Positions 1 to 64,000 of a stretch of 64,000 nt of DNA are shown here, one piece after another; the stretch's first letter is position 1; every line of letters begins with the position of its first letter. The translations under genes were made by a program, and so were the position numbers. The DNA is taken from assembly GCA_022710645.1 (NCBI GenBank), contig JAKLGL010000001.1:100152-164151 (forward strand), given 5' to 3'. Source of the stretch: Patescibacteria group bacterium. GTDB lineage: Bacteria; Patescibacteriota; Patescibacteriia; Magasanikbacterales; GWA2-37-8. The notes under the pieces were generated by a model. The model saw only the letters and a program-made list of their open reading frames with translations, had not been told where the DNA came from and did no database searches.

Positions 1-2
1 TG

Positions 3-41
3 CAAGAAAGCGGTTTTAGCTTGCCGGGAATGGGTAACTAA
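3..41 (+). CDS. C-terminal tail of a YbaB/EbfC-like nucleoid-associated protein (partial, begins outside the window)
   Basis: Frame 3 reads ...QESGFSLPGMGN* and ends 10 nt before recR. A Gly/Met-rich LPGM-type tail and ybaB-recR synteny are typical. Confidence 0.3.
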   Translation, partial: QESGFSLPGMGN

Positions 42-51
42 AATCTATCTT

Positions 52-651
52 ATGTATTCCTCTTCAATAAATAATCTTATTGAAGCTCTCAAAAAACTAC
101 CTTCCGTGGGACAACGCACCGCGGAAAGGTTTGTTTTTTATTGGTTAAAATCCGGCAAAAAAGAAGTGAACGAACTGCGCGAAGCTCTCAACAATCTTTT
201 ACAAAACACCAAAAGCTGCGAAGTCTGTTGGAATTTTGACGATATCTCCCCTTGTCGTATTTGCGAAGATATAAAAAGGCAAAAAGAAACCGTTTGCGTA
301 GTGTCTGAAACACAAGATTTGGCAGCTATAGAAAACACTCGCGAATATTCCGGTCTATACCATGTTTTGCGCGGCAATATCAACGCCGACGATACTGAAA
401 CGGAAATAAAAAATTTAAAAATAGAAGAATTAAAAAACAGAATCAAACAGCATCCGGAAATAAAAGAAATAATTTTGGCTCTTTCTCCGGATCTTGCCGG
501 CGAAACGACAATGATGTATCTCAAAAAAGAACTTTTACAAATCAGACCGGATTTGAAAATTACCAGATTAGCTCGTGGTTTACCTCTGGGCTCGGATCTG
601 CAATATGCGGATGAAATAACCCTTATCAGCGCATTGAAAAACAGAAATTAA
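52..651 (+). CDS. recR: Recombination protein RecR
   Basis: N-terminal HhH region (LPSVGQRTAERFVFY), C4 zinc finger CEVCWNFDDISPCRIC and a Toprim-like C-terminus. 199 aa. Confidence 0.9.
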   Translation: MYSSSINNLIEALKKLPSVGQRTAERFVFYWLKSGKKEVNELREALNNLLQNTKSCEVCWNFDDISPCRICEDIKRQKETVCVVSETQDLAAIENTREYSGLYHVLRGNINADDTETEIKNLKIEELKNRIKQHPEIKEIILALSPDLAGETTMMYLKKELLQIRPDLKITRLARGLPLGSDLQYADEITLISALKNRN

Positions 652-678
652 AAAATCCGCCTTACAGCGGATTTTTTG
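651..678. terminator. Bidirectional intrinsic terminator between convergent recR and the nucleotidyltransferase gene
   Basis: aaaaATCCGCcttacaGCGGATtttttt: a stem flanked by an A-run and a T-run. Confidence 0.6.
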
Positions 679-700
679 TCATTCTGAGTGTTAACGAAGA

Positions 701-722
701 ACCTGCCTGCCGGCAGGCAGGT
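701..722. repeat. Perfect 22-bp palindrome ACCTGCCTGCCGGCAGGCAGGT
   Basis: Read directly from the sequence. It is GC-rich, lies in the convergent intergenic region, and is a second hairpin after the terminator. Confidence 0.7.
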
Positions 723-797
723 CTGTAACAAGCAAAGACTTTAATTCAAAATTTTCCTTACTTACAGATCCTTCACTATGTTCAGGATGACAACCAA

Positions 798-1892
798 TTA
801 CACCTCTATCACCGTCTGCTCACCGATAATCATTCTACGACATTCATCGGTACGTTTTTTGATAACTTCAGCTTTTTCACCGACTATACTTTCGGTAAAC
901 TTAAGAGGGCAATCCAAAGTGCAATTTTTCAATATTATAGAATTGCTAACTTGAGCGTTTTTGATAATACAACCCGAACCTATAGTGGCATAAGGCCCTA
1001 TGATACAGTTTTCCAAAACACAATTTTCGCCGATGGTAACTGGCCCGATAATTTGAACATCGTTTCGAACCGTTGTCCCGGCCCCGATATGAACTTTTCC
1101 GGAAATTTTTGCCCCCTCTTCAATTTGCCCTTGAACACTAAACTCTTCTTCTTTTAATTCGTCGAGTAACAACTTATTGGCCAAAATCAAATCGTGAGGT
1201 TGTCCGGTATCTTTCCACCAGCCGGTTATTTCTTTATATCCGACTTTATAATTATTTTTCAAAAAATGAGAGTGAACACTGCTAATTTCATATTCACCGC
1301 GAGAACTTTTTTCTATATTATCAAAGGCTTTGAAAAAAACTTCCGGCCCGTAAATATATATACCGGTCACTGCAAAACTATTCGGCGGATTTTCCGGCTT
1401 TTCCAAGACATCCACCAATTCGTTTTTTTCATTAAACACAGGAACACCAAAAGCTTTCGGATTTGGCACTGATGACAAAGCCAACATGCAATCATATTTA
1501 TTTTCCATAAATTCCGCCACCATAGGCTTCAAATCCCCCAAAACGACATTATCGGACAGAAAAAAAATAAAAGGATCTTTACCAATAAATTTTTCCGCTT
1601 GTTTCACCACATGAGCCACACCCTGTGGTCCGCCTTCCTGTTCAAAATAAGTTATTTTCACTCCCCAGTGTCCCCCGTCGCCGATATATTTTTGCAATTC
1701 CGTATCTCCGGGATTCACGTTTATAAATATTTCTTCCACACCGGCATCTACCACTTTTTGGATAGCATGAAAAATCATCGGTTTATTGGCCAAAGGAATC
1801 AAGTGTTTGTTGATGGTAGAAGTAATCGGACGCAATCTGGTTGCTCTTCCCCCGCCGGTTAAAATGGCTTTACGAACTCTTTTTATAGACAT
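798..1892 (-). CDS. Sugar-1-phosphate nucleotidyltransferase, long form (glucose-1-phosphate thymidylyltransferase-like with a C-terminal left-handed beta-helix)
   Basis: ILTGGGRATRLRPITSTINKHLIPLANKPMI nucleotidyltransferase motif, and hexapeptide-repeat (LbH) C-terminal half. Start set at the ATG at 1892 (MSIKRV...); the track start at 1928 is a TTG. Confidence 0.8.
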   Translation of the reverse strand: MSIKRVRKAILTGGGRATRLRPITSTINKHLIPLANKPMIFHAIQKVVDAGVEEIFINVNPGDTELQKYIGDGGHWGVKITYFEQEGGPQGVAHVVKQAEKFIGKDPFIFFLSDNVVLGDLKPMVAEFMENKYDCMLALSSVPNPKAFGVPVFNEKNELVDVLEKPENPPNSFAVTGIYIYGPEVFFKAFDNIEKSSRGEYEISSVHSHFLKNNYKVGYKEITGWWKDTGQPHDLILANKLLLDELKEEEFSVQGQIEEGAKISGKVHIGAGTTVRNDVQIIGPVTIGENCVLENCIIGPYATIGSGCIIKNAQVSNSIILKNCTLDCPLKFTESIVGEKAEVIKKRTDECRRMIIGEQTVIEV

Positions 1893-1894
1893 AC

Positions 1895-2998
1895 TTACCA
1901 AAAAATTATTCTTTTTACAACCTGCCAATAAGCGTTCATCAACGGATTGCCAACGTTTTTCAAAAGCGGACTATCCGTGCTTTTATCTTCAAATACTACT
2001 TTACCGGTGACTGTTTTTAACAATTCTCCATCTTTAATTTTACGTATATTTTGAACGTAACGACGTTTTTTCAACCACAATCGCCAATGAGACGGATAGA
2101 ACCAATATTTATAAGCTAAAAACTTTTCTTTTAACCAGCCGTTTTTCCAAGCGAATATTAGCAATCCGCCTTCCAAAATCAAAGCCATTGGTAAAAACAA
2201 CAACAGTGTCGGTATTTTGAAAAAAGTCATCATTAATCCATAACGATTTCTTTCTATAAAATAGAATTTTTCTTTGTTTCGGGAAAAAGCGTATTTATGA
2301 TAAAAGATAGAATCGGGCACGACAATTACTTTATAACCGGCCATTTTCAAACGAAAAGAATATTCTATATCCTCGTGATAAAGAAAATAATCTTCATCCC
2401 ACAATCCGTATTCTTTTAATAAATCGGTTCGGATAAGCATGGCCGCCCCGCTGGCATAAGTAATTTCTTTGTTTTCTTTCAAATCCGTATCAACTCTGCG
2501 TTTTCGAAAATCATTACAAAAACCTATACCGAGATATTGAAAGGCATTACCGGAAGTGTTTATAAGTTCCGTTTCCGGAAACATCATAATCAAAGATTGA
2601 GCTATAGCTATATTTTTGTCTTTTTCCATCGCTTCAATCAAAGGTTCAAAAGCATTAACAGTGACAAAGCCGTCATTATTGTGAATATAAGTATAATCAA
2701 AACCATTTTCCATTGCCCATTTTATTCCGACATTATTACCGCCGGCAAAACCCAAATTTTCTTTTTGTGGCAAAATTGTCACATGCGGGAAATCGCTTCC
2801 GCCGATTAAAGGTGAAAACACTTCATTCAAAAAAGGAACCGAGGAACCGAATTTTGGATGCGGATTGTCAACAATAACTAACTCCAACTTATCTTTGGGA
2901 TAAGTTACTTTTTTCAAAGCCGAAATCACGTCGTCGATATATGGCTCGCAATGAAAAGATAGATAAATTATAGCTATTTTGGGATAATTAGAGAGCAT
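1895..2998 (-). CDS. Glycosyltransferase family 2
   Basis: GT-A N-terminal domain (IAIIYLSFHCEPYIDDVISALKK, LELVIVDNP.). First of four consecutive co-oriented GT2 genes. Confidence 0.8.
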   Translation of the reverse strand: MLSNYPKIAIIYLSFHCEPYIDDVISALKKVTYPKDKLELVIVDNPHPKFGSSVPFLNEVFSPLIGGSDFPHVTILPQKENLGFAGGNNVGIKWAMENGFDYTYIHNNDGFVTVNAFEPLIEAMEKDKNIAIAQSLIMMFPETELINTSGNAFQYLGIGFCNDFRKRRVDTDLKENKEITYASGAAMLIRTDLLKEYGLWDEDYFLYHEDIEYSFRLKMAGYKVIVVPDSIFYHKYAFSRNKEKFYFIERNRYGLMMTFFKIPTLLLFLPMALILEGGLLIFAWKNGWLKEKFLAYKYWFYPSHWRLWLKKRRYVQNIRKIKDGELLKTVTGKVVFEDKSTDSPLLKNVGNPLMNAYWQVVKRIIFW

Positions 2999-3827
2999 AA
3001 TATTTATTTTTACCGCGCCATTTCCACAAATATTTAAACCAACTGGCCAAATGGTAACGGGAAGTTTTATTTTTTAACAAGGCTTTGAAAATACCCGGAA
3101 TCTTGGCCGATTGACGCTCATGGCGATGTAATATCACTATATCATGGACATAGTAAACCGGCCAACCATGCTCCCACATATTATGACACCAGTCGCAATC
3201 TTCCAAATACATAAAATAACGCGGATCAAACCAGCCGATTTGGTCCACTACTTCTTTTCTTACTACCATGGCCGCGCCCAATACCCAATCCACCGGTCGG
3301 GTTTCGTTATGATCAAAATCTTTCATTATCAAATAATCGGAATATTTCTTCACCCATTCGTATTTTTTATCGAAATTTATTTGTTTGAGAGGTTTGATAA
3401 AAATAGCGCGAAAATCAAAACGATAACAAGTATATTGTAAAGTTCCGTCCATATTGAGCAGCTTCGGACCGATACAGCCGATTTTCGGATGTTCATCCAT
3501 AAATTTTACCAATCTTTCTATCGTATTGCTATTTTCCGGAATTATAGTATCACGATTGATAGCGAAATAATAACGAGCCGGAGTCGCTTCAAAACCGGCT
3601 TTATTACCGGCGCCAAAACCGATATTGCCGCCATTATCAATATATTTCACCTGTGGAAATTTTTCCGCCAAAGCTTCTTTGATATTATCTTTGTTTTGCG
3701 AATTGTCCGTAACTGTAATTTGAACTGTATAAGGACAAGAAGCGACATCTTTAACCAAAGAATCGACAGCACCTACAATGTCGTCTTTCATCAAATAATT
3801 TACAAATACTATTGTGATGTCTTTCAT
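2988..3827 (-). CDS. Glycosyltransferase family 2
   Basis: ITIVFVNY...VTDNSQNKD GT-A fold with DxD-type motifs. Overlaps the previous gene by 11 nt, so operon-like. Confidence 0.8.
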   Translation of the reverse strand: MKDITIVFVNYLMKDDIVGAVDSLVKDVASCPYTVQITVTDNSQNKDNIKEALAEKFPQVKYIDNGGNIGFGAGNKAGFEATPARYYFAINRDTIIPENSNTIERLVKFMDEHPKIGCIGPKLLNMDGTLQYTCYRFDFRAIFIKPLKQINFDKKYEWVKKYSDYLIMKDFDHNETRPVDWVLGAAMVVRKEVVDQIGWFDPRYFMYLEDCDWCHNMWEHGWPVYYVHDIVILHRHERQSAKIPGIFKALLKNKTSRYHLASWFKYLWKWRGKNKYYAL

Positions 3828-3830
3828 ATT

Positions 3831-4874
3831 TTATTTCCACCATTTTCTTAAATCTTTTGAAGAGGTCTTTCTTATTTTTTTGATTTCTTTTCTTTTGTTT
3901 CTTAAATCTTTTCTCATTAACCAAACATCTCCCAAACCTTTCAGAATTTTCAAATCAAAGATGGCAAAATAAACCAACTTCTTCAATTCATACCACGCAA
4001 TAAAAATAAAATCAAGCCAAAAATTTTTACTATCTTCATTTTTATATAAAGTCATCAAATGATTGCGGTAGCTGTAATATTTCACCCACGGACTGTGTTT
4101 TTTCTTATTTTGCATTGCCGCCCAATCGTTTTTTTCTTTCGGACCGGCTCCGGCTCTGTCGTGGTAAGCAACGATATTTAACATTACAAAAGAGGAATAT
4201 CCGGCAAGGCGTAAACGCCAAGCCAAATCTACATCTTCTTTGTAGGAATGATAGCTTTCATCAAGCACCTGTCCATTACTGAATAAAACATTTTTTATAG
4301 CTTCGCGACGATACATTGGAAAAGCTCCGGACACACCAAATACTTCCAAAACATTATTATTGCCAAAATTGCTTTTTATCTCTTCCCAATTTTCTCCCGT
4401 ATATTGTTCTATTACGCGACGATTACGAAAAACTTTCAATCCCAGTGCATCCACCATAGAGGAAAAAGTCGCTTGTAAACCTTTTTCCATTTCACAAAAA
4501 TTCCAACGCATTAATCGCGGAGAAACTCCGGCTACGGTAGAATTTTTATCCAAAAAATCAACCATCTTTTCTAAAACTGTATTTTCTAAATACATATCTT
4601 GGTTGAGAAGTAAAAAATATTCGGTTTCATTTTCTCTAAACAAGATATTATGTCCTTTGGCAAAACCATGGTTTTCTTTCTCTTTAAAAAACTTTACCGG
4701 CACGGGAAAATTTGTAATTTCTTTTTCAATAACTTCCACGGTGTTATCGGTAGAATTATTATCCAAAATTTGCAATTCCCAATCAAAAAAAGTTTGTTTA
4801 CGCAGTGAATCAAAAAGATAAGGCAGATATTTCGCCCCGTTCCAAGTAACCAAATTGACAGCAAGTTTACTCAT
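3831..4874 (-). CDS. Glycosyltransferase family 2
   Basis: VNLVTWNGAKYLPYLFDSLRKQTF.DWELQILDNNSTDNT. Confidence 0.8.
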   Translation of the reverse strand: MSKLAVNLVTWNGAKYLPYLFDSLRKQTFFDWELQILDNNSTDNTVEVIEKEITNFPVPVKFFKEKENHGFAKGHNILFRENETEYFLLLNQDMYLENTVLEKMVDFLDKNSTVAGVSPRLMRWNFCEMEKGLQATFSSMVDALGLKVFRNRRVIEQYTGENWEEIKSNFGNNNVLEVFGVSGAFPMYRREAIKNVLFSNGQVLDESYHSYKEDVDLAWRLRLAGYSSFVMLNIVAYHDRAGAGPKEKNDWAAMQNKKKHSPWVKYYSYRNHLMTLYKNEDSKNFWLDFIFIAWYELKKLVYFAIFDLKILKGLGDVWLMRKDLRNKRKEIKKIRKTSSKDLRKWWK

Positions 4875-4875
4875 A

Positions 4876-5754
4876 CTATAAATACGGTTTTATCTTTTCT
4901 TTTTCTTTCTTTTTCAAAACAATTTTCAACCAAACCAAAAATATGGCTACTGGCCTAAAAATTGCAATCCAAATCCATTTATACCAGGGCTCCCATTTTT
5001 GAAAATACTTTAACATACTGGCGGTAAAAATTTTCTGCTTCCACAAATTATTTTGCTGTTTAAAACTTTGCCCGACCAGATCCACACAAGAAGCTGCCGG
5101 GGTATAAAAAATCTTCAAACCCATTTTTTTTATTTCCCGGCACAAATCAATATCTTCAAACCAAATAAAATAACGAGGATCAAAACCCCACCCCAATTTA
5201 TCCAAAGTGGTTTTGCGCAACAACATAAAAGCGCCACGAACCGTTTCCACCTCTTGTTCAACTTCCGGATTAAAATCTTTCATTAAATATTTATCCAAAA
5301 CTTTCGGAAATAAGTGTGGAATTTTGAGTAACAAAGCTAGTTGATCCATTAACCCCGGATAACGTCTGGGTTTGGCCCCTTCGTTAAAAAGGCCATCTTG
5401 AGTGGTCAGTTTGCAACTCAATAACCCAATATCACGGCGCTGATCCATCATTTCACAGAGCTTTAACAAAGAACCCGGTTCCACTTCATTGTCCGGATTC
5501 AAAAACAAAACATAACCGCCGGTGGCGATTTGATAGCCTTGATTATTAGCCGCGCTAAAACCTAAATTTTCTTTATTTAAAATCAATTTAACTTGCGGAT
5601 ATTTTTTGACAATTTCTATCGTATTATCCGTCGAACCGTTATCTACTATAATTTGTTCCGATTCCAAATCCACTGCGCCTTTTTGAACGCTTTCTATCTG
5701 TTTTACAATTGAAGATGCATTATTCCAAGTAACTGTGATTACAGAAATTTTCAT
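4876..5754 (-). CDS. Glycosyltransferase family 2
   Basis: ISVITVTWNNASSIVKQIESVQKG...IIVDNGSTDNT. Confidence 0.8.
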   Translation of the reverse strand: MKISVITVTWNNASSIVKQIESVQKGAVDLESEQIIVDNGSTDNTIEIVKKYPQVKLILNKENLGFSAANNQGYQIATGGYVLFLNPDNEVEPGSLLKLCEMMDQRRDIGLLSCKLTTQDGLFNEGAKPRRYPGLMDQLALLLKIPHLFPKVLDKYLMKDFNPEVEQEVETVRGAFMLLRKTTLDKLGWGFDPRYFIWFEDIDLCREIKKMGLKIFYTPAASCVDLVGQSFKQQNNLWKQKIFTASMLKYFQKWEPWYKWIWIAIFRPVAIFLVWLKIVLKKKEKEKIKPYL

Positions 5755-5755
5755 A

Positions 5756-6814
5756 TTATTTCAATTTCTTCTTCAAAAAATCAACAAAAGGTATGGCGGT
5801 CGGATCAATATCTTCCACTATGGCGGAATAAAAACTCAGATAAGAGCTTACTAATAAAATTTCCATTGCTTGGGCCAAAGCGGATTTTTCGTGTGTTTTG
5901 ATTGTGACAAAATTTATTTTATTCATTTTCAAAACTTCTTTGGTCAAAGATATGCGTTGTTTTATCTTGTCCGAATACAAATCTGATTCCAAAAATATGA
6001 ACAACAGATTATTTTTATTGCTTTTCGGATTTATCATCCCTTCGAGCAAATGATGGTTGAGCTCGGGAAGTAAAAAATATCCGCCAAAACGTTTAGCATT
6101 TTCATTCATTTGATTGGCGGCGATATGCGCGGAACCTCCCAAATGAGAAGAACCGATAAACCACACGGATTTGTCTTTGGTCTTTTCGGCAACATCTTTT
6201 ACAAGATTTTTTGTTTTAACCCCGAATTTTTTATTTAATCCCCCTATCAACTTCGGAATTCTTTTCAAATCCTCTGTTTTTGTTTTTAATAAACCCAATT
6301 TAGCAAACAAATAAATTTGTCCGACTATTGAATACCCTAACCCCATTCGCGGTGAGCCGCATGGATTGTTGTTGGTGGTAAAAATCAAAGCCGGATATTT
6401 TTCTTTTTTGGCAAGAGCCTCAAGTTTTCCTCCGGCGGAAATCACGGTGATTTTACATTTTTTCTTTTTGGCCTCAGTGGCGCAAGATAAAACTTCTTCC
6501 GTATTGCCGGAATAACTGCTAAGTATCACCAAAGTGTTTTTATTCGCAAATCCGGGCAACTGATAACCGTTAACAATACTGAGCGGAATTTTCAAATCGT
6601 TTTTATATACACTTTTTATCAGATGCGCGCCCAGAGCTGATCCACCCATCCCGCAGACAACCACATTTTCAAATTTTTTATAATTTTTCGGGATTTTAAT
6701 ATTTTTTACCGCTTTCCCGACTTCTTTTATTTGTTCGCCCAAAAGTTCAATACTACCGAGCATGTTTTTACTGTCTAGTTGTTTGATTTTAGCTAAATTA
6801 TCTAATATTTTCAT
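5756..6814 (-). CDS. Bifunctional phosphoglucose/phosphomannose isomerase (SIS-domain, archaeal-type)
   Basis: Two SIS domains (VVCGMGGSALGAHL and FIGSSHLGGSAHIAANQMNENAKR). About 350 aa, typical of the PGI/PMI family. Confidence 0.7.
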   Translation of the reverse strand: MKILDNLAKIKQLDSKNMLGSIELLGEQIKEVGKAVKNIKIPKNYKKFENVVVCGMGGSALGAHLIKSVYKNDLKIPLSIVNGYQLPGFANKNTLVILSSYSGNTEEVLSCATEAKKKKCKITVISAGGKLEALAKKEKYPALIFTTNNNPCGSPRMGLGYSIVGQIYLFAKLGLLKTKTEDLKRIPKLIGGLNKKFGVKTKNLVKDVAEKTKDKSVWFIGSSHLGGSAHIAANQMNENAKRFGGYFLLPELNHHLLEGMINPKSNKNNLLFIFLESDLYSDKIKQRISLTKEVLKMNKINFVTIKTHEKSALAQAMEILLVSSYLSFYSAIVEDIDPTAIPFVDFLKKKLK

Positions 6815-6871
6815 AAATTTTTTGGTTAAAAAGGTTAATCTGATTTTAACACCAAAAAACGGTTTTGTAAA

Positions 6872-6900
6872 TAAAAAAACCGCCCACCTGAAGTGAGCGG
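6872..6900 (-). terminator. Hairpin plus T-run terminator downstream of the 152-aa cassette gene
   Basis: Minus strand: ACCGCTCACttcagGTGGGCGGTttttttt, with one mismatch in the stem. Confidence 0.5.
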
Positions 6901-6926
6901 TAAACCCCTATGAAAGAGGCTTAGGA

Positions 6927-7385
6927 TTAGGAACAGAGAAGCTGAGAAAGGTCGGCCAGTTCGAGGATCTTGACCTTTTCGGGCTGAACCGGGGAAAGGT
7001 ACGCATCGTAATTGATGATGCGGTTTCGATCCTTTTGGAACAAGGTGACGATCCACCAGACCTCGTTATCGATCTGGATCGAACCATCGGCATTGACCTC
7101 GATCTTAATGCCTTTTTTCTCGGCATTGGTCAACGAGAACCTCTTACCATCGGAGCAGATGATTCCGGCGATTTTCTCGTCGGGCACCGCGGTCTCACCC
7201 TTGGCGTTGACATACGCCAAGTTGGTCGGGCACGGGAAAGCGCGATCGGGCTCGGCCACGATCAAGGGCTGTCCGTACTGACCCATGATGACCTCGTAGA
7301 ACTGTCTCTTCCCGTCCGGGGAAAGATTGGTAATACTGTACTTGCCTTCACCTGCATCCAGACCCCACTGAAGATAATGTTTCAT
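6927..7385 (-). CDS. Hypothetical 152-aa cytoplasmic protein, compositionally foreign (cassette a)
   Basis: No signal peptide. Markedly higher G+C with C/G-ending codons (gtc, atc, gac, aag, gag) unlike its neighbours. RBS GAGAGG lies before the ATG at 7385. It has the family promoter and its own terminator. Confidence 0.7.
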   Translation of the reverse strand: MKHYLQWGLDAGEGKYSITNLSPDGKRQFYEVIMGQYGQPLIVAEPDRAFPCPTNLAYVNAKGETAVPDEKIAGIICSDGKRFSLTNAEKKGIKIEVNADGSIQIDNEVWWIVTLFQKDRNRIINYDAYLSPVQPEKVKILELADLSQLLCS

Positions 7386-7435
7386 GTCTACCTCTCTTAA
7401 GAAAAGTTGATAAAACAGTTAAAGAACACGAAGTC

Positions 7436-7464
7436 AGAGTAGCACATTTTGACGATTTTGTCAA
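7436..7464 (-). promoter_or_regulatory. Family promoter module, copy a (TTGACA-17-TACTCT)
   Basis: Minus strand reads TTGACAAAATCGTCAAAATGTGCTACTCT. The -35 and spacer are identical to copies e and f; the -10 is degenerate here. Confidence 0.65.
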
Positions 7465-7508
7465 GATTAAAACAAAAAACAGCCCTGTTCGGGCCGTTTT
7501 TTCATTTA

Positions 7509-8363
7509 TTATTTCAAATATTCTCTCAAGGCTTCTTGCCAACTTCTCTGTGGCGACATTTTTGTATTCAAAAGCTCCGAATAAACCGGTCTTTTGGCTG
7601 GACGAGGAAATTTATCTCCACTTACAGGTGTAGTATCAATTTGTATATTTTTAATTTTAAAAGTTTCTAACGCTAATTCATACCAACTACAAACTCCGGT
7701 ATTGGCACCGTGATAAATGCCGTAAGATTTATTTTCTTCCAATAATTTTCGGGTAAAGATTGCTAAATCCGGGGCATAGGTCGGACAACTGATTTCCTCA
7801 TCCACCAAATCCAAGTGTGTTTTTCCACCTTCAGTTGCGAGCCAAATCATCATATCAACAAAACTTTTTTTGGCCCCTTCCGCAATTGCCGGCTTACCAA
7901 ATAATTTGGATAAACGGATTAAATAATATTTTTCTCCCTGTTCTTTCAATAATTTTTCTCCCACCGCTTTTGTTTCTCCGTATTTATCAACCGGATTTAA
8001 TTCACTATTTTCATCATAACCTTCTTTTTTATCTCCATAAAAAACATAGTCAGAAGAATAATGAACAAAAACTATATTTTGTTCTTTGCAAATTTTAGCC
8101 ATTTCCCCTACTGCTTCACTATTGATTTTTCGCGCCAATTCAAAAATCGTAGAATCTTCTTCTATTTTATCAACCGCATTTATGGCCGTAGCATTGATCA
8201 AAACATCCGGTTTTAATCCTTTTATTTTATCACTTAGCATTTCTAAATTTCCTACGTCAATATCTTCTTTATCCCAAAGTACGGTTTCATAACCGTGATT
8301 TTTAAACTCTTCCGTCAAAGCTTGACCGAGCATTCCTTTGTAACCCAAAATCAAAACTTTCAT
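7509..8363 (-). CDS. rmlD: dTDP-4-dehydrorhamnose reductase
   Basis: MKVLILGYKGMLGQALTEEF... Rossmann N-terminus, about 284 aa of RmlD architecture, within a dTDP-sugar cluster. Confidence 0.85.
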   Translation of the reverse strand: MKVLILGYKGMLGQALTEEFKNHGYETVLWDKEDIDVGNLEMLSDKIKGLKPDVLINATAINAVDKIEEDSTIFELARKINSEAVGEMAKICKEQNIVFVHYSSDYVFYGDKKEGYDENSELNPVDKYGETKAVGEKLLKEQGEKYYLIRLSKLFGKPAIAEGAKKSFVDMMIWLATEGGKTHLDLVDEEISCPTYAPDLAIFTRKLLEENKSYGIYHGANTGVCSWYELALETFKIKNIQIDTTPVSGDKFPRPAKRPVYSELLNTKMSPQRSWQEALREYLK

Positions 8364-8364
8364 A

Positions 8365-8781
8365 TTAAGCTTTTAATTTTTCATCTCTTATTTTCAAATA
8401 TTCTTCGTAATTTTCTATATAATCACTCCTATCAGGATTGTAATTTGTCGAAGAAATAGCCAAGAGAATGGCATCGGAACTAAAATTTTTGAAATGGTGC
8501 CACACGTAACCGGGTACATAAAGTGCGTCAGTCGGGCCTATCATCGAAATTTCTTCCAATCCGTTTCCTTTGTCTATCACCGCCGTGCAAGTACCGGACA
8601 ATAAAATAAACAACTCTTCCTCCACTTTATGACAATGTGCGCCGGTCGGAGCTTGAACATTGGTAATATAATAAACTCTTTTAACTTCAAAATCTACATA
8701 ATCTTTGAGTTCCACCGGACTCATGATAAATTTGCCCGGGACTTCTATTTTTTTTATGGAAAATTGTTGAAATTTTTGCAT
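8365..8781 (-). CDS. WxcM/FdtA-like cupin, probable dTDP-4-keto-6-deoxyhexose 3,4-ketoisomerase
   Basis: About 138-aa cupin with a VKRVYYITNV...HCHK..EELF motif pattern like FdtA/QdtA. It sits between rmlD and rmlB. Confidence 0.55.
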   Translation of the reverse strand: MQKFQQFSIKKIEVPGKFIMSPVELKDYVDFEVKRVYYITNVQAPTGAHCHKVEEELFILLSGTCTAVIDKGNGLEEISMIGPTDALYVPGYVWHHFKNFSSDAILLAISSTNYNPDRSDYIENYEEYLKIRDEKLKA

Positions 8782-8795
8782 AAGTAAATTATTAA

Positions 8796-9851
8796 TTATG
8801 TTGCAGATTGCATTTTCTCTTGCGATCTTTGCAAATCGTTTTGAAATTTATTCATTTCGTCTTTCTTTTTTTGCCAAAGATTTTCCACCCAAGGCTGATT
8901 TCCAAGATACCAATCAATCGTTTCTTTCAATCCTTGTTCAAATTTTTCTTTGGTATACTCCGGAGTCCAACCAAGCGCGGTTATTTTACTCGCATCAATG
9001 GCATAACGACGATCATGGCCCGGTCTGTCAGTAATATATTCGATCCTATCTTCACCCAAATTCATCAGTCGCAAAATCATTTTTGTAATTTCCAAATTAT
9101 TTCTCTCATTATCAACTCCGATATTATAAACTTCTCCGGGAATTCCTTTGTGTAAAAGCAAATCCAAAGCTCGAGCATGGTCAACCACATGAATCCAGTC
9201 ACGCACATTCAAACCATCGCCGTATACCGGTACTTTCTCGCCTTTTAATAATTTAAAAATAAAAAACGGAATCAATTTTTCCGGAAATTGATAAGGACCG
9301 TAATTATTGGAACAGTGTGTCACTACCACTGGAACTTTGTGGGTGGCAAAATAAGCGCGACACATCAAATCACCGCCGGCTTTGGCCGCCGCATAAGGCA
9401 TATTGGGCTCTATCGGAGTGTTTTCCGTAAAACGTTCCGGCTCGTCAAGTTCCAAAGAACCATAAACTTCGTCTGTGGAAACGTTAACGAATTTTTGCAA
9501 ACTGTTGTTTCTGACCGCATCTAAAATCATTTGCACACCCAAAGTATTGGTTAAAACAAAATCTTTGCATCCGCCATGAATAGATCTGTCTACGTGTGTT
9601 TCAGCCGCAAAATTTATAACATGAGTTATACCGTGTTCTTTGATAACTTTGCCCAAATGTTCCAAATCTACTATGTCGCCTTGTACAAAGGTATAATTTG
9701 GATTATTTTCCACGTCTTTCAAATTTTCCAGATTTCCGGCATAAGTCAATTTATCATAGTTGACAATTTTATAATCCGAATATTTACCGAGCATGTAACG
9801 AATGAAATTTGATCCGATAAAGCCGGCCCCGCCGCAAACAAGTAAATTCAT
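8796..9851 (-). CDS. rmlB: dTDP-glucose 4,6-dehydratase
   Basis: CGGAGFIGSNF, YAAAKAGGD (YxxxK) and an SDR extended-family fold. Confidence 0.9.
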   Translation of the reverse strand: MNLLVCGGAGFIGSNFIRYMLGKYSDYKIVNYDKLTYAGNLENLKDVENNPNYTFVQGDIVDLEHLGKVIKEHGITHVINFAAETHVDRSIHGGCKDFVLTNTLGVQMILDAVRNNSLQKFVNVSTDEVYGSLELDEPERFTENTPIEPNMPYAAAKAGGDLMCRAYFATHKVPVVVTHCSNNYGPYQFPEKLIPFFIFKLLKGEKVPVYGDGLNVRDWIHVVDHARALDLLLHKGIPGEVYNIGVDNERNNLEITKMILRLMNLGEDRIEYITDRPGHDRRYAIDASKITALGWTPEYTKEKFEQGLKETIDWYLGNQPWVENLWQKKKDEMNKFQNDLQRSQEKMQSAT

Positions 9852-9927
9852 AAATTATTATTTTATTTGATTTATTTATTTAATATTTGAATATTTTTAC
9901 CCTTTTGTCAACTCTTTTTTTTAAAAT

Positions 9928-11034
9928 CTATTCATTTTTACTCAAGTTTAAAATCATACCGACCGCCACAAGAGAGATTAACATTGCCGAACCGCCGTGA
10001 GAAACAAAAGGTAAAGGAACTCCGGTAAGTGGCATCAAACCAATCATGGCGCCTATATTGATAATGGATTGACAAAAAAACCAAGCAGTTACTCCGACTA
10101 CCGCATACTTATCAAATTCATCTTCGCAATTTTTGGCTATTTTCAAACCTCGAGTAGCAATGAGAAAAATCAAAAAAATCAAAGCAGTAGAAAAAATAAA
10201 ACCCATTTCTTCGGCAATTACCGCGTAAACCGAATCAGCATTAACTTCCGGAAGATACTGATATTTTTGACGAGAATGACCGAAACCCAAACCCCAAAAA
10301 CCTCCTGAACCGACAGCTAAAAAGGCTTGATTGACGTGATAACCTATTCCTTGCGGGTCAAGTTCCGGATGCATAAAAATGTTCAATCTTTCCATGCGAT
10401 AAGGTTTAACCGCTACCATAACTCCAAAAACAGTAATTCCTAACAATCCCATAATTATCAAATAACTCCAAGGTAGTTTAGCGACAAATAACATAAAAAA
10501 AGCGATAACACCCAAAATCAACATCGTTCCCAAATCCGGTTGTAACAAAACCATACCCAAAGGTATGGCGATAAAAATCAAAACCGGCAATAAACCGTTT
10601 TGCCAATCTTTGATATTTCGATGCGGATCCGAAAGCATGTCGGCCAAAAGCATGATTAAACCAAGCTTCATAAATTCTCCCGGTTGAAAACTAAAACCGA
10701 AAATTTGCACCCAGCTGCTGGCTCCGTTAATAACCAAGGATGTCGAAGGTAAAAAAGCCAATACTAACAAAAAAAGACCAAATCCGTAAGCCGGCCATGC
10801 AAAACGACGATACCATTCACTTTTAACTTTTAAAGCAATAAAAAAAAGAAGTAGACCCGGTAAAATCCCGTAAAACAATTGTCGTTTCAAATAAAAATAA
10901 GAATCGTTGAATTTGATATATCCAAGGGGCGCGGAAGCTGAAGCTAACATAGCTAAACCAAACAACATTAAAATAGTTACATAAATAAAATAATTCCAAT
11001 CGACACTCTTTTTATCAAATTCTCCGTTTTTCAT
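9928..11034 (-). CDS. FtsW/RodA/SpoVE-family peptidoglycan glycosyltransferase (SEDS)
   Basis: Polytopic protein ending PLPFVSHGGSAMLISLVAVGMILN, with the characteristic SEDS C-terminus. Confidence 0.85.
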   Translation of the reverse strand: MKNGEFDKKSVDWNYFIYVTILMLFGLAMLASASAPLGYIKFNDSYFYLKRQLFYGILPGLLLFFIALKVKSEWYRRFAWPAYGFGLFLLVLAFLPSTSLVINGASSWVQIFGFSFQPGEFMKLGLIMLLADMLSDPHRNIKDWQNGLLPVLIFIAIPLGMVLLQPDLGTMLILGVIAFFMLFVAKLPWSYLIIMGLLGITVFGVMVAVKPYRMERLNIFMHPELDPQGIGYHVNQAFLAVGSGGFWGLGFGHSRQKYQYLPEVNADSVYAVIAEEMGFIFSTALIFLIFLIATRGLKIAKNCEDEFDKYAVVGVTAWFFCQSIINIGAMIGLMPLTGVPLPFVSHGGSAMLISLVAVGMILNLSKNE

Positions 11035-11035
11035 A

Positions 11036-11389
11036 TCAACTATTTAAAGACACAATAAACGAAACAGCTATAAACATAAAAATTTGCCAAACACCGCCGA
11101 AAAACATTATTGTTCTGGAAAGCACTTTATCTTTTGTATACAAAAATAAAGAAAAGAAATAATTAAAAATAAAAACCCCGACAATTCCGGCAAAAAAATA
11201 CCATAAATCTTTCGTATCACCCAACCTGTCAACTCCAAAAATAATATTGTAGTGCAAAAATAATCTTTCCAGATTCCAATCTATCCGACCAAAAATATAA
11301 CCGGAAGCCAACGCGGCAAAAATAAAAGATATTACCAAACTATAAAAAATAAAACGATCTTTAAAATGAGATTTAATTAAAACAAACAT
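11036..11389 (-). CDS. Hypothetical small polytopic membrane protein
   Basis: 117 aa with three hydrophobic helices. Tightly packed between SEDS and the Clp-like gene. Confidence 0.45.
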   Translation of the reverse strand: MFVLIKSHFKDRFIFYSLVISFIFAALASGYIFGRIDWNLERLFLHYNIIFGVDRLGDTKDLWYFFAGIVGVFIFNYFFSLFLYTKDKVLSRTIMFFGGVWQIFMFIAVSFIVSLNS

Positions 11390-11392
11390 AAA

Positions 11393-14155
11393 TTATAAAA
11401 TTATCATTTCTCCTTTATGGGTTAACTTTATTTTACTGCCTCGAACTATTTTACCGCTCAAAATAAAATCTGCCAATTTATTTTCCACTTTTTCTTGAAC
11501 AGCGCGACGCATGGGTCTGGCGCCAAATTCGGGATCAAATCCGATTTCCGCCAAAAATTCCAAAGCAAACTCATCAAAAGAAAATTCTATACCTTTCACT
11601 TCCAAATCTTTGGCCAAACGAACAAGCATCAAACCGGCGATTTTTTTCAAATCTTCTTTTTGCAGCTCTTTAAACAATATTATACCGTCAAAGCGATTGA
11701 TAAATTCCGGACGAAAATATTGCTTCAATTCTCCACGAATTAATTTTTCTTTTATAATCTCCGAAGAAACTTTTTCTTTTTGGGCTTGAGAAACATAAGC
11801 TGTTCCAGCATTACTGGTGGCAATAATTATAGAATTGGTAAAATCAATTGTTTTACCCGTACTGTCGGTCAGACGTCCATCATCAAAAACTTGCAAAAAT
11901 AAATTTAATACATCCTTATCAGCTTTTTCTATCTCATCAAGCAAAATCAAAGAAAAAGGATTTCGTCTGACGTTTTCCGTCAAAATACCGGAACCTTTTT
12001 GTCCCGCTGCACCTATAAGCCTGACGATGCTTTGACTGTCTTGGTATTCACTCATATCCAAACGAATCATCTTTTTTTCTCCGCCGAAATAAACTTCCGC
12101 TATTGTTTTTGCCAATTCGGTTTTACCAACCCCCGTATTTCCCAAAAAAAGAAAAGCGGCAATCGGCCTGTTTTGCGAGCGAATTTCCGCACGAGCGCGA
12201 CGCAACGCAAACGCAATCGCTTCTACGGCTTCATCTTGCCCGATAACTCTTTTATGCATTTCCGTTTCCAATCTCATCAACCGTGCGCCTTCTTGAGCGC
12301 TCACCGAAGACACCGGAACTCCCGTCTTGTCGGAAATTATTTTAGCCACTTCTTCCGCTGTTACCAAAGAATTGACACCTTTGTTGTTTTTGGTAAAAGC
12401 AGCAGTTTCAACCACCACTTCCAGAGCACTGCCGGGTAATAACATATCATGTAAAAACCTATGGCTGTATTTCACAGCTTTTTCCAAAGCGTCATAAGAA
12501 AAAAATACAGCATGTTTATGTTCTATGAAACCTATTTTAGCTTCAATCACTTGTATGGCTTGATCTTCAGTCATTTCCGGAACATCAACTTTGGTAAAAA
12601 CGTTTCCCAAAGCCGTACCACTGAACGTTTTGGCGTATTCTTCCGGTGTTGTGGTGGCTATAGTCAAAAATCTGCTTTTGGACAAATTTTCAGCTAACGC
12701 TCCGGCCGCATCCAAACTGCTGGCATTGCCAGAACTAACACCAAAAAGTTCATGTATATTATGAATACATAATATAATATTGCCAGCCTTAGCTATTTCA
12801 TAAAAGATATTATTTATTCTTTCCACAGCTCCCGACGGTGTGGTTCCAGAAAGTAAAGATGATATCTTCAAACGAACCAATCTTTTATCTTGTAAAACTT
12901 TTGGTACATCGTCTCCCGACATTTTTTGCGCCAAACCTTCCAAAATACTCATTTTCCCGGTTCCGTTTTCACCGACCAAAACGGTATTTCCCTGTCCCCC
13001 TTCAACCACTCTAAATATTTCTTCCGTTTCTTTTTCACGCGCCAAACAAGGATCATAATGATTGTATCGAGCCAATATGGTCATGTCTTCGCTGAAATTA
13101 TTCAGATAAGGAGTGGCTACCGCAGTCATAGCTTTATCAAGTCCGTATTTTGATTTACCCGCGCCGACTTTGGCATATTTGATATATTGTCTATACAATC
13201 TTTCTCTTATACGCGCCCACATAATGACATTTTTTATTTTAGAAGCTTCAATACCCAAATCAAATAAAAATTCTTGGATTTTCGGAGTAAAGAAAATAGC
13301 GGCCGATAAAAGTTCCACTACACTGACATAATCTTGGTGATTTTCATAAGCTTCTTCGTAAGCTAAAAACAAAATTTGAAAAACATCTCTATCTGGTAGA
13401 GGAAATATTCCGGATTTTTCGCTTTTAAACAATAACTCGTCAGAAATTTTTTTACGCAAAAAATCCGCAGGGTATCCCAAACGAATAAACACATTTGCGA
13501 TACGATTGGAGGAAAGCAAGGTATAGAAAAGATGCAAAGGGGTCACTTCTCTGTGTCCTAAAACACGAGCTTCCTTAAATGTGTTTATCACTGACCATAC
13601 CGCTTCATCGGTAAATGTTTCTTCAATATTTAATTTTTGACGACGAGAAATCTTTATCATTTCCGACCAAGGTAACATAGAGGTGTTTTCAGACGATTCA
13701 AAATCTTGAATATAATCGTGTTTTTCCACATTTTTATAATGTTTTTTTTCTCTAATGACTCTGGACCAAAGATAAATAACTGTCAGAAATCCTAACCAAA
13801 AAAGTAATTTTTGAAAATCAGAAATTTGCGAAAAAAACAAAACGAAATAATCAGGACCCCGCAATAAATACGCAAATAATCCTTGTTGATAAACCGAGAG
13901 ACCGGCCCAAATCCAAAAATTCAACCATAACAAAATCAAAATCAACCTTCGTCCGCGATTCCACCATAAACGAGCTTGTAAAAGTGAAAGATGATAATAA
14001 GTCAAAGGAAATTTCCAAAACAGCAAAATTTTACGAGGTTTATGAGCCACACTCATACCTCTGCAAGCAAAACAGCGACGTTTACCGTTTTCTCCAGTTT
14101 GCGAACATTTATCGCAATAAGACAAAGGTAAAATTTTATTTTTTTTAAATTCCAT
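11393..14155 (-). CDS. Membrane-anchored Clp-family AAA+ ATPase (N-terminal zinc ribbon, TM block, Clp-N, degenerate D1, canonical D2)
   Basis: Zinc ribbon CDKC...CFAC, then hydrophobic helices, then a Clp-N repeat region. D1 Walker A is GENGTGKMS and Walker B is ILCIHNIHEL, so acidic residues are lacking. D2 has FLFLGNTGVGKT, LILLDEIEKA, ATSNAG and GARPMRRA. Confidence 0.8.
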   Translation of the reverse strand: MEFKKNKILPLSYCDKCSQTGENGKRRCFACRGMSVAHKPRKILLFWKFPLTYYHLSLLQARLWWNRGRRLILILLWLNFWIWAGLSVYQQGLFAYLLRGPDYFVLFFSQISDFQKLLFWLGFLTVIYLWSRVIREKKHYKNVEKHDYIQDFESSENTSMLPWSEMIKISRRQKLNIEETFTDEAVWSVINTFKEARVLGHREVTPLHLFYTLLSSNRIANVFIRLGYPADFLRKKISDELLFKSEKSGIFPLPDRDVFQILFLAYEEAYENHQDYVSVVELLSAAIFFTPKIQEFLFDLGIEASKIKNVIMWARIRERLYRQYIKYAKVGAGKSKYGLDKAMTAVATPYLNNFSEDMTILARYNHYDPCLAREKETEEIFRVVEGGQGNTVLVGENGTGKMSILEGLAQKMSGDDVPKVLQDKRLVRLKISSLLSGTTPSGAVERINNIFYEIAKAGNIILCIHNIHELFGVSSGNASSLDAAGALAENLSKSRFLTIATTTPEEYAKTFSGTALGNVFTKVDVPEMTEDQAIQVIEAKIGFIEHKHAVFFSYDALEKAVKYSHRFLHDMLLPGSALEVVVETAAFTKNNKGVNSLVTAEEVAKIISDKTGVPVSSVSAQEGARLMRLETEMHKRVIGQDEAVEAIAFALRRARAEIRSQNRPIAAFLFLGNTGVGKTELAKTIAEVYFGGEKKMIRLDMSEYQDSQSIVRLIGAAGQKGSGILTENVRRNPFSLILLDEIEKADKDVLNLFLQVFDDGRLTDSTGKTIDFTNSIIIATSNAGTAYVSQAQKEKVSSEIIKEKLIRGELKQYFRPEFINRFDGIILFKELQKEDLKKIAGLMLVRLAKDLEVKGIEFSFDEFALEFLAEIGFDPEFGARPMRRAVQEKVENKLADFILSGKIVRGSKIKLTHKGEMIIL

Positions 14156-14158
14156 AAA

Positions 14159-14605
14159 CTACGCTTTAATTGATAAAAAACCGTAAATAGTGAAAATCGG
14201 TAGAGCCAACCAAAATAAAAATAAACAAAAACAAATAATTATCCAAATAAATAAAGCTAAAAATCTCACAATCGTTTGAAGAAGACGCATAAAAAAACTG
14301 ATAATTCTGCCTTCCCAGTCATATTGTCCATACATGGGAACAAAAATATTCCTCAACCATAAACCCGGAGCCAGATAATCATTTCCTGTCGACATTTTTT
14401 CAAAACACCACAACCAAGAACGAAAAGCGCCTCGGGTATACCACCACAAAGGGAAATATAAAAAATCCAAAAATGTTTCCGCTAACAGTCTTGGTAAAAC
14501 CAAAATAAACATAGATTTAAAAAAATTAAGCCGAACTTTTATCGACTTATATTTTACCATAAAAACAAAGAAACCGCCAAACTCTTTGGCGGTCTTGAAA
14601 AACAA
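14159..14605 (-). CDS. Hypothetical membrane protein
   Basis: 148 aa, hydrophobic and Trp-rich. Confidence 0.45.
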   Translation of the reverse strand: MFFKTAKEFGGFFVFMVKYKSIKVRLNFFKSMFILVLPRLLAETFLDFLYFPLWWYTRGAFRSWLWCFEKMSTGNDYLAPGLWLRNIFVPMYGQYDWEGRIISFFMRLLQTIVRFLALFIWIIICFCLFLFWLALPIFTIYGFLSIKA

Positions 14606-14611
14606 AAGATT

Positions 14612-14995
14612 TTAACGAGAATTTACTGCTACGGACGTGACCGGAATGGCTAAATATTTCAATCGAGGAGTATTTACCATAGACAAACTTTCAACCCTGC
14701 TCTTTAACGAAGCCAAAGAATTCACCTCAGCTATTTGAGCTTCTATTTTTTGTTGTTCAAAACTGATTTCTTCTATGTTTCTTTCCAATTTTTTCAATTC
14801 ATAACCGGTACCGGAAGCGGCGGCAATTTGCAAAACAAAAGCTACAACAAGTATTAAGTTAACCGCCACCAAACACAAACGACCACGAACACCGAATAAC
14901 CAACCCGGCATACGTAGAAAAAAAACGGTTGATTCTCGGATTTCGTTAAGAAAATAATTTGTTTTGTTTTTAAAACCGACAATTTTATCGATCAT
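14612..14995 (-). CDS. ftsL: Cell division protein FtsL-like (single TM plus coiled coil)
   Basis: Immediately downstream of rsmH with a 4-nt overlap. One TM helix followed by a heptad-like segment (ELKKLERNIEEISFEQQKIEAQIAEVNSLASL). Confidence 0.55.
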   Translation of the reverse strand: MIDKIVGFKNKTNYFLNEIRESTVFFLRMPGWLFGVRGRLCLVAVNLILVVAFVLQIAAASGTGYELKKLERNIEEISFEQQKIEAQIAEVNSLASLKSRVESLSMVNTPRLKYLAIPVTSVAVNSR

Positions 14996-15915
14996 ATTTT
15001 TTCAATTACGCGCAATTTCGCGCTACGCGCTCTGGGGTTGATTTTGATTTCCTCCTCGGAAGCGCTAATGGGTTTTTTAGTGATTATTTTCGATTTGGCA
15101 TAAGGCAAACTCTGAAAAAATTGTTTGACTATCCTATCTTCCAAAGAATGAAAACTGATTACCGCCAGCCTTCCTCCTTTGTTCAATAATTCAAAAGCTA
15201 AAGGTAAGGTATTTTTCAAAATTTCCAATTCATTATTTACAGCAATCCGCAAGGCCTGAAAAACTTTGGTAGCCGGATGTATCCCGCCGATCCAAGGAAT
15301 TTCTTTATCAGTACGCAATTTTTTTCTATAAACTTTCAAGATTACTTCTGTCAATTCGCGGCTAGTTGCAATACGCTTGATTTTTCTTTCGGACAAAATT
15401 TCTTCGGCGATTTCTCTACTCAATTCTTCTTCGCCATAATTTTTAAAAATCCAAATCAAGTCTTCTAAACTGTATTCATTGATTATAAGTGAGGCGTCGA
15501 CACAATTTTCACTGCCAAAAACTTGACACCTGTTGTCATAACGCATATTTAGCGGTTCATCTTTATCAAAGCTAAAACCTCGGCTACGTTCGGCAAATTG
15601 CGGACTACTCCAACCGAGATCAAACAAAATGGCATCAACCGAAACAAAATCGTTTTCTTTGGCAATGTTTTCCAAATTGGAGAAATTTTCTCTGGCAAAT
15701 ACTATCTGGTCTTCAAAACGATATAAAAACCTTTTGGCACGTAAAATGGATTCCGGATCAGCATCAAGCCCGAGCAATTTTCCGCGCAAACCAATATGTT
15801 CCAAAATAGCTTCACTGTGTCCGCCATCTCCCAAAGTACAATCAATAACTTTAGCGCCTTTTTTCAAATTTAAATTTTCAATAACTTCGTTTAATAAAAC
15901 CGGAGTATGTCGCAT
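14992..15915 (-). CDS. rsmH: 16S rRNA (cytosine1402-N4)-methyltransferase RsmH/MraW
   Basis: MRHTPVLLNEV..DCTLGDGGHS..GLDADPE. Canonical mraZ-rsmH order. Confidence 0.9.
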   Translation of the reverse strand: MRHTPVLLNEVIENLNLKKGAKVIDCTLGDGGHSEAILEHIGLRGKLLGLDADPESILRAKRFLYRFEDQIVFARENFSNLENIAKENDFVSVDAILFDLGWSSPQFAERSRGFSFDKDEPLNMRYDNRCQVFGSENCVDASLIINEYSLEDLIWIFKNYGEEELSREIAEEILSERKIKRIATSRELTEVILKVYRKKLRTDKEIPWIGGIHPATKVFQALRIAVNNELEILKNTLPLAFELLNKGGRLAVISFHSLEDRIVKQFFQSLPYAKSKIITKKPISASEEEIKINPRARSAKLRVIEKI

Positions 15916-15916
15916 A

Positions 15917-16348
15917 TTAAACTCCTAAATCATTTAATTTTTCCGCTATTTCGTTGCTTTCTCTTTCAGTTTTGACTTTATAAGCATTCCAAGCATCCGC
16001 ATCCCAAATTTCAGCTCGATTATACAAACCGGCGATTATTAAACTTTTTTTCAAACCGGCAAAATTTCTCAAATACTCAGGGATAACCACGCGACCCTGT
16101 TTATCTATTTCAGCTTCAAAAGCCCCGGATAACATATGTCGAGCGAACGCACGGCTATTGGCTTGAGAAAATGGCAATGTCGCCAACTTTTCTGCCAGTT
16201 TATTCCATTCGTTTTTGGTATACAAAAACAAACAGTTATCCAAACCTTTGGTAATAACCGCTCCCTCCTCAAGTTCGCGTCGAAATTTTATCGGGATAGC
16301 TAAACGAAACTTGTCGTCTAAATTGTGGTTGTATTCGCCTACCATCAT
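15917..16348 (-). CDS. mraZ: Transcriptional regulator MraZ
   Basis: Two DxxxR SpoVT/AbrB-like halves (NLDDKFRLAIPIKFRREL and EIDKQGRVVIPEYLR). Confidence 0.9.
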   Translation of the reverse strand: MMVGEYNHNLDDKFRLAIPIKFRRELEEGAVITKGLDNCLFLYTKNEWNKLAEKLATLPFSQANSRAFARHMLSGAFEAEIDKQGRVVIPEYLRNFAGLKKSLIIAGLYNRAEIWDADAWNAYKVKTERESNEIAEKLNDLGV

Positions 16349-16570
16349 AAAAAAATGTTATTGAAAAAGACAAGCATCTTTTTCCAATTTACCACTTTTC
16401 CCCACTTGTTTCCATTTTACACCACTTTAAAACATACGTCAAATCAGCATAAACAAAAAATTAGCCATTATTTTGGCTAATTTAAGATAAAATAATAAAT
16501 AATAAATCCGACTTGTGGATAACTAATTCCCCACTTTAATAAATTAAATATCAAAAGAATTTATAAATAA

Positions 16571-16598
16571 TAAAGCGGCCCTATGGGAAGGCCGCGAC
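16571..16598 (-). terminator. Intrinsic terminator of cassette b
   Basis: Minus strand: GCGGCCttcccatagGGCCGCtttattattt. Confidence 0.6.
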
Positions 16599-16617
16599 GT
16601 GTTCATGGAGATAAAGA

Positions 16618-17145
16618 TTATGAAAAAAGACCATCAACATCATCCTGCGTCTCTTTCACAATTTTAAAAAGATCTATAAATTCACGGAAGCTTTCCGTGA
16701 TTAATTTATGAACTTTTTCCCCTTCTTTTATTAACGGTGTTTCCTGCAGAATTTTCAATTCTTCATTGGAAATCTTTTTCCTTTTAATGCTTTGCAACAT
16801 ATTTTCTTCAAATTGCAATTTGATTTCCGGAAAAGCAAGGAGGTTGGAAACATCTTTACCGGCAAAAGGATCCCTCATGATAACTACCGGACCCTCTTTT
16901 TTCAGCCTCTTGATTTTTGAAGGGTCTATGGGGCTCCCTTCTTCCCCGATGAGAGTTGGGACAGTTAAAAGAGGAACAACCGTCCTTTTTGATCCTTCTT
17001 TTTGAATTACGATATATCTCATATCAAGATATGGCGTCAGCTCAAAGTTCATAGGATCTACAGTTTTTCCCATAATTGCCCTAAGGGAAATACCCAGGTC
17101 GGAAAAAAGTGTAACAATTTCAACTACCTTAAACTTTTTCTTCAT
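16618..17145 (-). CDS. Hypothetical 175-aa cytoplasmic protein (cassette b)
   Basis: RBS GGAGAAA before the ATG at 17145. Family promoter about 50 nt upstream and own terminator. No recognisable domain. Confidence 0.65.
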   Translation of the reverse strand: MKKKFKVVEIVTLFSDLGISLRAIMGKTVDPMNFELTPYLDMRYIVIQKEGSKRTVVPLLTVPTLIGEEGSPIDPSKIKRLKKEGPVVIMRDPFAGKDVSNLLAFPEIKLQFEENMLQSIKRKKISNEELKILQETPLIKEGEKVHKLITESFREFIDLFKIVKETQDDVDGLFS

Positions 17146-17202
17146 CTTAATTTCTCCATTTTATTAAATTTGTAAAGAGCCTTTTTGTACACTAAACAGC
17201 AT

Positions 17203-17231
17203 ATTATAGCACATTTTAACACTTTTGTCAA
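17203..17231 (-). promoter_or_regulatory. Family promoter module, copy b (perfect TTGACA-17-TGcTATAAT)
   Basis: Minus strand reads TTGACAAAAGTGTTAAAATGTGCTATAAT. Confidence 0.75.
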
Positions 17232-17264
17232 GGCTTTTACCTTTTTTTAAGGCTAATTATAAGC

Positions 17265-17298
17265 AAACGACCACCGGACTTAAATCCAGTGGTCGTTT
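17265..17298 (-). terminator. Hairpin terminator downstream of the beta-CASP RNase gene
   Basis: Minus strand: AAACGACCACtggatttaagtccgGTGGTCGTTTgctt. Confidence 0.45.
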
Positions 17299-17318
17299 AT
17301 ACTTTTTATCAATTATAA

Positions 17319-18692
17319 TTATATTTCGTATTCCGTATGCGGAGCGGCTAATACCGGTTCAATACCAAATTCCTCATTTATTTTCTCGGCAAAAGCTCTG
17401 GTCACTTCTGTTTCTCCGTGATTTAGGAAAATATGTTTAGGCCATTTGCGGGCGCTTCCGAGCCAATGAATAAGCTTTTTTTGATCGCCATGCGCAGATA
17501 AAATATCCAAAGAATCGACATAACATTTTACCGGCAATCTTTCGCCAAGCACACGAACCGGAGATTCACCCAACAAAATTCTCCTTCCCAAAGTACCTTG
17601 CGCTTGAAAACCGACAAATAACAAAGTGCTTTTTTCATCAGTCAAATAACGTAGAGCATGATGAAGTATTCTACCACCGTTCATCATCCCCGCTCCGGCA
17701 ATGATAATCTTACTACCGGGAACCGCGTTAATTTTTTTGGAATCTTCTCTACTTTCGCATAAAGTCAAATTTGAAAATTCAAAAATATTTCTATCAGCGC
17801 TGAGATATTTAAAAGCTTCTTTATCGTAATATTGAGTATGACGTTGAAATACTCTGGTAGCACGAATAGATAAAGGACTGTCCAAAAATATCGGAATATT
17901 TTTGAATTTACCTTCCACATCCACCAATTCATTTAAGGCATAAAGCAATTCTTGGGTGCGTTCAATGGAAAAAGCCGGAATTAACAAAGTACCCCCGCGC
18001 ATCATCGCTTCTTTTATCTTTATCTCTATAGCCGTTTTACGATCAAGATTAGTCGGATGTAATCTGTTGCCGTAAGTAGATTCGCAAAGCAAAAAATCGA
18101 CTTTTTCCGGCAAGTCGGACGTGTCTTGCAAAATCGGCACATTGACATTTCCTATGTCTCCGGAAAAAATCAACTTTTTTCCTTCTGTGTTTATTTCCAC
18201 AAAAGCCGAACCGAAAATATGTCCGGCTTCATGAAAAGTCACATTTATTTTCTTACGATTAAAAAACCCTCTACCTAAATTAAAAGTATTTTCATAATGA
18301 TAAGTTTTCATCCTGGCGGTGACGGAATTGACATCTTCTAATCTGTAAAGAAGCGGCGTGCCGAATTTCTTATGGTTATATTCCATAATTTCGTAAGCAT
18401 CTTCAAGCACCAAACCGACCAAATCGGCGGTCGGCGGCGTAGCATAAATCAATCCTGAAAAACCGTTTTTGATAAGTTTTGGTAAACGCCCGATATGATC
18501 CAAATGGGCGTGAGTTAAAATCACAGCGCTTATTTCTTTGGGATTAAAAGAAAAATCTTCGAAATTTTTACCTTCCGCAAAATTACTGCCTTGAAACAAT
18601 CCGCAATCTATCAAAATCTTTTGGCCGTCCACTTCCAACATAGTGCAAGAACCAGTTACCTCCCCCACGGCGCCATGAAACGATACTTTCAT
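17319..18692 (-). CDS. MBL-fold beta-CASP ribonuclease (RNA-metabolising metallo-beta-lactamase, RNase J/CPSF-like)
   Basis: HGAVGEVTGSC..ILIDCGLFQG..ILTHAHLDHIGRLP. MBL motifs, beta-CASP middle and C-terminal RMMBL region. 457 aa. Confidence 0.75.
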   Translation of the reverse strand: MKVSFHGAVGEVTGSCTMLEVDGQKILIDCGLFQGSNFAEGKNFEDFSFNPKEISAVILTHAHLDHIGRLPKLIKNGFSGLIYATPPTADLVGLVLEDAYEIMEYNHKKFGTPLLYRLEDVNSVTARMKTYHYENTFNLGRGFFNRKKINVTFHEAGHIFGSAFVEINTEGKKLIFSGDIGNVNVPILQDTSDLPEKVDFLLCESTYGNRLHPTNLDRKTAIEIKIKEAMMRGGTLLIPAFSIERTQELLYALNELVDVEGKFKNIPIFLDSPLSIRATRVFQRHTQYYDKEAFKYLSADRNIFEFSNLTLCESREDSKKINAVPGSKIIIAGAGMMNGGRILHHALRYLTDEKSTLLFVGFQAQGTLGRRILLGESPVRVLGERLPVKCYVDSLDILSAHGDQKKLIHWLGSARKWPKHIFLNHGETEVTRAFAEKINEEFGIEPVLAAPHTEYEI

Positions 18693-18716
18693 ACTTTATA
18701 ACTTTATAACTTTATA
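18693..18716. repeat. Tandem repeat (ACTTTATA)x3
   Basis: actttataactttataactttata, directly downstream of the RNase gene start region. Confidence 0.6.
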
Positions 18717-18797
18717 AACTTTTAACTTGGTTTAATTGTATCACAGTTTACTCTATACAAAAAGCGAAAAACCTGATAAAATGTTGATAACAATTTA

Positions 18798-19478
18798 ATG
18801 CCATTTATGCGTCGAAAAGACCTTATAAAAGATGTCAAAATAGTAGAACCACCCATTCACGAACTCAACAAAGGCTCGCACGGATTGCGTAAGTCTTGTT
18901 TTTTCGGTTGCAGTTTTTTTCTTTTATTAATCATCGGTTTGCTTATAGGTGTTAAATTTTATATTGGTTCGGGACCGAAAACCGTTACTGTTTTACCTTT
19001 GAACTTTCCTCTTGAAGACATACCTATTTATAACAAGGACAAAGTTACAGACATGACCTTTATCTCCGGAGAATACAAGAGTCGCCGAGTTGAATTGGCG
19101 GCAATTTTCCCAAAAATAGTTTTATTACCTTTTTTGTTCGGCGGAGATAATTCGGAAATAGATCAAAATGAAAAAACCGATTTTAAAAATCTTTTTCAAA
19201 CCATCGCCGCTCCGGTAACCGACAAAAAAGACAACTTCAAATTGGAATGGCAAGATGTGGATAATAACTACAACACTTTTGTAAATTATTACAAAAACGA
19301 ATTGCAACGTCGCGGTTTTGTCATTGACGCTTCAAGTGATGGGGCGGAATACAAAAAAATCGATTTTTCTCGTCATGACGGTTATGCCGGAACCATTTAC
19401 GCGGAGAATAAAAGCGACCAAAGAAATAAAACAACTTACGCTTTTTTGATGTTAAACATGCCTCCGTTAAAAAAATAA
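18798..19478 (+). CDS. Hypothetical membrane-anchored protein
   Basis: One N-terminal TM helix (CFFGCSFFLLLIIGLLIGVKFYI) then a soluble domain. Immediately upstream of murJ. Confidence 0.5.
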   Translation: MPFMRRKDLIKDVKIVEPPIHELNKGSHGLRKSCFFGCSFFLLLIIGLLIGVKFYIGSGPKTVTVLPLNFPLEDIPIYNKDKVTDMTFISGEYKSRRVELAAIFPKIVLLPFLFGGDNSEIDQNEKTDFKNLFQTIAAPVTDKKDNFKLEWQDVDNNYNTFVNYYKNELQRRGFVIDASSDGAEYKKIDFSRHDGYAGTIYAENKSDQRNKTTYAFLMLNMPPLKK

Positions 19479-19484
19479 TCTTTC

Positions 19485-21122
19485 ATGTTTCAGAAAAAAA
19501 TTTTCAATTTAAACACAGAATTTAAAACCATAGCCGGATCGGCTTTGGTGATTTCCGGAGCTACTTTGTTATCGCGCGTAGTCGGTCTTTTTCGCGATCG
19601 TGTTTTGGCGCATTATTACGGCGCCGGTTCTACTCTGGACGCTTATTACGCTGCTTTCAAAATACCAGATCTCATTTATAATCTCTTGATAGTCGGGGCT
19701 TTGTCCGCCGGTTTTATTCCGGTTTTTACAAAACTTTTTTATCAAAATGAAAATGAGCATTCCGCAGCTTGGGAACTAACCAACAATATTATCAATATCA
19801 TGGCTTTACTGATGATCTTGTTGGGAATTTTCGGTTTTATATTCGCTCCAACATTGACATTGTTGATAGCTCCGGGATTTACGCCAGAAAATAAAGAAAC
19901 CGTGGTTTCTTTGATGCGTATAATGTTATTATCTCCTTTTTTGTTCGGTTTATCCATGGTCTTTGGCGGAGTATTACAATCTTTACGAAGATTTTTTCTT
20001 TTTTCTATAGCGCCTTTATTTTATAATCTCGGTATTATATTCGGCGCAGCTTATCTTACCAAAATATTCGGCATTAACGGTTTGGCTTTGGGTGTGGTTT
20101 TGGGAGCTTTTATTCATATGATCACCCAGTATTATGGGGCTCGTCAAATTGGTTTTCGTTTCAAAAAAATTCTTGATTTTAAAAATCCGGAAACACGCCT
20201 AATAGGCAAATTGATGCTACCGCGAACCGCCGGATTGGCCATAACTCAAATCGATTTATTGGTTGTGACTTTTTTGGCTTCTTTTTTACCGACCGGAAGT
20301 CTGGCCGTATATACTTTGGCCAACAACCTACAAGCCGTACCTGTCGGTCTTATCGGCATTCCTTTTGCTCTGGCTGTTTTCCCCGTACTTTCCAAATTGG
20401 CGGCAGAAGAAAATCGTGACGCTTTTGCGGATAGATATTTTACGACTTTGAAACAAATACTTTTTTTAATCACTCCGTTTCTTGTAATTTTTTTCACTTT
20501 AAATTTACAAATCGTCAGATTGGTTTTGGGCACAGGTTCTTTTGATTGGCACGCTACAACGACCACGGCGCAAACTTTGTTTTATTTTACTCTCGGAATG
20601 TCAGCTCAAAGTTTGATCCCTCTGATAGCTCGCGCTTTCTATTCCTTATCCGATACTAAAACTCCTTTTTTAATCGGTATATTTAGTGAAATAATAACCA
20701 TTGTCACGGCAATAATTTTGATGAAAAGATACGGAGTTTGCGGTTTGGCCATGGGTAGCGCCATAGGTGGAACTTTCAACATAATCTTGCTTTTCTTTTT
20801 CTTACAATCAAAACTCAAAAAAAACAAACTGACAGAATTGTTTTATTTTTTACTGCAACTTTTGGGCGCCGCGATCCCGGCTTATACGATTATTTATTAT
20901 TTTGAAGGACTTTTCCAAAAAGTCTTCGATCAAACAAGGTTTTACGGAGTATTTTTACAAGCGGTTCTGTGTTCTATCGCCGGCTTGACCGTATTCTATT
21001 TGGCCTGCTATCTTTTCAAACTACCCGAAATAAATTATTTATTCGCTTCTCTCAAAAAACAATGGCTCAAAATCCGTTCTATACCAAGCGAAGAAATCAT
21101 CAACCCTAAAGAATCAATATGA
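19485..21122 (+). CDS. murJ: Lipid II flippase MurJ/MviN
   Basis: 545-aa, 14-TM MOP-superfamily protein with the MurJ N-terminal pattern (LLSRVVGLFRDRVLAHYYGAG..DAYYAAFKIPD). Confidence 0.85.
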   Translation: MFQKKIFNLNTEFKTIAGSALVISGATLLSRVVGLFRDRVLAHYYGAGSTLDAYYAAFKIPDLIYNLLIVGALSAGFIPVFTKLFYQNENEHSAAWELTNNIINIMALLMILLGIFGFIFAPTLTLLIAPGFTPENKETVVSLMRIMLLSPFLFGLSMVFGGVLQSLRRFFLFSIAPLFYNLGIIFGAAYLTKIFGINGLALGVVLGAFIHMITQYYGARQIGFRFKKILDFKNPETRLIGKLMLPRTAGLAITQIDLLVVTFLASFLPTGSLAVYTLANNLQAVPVGLIGIPFALAVFPVLSKLAAEENRDAFADRYFTTLKQILFLITPFLVIFFTLNLQIVRLVLGTGSFDWHATTTTAQTLFYFTLGMSAQSLIPLIARAFYSLSDTKTPFLIGIFSEIITIVTAIILMKRYGVCGLAMGSAIGGTFNIILLFFFLQSKLKKNKLTELFYFLLQLLGAAIPAYTIIYYFEGLFQKVFDQTRFYGVFLQAVLCSIAGLTVFYLACYLFKLPEINYLFASLKKQWLKIRSIPSEEIINPKESI

Positions 21123-22927
21123 AAAAAAATATTCGCAACTTTTGCATTATCGCCCATATCGATCACGGTAAAAGCACTTTAGCCGATCGTTTCTTGGAAT
21201 TTACCAACACGGTGCAAAAAAGAGAAATGAAGGCTCAACTGCTGGATTCCATGGAATTGGAACGCGAACGCGGCATTACCATCAAACTCACACCGGTAAG
21301 AATGAAATACCATTTTGATAAACAAGATTATATTTTGAATTTAATAGACACTCCCGGACATGTAGATTTTACTTATGAAGTTTCTCGGTCTTTAGCCGCC
21401 GTAGAAGGAGCGATACTTTTGGTAGACGCTACCCAAGGCGTGCAAGCGCAAACTATAGGTAACCTGTATTTGGCTTTGGAACAAAACCTTCACATAATTC
21501 CCGTCATAAACAAGATAGACATGCCGATGGCCAATATTGAAAAAACCAAAGCGGAAATTATACATCTGATAGGTTGCGATGAAAATGAAATAATTTTGGC
21601 TTCGGGAAAAACCGGCGTGGGAGTGGAAGAAATTTTAAAACGCATCATTGAAAAAGTTCCACCGCCAAAAGATACCGCCGAACTTCCGCCGCGTGCTATG
21701 ATTTTTGATTCCAGTTTTAACGAATACAAAGGTGTAGTCGCTTCAGTCAGAATGATTGACGGAGAAATGAAAAAAGGCGATAAAATTTATTTGATGGGTA
21801 CACAAACTCCAGCAGACACTCTGGATGTCGGTTATTACACTCCGAAATTCGTCAGTAGTGAAAAAATCAATAACGGTGAAATTGGTTATGTAGTTACCGG
21901 TTTGAAAGAAGTTCGCGACTGTCGCGTCGGTGACACCATCACAACCAAAGAAGCGATTGAAAAAAATAAAACCCTGGAACAATTACCCGGATATAAAGAA
22001 GTAAAACCCATGGTGTTTGCCGGAATTTTTCCCAAAGAAGGAGACGAATACCAGTCACTCCGCGACGCTATAGAAAAATTGAAACTCAGCGATTCCGCCT
22101 TATTTTTTGAACCCGAACATTCCCAAGCTCTGGGTTTTGGTTTTCGTTGCGGATTCCTCGGAATGCTTCATTTGGATATTTTCCAAGAACGTCTCAAACG
22201 AGAATACGAAATAGAAATTATTATCACTGTCCCGAGCGTAGCTTATAAAATCACCAAAAGCGACGGAAAAGAAATAACCATTCATAGTCCTCAAGAAATG
22301 CCCGATCCGAGTCATATTTCTTCCGTTACCGAGCCGTGGATGAAACTGGATATTATCACCCCCAAAGATTATGTCGGAAATGTCATGGGTTTAATATCGG
22401 AACGAAAAGGCCGTTATATCAATACACAATATTTGAGTACAGGGACGGATCAACGCGCCATGCTTCATTATGAAGTACCACTTGCCTCCTTGATTACCGA
22501 TTTTTACGATAAATTGAAAACTGTAACTTCCGGTTATGCTTCCATGAACTATGAGTATATGGATTACGAAAAAACCGAAGTGGTAAAACTTGATATCATT
22601 ATCGCCGAAGATCCGGTTGAATCTTTGGCTACACTGGTTTGGAAAGAAGAGGCTTACAAAGTTGGTAAAAAAATCACCGAATCACTCAAAAATTCATTAC
22701 CCAGACAACAATTTGAAGTGAAAATACAAGCATCGGTCGGAGGAAAAATCATTGCTTCAGAACGATTATCGGCTTTACGCAAAGATGTTATCGAGACTAT
22801 GAGTGGCGGAGACTATACTCGCAAACTCAAACTTTTACAAAAACAAAAGAAAGGCAAAAAACGCATGGTGGCACACGGTAAAGTGGATATTCCGACAGAA
22901 ACTTATTTAGAAGTACTGAAAAGGTAA
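21119..22927 (+). CDS. lepA: Elongation factor 4 (LepA)
   Basis: IRNFCIIAHIDHGKSTLADR, DTPGHVDF, NKID, and a LepA-specific C-terminal domain. Confidence 0.95.
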   Translation: MKKNIRNFCIIAHIDHGKSTLADRFLEFTNTVQKREMKAQLLDSMELERERGITIKLTPVRMKYHFDKQDYILNLIDTPGHVDFTYEVSRSLAAVEGAILLVDATQGVQAQTIGNLYLALEQNLHIIPVINKIDMPMANIEKTKAEIIHLIGCDENEIILASGKTGVGVEEILKRIIEKVPPPKDTAELPPRAMIFDSSFNEYKGVVASVRMIDGEMKKGDKIYLMGTQTPADTLDVGYYTPKFVSSEKINNGEIGYVVTGLKEVRDCRVGDTITTKEAIEKNKTLEQLPGYKEVKPMVFAGIFPKEGDEYQSLRDAIEKLKLSDSALFFEPEHSQALGFGFRCGFLGMLHLDIFQERLKREYEIEIIITVPSVAYKITKSDGKEITIHSPQEMPDPSHISSVTEPWMKLDIITPKDYVGNVMGLISERKGRYINTQYLSTGTDQRAMLHYEVPLASLITDFYDKLKTVTSGYASMNYEYMDYEKTEVVKLDIIIAEDPVESLATLVWKEEAYKVGKKITESLKNSLPRQQFEVKIQASVGGKIIASERLSALRKDVIETMSGGDYTRKLKLLQKQKKGKKRMVAHGKVDIPTETYLEVLKR

Positions 22928-23072
22928 AATATTAATTATTAATTTAAAATTTAATCTTATAATTTTACTCTTATGAAACATAAAACCGCTAAAGCAGTAT
23001 GGATAATTATTTCCATAGTCGGAATTTTAGCCATGTTGCTTTTCACCATAGCTCCGGCATTTTACTAAAACT

Positions 23073-24851
23073 ATGAAAAAATGGATAGTTTTACCGCCAC
23101 CGTCAAAGGATTTTCTATCCTCACATCCAGAGTTACCGACTATTGTCAGTACTCTGCTTTGGAATAGACATTTACGCGATCAAAAACAAATAGATGAATT
23201 TTTGAATCCCGACTACGAAACCGATATTCACGATCCTTTTTTATTTTCACAAATGGGAAAAGCGGTAAAAATTATTTTGGACGCTATCGCGCAAAATAGA
23301 AACATCGTTGTTCATGGCGATTATGACGCAGATGGTGTCAGTGCGGCAACCATTCTCATCAATACACTCAAAAAAATCGGCGCCAAAAACGTTTCCGTGT
23401 TTATCCCCCATCGCGAAATTGACGGATATGGTTTGAATGAAAACACAGTTGAATATTTCAAAGAACAAAAAATTGATTTGATTATCACCTGTGATTGTGG
23501 AGTTAGTAATTTCAAAGAAATAGAGCTGGTCAAAAAATACGGTATGCAAGTAATAATAACCGATCATCATGTGGTTCCAGCAAATATTCCTCCGGCTGAT
23601 GCTATCATTCATCACTTGATGCCGGGTGAACCATATCCGGACAAGGGTCTTTGCGGCGCAGCCGTAGCTTTCAAATTGGTGCAAGGATTACTCAAAGAAC
23701 ACAAAAAAAGCAACGAATTGTTGCCCGACGGCCAAACACATGAAGCTTATGAAAAATGGATGCTGGATCTCGTGGCTATCGCCAGTATCGGCGATATGGT
23801 TCCTCTTATCGGTGAAAGTCGTACTCTTACCCGTTACGGTTTGACGGTCATCAATAAAACAAAAAATTTCGGTTTAAAAAAACTTTTTAAATACGCCGGA
23901 CTTTTGGATGATAATGACAAATTAAAAAACGCTTCGGGCTTGAGCTCGGAAAATATTTCTTATCAAATAGTCCCCCGCCTCAACGCCGCCGGACGCATGG
24001 ATCATGCCAACAGCGCTTTTGCCCTGCTTTCCACAAACGACGAAAGTGAAGCTGATACCTTGGCCGCGCAATTGAACAAAAACAATGTTGACCGCCAAAA
24101 ACTCACGGAAAAAATAGTCAACGAAGCTTTGGCGCAAATCAAAGAAGAGCACCAAGAAAATAAAAACATTTTACTTGTCGCCAAAGAAAATTGGCCGACC
24201 GGAATTTTGGGATTGGTGTCGGGAAAAATTCGCGAACAATTTTATAAACCGGCGTTGGTTATGGGAATAGCTCCTGATGAAATCACCGGTTCCGGACGCA
24301 GTATTCCCGAATTTAATCTTATCAAAGCTTTGCAAGATAATGCTGATTTGTTTGAAAAATTCGGCGGACATCCGCAAGCTTGCGGATTCACTTTGAAAAA
24401 TAAAGATATTTTGAACGAATTCAAAGAAAGGTTTTTCAAATATACGGAAGAAAAACTTAAAGGTTTGGAATTGACCCCGCAAATAACTATTGATGCGGAA
24501 GTTGATTTGGATGAAGTGGATTGGAAACTTTATGACTTGTTGCAAAAATTTGAACCTTTTGGTGTCGGTAACGAAGAGCCCAAATATTTGGCGCGCAATC
24601 TCACGGTATCATCCGTCGTGCCGGTAGGAAATGATGGCAAACATCTGCGTCTGATGGTCAAACACAATTCTCATCTCATCAAAAAAACCATCGGCTTTGG
24701 ACTTGGTGATTGTAATAAACATCCGCTCAATTGGAAAGAATGTCTCAAACCCGGAGATAAAATTGATCTGGTTTTTCGCATTAGTGTGAATCAATGGAAC
24801 GGAAACCGGGAGTTACAATTGACGATTGAAGATATTAGAAAAAGCCAATAA
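23073..24851 (+). CDS. recJ: Single-stranded-DNA-specific exonuclease RecJ
   Basis: DHH motifs (VVHGDYDADGVSA and ITDHH), DHHA1 (GGHPQACG) and a C-terminal OB-fold region. Confidence 0.9.
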   Translation: MKKWIVLPPPSKDFLSSHPELPTIVSTLLWNRHLRDQKQIDEFLNPDYETDIHDPFLFSQMGKAVKIILDAIAQNRNIVVHGDYDADGVSAATILINTLKKIGAKNVSVFIPHREIDGYGLNENTVEYFKEQKIDLIITCDCGVSNFKEIELVKKYGMQVIITDHHVVPANIPPADAIIHHLMPGEPYPDKGLCGAAVAFKLVQGLLKEHKKSNELLPDGQTHEAYEKWMLDLVAIASIGDMVPLIGESRTLTRYGLTVINKTKNFGLKKLFKYAGLLDDNDKLKNASGLSSENISYQIVPRLNAAGRMDHANSAFALLSTNDESEADTLAAQLNKNNVDRQKLTEKIVNEALAQIKEEHQENKNILLVAKENWPTGILGLVSGKIREQFYKPALVMGIAPDEITGSGRSIPEFNLIKALQDNADLFEKFGGHPQACGFTLKNKDILNEFKERFFKYTEEKLKGLELTPQITIDAEVDLDEVDWKLYDLLQKFEPFGVGNEEPKYLARNLTVSSVVPVGNDGKHLRLMVKHNSHLIKKTIGFGLGDCNKHPLNWKECLKPGDKIDLVFRISVNQWNGNRELQLTIEDIRKSQ

Positions 24852-24870
24852 GCAGTAAAGAAATATAAAA

Positions 24871-24893
24871 TTCGTCCGAGAGGACGAATTTTT
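24871..24893 (+). terminator. Intrinsic terminator of recJ
   Basis: TTCGTCCgagagGACGAAttttt. Confidence 0.65.
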
Positions 24894-24951
24894 AAAAAAA
24901 ATCCGCCAGAGGTCTTGCGACATGGCGGAATGATAATTTGGTGAAGGGTAG

Positions 24952-25416
24952 TTAATAACCCTCCACATCGGATATAAATTTATACTTGGTCAATGAGAAG
25001 GCATAGCCTCGAATTAAATCCCGCATTCCACGGTATTCTTCATTATAACCGGAGTTAAACGAGATTCGGTTAGCCCACCACCAATAGTAGAAACCCTCCA
25101 CCACTACGAATTCTCGCCATTCGCTCACTTTGAATTGCACGAGTTTACAGTTGAATCCCTTACCGGCAGTCGTCACACATACACGTACAGGTCGTGTATC
25201 AATCTTGGCGACTTTTACCCAAGGAGCAGTAAGATTCCATCCTTGAGTATCAGTATTCATCTCACCTGTGACAAAATTGCGCATTATGCCGACATGGGAC
25301 ACATCGGTGTGGTGAATGCAAAAGATGTAGGTCAGAAACATAATAGCCGCAAAAACAACGCCTGAGACAGCCAGTACATTCATCCCCAGGGGTATTCCCA
25401 ATCTTTTTATTTTCAT
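24952..25416 (-). CDS. Hypothetical membrane-anchored protein, paralog 2 (cassette c, distal gene)
   Basis: N-terminal TM helix. Shares with the upstream gene the pattern G-W..NPPF/APWV-K...DTRP....C.......NCKLV.F. RBS GGGAGAAAA. 11-nt gap to the upstream gene. Confidence 0.65.
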   Translation of the reverse strand: MKIKRLGIPLGMNVLAVSGVVFAAIMFLTYIFCIHHTDVSHVGIMRNFVTGEMNTDTQGWNLTAPWVKVAKIDTRPVRVCVTTAGKGFNCKLVQFKVSEWREFVVVEGFYYWWWANRISFNSGYNEEYRGMRDLIRGYAFSLTKYKFISDVEGY

Positions 25417-25427
25417 GAATTTTCTCC

Positions 25428-25979
25428 CTACGGTACTATAGGCATATTCTTAGCAGTCGCATCCACGGTCTGTTGAGGACCAACATTCAGCGGTATCTTC
25501 GTCGGTTCTGAAGTTGCAGTACTGTTTATGTTCACCATGTTCGCCGAACCCGGCATGAAGGTGAGAAAAGGGTAAGTAGTACCACTGCCGTCAAAGGCGT
25601 AGCTCTTCATAATATCCCGCAAACTTCCTGTTGCCTCACCAAAGATGTCATAATCTCCGCGACCATGCCATGACAAAAATGTCTGGAGTCCTTCGGGGTT
25701 GAACTTGACCAGCTTACAGTTCAGTGTCCTTTGATTGGCACTGATACAAAGCTGCATAGGCCGCAAGTCAATTGTGTGGATCTTGGTGACGAAAGGCGGA
25801 TTGCTGACCCACCCCGTGCGCTCAATGGGCTCAACCTTTCCGGTCAGGGTGTCGAACTTGTAGCCCAACTCGTAATTATCAATGTAGTTGAGCCAACCAA
25901 AGACCCAAACAATCAAGGAAAAAATAGTCAACACGACAACAATCCCGAAACCGATTCCGATTTTCTGCGATAAACTCAT
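25428..25979 (-). CDS. Hypothetical membrane-anchored protein, paralog 1 (cassette c, proximal gene)
   Basis: Start set at the ATG at 25979 (MSLSQK...), preceded by GGAGGG; the track start is a TTG. One TM helix, then a domain with a conserved Cx9C pair. Confidence 0.65.
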   Translation of the reverse strand: MSLSQKIGIGFGIVVVLTIFSLIVWVFGWLNYIDNYELGYKFDTLTGKVEPIERTGWVSNPPFVTKIHTIDLRPMQLCISANQRTLNCKLVKFNPEGLQTFLSWHGRGDYDIFGEATGSLRDIMKSYAFDGSGTTYPFLTFMPGSANMVNINSTATSEPTKIPLNVGPQQTVDATAKNMPIVP

Positions 25980-26112
25980 GATTCCCTCCTTCAAAAACCG
26001 TGAAACACCTCACGGCCAGGCATTGGACAACTTTGTCCTATAAAACTTCTACTATCTTGAAATATAATAATTTGTCTTTTAGTTTTAAAGAACTTTAAAC
26101 AACTAACAACAT

Positions 26113-26141
26113 ATTATAGCACATTTTGGCACTTTTGTCAA
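26113..26141 (-). promoter_or_regulatory. Family promoter module, copy c (perfect TTGACA-17-TGcTATAAT, plus extended upstream block)
   Basis: Minus strand reads TTGACAAAAGTGCCAAAATGTGCTATAAT. A further ~45 nt upstream (26142-26190: CCCTCCTTCG...GGGCAAGGTAGTC) is shared with copy f. Confidence 0.75.
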
Positions 26142-26186
26142 CCCTCCTTCGCCCATTCGGGCTACGAGCGGGCAAGGTAGTCAAAC

Positions 26187-26204
26187 TTGGCTAATATAAG
26201 CCAA
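26187..26204. promoter_or_regulatory. Imperfect palindrome TTGGCTAATATAAGCCAA upstream of promoter copy c
   Basis: Arms TTGGCT/AGCCAA. A perfect version of this palindrome occurs upstream of copy d. Confidence 0.4.
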
Positions 26205-26214
26205 AATCAAATTC

Positions 26215-26241
26215 AAAAACCGCCCAAAAAGGCGGTTTTTT
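26215..26241. terminator. Bidirectional terminator after the ytxH-like gene
   Basis: aaaaaCCGCCCaaaaaGGCGGtttttt. Confidence 0.6.
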
Positions 26242-26267
26242 GCTTTACTGCTTTACTGCTTTTAGGC

Positions 26268-26582
26268 TTATTTACTCTTTTTCAATTCTTTTTCCAACTT
26301 ACACCATCTTTTCTGCAATTCTTTGACAAGCATTATTTTCATTTCAGCAGCCATTTCTTTCTTGGCCGCGATTTCTTCCACCGCGCGCTCCACGAGCGCT
26401 TCGTACATTTCTTTGGTCGGACCTTCCAATTTTTTGATATTTTCCTTGAGTTCGTTGTACATCGGTTCGGCATAAGCCATCAATTTGGCTTTCATTTCTC
26501 TGCCTTTAGGTGTGACATTGAGCCACATGAGACCGGCGCCGAGTAAACCGCCCAAGAACAAACCTTTTTTGAAATTTCCCAT
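26268..26582 (-). CDS. YtxH-like (DUF948) membrane-associated protein
   Basis: Glycine-zipper N-terminus (GLFLGGLLGAGLMWL) followed by a charged coiled-coil; 104 aa. Confidence 0.6.
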   Translation of the reverse strand: MGNFKKGLFLGGLLGAGLMWLNVTPKGREMKAKLMAYAEPMYNELKENIKKLEGPTKEMYEALVERAVEEIAAKKEMAAEMKIMLVKELQKRWCKLEKELKKSK

Positions 26583-26654
26583 ACAATTTTTATTTAAGAA
26601 TTAAGATTTTAGATTTTTGATTTAATCTCGCATTCTATCAACTTTATAAACTTA

Positions 26655-27482
26655 TTAACTTCCACATTCCGCTGTTGTTCCTGTGCCTGTTCCTGCGCCA
26701 AAACTCGGAGCGGCCGAAGCGGTACTGAGCGTCTGTCCGCATTCTTCAGGTTGTTCTTCAAAAGACGCGCAAATAGCCTGTTTTACAGCTTCCGGACTGC
26801 GGGCTACTTGGACTTGGGAACCATTAATAACCAAAGTCGGAGAACCCTGCACACCATATTTTTCGTTCAGATCTTTATGAACATTGTATAAAGGATAATA
26901 TCCGGAAAGCCAAGAAGCTTTATCGTTGTAAGCGGCGGTAGTACCGAATTTTTTATCTGTTACAGCAATACAACTACTCAATTTACTTTCATTGACTTTA
27001 ACTTCTTTCAAACAGGAAGCCGAGTCCCCGCTCACAGTAAAACATTTCAAATACGGAATAAATTTATCTTCTTGTTCGTTTTCCAAGCAATATTGCAAAT
27101 TGTTTTCGTCAATTTCTTTTTTATCATGCATGATATAAGAAACGAACTTAATGCTGATATCGGCTTTTTTACCGAACAATTCCATGACCGGCAAAAGAGC
27201 TTTTTGCATTTGTAAACCGTAAGGACAATAAGACATCACGAACAATTCCACTGCCGGTTTGTCGGTTTTTACCACATCCGAATTTTGAACATTTTGTGTT
27301 TGATCCGTTTTTACAGCTTCCTTTTTCACCGGATTGTTGACATAAACTATTTTTCCTTGCGCGGCCAAAATAACAAAAATCAGACAAGCGGCAGCACATA
27401 AAACTCCGATACCTGACAAAACTCCGACCAAAACCGAAGTTCTCGGACTAAGTAATTCAAAAAAACTTTTTTGGTTTTCCAT
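26655..27482 (-). CDS. Membrane-anchored thioredoxin-fold protein (DsbA-like, with a CPYG motif rather than CxxC)
   Basis: N-terminal TM helix, VMSYCPYGLQMQKAL active-site-like motif, several further Cys, and a C-terminal Gly/Thr-rich tail (GAGTGTGTTAECGS). Confidence 0.45.
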   Translation of the reverse strand: MENQKSFFELLSPRTSVLVGVLSGIGVLCAAACLIFVILAAQGKIVYVNNPVKKEAVKTDQTQNVQNSDVVKTDKPAVELFVMSYCPYGLQMQKALLPVMELFGKKADISIKFVSYIMHDKKEIDENNLQYCLENEQEDKFIPYLKCFTVSGDSASCLKEVKVNESKLSSCIAVTDKKFGTTAAYNDKASWLSGYYPLYNVHKDLNEKYGVQGSPTLVINGSQVQVARSPEAVKQAICASFEEQPEECGQTLSTASAAPSFGAGTGTGTTAECGS

Positions 27483-27494
27483 AAAATATATAGA

Positions 27495-28136
27495 TTATTC
27501 TCCGTTTAATAAACGGTACAATTCTCCATACGCCAAAGCGTTTTCGATTTCCGGACCATTCTTTTCCGGTCCGCGGAATTGTCCCGCCAAAGACGGATTA
27601 TTTTCTTTAATAAAATTAATAAAATCGTTTATCGGCACAAACTTTTTTTCATCCCGAAGCAGAGAAAAACCGCCGCAGTCTTTGAAAACACGTTCATTTT
27701 CAGCGCAAACAAAATCAGCCAGGTTGAAAAGTTTACGTAAATACCAACTATTATACAGCCAAATAATTATAGTAAAAAAATCGACATATGGCAAGTTTTG
27801 ATACACTGTTATTACTATTTTCTTTTGAGGATTTTTTTCTTTATATACCGCTAGTTTTTTACCCATCCCCATAAACGGAACATGCAAATGGATGATGTCG
27901 GCTTCAGCCAATTTTTCATCAACATCTTCTTGGTTTTGTATTTTTTCAAAATTTATTTTTCCTTTGGTGATTTGATCAATTTCTGTTTCCAAACGTTTTC
28001 CGACAACACCGTATTGCAAAGTAAAAACGTAATTTTCAAAACCCAAATCCCCTAAATTTTCAACCAAAGCAAAAGCTTGTTTTCTGATATCACCAAAATA
28101 TTCAAAAGCCGAAGGGATAATATGTAAAATCTTCAT
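27495..28136 (-). CDS. GT4 N-terminal-domain-like protein (truncated glycosyltransferase fold)
   Basis: MKILHIIPSAF..FGD... begins like a GT4/GT-B N-domain. 213 aa and lacks the C-terminal sugar-donor domain. Confidence 0.4.
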   Translation of the reverse strand: MKILHIIPSAFEYFGDIRKQAFALVENLGDLGFENYVFTLQYGVVGKRLETEIDQITKGKINFEKIQNQEDVDEKLAEADIIHLHVPFMGMGKKLAVYKEKNPQKKIVITVYQNLPYVDFFTIIIWLYNSWYLRKLFNLADFVCAENERVFKDCGGFSLLRDEKKFVPINDFINFIKENNPSLAGQFRGPEKNGPEIENALAYGELYRLLNGE

Positions 28137-28145
28137 AAACAGATT

Positions 28146-28973
28146 TTAATCTAATTTTTTCTTCAACACGCAAAAAACGTTTGCCGATGGAAATTTCTGC
28201 CAAACCAAATCTTCCAAATTAATAAAAAAATTGGCGGTTTTACCCAAAGCCGACCAACCCATTCCCCGGCTTTCTTTGAGTTCACTCATACATGTTTCAT
28301 TATTATAAACAGTTGTTCCTTTTTTACGAGCCTGCATAGATGTCAGATAAAACGCCAAAACTCCGGCCATCTGTCCCAACAAATGATCTCCGTAATACAA
28401 TTTTTCCACTTTAAAACCGCATTTTTTCAATAGAATCAACAAATTTTTCCTCGACCAAAAATTGACATGACCGGCAAATTTTTTCGTTAAATCTTTTTTT
28501 AACCCGATTTTATCCAACCAAAACCAAAGAGATAAGAAATCCCCCTCGCAAGGAACTTGTAAAAAAATACTACCATCATTTTTTAAAATCCTTTTCAATT
28601 CTGTTAAAACCGCTTCCGGATTTTCGGCATGTTCCAAAACATCAAAAACAAAAATATTTTCAAAAAATTCCTCCGGATAACAAACTATTTTATCAGATTC
28701 TATCCGATCATAAATAACCCCGTCACGCTCCCCTTTAGCTTTTAAAATCGCTCTTTCACTTATATCGCAACCATAGATTTCCAAATCCGGACGTTGATTT
28801 CGAAAAGCTCTAGCAAATCTGCCGACGCCACAACCAAAATCCAATACCTTTTCTCCGGTTGAGGTTTTTTTCAAAATTTTTAAAGCTTTTTTCAAACGAA
28901 AATAAGTTGGAGAAACAAACGACAACGTCGCTTCTTCTTTTCCCCATACGTTTTGTTCATAATCAAAAATCAT
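28146..28973 (-). CDS. Class I SAM-dependent methyltransferase
   Basis: VLDFGCGVGRFA motif I, then ..DISE.., FDVLEHAENP. Confidence 0.75.
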   Translation of the reverse strand: MIFDYEQNVWGKEEATLSFVSPTYFRLKKALKILKKTSTGEKVLDFGCGVGRFARAFRNQRPDLEIYGCDISERAILKAKGERDGVIYDRIESDKIVCYPEEFFENIFVFDVLEHAENPEAVLTELKRILKNDGSIFLQVPCEGDFLSLWFWLDKIGLKKDLTKKFAGHVNFWSRKNLLILLKKCGFKVEKLYYGDHLLGQMAGVLAFYLTSMQARKKGTTVYNNETCMSELKESRGMGWSALGKTANFFINLEDLVWQKFPSANVFCVLKKKLD

Positions 28974-30091
28974 AAAATATTTTCGTAAATTCCGATTAAT
29001 TTATCTATGTGCATTTCAATACTATAGCCGAGCAATACTTTTTGTCTGGCTTTTTCCGCAATGATATTTCTTTGTTCGCCGGTATATTCAACTACACTGT
29101 TGATGGCGTCTTGCCATTTTTCTACAGTATTTTCAGGAAGAAGTATACCGTCAACACCGTTTGCAATCCGCCCTCTGATACCGGGAATATTATTGCCGAT
29201 AACCGGAATTCCGCAAGCCAACGCTTCTACCGCCGAAAGAGAAAAAGATTCATAAAAACTCGGCACACAAACAACCGTCGCTGCATTATAAATTTTTGAT
29301 AATTCCTCTTTATTTCTAACTTCTCCGTAAAAAAATACTCTATTTTGCAAATCGCTTTCTCGTACCATTTTTTTATATTTCTTTTCCGCGTATCCTCCGC
29401 CTATTATCAACAATATCGCTTCTTTACTTATTCCTTTCATAGCTCGTATCAGAACCTCTAAATTTTTGACCGGCAATAAATTTCCGACAAATAAAATTAT
29501 TTTGTTTTGCGCGTATTTTTCCAACAACGATTTGGTCAAATCGGTTTTTTCAGGTTTAAATATGTTTACATCCACGGCATTCGGCAAATATATTGATTTT
29601 AATTTGATTATTTCATTAAAAAAACGAAAACCGCGAAATCTTTCTTCATCAACATACAAAACCTTGTCTGCCACTTCAAATAATTTTTTCCCGTAAATAA
29701 AATCCAAAAAATCCCGCATTAACTTTTTTATTCCTTTTACTTGCGCATCCATGTGATAAGTAACCACCAATTTAAAACCGTATTTCTTTTTGGCATCAAT
29801 AACCGCTTTCTCCGCGCCGTAAAAAGGAAAATGAAAATGGACGATATCAAAACCTTCTAATTTTTCCGCCAAAGTACCAATCCAACCGGCGTCACCGAAT
29901 TTCAAAATCGCAGACAAACGTTCTACGCGAAAAGAAAAAAGTTCGTCGCGATATTGCATTTTTGGATAACGTAAAGAAAATACTGTCGTTTCAAATCCGC
30001 GTGATGATAAAGCGTCCGCTTCCAACAAGCAAACTTCTCCCATTCCGCCCAAATGCGGATAAAAAGTAGAGACTATATGCGCCACTTTCAT
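28970..30091 (-). CDS. Glycosyltransferase family 4
   Basis: MKVAHIVSTFYPHLGGMGE... and a C-terminal E..E GT-B donor domain. 373 aa. Confidence 0.8.
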   Translation of the reverse strand: MKVAHIVSTFYPHLGGMGEVCLLEADALSSRGFETTVFSLRYPKMQYRDELFSFRVERLSAILKFGDAGWIGTLAEKLEGFDIVHFHFPFYGAEKAVIDAKKKYGFKLVVTYHMDAQVKGIKKLMRDFLDFIYGKKLFEVADKVLYVDEERFRGFRFFNEIIKLKSIYLPNAVDVNIFKPEKTDLTKSLLEKYAQNKIILFVGNLLPVKNLEVLIRAMKGISKEAILLIIGGGYAEKKYKKMVRESDLQNRVFFYGEVRNKEELSKIYNAATVVCVPSFYESFSLSAVEALACGIPVIGNNIPGIRGRIANGVDGILLPENTVEKWQDAINSVVEYTGEQRNIIAEKARQKVLLGYSIEMHIDKLIGIYENIL

Positions 30092-30094
30092 AAA

Positions 30095-30421
30095 TTATTT
30101 ATTTTCTTCCAAGGTTTTTTCCCTGGTTATTTTGGTTATTTCGCGGTTTATTTTTTCTACTTTCACCATCAAACGAAATTGTAAATAAAATAAAGAAATG
30201 AGAGCTATGTAAATTGCCAAATCTATTCCTCGTCCGATACCTAAAATTTTAGCAAAATAAGATGCAGTATCGGGTTTTATAGCTAACATTAAACCCGCTA
30301 ACCACAACAACAGCCAACCACTCGTTTCAAAACCTGATAATTCTTTGCGTTGTCGTTTGAAATAAGTTTTTAAAATTAAAAAAATAAAAACCAAAATTAA
30401 AATTATTTGAGCAAAAATCAT
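30095..30421 (-). CDS. Small membrane protein (DUF2304-like, of the kind typically paired with DPM-synthase-like GT2)
   Basis: 108 aa, three TM helices, directly downstream of the GT2 gene. Confidence 0.4.
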   Translation of the reverse strand: MIFAQIILILVFIFLILKTYFKRQRKELSGFETSGWLLLWLAGLMLAIKPDTASYFAKILGIGRGIDLAIYIALISLFYLQFRLMVKVEKINREITKITREKTLEENK

Positions 30422-30425
30422 AAAA

Positions 30426-31088
30426 TTATTTTACAAAAAAATTAAACAACAAGTCTTTTAATATTTCCAATCCCCCTTTCCAACCCTGCCCATATCTCTC
30501 ATAACCGACCGTAACCGGAATTTCGGAAAATTTCAAATCAAATTTATTTATTTGAGCGATTATCTCCGTATTATGCGCCATCTTATCTTGAGTAATCGTT
30601 ATCTTTTCCAACCCTTCTCTTTTGAAAATACGAAAACCGTTGTGCGCATCGGTCAATTTCACTCCGGTAAAAAATCTGTTCACCAATCTGGCAAAAGGTA
30701 AAATAAAATATCTTTTGGAAAAAGGAATTTGCGGATTTTTTTTCAAAAATCTCGAACCAAGAACTACATCCAACTTTTCATCACGTAATTTTAACAGGGC
30801 TTTGGCTATGTCTTCAGGATCAAATTGTCCGTCAGCATCAAAGTCAACCACTTCTTGCGCCCCTTTTTTCAAAACAAATTCATGACCGGTTTGTAAGGCT
30901 GCCCCCTGACCGCGATTGACAGTATGTTTCAAAACCAAAACTCCGGCTTTTTTTGCTTGTTCCAAAGTATCATCTTGTGAACCATCGTCAACCACGACTA
31001 TATTTTGGTAGCCGCAATTTCGAAGTTCGGAAATTGTTTGCAAAATTTTTTTTCCTTCATTGTAAGCCGGAACAACAATCCAAATCAT
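30426..31088 (-). CDS. Glycosyltransferase family 2 (polyprenol-phosphate sugar synthase-like)
   Basis: IWIVVPAYNEGKKI..VVVDDGSQDDT..; short, 220 aa, DPM1-like. Confidence 0.8.
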   Translation of the reverse strand: MIWIVVPAYNEGKKILQTISELRNCGYQNIVVVDDGSQDDTLEQAKKAGVLVLKHTVNRGQGAALQTGHEFVLKKGAQEVVDFDADGQFDPEDIAKALLKLRDEKLDVVLGSRFLKKNPQIPFSKRYFILPFARLVNRFFTGVKLTDAHNGFRIFKREGLEKITITQDKMAHNTEIIAQINKFDLKFSEIPVTVGYERYGQGWKGGLEILKDLLFNFFVK

Positions 31089-31091
31089 AAA

Positions 31092-32114
31092 TTATTTTAT
31101 ATTACCGTAAAGCAACGCTTCTTTATTCGCTGCTACATATTCTATGGTTTTTTCCAAACCGTCCGGAAGCCGCACGAGCGGCATCCAGCCCAAAACCTTT
31201 TTCACATATTGCAAATCCGGCGCTCCTTTACGAGTCAAAAATAACAAAGGTTCCTCAAAAACTATTTTCGATTTGGAGCCGGTCATTTTAATTATCATTT
31301 TGGCAATATCTTCCACCAAATAAATTTCATCAGCTCCGAGATTTACCACGTTTATCCCCATCTCGCTAGACATCAAATCGCAAAGTCCGGTTATAATATC
31401 TGAAACATAACACAAAGAAGTGGAAAGTTTTTTATCTCCATAAATAACCAAATCTTTATCATCTAACGCATTAATAATAAAATCCGGAATCAACAAACCT
31501 TGAAATAAATGCATTTTGGGTCCGTAAGTGGTAAAAATCCTGGCAATCTTAGCATCCAGTCCGTAAAACTCGCGATATGTTTGAATACAGGTTTCGGCAA
31601 AACGCTTACCCTCGTCATAGCAAGCTCGTGGCGATAATTGATTCACCTCTCCCAAATCAGTTTCCTTAAACACGTTTTTTTTGTCCGTAGCTTCGCCATA
31701 GACTACCGAACTGCCGGCAAAAACATATTTAGCGCGATATTTGACGGCCAATTCCAAAGTATTTATAACCGCGGTTGAGTTGGCTTGCAAAGAATGAATT
31801 TTTAACTTTTCAAAATCTTTCGGACTGGTCGGACAAGCCAAATGATATATTTCTTGAATACCCTGATATTTCAATTTGAATTTATTCAACTCGTCAAAAT
31901 CTTCCAGGTTAATAGGTTGATTGATATCCCAATTTATAAATTCAAAATCCGGATATTGTAATAGATGATTGATATTTTGCGGATCGGAATTGGAAAAATC
32001 ATCCAAACAAATAACGTTGGCTTCTTTGAGTAAGCGTTCGCATAAATGCGAACCGATAAAACCGGCGCCGCCGGTCACTAAAATATTTTTCTTTTCAAAG
32101 ATAACATTTTCCAT
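31092..32114 (-). CDS. NAD-dependent epimerase/dehydratase (UDP-glucuronate decarboxylase/UDP-xylose synthase-like SDR)
   Basis: ILVTGGAGFIGSHLCERL, and YDEGKR (YxxxK). Confidence 0.8.
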   Translation of the reverse strand: MENVIFEKKNILVTGGAGFIGSHLCERLLKEANVICLDDFSNSDPQNINHLLQYPDFEFINWDINQPINLEDFDELNKFKLKYQGIQEIYHLACPTSPKDFEKLKIHSLQANSTAVINTLELAVKYRAKYVFAGSSVVYGEATDKKNVFKETDLGEVNQLSPRACYDEGKRFAETCIQTYREFYGLDAKIARIFTTYGPKMHLFQGLLIPDFIINALDDKDLVIYGDKKLSTSLCYVSDIITGLCDLMSSEMGINVVNLGADEIYLVEDIAKMIIKMTGSKSKIVFEEPLLFLTRKGAPDLQYVKKVLGWMPLVRLPDGLEKTIEYVAANKEALLYGNIK

Positions 32115-32123
32115 ATTTAATTT

Positions 32124-34097
32124 TTATTCAACCGTGCCGATAATATTCGGCAAGGAGTAATTTTTTAAATTTTTTCCTTGAGAATTTTTGACCGCATAAT
32201 CTCCTTTGGTCAGATTAAACCGAAAGATATTTTGAAACAAACTGTCCTGATATTTTCCCAACATCAGATACCATTTGCCGCTTTTTTTCTCCAGATTTTC
32301 TTTATAAAAACTCAAACTATTCCAATCTACCACATACATATTTGCTCCCGTTGTATTACGACTGACAAAAACCAACTGATCTCCTTGCAGACTGTCGACA
32401 TGTCCGACTTTAAAAGAGTCTAGAGTTGTAATATTGTTTAATTTTAATTCCGAAATAACATTTCCACCCCAATCTATCTCGCGCAACATCAAACTTTTTC
32501 CGGTTAATACGGCTACGTATAAAAATATATCATTGGTTTCCCAACCGGCGGCTTTACCAATCACACCGAATTCATTCAGATATTTACCATGCCAATTATA
32601 TTTTACGAATTTGGTAACTTTTTGAGAAGGATAATACTTACTCAAAACAAAATTGATTTGTTTATTTTCATCAACATCAAATTTAACCCCGGTAAATTCA
32701 TAATTTATCTTCCCTTTTTTAACTAAGGTAAAATCCCTGGCCAAAGCGCCGGTTCCGGTATAAACTTGCAAAGAATAAGTTTCGCCTTTTTGTAAAATTA
32801 TTACCAATTCACGCACACCATCATCATTCACATCGTAAGAAGAAAGGGTTATAACTTTGCCGACAAGCTTAACTACGGATTTTTGTTCCGCTTTTTCCAA
32901 ATCATAACGCAATATTTCGGCATTGTTATTTTTTCCATTTCGAAAGAAATAAAAACCATCCAGACTATCAAGGGCCATCCTACTGCCAAAAGCTATTTCC
33001 GCCGCTTTTCCGATATTCAATCTTTTATATAATTTTGCTCCTTTGCTATTGATATCAAAATACAAATCATCGGCGGTTTGAATCAGGTTATCTTTTATTT
33101 GTCGCGGTGTCCACTCGGGATGCAAACTTTTTATCAAAGCTGCGGCGCCGGAAATATATGCTGTGGAAAAAGACGTCCCTTGCCAAGGTCCGCCAAACTC
33201 TTCATAAAAACCGTATTGGGGAGCAAATCTTTGTAAGCTGTAAATTTTTTCTCCGGGAGCCAAAATATCCACACAAGATCCGTAAGCGGCAAAATAACTC
33301 AAAACGTCTTTTTCATTTACAGAAGAAACTCCCATAATCCAATTTTCTTCACCCATATCATAACAAGCCGGATAAGTTAAATTTTTATTTTCATCACTAT
33401 AAAATACTTGCCCGTTATTCCCGGCTGCAGCTACAATAAAAACACCTCGGCTGTAAGCGCGACGTAAAACTTCTTTGAAATTTTCATCCGGTTCACTGCC
33501 GACAAAACTGAGATTGATGATTTGTGCCCCGTTTTCAACGGCATAATTGATAGCTCTGGCTATATCACTGTAACTTCCGGTACCGTTACTATTTACGGCG
33601 CGAAGTGGCATAATACTGACGTTCCAATTCAAACCTGCACCATCTGATTTATTATCACTTACCGCACCGATGATACCGGCGATTATCGTACCGTGCGACA
33701 CTGCTTCTTTGTCTATATCTTTATCAAAAACGCTAACGCGCGGATCATTATTCTCTTCTACGAAATTCCAACCGTGTATATCGTCTACATAACCGTTTCC
33801 GTCATCATCAAAATTGTTATCCGGAATTTCATTGGTATTGGTCCAAATATTTTTTTCCAAATCAGGGTGCCAAGTATCCACACCGATATCTATAACCGCT
33901 ACGATAATTTTTTGGTTGCCAGTGGTGAAATCCCAAGCCCGCGGCGCGCCTATTTGTTGCCAAATAATTTTTTGTTTTTCATACAAAACATCATTTGGTT
34001 CTTTGGCTGATGATAGTTCGGGAATAAAAAACAAAACCGCAACCAAAAATACGGCCGCAATTGATTTTTTTGTTAAATTGGGATAAAATTCAAACAT
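32124..34097 (-). CDS. Secreted subtilisin-like serine protease (S8) with a C-terminal beta-rich domain
   Basis: Signal peptide; VAVIDIGVD (Asp), SHGTIIAGIIGA (His), GTSFSTAYISGAAALI (Ser). Confidence 0.85.
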   Translation of the reverse strand: MFEFYPNLTKKSIAAVFLVAVLFFIPELSSAKEPNDVLYEKQKIIWQQIGAPRAWDFTTGNQKIIVAVIDIGVDTWHPDLEKNIWTNTNEIPDNNFDDDGNGYVDDIHGWNFVEENNDPRVSVFDKDIDKEAVSHGTIIAGIIGAVSDNKSDGAGLNWNVSIMPLRAVNSNGTGSYSDIARAINYAVENGAQIINLSFVGSEPDENFKEVLRRAYSRGVFIVAAAGNNGQVFYSDENKNLTYPACYDMGEENWIMGVSSVNEKDVLSYFAAYGSCVDILAPGEKIYSLQRFAPQYGFYEEFGGPWQGTSFSTAYISGAAALIKSLHPEWTPRQIKDNLIQTADDLYFDINSKGAKLYKRLNIGKAAEIAFGSRMALDSLDGFYFFRNGKNNNAEILRYDLEKAEQKSVVKLVGKVITLSSYDVNDDGVRELVIILQKGETYSLQVYTGTGALARDFTLVKKGKINYEFTGVKFDVDENKQINFVLSKYYPSQKVTKFVKYNWHGKYLNEFGVIGKAAGWETNDIFLYVAVLTGKSLMLREIDWGGNVISELKLNNITTLDSFKVGHVDSLQGDQLVFVSRNTTGANMYVVDWNSLSFYKENLEKKSGKWYLMLGKYQDSLFQNIFRFNLTKGDYAVKNSQGKNLKNYSLPNIIGTVE

Positions 34098-34148
34098 ACT
34101 AAGGTCTTTTTTATTATATCAAAAAAATAAGGACAAAACAACTGTTTT

Positions 34149-35528
34149 ATGCTCTACCGCTTTAAACAATTTATTATTCTCTTTGGAGACTTGATTTTGC
34201 TTTATTTAAGCTTATTTTTAGCATTGTTGATTCGTTATCAACAACATCCTTGGAATCGCTTTTCAGAACTATTAAGCGATTTTTTACCTTTGTTTTTGAT
34301 CGGCGCGGTTATTTTTTATATCGCCAGCTTATACGATATAAGTAAAAAGCGTTCTTGGGGTGAGTTGTTACAAGCTTCTCTGTTATCCTGTCTGGCCTGG
34401 ATGTTTTTCGGCTTCGCTTACTTTTATTTTCAACAAAGTCCGGTCGGAAGCCCAAAAACGATACTTTTTTTAACCGCTGTTTTTTACGCTTTTTTAACCG
34501 CTTTATGGAGGCAGATACATTTGCATTATTTAGCTAAAAACGTTTTAAACACCAAAACAATAATCATAGGCATCACTCCGGCATCTTTGGAAACAGCCGA
34601 AATTTTACATCGCGAACCTGAACGCGGGTACGAACTTTGCGGATTTGTAGAAAACGATCCTGATAAAAAACTTTCTTCCGAACTTTCCGTTTATCCCGTA
34701 TTTTCCACTATTTCCGCTTTAAAAGAAAAATGCAAAAAAATAAATCTTATCGTTTTTTGTCCGGAAAATACAGGCAAAGAAGAATTGGCCGCGGAAATTT
34801 ACACGGAATTTTTTTCCGGAGCCGGGATTTCAAATCTTTCTGATTTTTATGAAAAACTTTTCGGCCGTCTACCGCCATTTGTTTTTTCACAAACTTGGTT
34901 TTTAAACAATCTGCCGGAACAAGAAAAGAAAATATATGATCGCGTGAAGATAATTTTGGATTATGGCGCGGCAGTTTTGATGGGTTTATTTTTTATAATC
35001 ACTTTTCCTATTGTCGCTTTTTTAATCAAAACCACTTCTCAAGGTCCCCTATTTTTTACCCAAACCAGAACCGGAATATTCGGTAAATCTTTCAAAATGT
35101 ATAAATACCGCACCATGCGAGCATTGAACTCCGACGGTAGCGCCGAAACATCCGGTCCGCAATACGCGCAAAAAAAAGATGTTCGCATTACAGCGGTCGG
35201 AAAATTTTTACGAGCCACCCGTATAGACGAAATTCCGCAATTTATCAATATTCTCAAAAACGAAATGTCTCTCATTGGTCCTCGACCAGAAAGACCGGAA
35301 TTTGTAGAAGAATTAATCAAGGCTCTGCCTTATTATCGTTTGCGTCATCTCACTAAACCCGGACTCACCGGCTGGGCGCAACTTCATAATTCTTATTACG
35401 GCAGTATTGAAGAAAACCTCAAAAAATTGGAATACGACTTATACTATATCAAACACCGCAGTCCGATGTTGGATCTCATGATTATACTCAAAACTGTGGC
35501 AGTGGTGCTCAAGATGATGGGGAGATAA
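34149..35528 (+). CDS. Polyprenyl-phosphate sugar phosphotransferase (WbaP/bacterial sugar transferase family)
   Basis: Four N-terminal TM helices and a C-terminal catalytic domain (KMYKYRTM, RIDEIPQFINILKNEMSLIGPRPERPEF). Confidence 0.85.
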   Translation: MLYRFKQFIILFGDLILLYLSLFLALLIRYQQHPWNRFSELLSDFLPLFLIGAVIFYIASLYDISKKRSWGELLQASLLSCLAWMFFGFAYFYFQQSPVGSPKTILFLTAVFYAFLTALWRQIHLHYLAKNVLNTKTIIIGITPASLETAEILHREPERGYELCGFVENDPDKKLSSELSVYPVFSTISALKEKCKKINLIVFCPENTGKEELAAEIYTEFFSGAGISNLSDFYEKLFGRLPPFVFSQTWFLNNLPEQEKKIYDRVKIILDYGAAVLMGLFFIITFPIVAFLIKTTSQGPLFFTQTRTGIFGKSFKMYKYRTMRALNSDGSAETSGPQYAQKKDVRITAVGKFLRATRIDEIPQFINILKNEMSLIGPRPERPEFVEELIKALPYYRLRHLTKPGLTGWAQLHNSYYGSIEENLKKLEYDLYYIKHRSPMLDLMIILKTVAVVLKMMGR

Positions 35529-35535
35529 AAAAATA

Positions 35536-35558
35536 ACTCGCGAAAGCGAGTATTTTTT
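35536..35558 (+). terminator. Intrinsic terminator of the sugar phosphotransferase gene
   Basis: ACTCGCgaaaGCGAGTattttttatttt, with a GNRA loop. Confidence 0.65.
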
Positions 35559-35565
35559 ATTTTAC

Positions 35566-36130
35566 TCTCATGTCTCCCCTAAATTATCCGACATCCTTCG
35601 CTTGTAATAGTATTATTTTTTTCTTTAATCCACTTTTTGTAACCAAAAACTGGAGGAAAAAGTTTCCTCGCGGTTGAACCAACTAAAGCAGAGTTGTCTT
35701 CTTCGCTGTCTCTTTTGTTCAAAACTCGACCTCCTGTCTACAACAGGAGGTCTCAAACAGTTGAACAAATTTTGCTATAAGGCAAAACCGCTCCAGCTCA
35801 TCGCAACTGCTAATTATTTGGTTCAAATGCGAGGACTTCCGAACCGTTGGCCAACGGTCACGAAGGCGAACATTTAAAAATACGAACAAATTTTGTTAAG
35901 GAGCGAAGCGTTAAGAAATTCTACTGTTTGATCCGCCTCAGGCGGAGAGTTTAGAATTTTAGCGTAGCGACCTTTACAAAATTGTGAGGATTTTTAACAG
36001 TGAGCGATTTTCTTTCTGTCCACTTTCTTATTAAAAAGAAAGTGGACGAAAACCGCGATAGCAGAATGAAAGTATTTAGAAAAGTTGAACGTTGGAATAA
36101 TTTGGAATAATAAAGGAGATATTTTAAAAT
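35566..36130. ncRNA. Candidate structured non-coding RNA or regulatory region (unclassified)
   Basis: About 560 nt with no credible ORF, enclosed by terminators on both sides. Several perfect hairpins: GACCTCCTGTctacaaACAGGAGGTC, GTCCACTTTCTTattaaaaAGAAAGTGGAC, GGAGGAAAaagTTTCCTC, TTTTGCtataagGCAAAA and CCGCCtcaGGCGG. GAACAAATTTTGnTAAGG occurs twice, and GTTGAAC/GTTCAAA elements recur. Confidence 0.3.
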
Positions 36131-36157
36131 AAAAAAAGACCGGCTGTGGTGCCGGTC
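36131..36157 (-). terminator. Intrinsic terminator of the 71-aa gene
   Basis: Minus strand: GACCGGCaccacaGCCGGTCtttttttatttt. Confidence 0.6.
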
Positions 36158-36173
36158 AGTATTAATACATCAT

Positions 36174-36389
36174 TCATTTTTCTTTTCTTCCACATATCTT
36201 CCTCCATTGCAAGTTAAAATTTTCAACAACCCTTCTTCTTTTTATTATTTTTCTAATCAACCTGATTAAAAGAACACTTTGTCCACTATTCCTAAGATAG
36301 ACTATGAAGTCCCTTTCTGATTTGAGATTTCCTTTTGCTATTTCATAGCATTTATTTAAAATCTCTTCAGCATATTTTTTACCTGTCAT
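36174..36389 (-). CDS. Hypothetical small basic protein (71 aa)
   Basis: Lys/Arg-rich C-terminus (IIKRRRVVENFNLQWRKICGRKEK). Own promoter-like TTGACAAAAG...TAGGTT and own terminator. AGA/AGG Arg codons are unusual for the neighbourhood. Confidence 0.4.
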   Translation of the reverse strand: MTGKKYAEEILNKCYEIAKGNLKSERDFIVYLRNSGQSVLLIRLIRKIIKRRRVVENFNLQWRKICGRKEK

Positions 36390-36467
36390 CTTTCAATCTC
36401 CTTCTTGAAATATTAATAAATTTGTAATGAACACCAAATTAACCTATCAGAAATAGAGGCTTTTGTC

Positions 36468-36493
36468 AATAAAACCACCCTTTCAGGTGGCTT
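36468..36493 (-). terminator. Intrinsic terminator of rlmN
   Basis: Minus strand: aaaaGCCACCtgaaagGGTGGttttatt. Confidence 0.6.
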
Positions 36494-36503
36494 TTACTGT
36501 TTA

Positions 36504-37541
36504 TTAGCTTATCTGATCGTTCCTCAACTGTCCACAAGCCGCGGCAATATCCTGTCCCTGCGACAAACGAATAGTTACTGTAAATCCACTATCCATCAAC
36601 TTCTTTTGCCATTTTTTTAAGATCTCCATATCCGAACCGACAAATATTCCAGTCGTGTCATTATACGGAATCAAGTTTATTCTTACTCGGCCGAGTTTGC
36701 TTGCCAATTTTATCAACGCTTTTAAATTTTTATCATCATCATTAATCCCGGATAAAAATGAATATTCCAAACCGATAAATTGAGTGCGACTGGTAAATTT
36801 TGCGTGATACTGTTTTGACCAATCTATCAAAAACTCAAAAAAATTATCCGCGTGGCTGGGCATCAGTTTTTTTCTTATTTCCGGTATTGCACTATGAAGC
36901 GATAGAGCAAATCGCACCGGCGGAAAATCCGAATCTTCAATCATTTTTTTCATTCCCGGGATTACCCCGCAAGTGGACATGGTGATTTTACTTTGGCCTA
37001 TTTTCCCGTATTTTATAAATAAATTTAACGCTTCTTTGACATTGTCATAATTAAGCAGAGGTTCGCCTTGTCCCATAAGCACGATATTATCCACTTCTCC
37101 CCCGTCTTTTTCAGCCAGATGTCTTTGCCAAAAACGATATTGATCTACCAATTCATCTACGGATAAATTTCTTTTGAAACCCATTTTACCGGTCGCGCAA
37201 AAAGCGCAATTCATCGGACAACCGACTTGAGTGGACAAACAAATCGTATAACGAAATTCATTTTCTCTGGTTTCTCTTTTATTAACCCTACCCATCAATA
37301 CGGTTTCTATGGTTTGCCCGTCGGATAATTCCAAAAGCGCTTTGACAGTATTTCCGTCTTTACTTTTTTGCAATAAAATCGGTTTTACGGATAACCAAGG
37401 AAAATCTTTTATCTTTTCTCGCAAATCTTTTGACAAAGTTGTTATTTGATCATACGAATTCAAATGCGAATCAAATTTTCCTTGCCAAATTTGATCTTGT
37501 TTATAACGAGGTTGATTTTGCAACAATTCTTTCAAGTTCAT
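36504..37541 (-). CDS. rlmN: 23S rRNA/tRNA (adenine-C2)-methyltransferase RlmN (radical SAM)
   Basis: CPMNCAFCATG cluster, the Cys in MSTCGV, and RlmN/Cfr-family length and motif order. Confidence 0.9.
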   Translation of the reverse strand: MNLKELLQNQPRYKQDQIWQGKFDSHLNSYDQITTLSKDLREKIKDFPWLSVKPILLQKSKDGNTVKALLELSDGQTIETVLMGRVNKRETRENEFRYTICLSTQVGCPMNCAFCATGKMGFKRNLSVDELVDQYRFWQRHLAEKDGGEVDNIVLMGQGEPLLNYDNVKEALNLFIKYGKIGQSKITMSTCGVIPGMKKMIEDSDFPPVRFALSLHSAIPEIRKKLMPSHADNFFEFLIDWSKQYHAKFTSRTQFIGLEYSFLSGINDDDKNLKALIKLASKLGRVRINLIPYNDTTGIFVGSDMEILKKWQKKLMDSGFTVTIRLSQGQDIAAACGQLRNDQIS

Positions 37542-37549
37542 AATTTTAT

Positions 37550-40057
37550 TTAAACGTTTTTACCTACCATGATTTTAGCCAACCAAGATGTCAAAAACGG
37601 ACCAACGAAAAGCAAAAAATACTGGGTTAAATTCAAAGGAGAAAAATGAAAAAATCTATTAGTCGCCGGAATGGCAATTATCAACAAAATAACCGCGACT
37701 GTTCCCAATGCTATGCCGGTCAATAATTTATTGCTTTTTATCTGATCCCATTCGCGCAAAAATAATATGAGCATAGCTTGAGAAATAACCATTGATCCAA
37801 AAGCCATCGTACGTCCCAGATCCAAATCGCCACCGCAAATACTGAAACAATAAAAATAAAACAAACTCACAATCAAAATTGAAATCCCTTTGATAACAAC
37901 ACTCTTCCATGACTTGGGATTAATTAACGATTCGTTGGCCGGTCTGGGCGGTTCGTCCATTATATTATTCGGAGCTTTCTCTCTTTCAAAGCCCAAAACT
38001 GAAGCCGGATCGCAAATCAGCTCTAAAAATAAAATATGCATTGGTAGAAAAACCAAAGGACTACCAAAAAATACCGGAATAACAGCTAAACCAACGATAG
38101 GTAAATGAAAAGCCATCAAAAAAACAAAAGCTTGACGAAGGTTTTTATAAATACGACGTCCTTCATGCACAGCTTTGACAATAGTGGCAAAATTATCATC
38201 CATCAAAACTATACCGGCGGCGGCGCGAGCAACTTCCGTCCCGCGCAAACCCATAGCTAAACCGATGTCGGCTTTTTTGAGAGCCGGAGCATCATTTACT
38301 CCATCTCCGGTCATTGCTACTATTTCCCCTTGTTCTTGCAAAGCTTGTACTATGGCGTATTTTTGTTCCGGTTTAACGCGACAAAAAATATTATAACGAC
38401 GCACAGCTTCTTTGAGAGCCGCAGGAGACATTTTCTGTAATTCTTCCCCACTTACCACATCATCGTTGTGTTTTAAATTTATACTTTCGGCTATAGTATG
38501 CGCGGTCAATTTATTATCTCCCGTAATCATAAAAATTTTTATCCCCGCACGTTGACAAGTTTCTATAGCTTCTTTGACTCCGGCTCGCGGCGGATCACTC
38601 ATAGCCAGCAGTCCGACAAATTCCATATTTTCAAAACAAACTTTATCTTTTTCTCCACATTTTCTTTTAGCTACTCCGATAACCCTATACCCTTCGCTTG
38701 CCAATTTTTCATAAGCTTCCATAGCTGTTTTTTTGGACGCTTCATCCAAAACGGAATACGAAATTATATTTTCCGGAGCGCCGGCACTATATTGCGCGCA
38801 CCCGTTTTGTTTATCTTTCCAAATATGATGAACTGTTTTGGTGCTGGAAGAAAAAGCTTGTTCGTCCAAAAGTTTTTTTCCGGAAAAAAACTTATCCGGA
38901 TCTATTCCTTGTTCTTTGGCAATTTTTTGCATTTCTATTTCTATCGGATCAACAGCCACCTGCTCCAACGCTAAAATTGAAGTTTCTATCAAATTATTAA
39001 ATTCTCCTTGTCTTTTTTGAAAATTATCTTTAGTTAAAATTTCTTGATTATAATAAATTTTTTCCAGAGCCATCCTGCCTTCAGTCAAAGTTCCGGTTTT
39101 ATCCGTACAAATCACAGTGGCACTACCGAGAGTTTCCACCATCGCCATTTCGCGAATCATGGCTTTATTTTTGGCCATACGCCAAACACCCATAATCAAA
39201 AATACGGAAAACACCACCGGAAATTCTTCGGGAATCAATGCCATAGCTATAGCCAAAGCTCCGAGTACTCCTTCCTTGAAACCAAACTTTAAAACCAAAC
39301 CCAAACCAACCAAAAAAGCTGAAGATATGGCAACTGTGGCCACGACTCTTATTAATCGCGCTATTTTCTTCTGTAACGGAGTTTTTTGCTTTTCAATACT
39401 TTGCAACAAATCACCCAAACGACCGTAAGCCGTATGCAAACCGGTAGCTTCAACCAACATTTCTCCGTCTCCTTGAACAACCAAAGTTCCTTGAAAAACT
39501 TTATGTTTATCTTCATTCAACAACTTTAGAACATCCGGAATTTGTTCTTTAACCACAGCTACGGACTCTCCGGTCAAAATAGACATATCCACCATCAATC
39601 CTTTGGTATTAAAAAGAAAACCGTCAGCCGCTATTTTATCTCCGGATGTCAGATAAACCAAATCTCCCGGGACTATTTGAGCGATATCTCTAGTAACCAA
39701 TTTTCCATCGCGGTAAACTTTACATTTTTCCACCATCATCTGATCGAGAGCCGCTATAGTATCGTCGGTTCTTTTTTCTTGAAAAAATTCCATCAAACCG
39801 ATGGGTATGATAGCTCCCAAAAAAACAACGGCTTCCACGGTATCGCCAACAAAAAAATAAACGGCCGCTGTCGCTATTATCAAAAACATCATGGGTTCGG
39901 TAAAAATATCCCAAGCCCTTTTCCAAACCGTTTTATTTTTCTTTTTTTGTCTCTCATTACGACCGTATTCAACCAATCTCTTTTCCGCTTCGTTAGATGA
40001 TAGTCCTTTATAATTTTCTTTTTTAGAAAAAACACTGTCGATTATTTCATTGCTCAT
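37550..40057 (-). CDS. P-type cation-transporting ATPase, P2-type (Ca2+-ATPase-like)
   Basis: ICTDKTGTLT, MITGDN, VAMTGDGVNDAPALKKADIG; 835 aa with 10 TM helices. Confidence 0.9.
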   Translation of the reverse strand: MSNEIIDSVFSKKENYKGLSSNEAEKRLVEYGRNERQKKKNKTVWKRAWDIFTEPMMFLIIATAAVYFFVGDTVEAVVFLGAIIPIGLMEFFQEKRTDDTIAALDQMMVEKCKVYRDGKLVTRDIAQIVPGDLVYLTSGDKIAADGFLFNTKGLMVDMSILTGESVAVVKEQIPDVLKLLNEDKHKVFQGTLVVQGDGEMLVEATGLHTAYGRLGDLLQSIEKQKTPLQKKIARLIRVVATVAISSAFLVGLGLVLKFGFKEGVLGALAIAMALIPEEFPVVFSVFLIMGVWRMAKNKAMIREMAMVETLGSATVICTDKTGTLTEGRMALEKIYYNQEILTKDNFQKRQGEFNNLIETSILALEQVAVDPIEIEMQKIAKEQGIDPDKFFSGKKLLDEQAFSSSTKTVHHIWKDKQNGCAQYSAGAPENIISYSVLDEASKKTAMEAYEKLASEGYRVIGVAKRKCGEKDKVCFENMEFVGLLAMSDPPRAGVKEAIETCQRAGIKIFMITGDNKLTAHTIAESINLKHNDDVVSGEELQKMSPAALKEAVRRYNIFCRVKPEQKYAIVQALQEQGEIVAMTGDGVNDAPALKKADIGLAMGLRGTEVARAAAGIVLMDDNFATIVKAVHEGRRIYKNLRQAFVFLMAFHLPIVGLAVIPVFFGSPLVFLPMHILFLELICDPASVLGFEREKAPNNIMDEPPRPANESLINPKSWKSVVIKGISILIVSLFYFYCFSICGGDLDLGRTMAFGSMVISQAMLILFLREWDQIKSNKLLTGIALGTVAVILLIIAIPATNRFFHFSPLNLTQYFLLFVGPFLTSWLAKIMVGKNV

Positions 40058-42306
40058 AAATAATTTTCTAAAATATTTTTTATTTTGGAGTAGAGTCCGC
40101 TAGCAGATAAACCGGCATATTCATACACTTCTTCCATAGTTCCGGATTTCAAATAATTTTTTATACCAATCATGCGTTGCGACAAATTTTCTCCGGATAG
40201 AAATTCACTCAAAAATTCCGGGTATCCGTTATTAATGGTTATCGCAATATCTCTCTCTTCTTCGGAAATAATTTTTTCGGCTTTTTCCGGGTTGTTTTGC
40301 AAGAGCTCGGCAAAAAGTTCGGGAGAAGTCGCTACTACCAATTTCGTCGCATAACCGTCTTTTTCCAATTTTATCGCCACTTCTTGGGTATTTAATAAAT
40401 TTTTCATACCGGAGACAACCAGTATCGCTTTTTTCTTTTTATTGCTTTTATAATCTTGAAATACATAAGCACCCAAACAAGCCTGTTTCGCTTGATTTTC
40501 ACTTTCTCTTTTCAAAACTTGAAAACTCGGACGAGCCAAAGACAAAACAATCGGATCGCCGTTTTCCAAAGCATAAAAAAGCATTTCCACGGTTTCATTG
40601 GCATCATTGGGTTTAAAAACTTTTATGCCGGGCATGCTTTTGAAAATACTCAAATTATCCAAACCTTGATGAGTCGGGCCGTCTTCTCCGGTATCTAAAC
40701 CGTCATGAGAAGAAACGGCGATAAAAAATCCGGAATTTTCTTTATGGACCGCATTGTTGATAGTGGAAAGACGAATACTATTAACACCCATATTCAAAAA
40801 CACCCCATAAGTGCCAAAAACGGTTATTGGTCGAAAACCACCGGGTAAAATATCAGCCGCCATTCCGCTCATCATCATAGACATATTATTTTCCGCTATT
40901 CCAAATCGCAAACCGCGACCGTAAGGATTTTTTGCAGAAATGATTCCGTAAATTTTTTCCGCTTCAGATGTCATTATGGAAGAGCTCAAATCACCGGCGC
41001 CGGCATAGACGAAAGCGCTATTTTGCATCAACCATTTTGCAAAAGCGCCAAAAGCTTGTCTGGTAGACACGGAGCTTCCAGGTTCAAAAATCAATTCCGC
41101 AGGCAATTGTTCAGGTCTTTTTAAATTTATAGCGGAAAAAAACGGCCGACCGGATAATTTACTTTTTATTTTTTCCACCAGTTTGTTTTCCGGCAAAATT
41201 TTCTGAACTCCCAAATCCAAAATTTTTAAAACATATTTTTCATCCTCTTCGGTCAAGGTCTTCAAAATATTTTCCAAATCTACAAAAGCATTATCCTTTT
41301 CACCGGAAATATCAAAACCGAGTTTGTTTTGAACGGAAATATATTCTTCGTGGGATAAAATTTTTCCATGAGAAAGTTCGCTATTTTCCAAAGGACCATA
41401 ATCTTTACCTTTGACAGTGTGCGCTATCACAACTATCGGTAAACTGTTATTAAAAACTTTTTCTTTGGCTAAACGATAGGCATAATACAATTCTTTGATA
41501 TTGTGACCATCCACTTCTATCACGTTCCAATTCAAAGAAAGCCAATGAGAAACGTAGTCGGAAGAAATTACTTCTTTTATCTCACCATCCAAACCGAAAC
41601 GGTTATAATCCAAACTCACTATCAAATTATCGGCTCCTGAAGAAGCCAACATATTGCGAGCCTCGTAAGTCATACCTTCTTCGCTTTCGGCATCCCCCAT
41701 CAAAACAAAAACCGAAGTGTCTAATCCGCAACTTTTATGTACCAAGGCCATACCTCCGCCGACCGAAAAACCGTGACCGGAAGGACCGGAAGAAAAATCA
41801 TTGTAAGGAATACTACTTTCAGCATGTCCCGACAAACCGTCAATACGACGAAAACGAGCCAAATCTTCAAAAAAAACATTTTTGGTGACAGCTTGAGAAA
41901 ACTGCCTGCCTGTTCGTCGTAAAACTTCATAATAAAGAGCTTGACCGGCATACAAAAGAGGTGTGCAATGACCGGCACTCCAAACAAGACGATCGCGGCC
42001 GGGATTTTTCGGATTAAGCGGATCAAAAGCCAGTAAACCCGTAAGCGTCAAAGCTAACCATTGTTCCACTTTGGAAGAACTACCACCAGGATGACCGTTT
42101 TGAGAATTTTCCAAAGTTGCAAAAATCATAGCTCGAATTATCTTGGTATATTTTTGCATCATTTCAAAATTTATTCCTTCGACATCTTCCAAATCCAATT
42201 TTTGCAAATTCAAATACCCTCCTCCGTTTAATTGATAAAAAAACCTTTCCGGTTCGCCAACCATCAATTCTTTGATTTTTTCCGCATTTATCGGCTGATA
42301 AGACAT
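40054..42306 (-). CDS. tkt: Transketolase-family thiamine-diphosphate enzyme
   Basis: GHPGGSSS and GDAESEEGMTYEA (GDG..EG) TPP motifs, and pyrimidine-binding and C-terminal domains. There is an N-terminal extension of about 60 aa. Confidence 0.65.
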   Translation of the reverse strand: MSYQPINAEKIKELMVGEPERFFYQLNGGGYLNLQKLDLEDVEGINFEMMQKYTKIIRAMIFATLENSQNGHPGGSSSKVEQWLALTLTGLLAFDPLNPKNPGRDRLVWSAGHCTPLLYAGQALYYEVLRRTGRQFSQAVTKNVFFEDLARFRRIDGLSGHAESSIPYNDFSSGPSGHGFSVGGGMALVHKSCGLDTSVFVLMGDAESEEGMTYEARNMLASSGADNLIVSLDYNRFGLDGEIKEVISSDYVSHWLSLNWNVIEVDGHNIKELYYAYRLAKEKVFNNSLPIVVIAHTVKGKDYGPLENSELSHGKILSHEEYISVQNKLGFDISGEKDNAFVDLENILKTLTEEDEKYVLKILDLGVQKILPENKLVEKIKSKLSGRPFFSAINLKRPEQLPAELIFEPGSSVSTRQAFGAFAKWLMQNSAFVYAGAGDLSSSIMTSEAEKIYGIISAKNPYGRGLRFGIAENNMSMMMSGMAADILPGGFRPITVFGTYGVFLNMGVNSIRLSTINNAVHKENSGFFIAVSSHDGLDTGEDGPTHQGLDNLSIFKSMPGIKVFKPNDANETVEMLFYALENGDPIVLSLARPSFQVLKRESENQAKQACLGAYVFQDYKSNKKKKAILVVSGMKNLLNTQEVAIKLEKDGYATKLVVATSPELFAELLQNNPEKAEKIISEEERDIAITINNGYPEFLSEFLSGENLSQRMIGIKNYLKSGTMEEVYEYAGLSASGLYSKIKNILENYL

Positions 42307-42357
42307 AATTTTTATTTTAGTTTTAGATAAAAATATTATAATATTTTTTAAACTTTT

Positions 42358-44616
42358 TTACCATAATCTTCCGGAAAGCAACATGTCTCTTTTCCAATCA
42401 TAATAAGTTTTCAATTCACATAAAGATAGACCTTGTTCTTTGGAATCGACAGGACAAACAGTGTCATTGGGTGCGGAAAAGCTTTCTTTTCTTTCATTGT
42501 CTTGCAACTGATTCAAATACAATCCAAATTCATGCATGCCGATCAAGTTCGGAAATTCTTTTCTTTTACCCAAAAGCGAATATCCTTCCAATTTCTTTGA
42601 CGCTTTTAAATCAAACAAATGTAAAATTGTCGGAGTTAAATCAATACCACTTCCGTAAGTATCGACTTCTTTGGGTAAAACCGTTTCCGGAACATACAAA
42701 GCAAAAAACAATTCATCGTAAAAACTCGTTTTGCCGTATAAATCGGGAAAATATTTTTTTTCATAAGCCGCCGGAAAAATAGCATGATCTGCCGTTACCA
42801 AAACCACCGTATTATCGGCGAATTCGCTGTTTTTGAATTTTTTCCAAAATTCCGCAAAGGCATCATCGGTAGTATGAAAAGTATTTAAAATCGGATTTTC
42901 ACCATCTCCATACAAAACCATATCTTGCGGTAAATCAAAAGGAGGGTGCGTATCTACGGTTTCGTAAATAAAAACAAACGGTTCGTTTTTTTCTTCTTTA
43001 GCCGCTTCCATTTTTTTGAATAAAAAGGGAAATAATTGGTGATCGGAATAACCCCAAGATTTCGGTTCTTCTTTCAATTCATCGCGTAATTCCTGGACAC
43101 CCCAAATTTTATCCAAACCCATACTTTGTAAGATAGTGTCTTTATTGGCAAATTCTTTGGCAATGGCGGTCACAAAAAAAGTTTTATCATAACCGTTTGC
43201 TTTGAGAATATTCGGTAAACAAGTCAAATGATGAGCTTTTAACTGCTTTTCTCTTTCTATTTCCTCATGTCCAGTCGGTGGTAAAAACGAGCACAAAGAT
43301 GAAAGTAGAGCCGTTATCGTCGGAGTCGAAGCGTTATAAACCTTGCGAAAAACCGTAGTATTTTTATCAGTAACAAACTCATTTAAACCTGGAGTCAAAT
43401 CTCGATACTTTTCATTATAAGGACCGGTTAAGCGCGCGGAAAAAGATTCCAAATATATTATGAGTAAATTCGGTTTTTTATCGCCTTTTAAAGACCAATT
43501 TAAACTTTTGTTTTCTTCGGGTTTTTCCGCATCCAAAACCGCAAATTTATTTTGATCGTAAAATAAACCAAATTTCTCCAATTTTATCGCGATTTTTTCA
43601 GGCAAAATTCTGTCTTCTCTGGTTTCGCGATAAGTATCGTAAAAATTTTTTATTATCAAAACTTCCGGAGTATTTCGTAAAGAACTTACGGAAAAACAAG
43701 CAAAAGTCGCCACTGCCAATAAAGCAAAATTATAAAAAAGCCAATGGCGAGGAGTTGTCTCGGCGTGAGCTTTTAATACTCGACGAAAAACTCGATAAGA
43801 AAAAAATATCAATAAAAAATAAATTATCAAAGCGCACATTACCGGTAAAAAATAAATTTTTAATCCGGATAAACCGATGTGAGAAAAAATTATCGGACTC
43901 AAATATAAACCGGCTTCATAAACCACTCCGGTATTGGCCATATTCAAGAATAAAGCGGCCCAAAAAAACACTAACCAAAAAAATAAAAACAATTGTTTGC
44001 TTTTTTTCAAATAAAAATAAAACAAACTGCATATTCCGAAACTGCCAAGCCAAAATAATGTCAAAGAAAAAACCCTAAACAAAACGATATTATAATATTT
44101 GGCATTATTGTCAAAAATAAAATAAAAATAGGCCGTATATTGAAAAAAAGCCAAAACGACAAAAATAAAACCGGCCAAAGCAAAGACCGCTCGATTCGTT
44201 TTTTGCCAACCAAGATCTTCTTTGTGTCTTCCCAAAACGATATCCAATCTGAAAAAAATAATCGCGCAAAGAGAAAGAACGTAAAACAAGCTTAATAGTT
44301 CGGAATTGGAAAATAAAACCAAAAAAACCAATGAACCGAGAAAGAAAAGTTCGTTCAAATAACCGATAAATTCTCTCAACCAAAAGGTGTGCCATTTTAA
44401 TTTGGACACCAGATAGCGAAACAAAAGTTTAAACAAAAAAAATAAAACGAAAATAATAGTAGTTGTTGATAAAACCTCCGACCAAAAATATTTTGTCAAT
44501 CTTTCAACTGACAAAACATGATACCAACGCCAACAAAAAGATATAATAAAAGGCCCGGCTAAAGAATATAAGCCGGGCGCGATTTTTCGAAAAATTTCTT
44601 TTGACTTTTCCAACAT
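42358..44616 (-). CDS. LTA-synthase/sulfatase-family membrane protein (alkaline-phosphatase superfamily)
   Basis: About 10 N-terminal TM helices and an extracytoplasmic sulfatase-like domain (LLIIYLESFSARL...VTADHA). Confidence 0.7.
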   Translation of the reverse strand: MLEKSKEIFRKIAPGLYSLAGPFIISFCWRWYHVLSVERLTKYFWSEVLSTTTIIFVLFFLFKLLFRYLVSKLKWHTFWLREFIGYLNELFFLGSLVFLVLFSNSELLSLFYVLSLCAIIFFRLDIVLGRHKEDLGWQKTNRAVFALAGFIFVVLAFFQYTAYFYFIFDNNAKYYNIVLFRVFSLTLFWLGSFGICSLFYFYLKKSKQLFLFFWLVFFWAALFLNMANTGVVYEAGLYLSPIIFSHIGLSGLKIYFLPVMCALIIYFLLIFFSYRVFRRVLKAHAETTPRHWLFYNFALLAVATFACFSVSSLRNTPEVLIIKNFYDTYRETREDRILPEKIAIKLEKFGLFYDQNKFAVLDAEKPEENKSLNWSLKGDKKPNLLIIYLESFSARLTGPYNEKYRDLTPGLNEFVTDKNTTVFRKVYNASTPTITALLSSLCSFLPPTGHEEIEREKQLKAHHLTCLPNILKANGYDKTFFVTAIAKEFANKDTILQSMGLDKIWGVQELRDELKEEPKSWGYSDHQLFPFLFKKMEAAKEEKNEPFVFIYETVDTHPPFDLPQDMVLYGDGENPILNTFHTTDDAFAEFWKKFKNSEFADNTVVLVTADHAIFPAAYEKKYFPDLYGKTSFYDELFFALYVPETVLPKEVDTYGSGIDLTPTILHLFDLKASKKLEGYSLLGKRKEFPNLIGMHEFGLYLNQLQDNERKESFSAPNDTVCPVDSKEQGLSLCELKTYYDWKRDMLLSGRLW

Positions 44617-44621
44617 AAAAA

Positions 44622-44984
44622 TTAACTCTCCTCTACCTGATATTGCTTGGTTTTGCGCACTTGGCGTTTTAATTTTTTTTCTTTTTCACGTTCTTTTACT
44701 TTGTGTTTTTTTAATTCCCCTTCCAAATAATCGCGAACTTTATCTATAGCTTTATACAAATCAGCTTCCTCTTTGAGGGCGAATAAATCATTTCCCGGAA
44801 CAACCAACTTACATTCGCAAATAAAATTTTTACCTTTGAGATGGTGACGACTTTCCAAACCAACCGTGACTTCCGCCCGTAAAATATTGTCGTAAAATTT
44901 ATCCAGAGAAGAAATCTTCTTTTCCGCATAATCTTTGATAGCTTGGGTTAATTCTAACCCTTTACCGGAAATGGTTACTTGCAT
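44622..44984 (-). CDS. hpf: Ribosome hibernation promoting factor (RaiA/HPF, short form)
   Basis: MQVTISGKGLELTQAIKDYAEKKI... is the S30AE family signature; 120 aa. Confidence 0.85.
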   Translation of the reverse strand: MQVTISGKGLELTQAIKDYAEKKISSLDKFYDNILRAEVTVGLESRHHLKGKNFICECKLVVPGNDLFALKEEADLYKAIDKVRDYLEGELKKHKVKEREKEKKLKRQVRKTKQYQVEES

Positions 44985-45004
44985 ATTTTTTATTTTACGA
45001 TTAA

Positions 45005-45949
45005 TTATCTTGAAGACACGATTTGCACTTCGGGCTCCAAGCTCACTCCATATTTATCATACACCTTTTTTTGAACTTCTTCAACAACCTGTAAAACTTG
45101 TTCTTGGGTAGCGGAACCGAAATTAACCAAAAAATTACCATGCTCTTGCGAAACTCCAGCATCTCCTATTCGAAAGCCTTTTAAACCGCAATTTTCAATA
45201 AGCCAACCTGCCGGAACCGTACCTCGAGAAATAAAAAGATCTGGTAATTTTTCTTTTTCTTGCGGCCAATTTTCCAATCTTATATTTTTAAAGAAACTAC
45301 CGGCTGAAGGCCATTTGGGGAAATTTTTACGATTTCCCAAATTTTTAGCGACAACAGAAGACACCTCTTGTCTGGAACTTTTCTCCAGTTTAAGAGTTGT
45401 TTTCAATACAACCATATTTTTATGCGATTTAAAAATACTTTCCCGATATCCAAAACCGCATTCTGCTTTGGAATATTCTTTAACTTCCCCATCAACCCAA
45501 ACGAATACTTTTTGTATACAATCAGCCATACTTTTCCCCATTGAACCGGCATTTCCACGAACAGCCCCACCTAAAGTACCGGGAATACCTACTGCCCATT
45601 CCAAACCGCTCAATTCATTTTTAACAGCTAAATTAACAACTAAAGACAACGGAACTCCGGCCTCAACTTCTACAAATTCTTCTTTTAACTTCAAGCCCGA
45701 CGTGGCTATTTTTATCACAACTCCGCTAAAATTCTGGTCTATCCATAGCAAATTCGATCCTCCGCCTAAAATAAAAAATTCAACACCTTCCGAATTTAAA
45801 AAATCCAAAAGTTGTATCAACAGTTCAGTTTCTTTAACTTCAATAAAAAATTCCGCCCATCCGCCGATTTGAAAAGTGGTGTGTTTTGATAAGGGTATTT
45901 TGGTCTTTACTTCCCCGTATTTTTTGAGCTCTTTATATAACTCGTTCAT
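45005..45949 (-). CDS. murB: UDP-N-acetylenolpyruvoylglucosamine reductase
   Basis: FAD-binding PCMH domain (TTFQIGGWAEF, GGGSNLL) and a MurB C-terminal domain. Start set at the internal ATG (MNELYK...), since the 37-codon extension in the track overlaps the divergent gene. Confidence 0.85.
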   Translation of the reverse strand: MNELYKELKKYGEVKTKIPLSKHTTFQIGGWAEFFIEVKETELLIQLLDFLNSEGVEFFILGGGSNLLWIDQNFSGVVIKIATSGLKLKEEFVEVEAGVPLSLVVNLAVKNELSGLEWAVGIPGTLGGAVRGNAGSMGKSMADCIQKVFVWVDGEVKEYSKAECGFGYRESIFKSHKNMVVLKTTLKLEKSSRQEVSSVVAKNLGNRKNFPKWPSAGSFFKNIRLENWPQEKEKLPDLFISRGTVPAGWLIENCGLKGFRIGDAGVSQEHGNFLVNFGSATQEQVLQVVEEVQKKVYDKYGVSLEPEVQIVSSR

Positions 45950-46001
45950 AACTTGAATTTTTTTTAAAATTAGCGTAATATAATCATTATAAAAGAAAAC
46001 T

Positions 46002-47228
46002 ATGGATAACGCAACAGAATACGTCAAAGCCGTAAAAAAAACAATCAAAACCGGCCGCATTTTTTATGTTTGCCGAGATTTGGAACGCGCAACCGCCGGG
46101 CTTGATTCTTTGATAAAAAATTATAAAATTATCACCAACTCCTCTCCTTTATCTCGCGAACTTCAAGATAAATACCCGCAAATTAAAGTTATCTCCGAAA
46201 AAGAACAATTGGACACTTTGGGTCTTTTAAATCACCCTTTGACACAGAAACTTATCAGTAAAAAAGATTTTGTTTTGGTTTTTAAAAATACTCCGCAAAT
46301 CGAATCTTTTTGTCATATTCGCGGTTGGAAATTAATCAACCCTCCGGCTGTTTCAGCTTCGACCGTGGAAGAAAAAATAAGCCAAGTTAAATTCTTGGGT
46401 AATTTGAAGAAATACTTGCCAAATACCAAAATAATTTTAGGCAAAGATTTACAATGGCAAGGAAAAAAATTCATTTTACAGTTTAATCGAGCGCACACCG
46501 GAAGTGGGACCTTTCTTATTCGTTCCAAAAAACAACTATCCGAAATAACCAAAAAATTTCCAAATCGCGAAATGCGCATCAGTGACTATATTGACGGACC
46601 TTTTTTTACCAACAACAATTGCGTTTGGGGTGATAAGATATTGATCGGAAACATCAATTTCCAAATTACCGGTTTACCTCCTTTTACCGACAACCCTTTT
46701 GCTACCGTGGGCAATGACTGGTCTTATCCGGGAAAAACATTAAACAAAACACAAATCGCTCAATACAAGAAAATCGCTCGAGCTGTCGGAAAAAAAATGA
46801 CCAATCTAAAATGGCGCGGCCTTTTCGGTATAGATACGGTTTTGGATAAAAAAACCGGTAAAATTTATTTGATAGAAATAAACGCCAGACAACCGGCCGG
46901 AACGACTTTTGAGTCTCAATTACAAAAAATGATCGGGGATAATCGCGGTTTGAGTGTTTTCGAAGCTCATATCGGCGCTTTATTAAAAATCAAAAACAAA
47001 AAATATCGATTATCCAAAATCACTTCCGGCGCACAAATAATACAAAGAATTACAAACAAAATTATCAATTTGCCGATTCCGCAAAAAAACAAAGATTTTA
47101 ATTTTATAAAATACGATAATACCAAAATCGGCGCTGATTTATTACGCATTCAATGTTTACACGGTATTATGAAGAGTGAAAAAAAATTAAACGAATTTGG
47201 AAAAAAAATATTAAAGCACATTTCTTAA
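46002..47228 (+). CDS. ATP-grasp fold ligase (uncharacterised; sits in the peptidoglycan precursor gene neighbourhood)
   Basis: C-terminal half has an ATP-grasp-like core (GSGTFLI..., LFGIDTVLDKKTGKIYLIEINARQPAG). Confidence 0.5.
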   Translation: MDNATEYVKAVKKTIKTGRIFYVCRDLERATAGLDSLIKNYKIITNSSPLSRELQDKYPQIKVISEKEQLDTLGLLNHPLTQKLISKKDFVLVFKNTPQIESFCHIRGWKLINPPAVSASTVEEKISQVKFLGNLKKYLPNTKIILGKDLQWQGKKFILQFNRAHTGSGTFLIRSKKQLSEITKKFPNREMRISDYIDGPFFTNNNCVWGDKILIGNINFQITGLPPFTDNPFATVGNDWSYPGKTLNKTQIAQYKKIARAVGKKMTNLKWRGLFGIDTVLDKKTGKIYLIEINARQPAGTTFESQLQKMIGDNRGLSVFEAHIGALLKIKNKKYRLSKITSGAQIIQRITNKIINLPIPQKNKDFNFIKYDNTKIGADLLRIQCLHGIMKSEKKLNEFGKKILKHIS

Positions 47229-47258
47229 TCGAAGTTTTGAAATAAAAAATAAATTTTT

Positions 47259-48065
47259 ATGCTTTCTCCCAAAGCCGAAAAACTGATAGAACAATACCTC
47301 CATCTACCTTTTGAAGATATCTTAAATGTGCGTTGTCCTTATTTTATCAATTCTCGCGCCAAACAAAGGGCTCAATTACGCGTACTTATCGGCAAAGGAC
47401 TGCCGCAAGAAATAGTGGAGGAAGCAAAAATCATTTCAATACAATATCACCACGGTTTATTTAACTGTGACGGAAAATGTTTGATTTCCGAATTAACAAA
47501 GACGGAGACTGACAATCCTCCGGAAGAATGCATCAAAAAATTCTTGGTTGATAACGGTCTTGGAATTGATTGTTCCGGTTTTGTCAGTCATGTACTACGC
47601 GAACATTTCCAAGAAACGAGAAAGATAGATATCGCCAATAAATTTTATTTTGTCCCATTGAAAAATTATTTTCGATATTTGATCTGCTGGCTCCGACCCA
47701 TAGAAAATATGTCAGTTAAAAAATATGCCTCCGATCAAAATACAAAAAAAATAGAATCTGTAAAAGAAATCTCTCCCGGAGATTTACTCATAATGCTCGA
47801 AACGGGTCCGCAAAAAAATCGCAATCATATCGTTTTGGTTACAGATAATGACGGTAAAATTATAAAATACGCTCACGCTCGCGCTTGGAGTATGGAAGGA
47901 AAATACGATCACGGCGTAGCTCGCGGCGAAATCCGTATAATCAACCCGACAGAATCTCTTCTAAAACAAGAATGGGTGGAATTTGGCACTGTTAATGAAA
48001 ACAACGAAACCTACTTGGAAGCCAAAAACGCCAAAATATTTGAAGTAAGAAGAATTAAATTCTAA
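47259..48065 (+). CDS. NlpC/P60-like papain-fold cysteine peptidase domain protein
   Basis: GIDCSGFVSHVL (catalytic Cys context) and NHIVLV (His). No signal peptide. Confidence 0.45.
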   Translation: MLSPKAEKLIEQYLHLPFEDILNVRCPYFINSRAKQRAQLRVLIGKGLPQEIVEEAKIISIQYHHGLFNCDGKCLISELTKTETDNPPEECIKKFLVDNGLGIDCSGFVSHVLREHFQETRKIDIANKFYFVPLKNYFRYLICWLRPIENMSVKKYASDQNTKKIESVKEISPGDLLIMLETGPQKNRNHIVLVTDNDGKIIKYAHARAWSMEGKYDHGVARGEIRIINPTESLLKQEWVEFGTVNENNETYLEAKNAKIFEVRRIKF

Positions 48066-48080
48066 TGCTTTTCAAATTTT

Positions 48081-48115
48081 AAATACTTAACACTAAATAC
48101 TAGATACTAAATACT
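48081..48115. repeat. Four spaced copies of (A)AATACT in the mraY upstream region
   Basis: aaatacttaacactaaatactagatactaaatact. Confidence 0.4.
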
Positions 48116-48118
48116 TTT

Positions 48119-49252
48119 ATGATGTCTTGTCTCCCTTTTTCTCCAAATCTATTACAACAAGCCCTGCTTTATATCATTGCTGCGGCCACCGGAGCTTTTT
48201 TATTGGCACCTATATTGGTGCGTTTACTTTTAAAAATGCAAATCACTCGCCGAGGAGAATTTGATTTCACTTTACGGGGAGGTGAAAGAATATTAAAAAT
48301 CGGTACACCTATCATGGGAGGATTATTGGTTATCGCAATAGTTACAGTAGTCACTTTACTATTTAACTGGGAGCGAAAATACACTTACGTTCCGATAGGT
48401 GTGATGGGAATTTCGGCTTTTTTGGGCGCAGCGGACGACCTATTGAATATATTCGGTAAAAAAAGACGCAGTCGAACTTTACCTATGACCCTAACACTGA
48501 TAAAAGTTCATAAAAAATGGTATATGCGCTTATGGTATATTCTGACTTTACCTTGGGTATTTTTTGAACGTAGTACGGCCGCCTTGGGATCTCATCCGGG
48601 TAAAGGCGTTTTAGTTCACGAAAAACTTCTTTTACAATTTTTGGCCGGAGCTATTACCGCTTGGTGGATTTATTTTAAACTTGGAGCGCAATGGCAAACT
48701 CTTTGGATACCTTTTGACGGCATCATTTCTTTGGGCTGGTGGATAATACCGCTTGTTATATTATTGGTTATGTTCACCGCCAACGCCGTCAATATTGCCG
48801 ACGGTTTAGACGGTTTAGCCGGAGGTTCCCTGTTGATCACTTTTGCCGGTTTAACCGTCATTTCTTGGATAGAAGGACGAGCGGCTTTCACTTTACTCAA
48901 CGCAACCGTAGTCGGAGCTTTGATATCTTATACTTATTTCAATGTCAAGCCGGCTCGCTTTCAGATGGGTGATGTGGGTACATTAGGTCTGGGAGCTCTT
49001 TTAGCTATAAACGTTATTGCTATAAACAAAACCGTTCTTTTACCTGTTTTGGGTTTTATTTTTTACATTGAAGCCATTTCCGTTATTTTACAAGTTTTCT
49101 TTCGCAGGTTTTTGGGAAAAAGATTACTCAAAATGTCTCCTCTTCACCATCATTTTGAATTTAAAGGATGGAGCGAAGAACGTATTGTAATGCGTTTTTG
49201 GCTTATTCATTTATTTTTTGTTATTGTCGCTATTTGGTTAGCTATGAACTAA
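48119..49252 (+). CDS. mraY: Phospho-N-acetylmuramoyl-pentapeptide transferase
   Basis: NAVNIADGLDGLAGG, HHHFE; a polytopic protein of 377 aa. Confidence 0.9.
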   Translation: MMSCLPFSPNLLQQALLYIIAAATGAFLLAPILVRLLLKMQITRRGEFDFTLRGGERILKIGTPIMGGLLVIAIVTVVTLLFNWERKYTYVPIGVMGISAFLGAADDLLNIFGKKRRSRTLPMTLTLIKVHKKWYMRLWYILTLPWVFFERSTAALGSHPGKGVLVHEKLLLQFLAGAITAWWIYFKLGAQWQTLWIPFDGIISLGWWIIPLVILLVMFTANAVNIADGLDGLAGGSLLITFAGLTVISWIEGRAAFTLLNATVVGALISYTYFNVKPARFQMGDVGTLGLGALLAINVIAINKTVLLPVLGFIFYIEAISVILQVFFRRFLGKRLLKMSPLHHHFEFKGWSEERIVMRFWLIHLFFVIVAIWLAMN

Positions 49253-49253
49253 T

Positions 49254-49907
49254 ATGAAAGAATATCTTTCTTGGCAAGAAAAAACAATTTCCGATTTTTC
49301 ACCTGAAAATATTTCCGCGCTTTATGGTGACGGTTTTGTTTTTACTCGCACAGGAAAAGGTGTATTAAATCAAACTCGCAGTGTCCGTATAAACTTATCT
49401 AAATTTGAACTTAATAGTGAAAATAAGAGAATAATGCGAAAAACCGAAGATATAAAATTTGATACCATCTCACTTCCCCACTCTGATTACGATTGGCATA
49501 TACACAAACTTGGCGTGGATTTTTATACCAAAAAATTCGGTGAAAAAACTTTTTCCGCCAATAAAATAAAAGAGCTTTTGACAAGCAAAGAAAGTAATTT
49601 TAATTTGTTGTTGGAATATAAATACAATAATATTGCCGTTGGCTATTGTATTTGCTATCAAGATAAAAACATCTTGCATTACGCCTATCCGTTTTATGAT
49701 TTGGAAACTGAAATAAACAATTTGGGCATAGGCATGATGACCAAAGCGATTGTATGGGCCAAAGAAAAAGGTTTGGAATATATTTATTTGGGAAGCGCAA
49801 AAGATTCCAAAGCGTTGTATAAATTTCAATTTGAAGGAGTAGAATGGTTTGATGGAAAAACCTGGAAACAAAATACGGACGAACTAAAAAATATTTTACA
49901 GCGATAA
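49254..49907 (+). CDS. ATE/Bpt-family aminoacyl-tRNA-dependent transferase-like protein (GNAT fold)
   Basis: C-terminal region (GIGMMTKAIVWAKEKGLEYIYLGSAKDSKALYKFQFEGVEW) resembles the ATE_C/Bpt signature. Wedged between mraY and murC. Confidence 0.45.
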   Translation: MKEYLSWQEKTISDFSPENISALYGDGFVFTRTGKGVLNQTRSVRINLSKFELNSENKRIMRKTEDIKFDTISLPHSDYDWHIHKLGVDFYTKKFGEKTFSANKIKELLTSKESNFNLLLEYKYNNIAVGYCICYQDKNILHYAYPFYDLETEINNLGIGMMTKAIVWAKEKGLEYIYLGSAKDSKALYKFQFEGVEWFDGKTWKQNTDELKNILQR

Positions 49908-49931
49908 TCTTTCAATCTTTTAAATTTTTAA

Positions 49932-51311
49932 ATGGTTATGTCACATATTCACTTTATCGGTATTTGCGGAGTGGGGATGAGTTCGCTCGCTATACTCTGG
50001 AAAAACAAAGGCTGGAAAGTCACCGGTTCCGACGTTGGATTTTATCCGCCGGTTTCCACGCATCTCGAAGAGCATAAAATAGATTTTTATCCCGGTTGGC
50101 ATCCCGAAAAAATGGGCACGCCTGATTTGGTAGTTGTCGGTAACGTGGCCGGCAGTGAAAATTCGGAATGGCAAAAGGTGCAAAATGAAAAAATCCCTTT
50201 TGTTTCTTATCCGGAACTTATCGCCAAAAATCTTATCAAAAAAACTTCTGTTGTTTGCGCCGGAACTTATGGTAAAACCAGTACTACCGCTTTGCTTTCT
50301 TTCATACTCAAAGACGCCGGATTCAAACCGACTTACATGTTTGGCGGCCTTTCCGATTCACTCGGAATCAGTGCCGATGAACCGGAAGGAAGTGAAATCA
50401 GTATAGTCGAAGGAGATGAATATAAAACCGCACGTTGGGATAATAAAGCAAAATTTTTTTCATACGCGCCAACCCATTTGCTTTTGACCGATGCCATTTG
50501 GGATCATCTGGATGTTTATCCAACCGAACAAAGTTATTTTGAAGCTTTCAATAAACTCGTCGCCAGCATTCCGCCAGGCGGGCTTATTTTGATTTCCGAA
50601 AAAATAAAAAATAAACCAATCAAAATTCCTTTTTGCAAAATCTACGGACAAGATAACGCTTGCGACTATATTTACAATAATATAACCCAAAACAAAGATG
50701 GTCTTCATTTTGAGATAACTCATGAAAAAAACACTTATCCGATAGATTCTCCGATGATCGGGATATACATGGCGGAAAATATTTGCGCCGCCTTCGCTAT
50801 GGCAAATGAACTCGGAGTTCCGACAAAAAAAATCATTTCTGCCGTTTCCAAATTTAACGGTATTAAAAGACGTTTAGAAAAAAGAGGGACAACCCCAAGA
50901 GGCGGTATAGTTTATGACGATATCGCTCACTCCCCGACCAAAGCCAAATCCATACTATCAACTCTGAAAGAAATCTATTCGGGAAAAATTTACGCGGTTT
51001 TTGAACCAAATTCAGGCAATAGACAAATAGATGCCATACCTCTTTATAAAGAAGCTTTCAAAGACGCCAATGAAGTAATAATTCCCCGTTTAACCAAAAT
51101 AAAAATCAAAGAGGGAGAGGAAGAACAAGTTATGGAAGGAAATCAATTAAAAGAAGTTATTTCAAAAACTCATTCTAACACCATTTATATGGAGGATGAT
51201 GCGGAATTGGTAAATTATTTAAAACAAAAAACCATCGCTAACGATGCGATAGTTTTTTTGGGAAGTCACGGTTTCCGCGGAATGATAGATTCATTAGTCA
51301 AAAGTCCATAA
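49932..51311 (+). CDS. UDP-N-acetylmuramate--L-alanine ligase (MurC/Mpl family)
   Basis: HFIGICGVGMSSLA, GTYGKTSTTALLS (P-loop), and Mur ligase middle and C-terminal domains. MurC versus Mpl cannot be distinguished. Confidence 0.8.
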   Translation: MVMSHIHFIGICGVGMSSLAILWKNKGWKVTGSDVGFYPPVSTHLEEHKIDFYPGWHPEKMGTPDLVVVGNVAGSENSEWQKVQNEKIPFVSYPELIAKNLIKKTSVVCAGTYGKTSTTALLSFILKDAGFKPTYMFGGLSDSLGISADEPEGSEISIVEGDEYKTARWDNKAKFFSYAPTHLLLTDAIWDHLDVYPTEQSYFEAFNKLVASIPPGGLILISEKIKNKPIKIPFCKIYGQDNACDYIYNNITQNKDGLHFEITHEKNTYPIDSPMIGIYMAENICAAFAMANELGVPTKKIISAVSKFNGIKRRLEKRGTTPRGGIVYDDIAHSPTKAKSILSTLKEIYSGKIYAVFEPNSGNRQIDAIPLYKEAFKDANEVIIPRLTKIKIKEGEEEQVMEGNQLKEVISKTHSNTIYMEDDAELVNYLKQKTIANDAIVFLGSHGFRGMIDSLVKSP

Positions 51312-51348
51312 TGTCTATCAAGTCCTTAAAGTCATTTTACTTTATTCC

Positions 51349-51384
51349 TTTACGGACCTTACAGACTTTACAGACTTTACGGGC
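51349..51384. repeat. Short tandem repeat TTTACRGRC, about 4 copies
   Basis: ctttacggaccttacagactttacagactttacgggc. Confidence 0.4.
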
Positions 51385-51389
51385 TGTCA

Positions 51390-51554
51390 TTATTTCCCTT
51401 CATCAACCACCTCGGCTTCGATTTTTCCTTCGGAAATGGATTTTACTTGCAAAGTAATGCCGCAAACATCACATTCGACGATATGACCGATATCCAAATT
51501 CGGATAGGAAGAAAGATTGACTTCGTTTTTGCACTCCGGACAAATTAATATCAT
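51390..51554 (-). CDS. LysW-like zinc-ribbon protein
   Basis: MILICPECKNEV...VECDVCGITLQV...EAEVVDEGK: two CxxC pairs and an acidic C-terminal tail, as in LysW/ArgW amino-group carrier proteins. Start set at the internal ATG. Confidence 0.45.
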   Translation of the reverse strand: MILICPECKNEVNLSSYPNLDIGHIVECDVCGITLQVKSISEGKIEAEVVDEGK

Positions 51555-51622
51555 ATTGTATTTCAATAAATAAATTACAAACTGGAACAATTATAACAGA
51601 TTTTATATAATTTTGCAAGCTT

Positions 51623-52537
51623 ATGATCACCCCTTTGGTAAATGCCGAAAATTTAGCCAAAAAACTAAATATTCCGGCTCTATATTTCAAACGCGAAGAT
51701 CTACACCCTTACGGTTCTCACAAAGGAAGATCTATCCCGAAAATGATAGAAAAATACGCTTTGGAAGGATGGAATGACTTTGTCATTTCTTCTTCAGGCA
51801 ACGCTGCGCTGGCGGCTTCTTTGTATATCAAAGAATATAATCTGCAAAATCCGCAAAATAAACTTCGCCTTAAAATATACATCGGTTACGGTATTGATAA
51901 AGAAAAAATGACAAAATTGTTGCAATTGGCAAAAACGGGAATTGCGGAAAAAATAAAAAATTTTTTCTTATTTCAAAAACCGGAAATAAAAATTCATCAA
52001 ACTTCAAATCCCAAACAAAACGCTTTTCTTTGTGAAAAATCCGGCAAAGGAAAAAACCTAAGACAATCAACCGACGATAACGCATTGCTCGGTTACGCGG
52101 ACTTGGCTCATGAATTGGCGGTAATAAAAAATCTTTCCGCTATTTTTATTCCCACCAGTTCGGGCACGACGGCGCAAGGAATATTTGAAGAATTCAACAA
52201 ACTAAAATCAAACCCGAAAATATATGTCGTGCAAACTACGGCTTGCCATGCTTTTTCCGATCAAATTATTTCAGACGAACCTTCTTTTGCCAAAGCCATA
52301 GTAGATAAAACGGCCAAAAGAAAAACGCAAATCACGGAATTGTTACGTCTATCCGGCGGCAAAGCTTTGATAATAAACAACAGTGAATTGTTGGAAGCGG
52401 AAAAAACTTATCATTCTCATTTTCCAAACGAAAAACCTTCTTATAATTCCCTACTCTCTTTGGCCGGTTTACAACAAGAATTGAAAAATGGCGCTATTTT
52501 CCCCGGCGCCGTAGTTTGCCTTTTTACCGGTAAATAA
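51623..52537 (+). CDS. Pyridoxal-phosphate-dependent enzyme, fold type II (TrpB/CysK/threonine-dehydratase superfamily), divergent
   Basis: HPYGSHKGRS (variant of the SFKDRG Lys motif), SSSGNAALAASL, and a Gly-rich loop PTSSGTTAQG. Confidence 0.5.
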   Translation: MITPLVNAENLAKKLNIPALYFKREDLHPYGSHKGRSIPKMIEKYALEGWNDFVISSSGNAALAASLYIKEYNLQNPQNKLRLKIYIGYGIDKEKMTKLLQLAKTGIAEKIKNFFLFQKPEIKIHQTSNPKQNAFLCEKSGKGKNLRQSTDDNALLGYADLAHELAVIKNLSAIFIPTSSGTTAQGIFEEFNKLKSNPKIYVVQTTACHAFSDQIISDEPSFAKAIVDKTAKRKTQITELLRLSGGKALIINNSELLEAEKTYHSHFPNEKPSYNSLLSLAGLQQELKNGAIFPGAVVCLFTGK

Positions 52538-52606
52538 ATATTATCAAAATCAAAAAAACACAAAAAAAACCGCCGATTAAAGGCGGATTTTTTATAAAAT
52601 AATTTA

Positions 52607-54592
52607 TTATAAATTGGTTACGGTAATTTCTTTCAATTTATCAAAATTTACATCCACAGAAAAAATCGCCGCGCCTTTACCAGAGGCGTTTTCTCCAACA
52701 ATTATTTCGTTTATCTTTTTTCCCGTTCCGGAAAAAACAAAGGCATTGATTTTTTTTCCTTTGGCGGGGACAGCCAAAATTTCTTCTTTCAAATCACCGT
52801 TAACATCCCCGGCGGAAATATTCACACCACTGGCATCTTTGACGGTAAACGGATAAAACCTTTTACTGATTTTGGTAAAATTTTGATTGAAAATTATCAC
52901 TTCGCTTTTTCCGGCATTGATTGTTCCCAAAATATTTTCACCGGAGCCGTTACCGTCAATATCGCCGATAGCTACGGAAAATCCCCCTTTATAAGTTTTA
53001 CCCAGCGGAAAAAAAGGTTTGATAAGTGTTTCTCCTTTATAATTCAAAACCGCGACTTGATTGGAAGTATCTCCGCCGATGATAATTTGTTTTTCTTTAC
53101 CCGGATAAATATTGCCGACGAAAAAATTCAAATTACCGCGGAACGTGGTGCCAAAAGGAAAATCATTATAAATTCTTTCTCCTTTTCCGTTGTAAACTTC
53201 CAATTTATTGAGATAAGCGGTGATTTTTTCTTCTTTATCATCACCATCAATATCGCCGCGATAAATTTTGACACCCCCGCGAAAATCCTTGTCATAAACA
53301 AAAAAACCATTACGAGATTTTTTACCTTCATAACTGAAAAATTTTACAAAATTACCATTGATAAAAACCGTTTCTTTCAACTCTTGAAAGGTTTTCAAAA
53401 GCAAAATCGCATTCAAAGCTCCCAAACGCAAACGACTGACAACATTTCCATCATTAACCGCAACATCTTGTTTGCCGGAAATTTTTTCATATTCCGCACC
53501 TAAATCTACTTCATAAGTTTTTTTCGTGGTGTTTATCAAAGCAATACCGTTGGTATAATCGCGACGCCAAACATCGTCCAAATATTTGGTTTTTCCGCCT
53601 ATAGCGTAAGGTTCATTTTGCGGCTCGCCCAATTTGATATCGTATTCATCATACCACCATATTTGTCCATGATTTTCCGTACCATGATCAAAACTATAAA
53701 AAACATTGTTTATCAATAAACTACTGGCTAAACCGAAACGAAACCGGCGATAGTTGGCGGCATTTCCCGTATTTTTGGAGGTTCCGTTGAAAACATAAAT
53801 TTGGGGTTTCAAATTAAATGTTTTGTTTTTTTCCAAACCTTTCATTATCGCGTTCCAAGTTCCGCCAAGTTCCCAAGGAGTCGGAAAATCTTCATACATG
53901 CGTCCGTTGATTTGCGACTGATAATCTTTATTGGAACTGCCGTTGATGACAATATATTTTGAACCCAATTCTTGACGACTTTTTCGCAAAAAATAAGCCA
54001 CGCGACGATTCCATTCTTCGTTGGCAAACTTCGCCGCATCTTTCACGCCGTCTCTGTTCAAATCTATATCTCCGCCGTTGTGAGAAGAAATTCCATCGTC
54101 CACCATATCCCAAAAAACCCCATCCCAATCTCCGGTGCTCAAAACATTATTTTTTACAAAACTTATCAAAGCATCGCTCCAACCTTCGCTCATGTCCGTA
54201 TTTCTGATACCGGTCCAGGTTGAAACTATGTTTCCGCGACTATCTCTCAGCCACCAAGCGTCGTTTACCGATAAATTTTTGAAAACCGCATCTTGCGGCC
54301 AATATTGATAATTGTAACTTTGACTCGGAACATACGCCAACAAAATGATAGACGGATTTATTTTTTTTATTTTATCCAAAACATCTTTTCTGGTCACGTA
54401 TTGGTCCGGACTCAATATCAACAGATTAAACCTGGCCATTTTATTTACCGAATCTTCATCCATCGGCAACGGACCTAAATAATAATTGGCTATTTGTGGA
54501 GATGCGGCGCAAACTTTCGCAATATCAAAAAATCCCGCGCTTAAAAAAGCGAAAGAAAAAAACAGAAATATTTTGATAAAACGACCGGACAT
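52607..54592 (-). CDS. Secreted protein with an N-terminal glycoside-hydrolase-like domain and C-terminal FG-GAP-type repeats
   Basis: Signal peptide, and repeated GDIDGDDKEE / GDIDGNGSGEN / GDVNGDLKEE calcium-binding FG-GAP-like loops. Confidence 0.5.
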   Translation of the reverse strand: MSGRFIKIFLFFSFAFLSAGFFDIAKVCAASPQIANYYLGPLPMDEDSVNKMARFNLLILSPDQYVTRKDVLDKIKKINPSIILLAYVPSQSYNYQYWPQDAVFKNLSVNDAWWLRDSRGNIVSTWTGIRNTDMSEGWSDALISFVKNNVLSTGDWDGVFWDMVDDGISSHNGGDIDLNRDGVKDAAKFANEEWNRRVAYFLRKSRQELGSKYIVINGSSNKDYQSQINGRMYEDFPTPWELGGTWNAIMKGLEKNKTFNLKPQIYVFNGTSKNTGNAANYRRFRFGLASSLLINNVFYSFDHGTENHGQIWWYDEYDIKLGEPQNEPYAIGGKTKYLDDVWRRDYTNGIALINTTKKTYEVDLGAEYEKISGKQDVAVNDGNVVSRLRLGALNAILLLKTFQELKETVFINGNFVKFFSYEGKKSRNGFFVYDKDFRGGVKIYRGDIDGDDKEEKITAYLNKLEVYNGKGERIYNDFPFGTTFRGNLNFFVGNIYPGKEKQIIIGGDTSNQVAVLNYKGETLIKPFFPLGKTYKGGFSVAIGDIDGNGSGENILGTINAGKSEVIIFNQNFTKISKRFYPFTVKDASGVNISAGDVNGDLKEEILAVPAKGKKINAFVFSGTGKKINEIIVGENASGKGAAIFSVDVNFDKLKEITVTNL

Positions 54593-54595
54593 AAT

Positions 54596-55594
54596 TTACT
54601 TTATTTTAAAACCGAAAATTTTATTTTTCAAAATCCAAAAAATCACTTTCAACGGATGTTTTCTAATGGCCGTACGTGCCGTGCAAATCATCCAAACCGG
54701 TATTTTCAAAGCATCTATATTTTCTCTTTTTTCATCCGCTTGTTTAGAGCACCAAAAATCGGTCAATTTATCAAGTTCGTTGATATTAGTCATCGGTACA
54801 TTATGAACCACAGATGGATATACCGTTCCATTGGGATCCAAAAAGAAAAAGTCGCGTCCCGGAGCATTATCCAAAACCGGAGTTTTGGAAGTTATGAAAT
54901 TGTACATTCCATGCGCGAAAAAAGCGCGCAACCATTTTTTGACATTCCAAGATTTTAATTCGGAATTTATCAAATATTCATATTCTTTTTTGAGCAAATC
55001 CGCTCGCGGATGAACTTCATTTTGTTTACCGCCAAAATAAAAATCAGATGATTGGGCAAAACTATGAGTAAATTCTATTCCCAATTTTTTGGTCAAATCG
55101 TAAACTTTTTCCATTTGATTGATATTTTTTTCCATAACCGTAAAACCGAGACGCAGATTGGTCATTCCGAGTTTTTTCAATTCCGATACCGTAGCCATGG
55201 CTTTTTGAAAACCGCCGGGTATCCCCCGCATTTCATCGTGTGTTGTTTCCAAACCGTCTATGGAAATCGCCACTCCGATATCAGGTTTTATTTTCAAAAT
55301 TTCTTTCATTTGTTTTACTATCAACTCGGTGGCGAAACCGTTGCTGGAAATTACCATTCTGGCTTTCGGACAACGACGATTCAAAATTTTGACAATCTCC
55401 GGCAAATCGCTTCGCAAAAACGGCTCTCCTCCGGAGAGATTTATATCCCGCAAAGAACTTGGTAATTTTTCAAATTGTTCCAAGGTCAATTCCGGATAAT
55501 CTTTGATTTTCCAAATATCGCACATCACGCAACGAGAATTGCAACGATATGTCAATCCAAGCACGCAATCAATTGGTAATTTACATTTTTTCAT
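54596..55594 (-). CDS. Radical SAM protein
   Basis: CNSRCVMC (CxxxCxxC) cluster near the N-terminus. Start set at the internal ATG (MKKCKLP...) to avoid a 56-nt overlap. Confidence 0.65.
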   Translation of the reverse strand: MKKCKLPIDCVLGLTYRCNSRCVMCDIWKIKDYPELTLEQFEKLPSSLRDINLSGGEPFLRSDLPEIVKILNRRCPKARMVISSNGFATELIVKQMKEILKIKPDIGVAISIDGLETTHDEMRGIPGGFQKAMATVSELKKLGMTNLRLGFTVMEKNINQMEKVYDLTKKLGIEFTHSFAQSSDFYFGGKQNEVHPRADLLKKEYEYLINSELKSWNVKKWLRAFFAHGMYNFITSKTPVLDNAPGRDFFFLDPNGTVYPSVVHNVPMTNINELDKLTDFWCSKQADEKRENIDALKIPVWMICTARTAIRKHPLKVIFWILKNKIFGFKIK

Positions 55595-55598
55595 ATGA

Positions 55599-57098
55599 TT
55601 AAAATAATTTTTTCCAAATTTTTGGAGTATAATTTGTGTCTTTGAGATAAACATTCATCAAAATACCGGCCATCAACCAAAAATAAAACATTAACGCGCG
55701 AAATTCAAAATAAGGACCGAAAAATCCGATCACGACTATGGCCGGAGAAAGCGCGCAAAAACCCAAACCGAGAGTTTGCGCGAAACCGTCGGAACCTCTT
55801 TTGTACAAAATATATCCCGCTCTGAAAATAACAATAAAAAAAGCCAACCAACAAATCAAACCCAGAGTCCCGGATTCTCCCCAAATACTGAACCAACTAT
55901 TGTCTATCTGCCCATAAATATTGGAAATACCAAAAGGCAAACTTAAACGATCGTAAAAATTATAATTCAACATAGCCGAAGCCACACCGCCGCCGTAATT
56001 CCCGAGACCGACACCAAACAAAGGATAATTTGCCACCACTTTCAGCGGAGTATTGATGATAAAAAATATACGACCGTATCCTTCGTAACTGTTTTGCCAA
56101 CTGCGCCAAGAAAAAGCTTCAAATACTCTTTCTTGAAAAGACATATTGGTTTTTTCCGTAATCTGAAAAGCGTTTTCCGTAATCGCGATAAAACCGAAAA
56201 AATAAATTATTACCATGACAAAAGAAGCCGCAAAAAAAGACCAGATACGACGATCTTTGACTACCAAAACTCCGGCGACAAAAATCCCGGCTGCCGCTCC
56301 TATCCAACTGGCGCGAGAAGAAGTCAAAAGTAAACCCACGCCGGCGGTAATCATAAAAAAATAATACCAAAAATCCCGATTAATATTTTTCAATTTATAA
56401 ATCAGAGGAAAAGTCATCGCCAAACCGAAAGCCAAAAAACTTCCCAGACGATCATAACGTCCCATAGTGGCAAAAACGCGTTTACCCGGAGCCCAAAATT
56501 GTTCTATTTCTCCGAGCATCGCTCCTCCGCCAAGATTAACCGATTGTGAAAAAAACAGATATTTATCCAAAAATCCGCCGGAAAGATATTGTATGACTCC
56601 GAGCAAGGCTTCCAAAAATACCATAGCCATAACAAGACGAAATATTTTTTTCATCGTAGCGCGATCGAAATTCTCAAACAACACCAAATAATAAACGGCT
56701 ACGAAACGTAAAACTTGACGCAATCCCAAAACAAAAATCAAAGGTCTGTATTGGTTAATAAAAAAAGATATTAACGTGATGACCAAAAATAAACCGAGCC
56801 AAATATTAAGCGGATTGGCCGGAAACAATTTTTTTTCTTTGAAAAAATAACGAACCCAACTCAGAAAAAAAGCCAAATATAAAACAACTTCGGGAAAATA
56901 TTTTACAAGAGAATAATAATTTATAGGAGTAAATCGCAGCACTACGCTTTCAAAAGGAAACCATAAAAGTAAAATTACCAACAAATATTCCATTTTCTCG
57001 GCGCGTAACAATAAAACCACAGCCAAGATCAAAATCAGACCGGCTAAAAACATACTGAAAAAATTGGCTGGCAAATATGCCAAAATCAAACTCATCAT
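55599..57098 (-). CDS. O-antigen ligase/polymerase-like polytopic membrane protein
   Basis: About 12 TM helices with a Wzy_C-like periplasmic loop region; 499 aa. Confidence 0.55.
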   Translation of the reverse strand: MMSLILAYLPANFFSMFLAGLILILAVVLLLRAEKMEYLLVILLLWFPFESVVLRFTPINYYSLVKYFPEVVLYLAFFLSWVRYFFKEKKLFPANPLNIWLGLFLVITLISFFINQYRPLIFVLGLRQVLRFVAVYYLVLFENFDRATMKKIFRLVMAMVFLEALLGVIQYLSGGFLDKYLFFSQSVNLGGGAMLGEIEQFWAPGKRVFATMGRYDRLGSFLAFGLAMTFPLIYKLKNINRDFWYYFFMITAGVGLLLTSSRASWIGAAAGIFVAGVLVVKDRRIWSFFAASFVMVIIYFFGFIAITENAFQITEKTNMSFQERVFEAFSWRSWQNSYEGYGRIFFIINTPLKVVANYPLFGVGLGNYGGGVASAMLNYNFYDRLSLPFGISNIYGQIDNSWFSIWGESGTLGLICWLAFFIVIFRAGYILYKRGSDGFAQTLGLGFCALSPAIVVIGFFGPYFEFRALMFYFWLMAGILMNVYLKDTNYTPKIWKKLF

Positions 57099-57204
57099 AT
57101 AAATTTTAAATGGTTTTTACCGTTTAAATATATCAAATTTTAATCTTTTGGTCAAAACAAATTTCCTTTTTAAATAGGCAAAATTTTTGTCTTTTTAAAA
57201 AGAA

Positions 57205-57229
57205 AGGTGAGGTTTTTTAGGCCTCACCT
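57205..57229 (-). terminator. Intrinsic terminator of cassette d
   Basis: Minus strand: AGGTGAGGcctaaaaaaCCTCACCTttcttttt. Confidence 0.6.
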
Positions 57230-57253
57230 ATGAGAAGAACTTGAGAAAGAATA

Positions 57254-58429
57254 TTAGTTGACGCATGATACGAGGTTGTGATCAACACACCGCACGTTCT
57301 CAACGTGTTTGCCGGCAGTCGAACCTTCGCCCTTGGCGTTCATCGGCAATGATGAAGTAATGGAACAGAACCCGATACTACGGTACCAGATTGTCATGCC
57401 GGTAGAATTGAAATAATCAAAACCGCGGTTATTCTGTCCGGCATTCCATCCTTCGATGTAATTGCCAGGAACAAGCTCGGTCAAGATCACTTTGTCCTTG
57501 CAGGACTCCGAAGTTATCGGATTCTGAATCGTCGGCACAACATCAATGTCAGTGTCGGGAGTTTCGTCGACATCCGCAAGGACATCGTCTTCACTCTCCA
57601 CCACCGAATCATTGTCGGACTCACTGATTTCATCAGTATCCGAAGCTTCATCAACTTCTTCAGCTGAATCGCTATCAGGAGTTTCATCAACAACCGGATT
57701 GTCGTTGATTTCGACATTGTCTACATCCGACGCTTCATCCACAACTACATCTTCATCATTGACCACATCTTGCGCGATCAAGCTAACGAAAATTTCTCCA
57801 TTTTCCTCGTCGAATGTGTATCCATCGCCAGGTAGAAGTGTGACAACAAGTGTCTTATCCTGCGACAGCATCTGAAGAACTTCGAATGTCAGAGGTACGG
57901 CGCTGACACCTTTGGGAATAACGAACTTATTCTGGCCACACGTCTCCGGCATGCTATTGATGGCATAATCGATTCCGAGATAAGCACCAGCTAACTTGTA
58001 AGATACACAGATGTCATTTTCCGATTTGCCGGAAATAACGCTAAAAAAGACGGAAATAAATTGATCACGCTTGGCCGAGGTCGGTTCGCCGAAGGCTAAT
58101 TCGATCTCGGGTAAGATCTCGTCGGCATCGGAAACCAGTTCATCATTCACGATATCATCAGTCACCTTTTCTTCGTCAACGAATATTTCATCGTTGATTT
58201 CGGAATCGGTTTCTGCTTCGTTTATGAGCAACTCATCACTGTCGTTTTCAGATTCATCAGTCACGACATTACTGTCATTTTCCGATTCATCAGTGAGTTC
58301 CTCATCAACGATACTGTTGTTGTCTCCCTTTTCCTCGACAGAGGAATTGGTTGACGCCAACGGAACGCAAGAAACGGCAAGCATGGAAACCATCGCGAAA
58401 ACGATCGCGAAAATAAAACCTTTTTTCAT
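57254..58429 (-). CDS. Acidic Calx-beta-like lipoprotein with a Cys-containing C-terminal domain (cassette d)
   Basis: RBS GGAGG and an ATG at 58429 (MKKGF...). Lipobox AVSC. Asp/Glu/Ser/Val low-complexity arms flank a Calx-beta-like core (...DYAINS...KFVIPKGVSAVPLTFEVL...TLLPGDGY). C-terminus has 5 Cys. GC-rich codons. Confidence 0.7.
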   Translation of the reverse strand: MKKGFIFAIVFAMVSMLAVSCVPLASTNSSVEEKGDNNSIVDEELTDESENDSNVVTDESENDSDELLINEAETDSEINDEIFVDEEKVTDDIVNDELVSDADEILPEIELAFGEPTSAKRDQFISVFFSVISGKSENDICVSYKLAGAYLGIDYAINSMPETCGQNKFVIPKGVSAVPLTFEVLQMLSQDKTLVVTLLPGDGYTFDEENGEIFVSLIAQDVVNDEDVVVDEASDVDNVEINDNPVVDETPDSDSAEEVDEASDTDEISESDNDSVVESEDDVLADVDETPDTDIDVVPTIQNPITSESCKDKVILTELVPGNYIEGWNAGQNNRGFDYFNSTGMTIWYRSIGFCSITSSLPMNAKGEGSTAGKHVENVRCVDHNLVSCVN

Positions 58430-58631
58430 GGTAGCCTCCAATGAAAAGTTATTGTTGGACTCTTTCTCTAAGTTTTAAGGAACTTTGGGATTATTACTCC
58501 CAGCTAAATTTTCAATTTCTTGAAAATCTACCTACGGGCAATAAAAAACTCTCTTTGAAATAAGAGAGTGCGGAAATTCGCTGTTTTTACCAATCCGCGC
58601 TCTCTCCAACGCTTTTTGATTTTAACGTGAT

Positions 58632-58660
58632 ATTATAGCACATTTTGGCACTTTTGTCAA
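58632..58660 (-). promoter_or_regulatory. Family promoter module, copy d (perfect TTGACA-17-TGcTATAAT)
   Basis: Minus strand reads TTGACAAAAGTGCCAAAATGTGCTATAAT. Confidence 0.75.
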
Positions 58661-58669
58661 TACCTTAAC

Positions 58670-58687
58670 TTGGCTAATATTAGCCAA
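58670..58687. promoter_or_regulatory. Perfect 18-bp palindrome TTGGCTAATATTAGCCAA, 10 nt upstream of the -35 of copy d
   Basis: Read directly from the sequence. Confidence 0.45.
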
Positions 58688-58734
58688 ATTTACTTTAGCT
58701 TATTTTAGCCAAAATAGCTAAAATTAAACAAAAA

Positions 58735-58754
58735 GGCGGCCCTGAAGGGCCGCC
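58735..58754 (-). terminator. Intrinsic terminator of cassette e
   Basis: Minus strand: GGCGGCCCttcaGGGCCGCCtttttgttt. Confidence 0.65.
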
Positions 58755-58775
58755 GGTTAAAGGTTTAGAAAGTTA

Positions 58776-61622
58776 TTAAAGTCCATCGTGAGTGCAAGTA
58801 TTCACATCGGGGTGGTAGAACCCCACACCCGTACAGACCGGGATAGTCTGCTGGACTGCGCTGGCATTGAAACACTGTGCACTGCACCAACCAGTACTTA
58901 CGAAAAACGCACTGGCCGCACCCTGGAAATTCTGCGGGTTTCCAAGGTGATCATAGAAGACACAGTGGTCGGCGCTTGATGATGTTTTGATGGTGAAGGA
59001 ATTACATACCGACGAGCTCGGTCCCTGGGGCGTATAAACGACCCTTTCGGAACACGAGTAAACGGTAGAGGTAATACTGTCGGGCAAACCATCCTGATTA
59101 GCATCGGGACCGCTCTCGATCCTTTTGCCACCGTGCTGACAATTTGCTCCGACCGGCTCATCAGTGATACGAACAGCTGTGGAAACTCCATCAGCTCCAT
59201 CGCTTCCATCCGTTCCATTAGTGCCATCCGTACCATCTTCACCGTCCTCACCGGGCACACCATTGCAGACATACTTGGTATTGAGAACTTCGACTGCATC
59301 AAGCGTGCCATTGCTGTTGAGGTCAAGGCCGGTTTCGATTTTCTGACCACTGTACTGACAGTTGAGACCAGCGGGTTCAAAGACCACATTCACGAGTGAA
59401 TTAAGGCCATTGGCGCCGTTTGTCCCATTCGTACCATTGGTGCCATCCGTGCCATCTTCTCCGTCTTCACCGTTGCAGACATAGGCAGTGGAATTTTCTT
59501 CACCAAGGTTCAGGATGTTGTCATCGTTGTAATCAACACCTGTCCTGGTACGCTGTCCACCGTTGCCATAAGCATCACAGTTTGTGCCGACCAGAATGTC
59601 GACTACCGTCAAACTGTTATGCCCATTAGCACCGTTTGTTCCATTGGTTCCGTCAGTTCCGTCCGCACCATTGCAGACGTAGGAAATGAACTGAACTTCT
59701 CCGGGGTTAAAATTCCCCGAATCATTCAGATCTATTCCCGCTCTGATACGAGTACCGCCGTTGCCATAAGCATCACAGTTGGTGCCAACCAGAGTGTCGA
59801 CTACTGTCAAGCTGTTATGCCCGTTAGCGCCGTCAATACCATCCGTACCATCGGTACCGTTAGTTCCATCGCTTCCATCAGTTCCATTTACGCCGTCGAT
59901 CCCAGGAGCACCGTCCGCACCGTTACAAAGGTAAACAGTGGAAGTTATCTCCGAATCTTCGAGCGTATTGGAATCATCCAGGTCAAGCCCGGAACGGAAA
60001 CGCAAACCGCCGTTGCCGAAGGTGTCACAGTTGGTGCCGACAGTTGAGTCCTGGATTGTCAGTGAGTTATGACCGTTCGTGCCATTGGTTCCGTTGGTAC
60101 CGTTTGTACCGTCAGTTCCATCTGTGCCGTCCGTGCCATCTTCTCCATCTTCACCATCTTCACCGGGAGCGCCGTCACAAACATAAGTTGTCGCGCTCAC
60201 TTCTCCAGCATCCAGAACACCGTTATCATCCAGGTCAAGCCCGGAACGGATCCTTTGGCCGGTACCGTTGAGGGCATCACAATTGACACCTACGACATTA
60301 TCATAGGCAGTCAGCGAATTGTGACCATTGGTTCCGTTGGTGCCGTTTGTACCGTCAGTTCCATCTGTGCCGTCCGTGCCATCTTCTCCGTCTTCCCCGT
60401 TACAAGAATACCCGACAGAAGTCACTTCAGTAGCATCGAGAATATTATCGTCGTTGATATCCACACCTGCGCGTGTGCGCTGTCCGCCATTAGCGCAGTT
60501 GGTTCCGACAACATCGTCAATAACTACCAGACCATTATGGCCGTTAGCACCATCTGCACCGTCAGTTCCATTGGTACCATCGGTACCGTTAGTTCCGTCA
60601 ATACCGTCCAGGCCATCAGCGCCGTTGCAAAGAAATTGGGTGGAGTCTATTTCACCCAATTCAAGCACATTATTGCGCGCCGTACTGCCGAGACCATCGC
60701 CGTTATCAAGTCCGGAACGGATCCTGATTCCGCCATTGCCATAAGCATCGCAATTGACACCTACGACATTGTCGTAAACAGTCAGAGGATTAAATCCGTC
60801 AGCACCGTCTTTGCCGTTACAGTTATAGGAAACTGAATCGACTTCGACCGCATCAAGCGTATTATCTCCGTCATCATCGACACCTACTCTGGTGCGCTGT
60901 CCACCGTTGCCGTATGCATCGCAATGAGTCCCTACGACATCATCTACGAGAACGAGACTGTTGTGACCATCCGCACCATCTGCGCCATTGCAGATGTATT
61001 TGGTGGAATCTACTTCCACCGCATCAAGCGTACCGTCAGCATCGTCATCAAGACCGGAACGGATTCGGAGTCCGCCATTGCCATACTTGTCACAGTTGGC
61101 TCCGACAACATCGTCGGTAATGGTCAAACTGTTCTTTCCGTTCGTACCGTCTTCACCATCTTGGCCATCCTCACCGTCCTGACCGTCTTCACCATCACAG
61201 ACATAATCCGTTTTGGTGACTTCATCGGAATCAAGGACATCATTGTTGTTCAGGTCAATGCCTGACTCAACTTTTTTCCCGCCGTTTGTGCAGTTGGTAC
61301 CTTTGGGTTCGTCAGTGATGTTAACCAGCGATTTACTGCCGGCTTCACCGTCGTCACCCTTTTCACCGTTGCAAACGAACTCGGTGGACTTGATCTCATT
61401 CTTGTCGAGCTTGCCGTCATCATCGACATCAACACCCGACTCCACTTTCTTGCCGCCGAACTCGCAATTGTCGCCTTCGGGTTCATCGCTGACGAGAACG
61501 AGCGAATCGTGCCCGTCATCACCCTTGGCGGTACTGTTGTCTTCAGCCATCGGAAGGGAACATCCGGCCGTGAACATGGCGAAAACTATCGCCACCACGA
61601 AAACGGTGTTAAAATACTTCTT
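58776..61622 (-). CDS. Giant repetitive lipoprotein: about 14 Cys-pair/DxDxDG calcium-binding-like units separated by collagen-like Gly-X-Y tracts, with a Cys-rich C-terminal domain (cassette e)
   Basis: RBS GGAGGA and an ATG at 61622 (MKKYF...). Lipobox FTAGC. Unit pattern: HNSLT..D..VG.NCD.YGNGG.R.R.G.D..DD..LD..EV.S..Y.CNG.DG.DG, then (GTD/GTN) 3-10 times. C-terminus has about 10 Cys. Confidence 0.8.
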   Translation of the reverse strand, partial: KKYFNTVFVVAIVFAMFTAGCSLPMAEDNSTAKGDDGHDSLVLVSDEPEGDNCEFGGKKVESGVDVDDDGKLDKNEIKSTEFVCNGEKGDDGEAGSKSLVNITDEPKGTNCTNGGKKVESGIDLNNNDVLDSDEVTKTDYVCDGEDGQDGEDGQDGEDGTNGKNSLTITDDVVGANCDKYGNGGLRIRSGLDDDADGTLDAVEVDSTKYICNGADGADGHNSLVLVDDVVGTHCDAYGNGGQRTRVGVDDDGDNTLDAVEVDSVSYNCNGKDGADGFNPLTVYDNVVGVNCDAYGNGGIRIRSGLDNGDGLGSTARNNVLELGEIDSTQFLCNGADGLDGIDGTNGTDGTNGTDGADGANGHNGLVVIDDVVGTNCANGGQRTRAGVDINDDNILDATEVTSVGYSCNGEDGEDGTDGTDGTDGTNGTNGTNGHNSLTAYDNVVGVNCDALNGTGQRIRSGLDLDDNGVLDAGEVSATTYVCDGAPGEDGEDGEDGTDGTDGTDGTNGTNGTNGTNGHNSLTIQDSTVGTNCDTFGNGGLRFRSGLDLDDSNTLEDSEITSTVYLCNGADGAPGIDGVNGTDGSDGTNGTDGTDGIDGANGHNSLTVVDTLVGTNCDAYGNGGTRIRAGIDLNDSGNFNPGEVQFISYVCNGADGTDGTNGTNGANGHNSLTVVDILVGTNCDAYGNGGQRTRTGVDYNDDNILNLGEENSTAYVCNGEDGEDGTDGTNGTNGTNGANGLNSLVNVVFEPAGLNCQYSGQKIETGLDLNSNGTLDAVEVLNTKYVCNGVPGEDGEDGTDGTNGTDGSDGADGVSTAVRITDEPVGANCQHGGKRIESGPDANQDGLPDSITSTVYSCSERVVYTPQGPSSSVCNSFTIKTSSSADHCVFYDHLGNPQNFQGAASAFFVSTGWCSAQCFNASAVQQTIPVCTGVGFYHPDVNTCTHDGL
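60084..60147. repeat. Intragenic near-identical 64-bp repeat, copy 1
   Basis: cattggttccgttggtaccgtttgtaccgtcagttccatctgtgccgtccgtgccatcttctcc. Confidence 0.8.
60326..60389. repeat. Intragenic near-identical 64-bp repeat, copy 2 (one mismatch versus copy 1)
   Basis: cattggttccgttggtgccgtttgtaccgtcagttccatctgtgccgtccgtgccatcttctcc. Confidence 0.8.
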
Positions 61623-61809
61623 CATCACATCCTCCACGCGACATCAGTCGCTTAAGCAGTTATTAATTCCCGAAATACCAAAAATATATTTTTCTAAACC
61701 TTATATTTTCAAAGAACTTTTGCTCTCCTTTAGTTCAAAATCAAGACAAATAAAAAATCGGCTCTCTCCTTGATTTTGAGCTAAAAAAGAACATAAAATT
61801 TAACATAGT

Positions 61810-61838
61810 AAAATAACACATTTTGACGATTTTGTCAA
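61810..61838 (-). promoter_or_regulatory. Family promoter module, copy e (TTGACA-17-TGtTATTTT)
   Basis: Minus strand reads TTGACAAAATCGTCAAAATGTGTTATTTT. Confidence 0.6.
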
Positions 61839-61894
61839 GGGTATTTAGGCACATATAAACATAGTACTTATTTATCTAAAATAAAATAAAAAAA

Positions 61895-61914
61895 GGCGGC
61901 CCCGAAGAGCCGCC
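61895..61914 (-). terminator. Intrinsic terminator of cassette f
   Basis: Minus strand: GGCGGCtcttcgggGCCGCCtttttttatttt. Confidence 0.65.
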
Positions 61915-61971
61915 GATAATATATATCAAAACGAAAATTTTTCCTTGTTTTACGCCCAGGTTAGGCGCATG

Positions 61972-63276
61972 CTATTGGCATTTGTTGGAGTTGTCTCCGT
62001 TCCATATAGCCAAGATACTGCATCCCAGCTTCTGGAACCAGTTGGTATTATTGCCGATGCCGGTGTGTTTTCCGCCAGCTTCAAATTGCGCCGAAGGATT
62101 ACCGTTGGCATCATAGCACATAACTGAGCACCAACCGGAGATCATGAACTTGGTGTAGCCATCGATATTATTCTCGATGATCCTTGTTCCTCCACCTTGT
62201 CCTTCACCCCAGCCAACACAGCTCTTTATTGTCGTGGTCGGCTTTACCCACCAGTCAGTACAGTAGTTGGTCGGACCTGAAGCGGTCTGAACCTCTTTTT
62301 CTGTACCACCATCATCGTCTTTGACGGTCAGGTTGAACTCTTTGTTCGAACCTATCGTGGTATATCCTGTAGGAGTTCTGAGTTTGAAATTGACCTTGAG
62401 CTCCGGCTGTGAAATATTGTCATTGTTTACCTTAACGGTAAATGTTTTGACGCTTTCACCATGCAGAAACTCTACTTCCTTTCCATTGAGATAATCGCCG
62501 GAAGGGTTGAAGGTCAAGCGAGAAAGATCTCCTGTCGCGACCACAGTCACTGCAACTTTGTCGGTCGAAACCGAACGCTTGACAGTAACAGTTGCCGTAT
62601 CCGAGGAGCTATTTTCCGTAATCGTTGCCGACACGGATTCAAAGTTGAACTCCCCGTTGAAGGTTCCGTCATCTTCCAGGATGGTGACGCGGGCTTCCTT
62701 GGTTTTGATCTCAAAATAATTACTCTGATCAATAGTTACCACGATCTCGCGGTTACCATTGTTCGTTTCATTGTTGATAGAGGTCAACTGGAACTTCGCC
62801 GATTTTTCGCCAGCGGAAATGTTCAGTTTATCTCCATTGAGACCTGACACCAGGTAATCCTTGTTGCGGATAGCATCACCGCTGAAACTAAGTGATGCGT
62901 AGATATCGTACTTTTCAGCGCGATTCAGCGTCACATAGATCTCGGCAATACCGCCGTTCTCGTTGATCTTTTCGGGAGCGGAAATGCTCGCCGTCAGATC
63001 TTCGTCGTCAGTATCAACATCCGAATCTGACGCAGTGTCAGTATCGACATTGTCGACATCATCTTCCGCAACATCCTCATCAACGGTTTCGTCCGCCTGA
63101 GTGTTGTCGTTGACGACATCGTCTTTCACGGTCTCGTCACTCACCGCGTCATCGTTGACGGGTTCATAGTCGTGACCATTGTTGTTGTTGAGCTCTTCGC
63201 CCGTTCCGGGTGTGACATAGCAACCTGCAAGAAACATCGTGGCAACCGCCACGAAAAAAACGCTAAGCTTCTTCAT
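61972..63276 (-). CDS. Calx-beta-domain lipoprotein with an acidic N-terminal arm and a Cys-rich C-terminal domain (cassette f)
   Basis: RBS GGAGGA and an ATG at 63276 (MKKLS...). Lipobox LAGC. Two Calx-beta-like modules (...YDIYASLSFSGDAIRNKDYL...VTILEDDG; ...VTVVATGDLSRLTFNPSGDYLNGKEVEFLHGESVKTFTV). C-terminus has 6 Cys. Confidence 0.7.
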   Translation of the reverse strand: MKKLSVFFVAVATMFLAGCYVTPGTGEELNNNNGHDYEPVNDDAVSDETVKDDVVNDNTQADETVDEDVAEDDVDNVDTDTASDSDVDTDDEDLTASISAPEKINENGGIAEIYVTLNRAEKYDIYASLSFSGDAIRNKDYLVSGLNGDKLNISAGEKSAKFQLTSINNETNNGNREIVVTIDQSNYFEIKTKEARVTILEDDGTFNGEFNFESVSATITENSSSDTATVTVKRSVSTDKVAVTVVATGDLSRLTFNPSGDYLNGKEVEFLHGESVKTFTVKVNNDNISQPELKVNFKLRTPTGYTTIGSNKEFNLTVKDDDGGTEKEVQTASGPTNYCTDWWVKPTTTIKSCVGWGEGQGGGTRIIENNIDGYTKFMISGWCSVMCYDANGNPSAQFEAGGKHTGIGNNTNWFQKLGCSILAIWNGDNSNKCQ

Positions 63277-63550
63277 GATGTCCTCCATCAGAAAAGTTAT
63301 TGTTGTACCTGTATATATTCTGAAACCTTATTTTCGTTGATATATTGTAAAGAACTAAATCTTTTCTATCTCCACCTGAAAAATCCGGTGGAAAATGAAA
63401 AAGATAAATATTTTCTATCATCCTGAATCCGAAGGGTGAAGGATCTGTAAATAAGGTAAATCTTTGTTTTAAGATTATTGCTTATTGCAGATTCTTCCCC
63501 GCCTAGGCGGGTCAGAATGACAATGTGATTATTGGTTATTTTGTTACATT

Positions 63551-63565
63551 TTGTTACTGTAACAA
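63551..63565. promoter_or_regulatory. Perfect palindrome TTGTTACTGTAACAA just downstream of the -10 of copy f
   Basis: Read directly; it overlaps the predicted transcription start region. Confidence 0.35.
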
Positions 63566-63571
63566 CGCTAT

Positions 63572-63600
63572 ATTATAGCACATTTTGACGATTTTGTCAA
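63572..63600 (-). promoter_or_regulatory. Family promoter module, copy f (perfect TTGACA-17-TGcTATAAT, plus extended upstream block shared with copy c)
   Basis: Minus strand reads TTGACAAAATCGTCAAAATGTGCTATAAT. Upstream CCCTCCTTCG...CGGGCAAGTAGTC (63601-63640) matches copy c. Confidence 0.75.
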
Positions 63601-63865
63601 CCCTCCTTCGCTAAAGCTACGGGCGGGCAAGTAGTCTTAATTTATCTAATCTTAGAGAAATTTTATCCGCAAAAAGTGACCTAAATCCCCTTTTGCGGAT
63701 GATTTCTCTTACAAAAAAACGCCAAAGGAGAGATTATGGCGATTTTTTGTCAGCGGATTTTCATCTGCCAACCTAAATTTCTCTCCGAAAATTCAAGTTG
63801 AAAGACCAATTTTAATTTACACTTCTCTGAACACTATTTGTATACGATAATGTTCAAGGAAATGT

Positions 63866-63887
63866 GGGGCGGATTTTAACCCGCCCC
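63866..63887 (-). terminator. GC-rich hairpin downstream of the partial gene at the window end
   Basis: GGGGCGGattttaaCCGCCCC. No clear T-run follows, so terminator function is uncertain. Confidence 0.35.
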
Positions 63888-63910
63888 GTGAAAGAAAGAG
63901 CTCTGCTGTG

Positions 63911-64000
63911 TTAAAGGGACGCACACCTGAACGGGTCGCAATCCCAAGCGCAGACCTGAGTAGTACCGTTTTCACCGCCGTTACAGGAGCCGCATTCAAC
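63911..64000 (-). CDS. 3' end of a further Cys-rich secreted-protein gene (partial, start beyond the window end)
   Basis: Minus-strand frame reads ...VECGSCNGGENGTTQVCAWDCDPFRCASL*. Six Cys in 29 residues, GC-rich codons, and a hairpin downstream, all matching the cassette lipoprotein C-termini. Confidence 0.45.
   Translation of the reverse strand, partial: VECGSCNGGENGTTQVCAWDCDPFRCASL

What the first reader, a model, noticed from the sequence alone, without database searches (positions are those of the whole stretch)
57254..63276. Calcium theme: Calx-beta lipoproteins with acidic low-complexity arms, sitting 17-25 kb from a Ca-type P-type ATPase and a DsbA-like protein
The 391-aa and 434-aa lipoproteins contain regions matching the Calx-beta pattern (beta-sandwich with D..DY...G.L.F..GE and V.I.DD-type motifs), long Asp/Glu/Ser/Val-rich segments, and C-terminal domains with 5-6 Cys. 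The adjacent giant protein has Asp-rich Ca-loop-like repeats. The window also encodes a P2-type (Ca2+-like) ATPase at 37550-40057 and a membrane-anchored thioredoxin-fold protein at 26655-27482. Together this suggests an extracytoplasmic, calcium-dependent, disulfide-bonded surface layer or adhesion apparatus, which is plausible for an epibiotic or obligately attached lifestyle.
Basis: inference. Interest (0 to 1): 0.55.

Follow-up and report, generated by a model that had tools for sequence, protein, structure and literature searches.

The report
Lineage-specific surface lipoproteins of a CPR bacterium
Three neighbouring genes of an ultra-small "candidate phyla radiation" bacterium encode membrane-tethered surface proteins: long acidic, Calx-beta-like or collagen/EF-hand-loop stalks that each end in the same rare cysteine-rich domain, so they are probably a surface coat or attachment fibres, but nothing ties them to the distant ion pump or to the supposed DsbA.

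Summary
The three minus-strand genes exist as described: A 57254-58429 (391 aa), B 58776-61625 (949 aa), C 61972-63276 (434 aa). All three carry a lipobox.

- **Calx-beta call:** Pfam PF03160 gives no hit on the full proteins. C has two divergent Calx-beta domains (E 1.8e-9 to a genuine Calx-beta protein). A has a Calx-beta-like fold only in a predicted structure.
- **Protein B:** 12 DUF7151 modules. Each has a Cys pair, and 8 of 12 match the EF-hand loop pattern. They alternate with collagen-like GXY runs.
- **Shared C-terminal domain:** B and C share a 6-Cys all-beta C-terminal domain, and A carries a distant 4-Cys version. The family is tiny: 6 true clusters among 1.84 billion representatives.
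- **Gene organisation:** each gene has its own GGAGG ribosome-binding site, consensus-like promoter and terminator. Codon usage differs sharply from the neighbours (GC3 0.49-0.56 against 0.31-0.37). A evolves much faster than the flanking genes.
- **Organism:** Candidatus Magasanikbacteria.
- **Calcium theme:** not supported beyond B. The ATPase lacks the PEGL motif and misses every Ca-ATPase cut-off. The "DsbA-like" protein has CPYG instead of CxxC.

Best reading: abundant stalk-and-head surface lipoproteins. Function is inferred, not shown.

The parts
57254..58429 (-). Gene A, a 391-aa lipoprotein. Layout: signal peptide with lipobox (residues 1-21), acidic disordered arm (22-107), Calx-beta-like beta-sandwich with a conserved Cys pair C141/C164 (108-222), second acidic arm (223-300), 4-Cys all-beta C-terminal domain (301-391).
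57764..58108 (-). Central domain of A (residues 108-222). Calx-beta-like fold in the predicted structure only; no sequence-profile support.
   Evidence: Model pLDDT 76-92. Foldseek PDB top hits are CALX CBD1/CBD12 and integrin beta4 Calx-beta. Pfam finds nothing relevant and hhalign E is 0.02.
57257..57529 (-). C-terminal domain of A (residues 301-391): 4 Cys (C310, C355, C381, C389), 7 predicted beta strands. A distant relative of the B/C-type domain.
   Evidence: (hhalign 93%, E 4e-7)
57205..57229 (-). Terminator-like hairpin after gene A (8-bp stem, then a T-rich run).
   Evidence: dG -12.2 kcal/mol, z -3.95
58632..58660 (-). Promoter-like site for gene A: TTGACA-17-TATAAT, 12 of 12 matches, with an extended TG.
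58776..61625 (-). Gene B, a 949-aa lipoprotein. Layout: signal peptide with lipobox (residues 1-22), 12 DUF7151 modules alternating with 11 collagen-like GXY runs of 3-12 triplets (84 triplets in all), then a 6-Cys C-terminal domain.
59046..61502 (-). Repeat region of B (residues 42-860). Each DUF7151 unit has an invariant Cys pair that brackets a D-x-[DN]-x-[DN]-G-x-L-D-x-x-E loop. 8 of 12 units match PROSITE PS00018.
   Evidence: 8 observed against 0.03 in shuffles; the PDB hits are almost all EF-hand loops, lanmodulin-type best
58779..59045 (-). C-terminal domain of B (residues 861-949): 6 Cys and a GWCSAQCF motif. 88% identical to the orthologue in the related genome.
58735..58754 (-). Intrinsic terminator after gene B: GGCGGCCC-TTCA-GGGCCGCC followed by a T run.
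   Evidence: dG -19.2 kcal/mol
61810..61838 (-). Promoter-like site for gene B: TTGACA-17-TATTTT, 10 of 12 matches, with an extended TG.
61972..63276 (-). Gene C, a 434-aa lipoprotein. Layout: signal peptide with lipobox (residues 1-19), acidic arm (20-95), two divergent Calx-beta domains (96-205 and 206-325), 6-Cys C-terminal domain (330-434).
62302..62991 (-). The two tandem Calx-beta-like domains of C (residues 96-325).
   Evidence: phmmer E 1.8e-9 to P0005, which has 5 Calx-beta domains at Pfam E 2e-110. hhalign for domain 2 gives 96%, E 5e-9. Pfam on isolated domain 2 gives 20.8 bits, below the cut-off of 27.
61975..62289 (-). C-terminal domain of C (residues 330-434): 6 Cys and a GWCSVMCY motif. 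It is the least conserved part of C (60% identity, against 84-89% for the Calx-beta domains).
61895..61914 (-). Intrinsic terminator after gene C.
   Evidence: dG -17.1 kcal/mol
63572..63600 (-). Promoter-like site for gene C: TTGACA-17-TATAAT, 12 of 12 matches, with an extended TG.
63911..64000 (-). 3' end of a fourth gene that runs off the window. It encodes a 196-aa Cys-rich lipoprotein, 'D' (read in full in locus L002, which is 100% identical to the window for A, B and C and so stands in for the sequence beyond its end). D is a possible fourth carrier of the Cys-rich domain, and it lies in the same high-GC3 block.
   Evidence: (hhalign 47%, E 2e-4)

Best explanation
A, B and C are three separately transcribed genes for lipid-anchored cell-surface proteins of a Candidatus Magasanikbacteria (CPR/Patescibacteria) cell. 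All three follow one plan: an N-terminal lipid anchor, a long spacer, and a C-terminal all-beta domain of about 90-105 residues with conserved Cys.

The spacers differ:
- **A:** acidic disordered arm, one Calx-beta-fold domain, second acidic arm.
- **C:** acidic arm followed by two divergent Calx-beta domains.
- **B:** a rod of 12 small modules (DUF7151), each with a conserved Cys pair around an EF-hand-type acidic loop, alternating with short collagen-like GXY runs.

The most likely mechanism is inferred, not shown. The lipid tail holds the protein on the outer face of the membrane. The spacer projects the C-terminal domain away from the cell. In B, Ca2+ bound in the loops stiffens the rod. 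The C-terminal domain is the working tip, binding a ligand on a host cell or a surface. Together with two adjacent exported proteins that have the same unusual codon usage, they form an abundant, fast-evolving surface coat or set of attachment fibres.
For: **Shown by the sequence and the searches**
- Lipoboxes are present and the +1 Cys is conserved.
- The domain architectures are established.
- EF-hand loop pattern in B: 8 observed against 0.03 expected, and the repeat profile hits almost only EF-hand loops in the PDB.
- The C-terminal domain is shared.
- The family is tiny. There are 6 genuine clusters among 1.84e9 representatives (2 of the 8 hits are repeat junk). Only one genome was found among 185,579 species representatives with two B-type peptide patterns.
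- Each gene has a GGAGG ribosome-binding site, a promoter matching 10-12 of 12 consensus positions, and its own terminator hairpin.
- Codon usage is distinct. GC3 is 0.49-0.56 in A, B and C, against 0.31-0.37 in the other genes sampled from the window. The same contrast appears for the five-gene block (SP325, D, C, B, A) in all three related genomes.
- Divergence is uneven. Against the related genome (L001), A is 38% identical, the C-terminal tip of C 60% and lipoprotein D 32%, while Wzy, radical SAM and GHL15 are 72-85%.
- In the two relatives the repeat region of B differs in content and is interrupted by assembly gaps.
- The neighbourhood is made of cell-envelope genes: Wzy_C, GHL15 with FG-GAP repeats, and glycosyltransferases.

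**Inferred**
- Surface exposure, high expression, Ca2+ binding, disulfide bonding and the adhesive role of the tip.
Against: - There is no experimental or expression data.
- The lipoprotein-processing genes (lgt, lspA) could not be looked for outside the window.
- The model of C is poor (pLDDT 46). The fold of the C-terminal domain could not be searched on its own, so its function is unknown.
- The GXY runs are short (3-12 triplets) and have almost no Pro, so a collagen triple helix is unproven.
- The canonical Ca-site residues of Calx-beta are degraded in C and absent in A.
- The codon-usage island includes many G-ending Lys, Gln and Glu codons. That fits foreign origin as well as it fits expression-linked bias.
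- Conserved gene order was seen in only three closely related genomes, so it says little about functional linkage.
Confidence: 0.55

Rival explanations
1. Envelope tethers or spacers. The shared C-terminal domain is not an outward-facing tip but a common docking module. It fixes the far end of each lipoprotein to the cell wall or to an S-layer, so the proteins bridge the membrane and an outer layer and set the distance between them, as Braun's lipoprotein or C-terminal sorting and anchor domains do.
For: - One C-terminal domain sits on otherwise unrelated proteins encoded side by side, which is the usual signature of an anchoring or sorting module.
- In B this domain is the best conserved part: 88% identity for the last 89 residues, against 73% for the last 210.
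- The signals compatible with high expression suit structural envelope components.
- The adjacent exported 325-aa protein and the 504-aa membrane protein could be partners.
Against: - The paralogous domains within one genome are very different: B against C is about 29% identical, and A is detectable only by profile methods. That fits different ligands better than one common docking site.
- In C this domain is the fastest-evolving part of the protein (60% against 84-89%).
- No known anchor family matches: Pfam and NCBIfam give nothing for A or C.
Confidence: 0.2
2. The three lipoproteins, the P-type ATPase at 37550-40057 and the thioredoxin-fold protein at 26655-27482 work together as a Ca2+-dependent, Dsb-oxidised adhesion system.
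For: - B has 8 EF-hand-type loops.
- The best NCBIfam match of the ATPase is the PMR1-type Ca-ATPase.
- A membrane-anchored thioredoxin-like protein exists in the window.
Against: - The ATPase scores 484 bits against a cut-off of 798 and has IPEEFP instead of PEGL in its TM4 motif.
- The thioredoxin-like protein is below Pfam's cut-off (21.6 against 23.2 bits) and has CPYG, not CxxC.
- 17-30 kb of unrelated genes lie between them and the cluster: transketolase, sulfatase-family protein, MurB, glycosyltransferases, subtilase.
- These genes have separate transcription units and ordinary codon usage.
Confidence: 0.05
3. A horizontally acquired cassette. The five-gene high-GC3 block, including A, B and C, came from a higher-GC donor or a phage. 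B would then be a tail-fibre-like protein, and the block need not be part of the core biology of the cell.
For: - GC3 is 0.46-0.70 in the block against 0.21-0.43 in its flanks, in three genomes.
- G-ending Lys, Gln and Glu codons are enriched.
- B hits phage tail-fibre PHROG families.
- The family has a very narrow distribution.
Against: - The PHROG hits fall mainly on the GXY stretches.
- No integrase, other phage-type gene or tRNA gene was found in the window or among the flanks that were annotated.
- The block sits at the same place in three genomes whose flanking genes have diverged to 72-91% identity. It keeps its composition even where the background GC3 has dropped to 0.21-0.30. That argues for maintenance by selection rather than recent arrival.
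- The lipoprotein signal peptides are those of cellular surface proteins, not virion parts.
Confidence: 0.1
4. A cation sink or nutrient-capture layer. The highly acidic arms and the loops mainly bind and store divalent (or rare-earth) cations, or capture charged substrates at the surface, rather than mediating attachment.
For: - Net charge is -28 to -33 per arm and -126 for mature B.
- The EF-type loops have their best PDB matches in lanmodulin-type proteins.
Against: - It does not explain the conserved, neutral, Cys-rich C-terminal domain or its rapid divergence.
- The PDB matches cover only 12-16 loop residues at E about 2e-3.
Confidence: 0.1

Closest known systems
Calx-beta domain proteins (Pfam PF03160): CBD1/CBD2 of Na+/Ca2+ exchangers, integrin beta4, and multi-Calx-beta bacterial surface proteins such as P0005
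   Same: - C aligns over two full domains to genuine Calx-beta repeats, with the G..DY, F..GE and terminal DD/DDD motifs in register.
- The best structural matches of A's central domain are CALX CBD1/CBD12.
   Different: - Below Pfam's gathering score.
- The inner DD...E motif is NN or ND in C and absent in A.
- A has an extra conserved Cys pair around the DY loop.
- Only 1-2 domains per protein, flanked by acidic disordered arms and a lipid anchor.
Fibrillar adhesins of bacteria: a stalk of repeated Ig-like domains plus a terminal adhesive domain, often stiffened by Ca2+ (for example LapA, SiiE, MpIBP). This comparison is from my own knowledge.
   Same: - Stalk-plus-terminal-domain layout, acidic and repetitive stalk, fast evolution, and a repeat region that differs between relatives.
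- The first domain of C weakly hits the LapA domain family.
   Different: - Anchored by an N-terminal lipid rather than by LPXTG or a type 1 secretion retention module.
- Much smaller (391-949 aa).
- The terminal domain belongs to no described family.
Bacterial collagen-like proteins (Scl1/Scl2 of Streptococcus, BclA, Lcl) and collagen-like phage tail fibres
   Same: Pfam Collagen hit at 98 bits. NCBIfam SclB and PHROG tail-fibre hits come through the GXY runs.
   Different: - The runs are only 3-12 triplets long, are almost free of Pro (G-[ETAQ]-[DN] type), and are interrupted 12 times by globular DUF7151 modules.
- All NCBIfam equivalog cut-offs are missed by a wide margin (88 bits against 325).
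- Lipid-anchored, not LPXTG.
EF-hand-type DxDxDG calcium loops outside helix-loop-helix domains: Excalibur domain, dockerin, thrombospondin type-3 repeats, lanmodulin. Family descriptions are from my own knowledge.
   Same: - 12-residue loop D-x-[DN]-x-[DN]-G-x-L-D-x-x-E, and 8 of 12 repeats fit PS00018.
- Almost all PDB hits of the repeat profile are EF-hand loops, with lanmodulin-type proteins best.
- Cys residues flank the loop, as in Excalibur and TSP3.
   Different: - No EF-hand, Excalibur or dockerin Pfam hit at E<=1.
- The family is DUF7151, which has no paper in the searched library.
- Metal binding is untested.

Membership tests
Calx-beta (PF03160) | Score at or above Pfam's gathering threshold (27 bits) | tested here: not met
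   The full-length proteins give no hit at E<=1. Isolated domain 2 of C scores 20.8 bits, E 4e-4. Domain 1 of C and the central domain of A give no Calx-beta hit.
Calx-beta (PF03160) | Significant sequence homology to proteins that are bona fide members | tested here: met
   For C only. E 1.8e-9 (database of 5.8e9 sequences) to P0005, which has 5 Calx-beta domains at Pfam E 2e-110. hhalign for domain 2 gives 96%, E 5e-9; domain 1 gives E 0.005. For A, E 0.02 is not significant.
Calx-beta (PF03160) | Calx-beta type beta-sandwich fold | tested here: met
   Central domain of A (pLDDT 76-92): top PDB hits are CALX CBD1/CBD12 and integrin beta4 Calx-beta, TM about 0.6. Generic Ig-like folds follow closely. 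The model of C is low-confidence but also retrieves NCX1 and CALX.
Calx-beta (PF03160) | Acidic Ca2+-coordinating cluster (inner DD...E loop and terminal DDD, as in NCX CBD1; this feature is stated from my own knowledge) | tested here: inconclusive
   By inspection of the alignments. Domain 1 of C has NNE...N and a terminal EDD. Domain 2 of C has NND...E and a terminal DDD. A has no such cluster. Ca binding cannot be predicted from this.
Bacterial lipoproteins (PROSITE PS51257 type) | Signal peptide with a lipobox [LVI..][ASTVI][GAS]C within the first 35 residues | tested here: met
   A, B and C all match, and they are the only such ORFs in the window. The Cys is invariant in the orthologues.
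Bacterial lipoproteins (PROSITE PS51257 type) | Lgt and LspA present in the genome | not testable with these tools
   Only the window and 10-kb flanks of related loci could be read. Neither gene is among the ORFs that were annotated.
DUF7151 (PF23657) | Pfam score at or above the gathering threshold | tested here: met
   436 bits in 12 stretches, against a cut-off of 27.2.
Collagen triple-helix repeat proteins (PF01391) | Uninterrupted G-X-Y repeats long enough to form a trimeric helix | tested here: inconclusive
   The Pfam score of 98 bits is above the cut-off. But the 11 runs have only 3-12 triplets each and almost no Pro. Trimer formation was not tested.
EF-hand calcium-binding domains | 12-residue loop pattern (PS00018) within a helix-loop-helix | tested here: inconclusive
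   The loop pattern is met in 8 of 12 repeats, against 0.03 by chance. There is no EF-hand Pfam domain. The PDB matches cover the loop only.
P2-type Ca2+-ATPase (SERCA/PMR1/PMCA) | NCBIfam equivalog cut-off and the PEGL motif of TM4 | tested here: not met
   The best match is PMR1-type at 484 bits against a cut-off of 798. Only the generic P-type ATPase model passes. The motif reads IPEEFP. Cation_ATPase_N and Cation_ATPase_C are present.
DsbA-like thiol-disulfide oxidoreductase | Thioredoxin fold with a catalytic CxxC | tested here: not met
   Thioredoxin_4 scores 21.6 bits against a cut-off of 23.2. There is no CxxC anywhere in the protein; the corresponding site reads CPYG.

The most novel reading that the evidence does not exclude
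The Cys-rich C-terminal domain is a previously undescribed ligand-binding module. It is confined to a few Magasanikbacteria-like lineages and marks the host-contact proteins of these epibionts. A, B, C and possibly D would be its paralogous carriers with different specificities, kept at very high expression by a dedicated codon-usage island. B would be a new kind of metal-stiffened rod in which Cys-bracketed EF-type loops alternate with mini-collagen segments. Its loops often carry Asp at position 9, which I recall is also a feature of lanmodulin, so binding of Ca2+ or even lanthanides is conceivable.
Probability: 0.2. Interest if true: 0.65.

Novelty: new variant of a known kind. Interest (0 to 1): 0.4.

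Why it matters
How CPR/Patescibacteria attach to their hosts or to surfaces is largely unknown outside a few cultured Saccharibacteria. This locus offers concrete candidates that can be cloned:
- three or four exported, fast-evolving lipoproteins with signals compatible with high expression, all sharing an uncharacterised terminal domain;
- an unusual modular rod (DUF7151 with an EF-type loop, alternating with collagen-like triplets) that gives a first functional hypothesis, metal binding, for a Pfam domain of unknown function.

For annotation practice, it also shows that Calx-beta-like domains can sit below Pfam's threshold, and that a "calcium theme" built from distant genes in one window does not hold up.

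Tried and rejected
**Searches that found nothing**
- Pfam and NCBIfam on the full proteins gave nothing for A and C.
- PDB sequence searches found nothing significant. Full-length B and the C-family profile gave no hits at the thresholds used. The two C-terminal domain profiles gave only an influenza-type neuraminidase at E 0.064 and DrmA at E 1.4, which I judge to be chance.
- No paper in the searched library mentions DUF7151 or PF23657, or combines Calx-beta with Patescibacteria. A Saccharibacteria paper that was opened says nothing about CPR lipoproteins.
- No tRNA genes or Rfam families in the window. TRF finds only short, imperfect repeats at the GXY stretches of B.

- The structure prediction of C failed with 4 near-identical sequences (mean pLDDT 46).
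The rerun with B-type sequences found one genome.

**Hits set aside**
- Two hits of the exhaustive search (P0014, P0015) are repeat junk, and a third (P0019, E 5.5e-4) was not examined.
- A phage origin for B was rejected because the PHROG hits come mainly through the GXY runs.
- The 200-aa DUF7151 protein in L001 is an artefact of an assembly gap, not a short orthologue.

Full report
**1. What is there**

The region holds three minus-strand ORFs:
- A, 57254-58429, 391 aa
- B, 58776-61625, 949 aa
- C, 61972-63276, 434 aa

The longer ORF versions (MEDIMKK... and similar) only reflect a GGAGG ribosome-binding site 5-6 nt upstream of the MKK start codon, which is conserved in all three genes.

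Each gene looks like a separate transcription unit.
- Promoter-like sites: C has TTGACA-17-TATAAT at 63600-63572, A has the same at 58660-58632, and B has a 10/12 site at 61838-61810.
- Terminator hairpins followed by T runs: 61914-61895, 58754-58735 and 57229-57205, with dG -17.1, -19.2 and -12.2 kcal/mol. No shuffle folds as well.

The organism is a Candidatus Magasanikbacteria MAG, a member of the CPR (source name; record title).

**2. Lipoproteins and acidic arms**

All three N-termini satisfy the PROSITE-type lipobox rule, and they are the only ORFs of 100 aa or more in the window that do. The +1 Cys is invariant in the C family (4 sequences) and in the much more divergent A family (8 sequences, 31-56% identity to A).

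The arms (A 22-107 and 223-300; C 20-95) have 37-42% Asp+Glu, almost no basic residues, and net charge -28 to -33. In the A model the arm residues have pLDDT below 50.

**3. Calx-beta**

The call is nevertheless largely right.

For C:
- One of only five database hits is P0005, a protein with five strong Calx-beta domains (Pfam E 2e-110).
- C residues 99-322 align to two consecutive P0005 domains, with the G..DY, F..GE and terminal DD(D) motifs in register. The E-value is 1.8e-9 for a search of 5.8 billion sequences.
- Profile-profile comparison gives 96% probability (E 5e-9) for domain 2 and a full-length but weak alignment (E 0.005) for domain 1.
- Scanned alone, domain 2 reaches 20.8 bits (E 4e-4; cut-off 27). 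Domain 1 hits the LapA domain family, PF20579, at E 0.0024.

For A:
- No sequence method is significant.
- The AlphaFold model built on 8 family members is confident for residues 101-222 (pLDDT 76-92). Its best PDB matches are CALX CBD1/CBD12 (E 1e-5 to 1e-4, TM about 0.6) and the integrin beta4 Calx-beta domain.
- A also has a family-invariant Cys pair (C141/C164) around the DY loop.

The acidic residues that, from my knowledge of NCX/CALX CBD1, bind Ca2+ are only partly retained in C and are missing in A. Ca2+ binding by these domains is therefore open.

**4. Protein B**

Pfam finds 12 DUF7151 domains (E 6e-134) and collagen repeats (E 2e-28). Dissection shows 12 units of 44-56 residues.
- Each unit has an invariant Cys pair bracketing a D-x-[DN]-x-[DN]-G-x-L-D-x-x-E loop.
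- The units are separated by 11 runs of 3-12 G-X-Y triplets (84 triplets in all), mostly G-[ETAQ]-[DN] and nearly free of Pro.
- Eight units match the PROSITE EF-hand loop PS00018. Composition-preserving shuffles give 0.03 matches on average, with a maximum of 2 in 2000.
- A profile of the 12 units matches almost only EF-hand loops in the PDB. Lanmodulin-type proteins are best (E about 2e-3), and the matches cover loop positions only.

Metal binding remains an inference.

The JGI metagenome contig (L002) encodes a B identical to the window's, while a short-read Logan contig stops 75 codons into B. The B genes of both relatives contain assembly gaps, and one of them carries a further Cys-rich acidic repeat type. 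The repeat region is therefore hard to assemble, and its content differs between relatives.

**5. The shared C-terminal domain**

B and C share a 6-Cys pattern (GP..C, x13, C..., GWCSxxC[FY]..., C..., C).

An exhaustive HMMER search of 1.84 billion cluster representatives with a B+C profile returned 8 hits. Six I count as genuine family members (P0019, E 5.5e-4, was not examined) and two are repeat junk:
- the C orthologue;
- three B-type proteins (E 2.8e-16 to 1e-7);
- a 332-aa lipoprotein with another architecture, from a different assembly (GCA_964542005.1).

A scan of 185,579 species-representative genomes with two B-type peptide patterns found one genome, also Magasanikbacteria.

The tail of A has 4 Cys and a GFCS motif. 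It is related at hhalign 93%, E 4e-7 over 56 columns. Reciprocal weak HMM hits fall on the right regions, with E 6e-4 to 9e-3 in a 1148-ORF set. In the A model this domain has 7 beta strands and pLDDT 70-90.

No Pfam, NCBIfam or PDB sequence match exists. A fourth possible carrier is the 196-aa Cys-rich lipoprotein just upstream, whose 3' end is at window 63911-64000 (hhalign 47%, E 2e-4).

**6. Context and evolution**

The window is otherwise made of housekeeping and cell-envelope glycan genes:
- RecR, ClpB-like, RsmH, MurJ, LepA, RecJ, FtsW and MurB;
- many glycosyltransferases and RmlB/D-like enzymes;
- a sulfatase-family protein and a subtilase.

Directly downstream of A lie Wzy_C, radical SAM and GHL15/FG-GAP genes.

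The gene order is the same in the two relatives: giant coiled-coil protein, 504-aa membrane protein, 325-aa secreted protein, lipoprotein D, C, B, A, Wzy_C. In L001 radical SAM and GHL15 follow; the L008 contig ends within Wzy_C.

Identity between the window genome and the more distant relative L001:

| Gene or part | Identity |
|---|---|
| Wzy_C | 81% |
| Radical SAM | 85% |
| GHL15 | 72% |
| C, whole protein | 77% |
| C, Calx-beta domains | 84-89% |
| C, C-terminal tip | 60% |
| B, C-terminal tip | 88% |
| A | 38% |
| D | 32% |

Codon usage is strikingly different in the cluster.
- GC3 is 0.49-0.56 in A, B and C, against 0.31-0.37 in ten other genes sampled from the window.
- The five exported-protein genes (SP325, D, C, B, A) have GC3 0.46-0.70 in all three genomes, even where the flanks have dropped to 0.21-0.30.
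- Both C-ending and G-ending codons are enriched.

I read this, together with the strong expression signals, as most compatible with abundant surface proteins. Foreign origin cannot be excluded.

**7. The distant genes**

- The ATPase (37550-40057) has the N- and C-terminal domains of P2/P3-type pumps. It misses every NCBIfam Ca-ATPase cut-off (best is PMR1-type, 484 against 798 bits) and has IPEEFP where PEGL is expected.
- The thioredoxin-like protein (26655-27482) is sub-threshold and has CPYG instead of CxxC.
- Nothing but proximity within 64 kb connects either gene to the cluster.

**8. Verdict**

The window-wide calcium and Dsb theme is over-reached.

The best mechanism is a set of stalk-and-head surface lipoproteins forming a coat or attachment fibres. 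The main rival is that the shared domain docks them to an outer envelope layer.

This is a new variant of a known kind (fibrillar-adhesin-like surface proteins) carrying an undescribed terminal domain. Interest is moderate.

Noticed in passing
window 57254-64000; L002 7617-16023; L001 7743-14890; L008 3594-12343: A codon-usage island. Five adjacent exported-protein genes (325-aa secreted protein, lipoprotein D, C, B, A) have GC3 0.46-0.70, against 0.21-0.43 in the flanking genes, in all three related genomes. Both NNC codons and G-ending Lys, Gln and Glu codons are enriched. Whether this is expression-linked bias or foreign origin is unresolved.
   Followed up: partly
L002 7617-8594 (just beyond the window's end): A 325-aa protein with a cleavable-looking, non-lipoprotein signal peptide, tandem KITAIETKNTEQDT repeats, and a conserved beta-rich C-terminal region ending in ...FKFGVLF. 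That ending is reminiscent of outer-membrane beta-barrel termini, which is odd for a CPR bacterium. It has the highest GC3 of the block (0.70) and no Pfam hit.
   Followed up: partly
window 63911-64000 and L002 8776-9366: A 196-aa Cys-rich lipoprotein, 'D', whose gene runs off the window. Its C-terminal half aligns weakly to the shared Cys-rich domain (hhalign 47%, E 2e-4). It evolves fast, at 32-44% identity between genomes.
   Followed up: partly
L002 1233-7251 (outside the window): Conserved orphan genes upstream of the cluster: a giant coiled-coil protein (1474 aa or more) and a 504-aa membrane protein with a coiled coil and a C-terminal CC..C motif. Neither has a significant Pfam hit.
   Followed up: no
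window 26655-27482: A membrane-anchored thioredoxin-fold protein with CPYG in place of CxxC and several other Cys. It sits within a glycosyltransferase and methyltransferase cluster. It is not a canonical DsbA.
   Followed up: partly
window 37550-40057: A P-type ATPase with IPEEFP instead of PEGL in TM4 and LFLELICDP in the TM6-like segment. Its ion specificity is unclear. It lies between a radical SAM gene and a transketolase-like gene.
   Followed up: partly
window 55599-57098 and 54596-55654: A Wzy_C (O-antigen-ligase-like) gene lies immediately downstream of A, and its ORF overlaps the next, radical SAM, ORF by 56 nt. Wzy_C enzymes include protein O-glycosyltransferases (from my own knowledge), so the Ser/Thr-rich acidic arms could be glycosylation targets. 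This is pure speculation and was not tested.
   Followed up: no
L001 11702-13394; L008 7526-10670: The B orthologues in both relatives are broken by assembly gaps inside the repeats. The L001 copy carries a second type of Cys-rich acidic repeat (SCWD..CDP.EDKN.DG.CT..DC.G) that resembles thrombospondin type-3 Ca-binding repeats.
   Followed up: no
window 58776-61625: The EF-type loops of B often carry Asp at loop position 9 (T-L-D-x-x-E). Their best PDB matches are lanmodulin-type EF-hand proteins (E about 2e-3, loop only). NCBIfam also gave a faint lanmodulin hit.
   Followed up: partly
window 42358-44616 and 32124-34097: A 752-aa sulfatase-family protein and a 657-aa subtilase (S8) lie among the glycan-synthesis genes. 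They may be further envelope-related enzymes.
   Followed up: no

Follow-up and report, generated by a model that had tools for sequence, protein, structure and literature searches.

The gene at 58776..61625 on the minus strand of the window (the whole stretch of DNA analysed, 64,000 nucleotides) encodes a 949-aa protein which we interpret, with a probability of roughly 0.55, as a lipid-anchored, extracytoplasmic stalk of DUF7151 units, stiffened by Ca2+ and disulfides, evolvable in length, carrying a lineage-specific tip domain and resembling a fibrillar adhesin. By its Pfam assignment, the protein belongs to a catalogued, widespread and unstudied bacterial family, DUF7151 (PF23657). The unit array, its loops and a duplicated linker tract are not chance occurrences, because DUF7151 matches in 12 stretches (436.4 bits, cut-off 27.2, E=5.6e-134), the PROSITE (PS00018-type) EF-hand loop pattern is matched by 8 of the 12 units as against 0.03 in shuffles, and 20 of 22 codons are identical between the two copies of the tract where 8.6 would be expected. 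The original prediction described a lipoprotein anchor, a Cys pair in each unit, a loop resembling Ca2+-binding motifs, collagen-like linkers and a C-terminal domain containing Cys, and this architecture was recovered throughout. Its view that the unit is not a described domain family did not hold; the unit is PF23657, relatives are annotated at NCBI as 'DUF7151 family protein', and hundreds of proteins are built on this architecture.

Gene structure and predicted lipid anchor

A single ORF of 948 aa at 58776-61622 had been predicted; one long minus-strand ORF is indeed present, but the complete CDS (ORF, ATG and Pfam evidence) extends to 61625 and comprises 949 aa plus stop, since the earlier end omitted the Met. 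All coordinates below are likewise on the minus strand. Upstream lie a ribosome-binding site, GGAGG (61631..61635), 5 nt before the ATG in the upstream sequence, and a 29-nt promoter-like module, TTGACAAAATCGTCAAAATGTGTTATTTT (61810..61838), composed of a -35, a 17-nt spacer with TG and a -10, which has six copies within the window against 0 expected. An intrinsic-terminator-like hairpin, GGCGGCCCTTCAGGGCCGCC, with a T-run follows 22 nt past the stop codon (58735..58754). An exact-sequence look-up, which for that reason is blind to variants, recovered three contigs carrying the gene, all with an identical product, and placed the identical 949-aa product on JGI contig Ga0209310_1000202. As the promoter-like module, the ribosome-binding site and the strong terminator are all present and the product is identical on independent assemblies, the gene is, judged by these signals, real and separately expressed. 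A Wzy_C-type enzyme gene is syntenic with it, and long acidic stretches occur in both neighbouring lipoproteins as well.

The predicted lipoprotein start was substantiated. The N-terminus reads MKKYFNTVFVVAIVFAMFTAG followed by Cys22, which gives the signal peptide and lipobox of a bacterial lipoprotein (Lgt/LspA substrate); the signal peptide spans aa 1-22 (61560..61625) and ends, by sequence, in AMFTAG and Cys22, the predicted lipidation site. With no charged residue in the six positions before F-T-A-G-C, the lipobox fits the PROSITE PS51257-type rule. The Cys after the hydrophobic region is kept in the syntenic orthologues, and a lipobox-like Cys follows the signal peptide in 75 of 116 homologues (∼65%; among the best 120 of 818).

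Twelve DUF7151 units and their predicted fold

The array consists of 12 two-Cys units of 47-59 aa, fewer and more variable than the 14 or so repeats of roughly 55 aa first proposed; the claim that each unit pairs two Cys with an acidic loop was borne out, as the ∼50-aa units each carry 2 Cys and a Dx[DN]x[DN]G loop. Units 1 (aa 39-87, 61365..61511, EF-hand-type loop DVDDDGKLDKNE) and 2 (aa 97-145, 61191..61337, loop DLNNNDVLDSDE, the best Pfam stretch) are of type A, as are units 11 (aa 741-789, 59259..59405, loop DLNSNGTLDAVE) and 12 (aa 814-860, 59046..59186), the latter having a degenerate loop without the position-12 Glu and being kept in all orthologues. The subtype with a three-residue D-A-Y-G-N-G-G insertion comprises units 3-10: unit 3 (type B with the DKYGNGG insertion, aa 163-214, 60984..61139, loop DDDADGTLDAVE), unit 4 (type B, aa 220-271, 60813..60968, loop DDDGDNTLDAVE), unit 5 (type B, aa 277-335, 60621..60797), whose loop is broken by a 7-residue insertion also found in orthologue P0001, unit 6 (aa 362-410, 60396..60542, loop DINDDNILDATE), unit 7 (aa 434-485, 60171..60326, loop DLDDNGVLDAGE), unit 8 (aa 518-569, 59919..60074, loop DLDDSNTLEDSE), and units 9 (aa 602-653, 59667..59822) and 10 (aa 668-719, 59469..59624) with the near-miss loops DLNDSGNFNPGE and DYNDDNILNLGE. 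Pairwise identity among the 12 unit-coding segments is 44-72% nt and 30-71% aa, which contradicts the suggestion that units outside the near-identical pair are highly similar in DNA; unit 10, for example, has unit 9 as its nearest DNA relative at 72%.

AlphaFold2 modelling of unit 11 (pLDDT 94.1; strands 3-10, 20-27 and 40-47) gives a three-stranded beta-meander as the predicted form of the DUF7151 unit, and the model had no fold match in the PDB. In an alignment of 123 units, including the 12 described here, C16, G20, G26, D28 and C47 are invariant, and L4, G13, G19, L35, E39 and G49 are conserved at ≥90%. Exactly 2 Cys occur in 501 of 501 homologous units, selected by a filter that demanded at least 2 Cys. 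From the topology of the unit model only, we infer the proximity of the two Cys and the geometry of the Ca2+ ligands.

The Ca2+-binding-like reading of the loop could be sharpened to a 12-residue EF-hand-type loop with a position-12 Glu, found in 8 of the 12 units and, by the PROSITE pattern, in 73% of the 501 homologous units. Loops are degenerate in 4 of the 12 units. Across the 501, loop position 3 is N/D in 97%, position 5 is N/D/S in 99%, position 6 is G in 78% and position 8 is L in 98%. In a profile search of PDB sequences with the unit, the sole matches were EF-hand loops (Ca-binding proteins, lanmodulin), aligned at profile positions 27-42. A helix-loop-helix EF-hand domain was considered and rejected, as strands 20-27 and 40-47 flank the modelled loop, in which the only helical element is a turn of 3 residues; at E<=0.1, Pfam EF-hand was not matched, and none of the thrombospondin type-3, Excalibur and dockerin families was reported for the protein. 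At least 12 structural contexts, unrelated to one another, are known in which a Dx[DN]xDG motif binds Ca2+ in a near-identical manner (PMC3123361). Taken as a full 12-residue EF-hand-type loop, the loop of the unit is probably Ca2+-binding.

An anchor-array-head family with variable C-terminal domains

We found 818 homologues, among them proteins from Ekhidna and Persicimonas and from MAGs labelled Myxococcota, Polyangiaceae, Nitrospirota and Alcanivorax, the nearest relative being 55% identical. The plan common to >800 proteins starts with a lipobox, continues with an array of DUF7151 units joined by short GXY linkers and ends in a C-terminal domain that varies. Among the best 120 of the 818, the number of units has a median of 8 (range 3-17), the first unit directly follows the signal peptide (median start at residue 40), and the C-terminal remainder is variable (median 253 aa) with RCC1, Ig-like, FG-GAP or other domains. 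On this domain evidence, the layout of DUF7151 proteins is one of anchor, array and head. Our search of the literature found no paper on the family, which has no assigned function. A match of the unit to a known family with known function had been named as grounds against the original prediction; the family was found and the known function was not, so that, DUF7151 being without known function, these grounds apply by half.

In the protein described here, the head would be the C-terminal six-Cys domain of 90 aa (aa 860-949, 58779..59048), predicted to be an all-beta sandwich. Beyond the last unit, the tail holds 6 Cys (at 874, 888, 914, 918, 931 and 944) where about 10 had been predicted. The AlphaFold2 model of this domain is all-beta with a pLDDT of 82. 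The domain is very rare, with 5 matches in 1.84 billion representatives. A recognisable binding fold was not found for the head, nor was a known adhesive domain found in the lipoprotein by Pfam search and fold search of the head.

Gly-X-Y tracts between the units

Runs of Gly-X-Y triplets of variable length had been noticed between the units, and they proved to be both variable and uninterrupted. The 11 tracts total 84 triplets; the predicted lower bound of 3 triplets stands, whereas the upper bound is 12 and not about 10. These tracts bear most directly on the alternative that the protein is a trimeric collagen-like fibre, a rather unlikely reading in our estimate, in which the tracts would form triple helices and the DUF7151 units three-fold nodes, like beads on a rope, as in BclA, Scl or phage tail fibres, and the C-terminal domain a trimerisation or receptor-binding knob. 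The register is unbroken in 11 of 11 linkers, beginning at the C-N-G Gly and ending at the G-H-N that precedes strand 1, and Pfam Collagen (PF01391) matches at 98.3 bits (cut-off 27.2), as expected of uninterrupted Gly-X-Y, both of which favour a trimer. Tracts reach 25 triplets in some homologues, and several known collagen-like proteins have their trimerisation nucleated by C-terminal globular domains. PHROG tail-fibre families with collagen-like repeats add to this, but they match only the low-complexity tracts, the repeat unit and the head having no PHROG match. The composition makes a triple helix less likely: Y is Asp or Asn in 76 of the 84 triplets and Pro occurs in just 3, and Pro-poor triplets with Asp or Asn at Y are poor triple-helix formers on host-guest propensity scales. 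Three such acidic strands would repel one another, and the tracts are short, two having only 3 triplets. Many homologues are nearly devoid of GXY between units (e.g., 4-12 triplets in total for 8-10 units), which indicates that collagen trimerisation is not intrinsic to the DUF7151 family. Membership of characterised collagen-like adhesin families was rejected, as the NCBIfam scores fall far under the cut-offs (SclB 88 vs 325, SclA 15 vs 400, Lcl 11 vs 500), and the unit is confidently modelled as a self-contained monomer.

Within the tracts, the near-identical pair of 64-bp segments reported earlier is real, although its coordinates were offset by 1 nt and 60084-60147 and 60327-60390 differ at 2 of 64 positions, not one. 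The pair belongs to a 71-nt stretch, of which copy 1 (60082..60152) lies in the 12-triplet tract between units 7 and 8 and encodes EDGEDGTDGTDGTDGTNGTNGTNG, and copy 2 (60325..60395) lies in the 9-triplet tract between units 6 and 7. The copies are identical at 69 of 71 nt (97%; P about 5e-7 for the codon identity given above), whereas the flanking units are only 53-59% identical. Imperfect tandem repeats of 9, 18 or 27 nt are found in every tract (69-95% matches). As judged by identity, the 71-nt stretch shows recent tract-to-tract copying or exchange, and slippage-prone DNA is, on the same basis, confined to the low-complexity tracts.

Orthologues and the evolution of length

Syntenic orthologues (55-70% identity) have 9 units (L006/P0001) and at least 16 units (L005) against 12 here. 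Both retain unit 1, the final two units and the head (69-83% identity), whereas the number of middle units and the length of every linker differ. The expectation that repeat number and tract length would change was thus realised between orthologues, and the recent tract copying described above lends it further support.

This pattern also bears on whether the protein is an anionic envelope or coat component and not a projecting adhesin, which we regard as improbable; its repeats would then multiply sites for divalent-cation binding or buffering or for the nucleation of surface minerals. In favour are the composition (166 Asp+Glu vs 42 Lys+Arg; net charge about -124), the EF-hand-type loops of the 12-unit array (8 of 12 exact) with a further 45 Asp in the tracts, the acidic regions of both adjacent lipoproteins and the head without a recognisable binding fold; such extreme acidity would be just as suitable for cation buffering or for a coat. 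The family, on the other hand, keeps its anchor-array-variable-head layout with interaction domains as heads (Ig-like, FG-GAP, RCC1 propellers), so a spacer fits better than a sponge. As the orthologues conserve the base unit and the tip and vary the middle, what changes is arguably distance and not the number of sites, and in tiny domains canonical EF-hand loops and disulfides typically serve as structural staples.

A contingency locus that switches rapidly, in line with the original prediction's emphasis on slippage or recombination in the intragenic repeats, would alter protein length within a population in a Periscope-like manner. It would account for the 97% identical tract copy between diverged units, the tandem repeats in every tract and the differences in unit number and linker length among orthologues, and an orthologue scaffold is broken within the repeat region. 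We nevertheless consider it very doubtful. Adjacent domains of Periscope proteins share 82-100% aa identity, a high identity of the DNA being named as the driver (PMC8201768); with units at the identities given above, a Periscope-type array of highly similar domains was rejected, and the unit-level recombination substrate that had been supposed is absent. Furthermore, the repeats within tracts are imperfect, the three contigs carry an identical product (in the look-up that is blind to variants), and no same-species length variant was recovered among the sequences searched. Highly speculative, lastly, is a Ca2+-dependent, Pro-free collagen-like trimeric fibre, in which Ca2+ would both offset the charge of the Asp-rich strands and fix the EF-hand nodes in place, serving as a length-tunable episymbiont-host tether via its six-Cys tip, perhaps with O-glycosylation of Thr-rich tracts by the Wzy_C-type enzyme.

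A model of the proposed stalk

In the preferred reading, that of a lipid-anchored DUF7151 stalk, the protein would be exported and then lipidated at Cys22, as the lipobox suggests. The chain would run through 12 mini-domains of ∼50 aa, each modelled as a three-stranded antiparallel beta-meander; by the strand order, such a meander should have its N- and C-termini at opposite ends, so that units add length in series. The C-terminal end of each unit would be stapled by the invariant Cys16-Cys47 pair, as a putative disulfide, and the N-terminal end by the 12-residue Dx[DN]x[DN]GxLDxxE loop that connects strands 2 and 3 and, by its motif, should bind one Ca2+. Pro-poor, Asp/Asn-rich (G-X-[D/N])n tracts of 3-12 triplets would act as extended, strongly acidic spacers, either as monomeric PPII-like segments or as trimeric collagen-like helices. 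At the membrane-distal tip, the array would display the lineage-restricted beta-sandwich with three predicted disulfides, the likely ligand-binding head, at an estimated full extension of ∼70-100 nm. Lipidation, disulfides, Ca2+ binding, surface exposure and rod-like rigidity are all predicted features of this model. Stalk length would evolve through gain or loss of middle (type B) units and through expansion, contraction or copying of triplet tracts, while the base unit, the final two units and the head stay conserved.

If the model is true, DUF7151 is a widespread and unstudied stalk module, a beta-meander of ∼50 residues with one disulfide and one EF-hand-type Ca2+ site, by which many environmental bacteria hold diverse head domains off the membrane. 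A domain of unknown function would thereby gain a concrete and testable function, the known Dx[DN]xDG calcium sites would be joined by one in a beta-strand context, and a candidate host-contact protein would be at hand in a CPR bacterium (NCBI label Candidatus Magasanikbacteria), a group with poorly known attachment machinery. For the gene itself, the result is mostly one of classification, as an 'unrecognised architecture' turned out to be an already catalogued family.

Comparison with known systems

Fibrillar adhesins (PMC8286594) combine an anchor, repeated stalk domains and a known adhesive domain; the protein described here has a predicted anchor and putative stalk repeats, and no known adhesive domain was found in it. 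Fibrillar adhesins and Periscope proteins (SasG, Rib, Sgo_0707; PMC8286594, PMC8201768) have an LPXTG anchor, whereas the anchor here is an N-terminal lipobox, which places the head at the C-terminus; the repeats are also far too diverged for the Periscope definition. With bacterial collagen-like surface proteins (Scl1/Scl2, BclA, Lcl) and phage collagen-like tail fibres, the protein shares uninterrupted GXY, variability in GXY length and a surface location, predicted in our case. Its tracts, in contrast, are short, numerous and Pro-poor, have Asp or Asn at Y, and are interrupted by folded domains every 3-12 triplets. The loop, a 12-residue D-x-[DN]-x-[DN]-G-x-L-D-x-x-E with a position-12 Glu, is like that of EF-hands and of the Dx[DN]xDG loops outside EF-hands (dockerin, Excalibur, thrombospondin type-3; Rigden et al., 2011, PMC3123361), and thrombospondin type-3 and Excalibur repeats, like the DUF7151 unit, combine a loop with a disulfide (a putative one here) in a very small extracellular repeat. 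The protein is set apart from the rest of the DUF7151 family by unusually long GXY tracts (up to 12 triplets, 84 in all), the D-A-Y-G-N-G-G insertion subtype and a C-terminal domain present in only a handful of sequences. With its PF23657 homologues, it shares the unit consensus sLv.vt.EpaGaNC..GG.kIe.GlD.n.nG.LDa.Ev..T.YVCNG, the lipobox start, short GXY linkers and a variable C-terminal domain.

Gene structure and expression signals

The DUF7151/collagen-like lipoprotein is encoded by a single ORF of 949 aa on the minus strand (58776..61625). In the original prediction (58776-61622), the upper end fell one codon after the ATG. GGAGG is present 5 nt upstream of the ATG, and both an extended -10 promoter module of sigma-70-like type upstream (61838-61810, minus) and a strong GC hairpin with a T-run after the stop (58754-58735, minus) are indicative that the gene is its own transcription unit. 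Plus-strand ORFs within the region (e.g., 60069..60836) were rejected as antisense read-through of the repeats. The protein begins, as expected by the original prediction, with a signal peptide and lipobox (MKKYFNTVFVVAIVFAMFTAG followed by C, the Cys being at position 22), and lipidation at this residue is predicted. An exact-sequence look-up, which recovers identical copies only, found the same 949-aa product on three contigs, one of them a JGI metagenome contig of 84 kb. The flanking proteins of the 563-kb NCBI contig (LepA, RecJ, and the upstream neighbour) carry the NCBI label 'Candidatus Magasanikbacteria bacterium'.

The 29-nt promoter module TTGACAAAA(T/G)(C/T)G(T/C)CAAAATGTG(C/T)TATAAT has six copies in the window against 0 expected, all on the minus strand (7436-7464, 17203-17231, 26113-26141, 58632-58660, 61810-61838, and 63572-63600), and its spacer is conserved along with its -35 and extended -10 elements. 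It stands before this gene, before the lipoprotein genes on either side, and before three unrelated genes (one just upstream of mraZ/rsmH); a strong house promoter and a site for a regulator are both conceivable. Nearly identical terminator hairpins follow the 438-aa lipoprotein gene (61895-61914, minus) and the DUF7151 gene (58735-58754, minus), reading GGCGGC(T/C)CTTC(G/A)GGGCCGCC and then a T-run. GC content is 0.45-0.48 at 58001-64000; elsewhere in the window it is mostly 0.34-0.40 and at most 0.43. The difference probably stems from the composition of the lipoprotein genes (Gly/Asp/Thr-rich and acidic) and not from foreign origin.

DUF7151 family membership

The repeat unit, at first not recognised as a described domain family, is Pfam PF23657 (DUF7151), found in 12 stretches with E=5.6e-134 and 436 bits (cut-off 27.2), and the linkers match Pfam Collagen at 98 bits; the architecture is thus already catalogued, though uncharacterised. 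HxsA4 was rejected as an identity, the match being compositional (NCBIfam 37.7 against a cut-off of 55). Full-text literature search found no paper on 'DUF7151', and nothing relevant was found on collagen-like proteins in Patescibacteria. Our database search gave 818 homologues, of which the named ones are mostly MAGs labelled Myxococcota, Polyangiaceae, Nitrospirota, or Alcanivorax, together with Ekhidna (Bacteroidota) and Persicimonas, and several are already named 'DUF7151 family protein'. Among the best 120 of the 818 homologues, a lipobox-like Cys follows the signal peptide in 75/116, the first unit begins at median residue 40, units number 3-17 per protein (median 8) with short Gly-X-Y linkers, and the C-terminal remainder varies, with a median of 253 aa, and holds domains such as RCC1 propellers, Ig-like, or FG-GAP. 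The protein adds one more member to a catalogued, unstudied family. The new points are modest: an EF-hand-type loop in a strand-loop-strand mini-domain without a PDB fold match, a rare C-terminal domain, and the CPR host label.

Repeat units and the calcium-type loop

We found 12 units of 47-59 aa with exactly two Cys in each, where about 14 had been proposed. Type A units (1, 2, 11, and 12) read ...EPxGxNCxxGGxKxExG... and type B units (3-10) read ...DxVVGxNCDAYGNGGxRxRxG..., most of the latter with a 3-residue insertion. The unit-coding segments are only 44-72% identical in nucleotides and 30-71% in amino acids, at odds with the high DNA similarity originally ascribed to them. The resemblance of the acidic loop to DxDxDG motifs goes further than first noted, as 8/12 units fit the full PROSITE EF-hand loop pattern (e.g., DLNSNGTLDAVEV) versus 0.03 in shuffles; the loops of the remaining four are near misses or interrupted by an insertion (unit 5). 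Across 501 units of the family the pattern fits 73%, with N/D at position 3 in 97%, N/D/S at position 5 in 99%, G at position 6 in 78%, and L at position 8 in 98%. An alignment of 123 units shows an invariant Asp at position 1, and Glu at position 12 is conserved at >=90%.

A search of all PDB sequences with the unit profile matched EF-hand loops only (Entamoeba CaBP, lanmodulin, and CDPKs, at profile positions 27-42) and found no solved DUF7151 structure. The monomer model is confident, and its strand order suggests that the unit is a beta-meander with N- and C-termini at opposite ends, of which the N-terminal end would carry the EF-hand-type loop (residues 28-39) and the C-terminal end the Cys16-Cys47 pair.

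Gly-X-Y linkers

Consecutive units are joined by 11 uninterrupted Gly-X-Y runs of 3, 3, 4, 6, 7, 8, 9, 9, 11, 12, and 12 triplets (84 in total), each running from the Gly of the unit-ending C-N-G to the G-H-N just before the next unit. The Y position is Asp/Asn in 76/84 triplets (59% across the linkers of the DUF7151 family), X is mostly Thr, Glu, or Ala, and Pro occurs in only 3 triplets. Such tracts bring to mind a trimeric collagen-like fibre, in which they would form triple helices. The linkers are, however, unlike those of the Scl, Bcl, and Lcl collagens, whose NCBIfam models are missed by a wide margin, and many family members have almost no Gly-X-Y between units. A phage origin or tail-fibre identity was rejected, as PHROG tail-fibre matches are confined to the Gly-X-Y tracts, with none for the unit or the C-terminal domain. 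Taken together with the Asp/Asn at Y and the scarce Pro, these observations favour extended acidic spacers over obligate triple helices, and we consider the trimeric fibre unlikely.

The C-terminal domain

The tail after unit 12, hereafter the head, is a 90-aa domain holding six Cys rather than the ten or so reported earlier. A word-indexed homologue search with this domain alone gave no candidate, and an exhaustive HMM profile search of 1.84 billion representative proteins gave only five matches, four of which are orthologue-like (P0125, P0011, P0126, and P0006). The only non-orthologous match, P0127 (1484 aa, outside the window), was hit in five stretches at profile positions 3-42 with E=1e-5. 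P0127 combines repeats of Ig-like look with leucine-rich-repeat-like segments and a C-terminus resembling transglutaminases, and its weak match is probably spurious, reflecting generic beta-strand repeats. Of the six Cys, P0006 is without both Cys 1 and Cys 3, and this joint absence hints at a C1-C3 disulfide in the head.

Orthologues and their differences in length

Synteny with the window is seen at two loci: L006, with the order orthologue (P0001), 397-aa acidic lipoprotein, and Wzy_C gene, and L005, with a seven-gene order identical to that of the JGI contig. Both retain the signal peptide, the ...CS(L/I/V)PMA... start, unit 1, the last two units, and the head, which is 83% identical to that of the window protein in P0001 and 69% in L005. 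The unit number is 9 in P0001, 12 in the window protein, and at least 16 (many diverged) in the L005 gene, and all linker lengths differ, the last linker, for instance, having 24, 9, and 12 residues in the three proteins. The change of repeat number that had been anticipated is therefore seen between orthologues: the protein evolves in length while its base and tip stay fixed. A 10-N gap inside the repeat array of the L005 ENA scaffold (7940-7949) splits the gene calls into 169-aa and 889-aa products, so that the database protein P0011 from this locus is N-terminally truncated; the gap illustrates how hard such genes are to assemble. Scans for same-species length variants gave only distant relatives in genome contigs and, among the matches listed, only other species in metagenomes.

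The near-identical 64-bp pair of the original prediction exists, at 60084-60147 and 60327-60390, with a one-base shift of the second copy and 2/64 differences instead of one. The full stretch (60082-60152 versus 60325-60395) is identical at 69/71 positions; its two copies lie in separate tracts and code for one and the same run of 24 residues. Its codons are identical at 20/22 positions, versus 8.6 expected given the codon usage within the tracts (P ~5e-7), which speaks for recent copying or gene conversion and not for convergence.

Neighbouring genes

In each of the two flanking lipoproteins (57254-58441 and 61972-63288, minus), the N-terminal region is long and rich in Asp/Glu, and the C-terminal domain contains Cys and a common G-W/F-C-S motif. 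The 438-aa one has six Cys with spacing much like that of the head; its NCBI name is 'GspH/FimT family', but Pfam GspH, at E=0.047, stays below cut-off. These C-terminal domains were not established as homologues of the head: the Cys spacing looks alike and BLAST gives E=0.005 in a tiny database, but hhalign gives only 28% probability over 17 columns around G-W-C-S, and they were absent from the results of the exhaustive search.

A Wzy_C (O-antigen ligase-like, PF04932) membrane protein is encoded at 55599-57098 (minus) in the window, at 3949-5460 in L006, and at 14528-16027 in locus L001. Its gene is the conserved direct downstream neighbour of the lipoprotein trio both in the window and in the orthologous L006; in the former it is followed by a radical-SAM gene and a GHL15/FG-GAP gene. 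Because protein O-oligosaccharyltransferases also have a Wzy_C domain, glycosylation of the Thr-rich tracts via this type of protein is conceivable. Upstream of the lipoprotein cluster, beyond the window's end, L001 encodes a Lys/Glu-rich protein of >1300 aa with a coiled-coil look (89-4006) and a 504-aa membrane-associated coiled-coil-like protein (4086-5600); neither has a Pfam match, and their order is kept in L005.

A proposed stalk of variable length and its comparison with known systems

We favour, with a probability of roughly 55%, a lipid-anchored stalk of evolutionarily tuned length. Anchored in the membrane by its lipid, the protein would consist of DUF7151 units, each stiffened by one disulfide and one Ca2+ and spaced apart by the acidic Gly-X-Y tracts, and would keep a lineage-specific head of beta-sandwich type at a distance of some tens of nanometres from the membrane; gain or loss of units and tracts would tune its length over evolutionary time. 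The gene with its signals, the family membership, the conserved motifs, the confident monomer model, the statistics on architecture, and the comparison of orthologues are direct results, and lipidation, the disulfide, Ca2+ binding, rigidity, and the role of the head are inferred from them. The protein is extremely acidic (166 D+E versus 42 K+R), and a cation-binding coat protein is a decidedly doubtful alternative reading. A fast-switching contingency locus is more improbable still, as the repeats of Periscope proteins have 82-100% identity as a criterion (PMC8201768), and the units here, at 30-71% amino acid identity, fall below it.

The unit is not an EF-hand domain, because strands and not helices flank its loop. 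It belongs instead with the Dx[DN]xDG sites, which recur in many unrelated contexts (PMC3123361).
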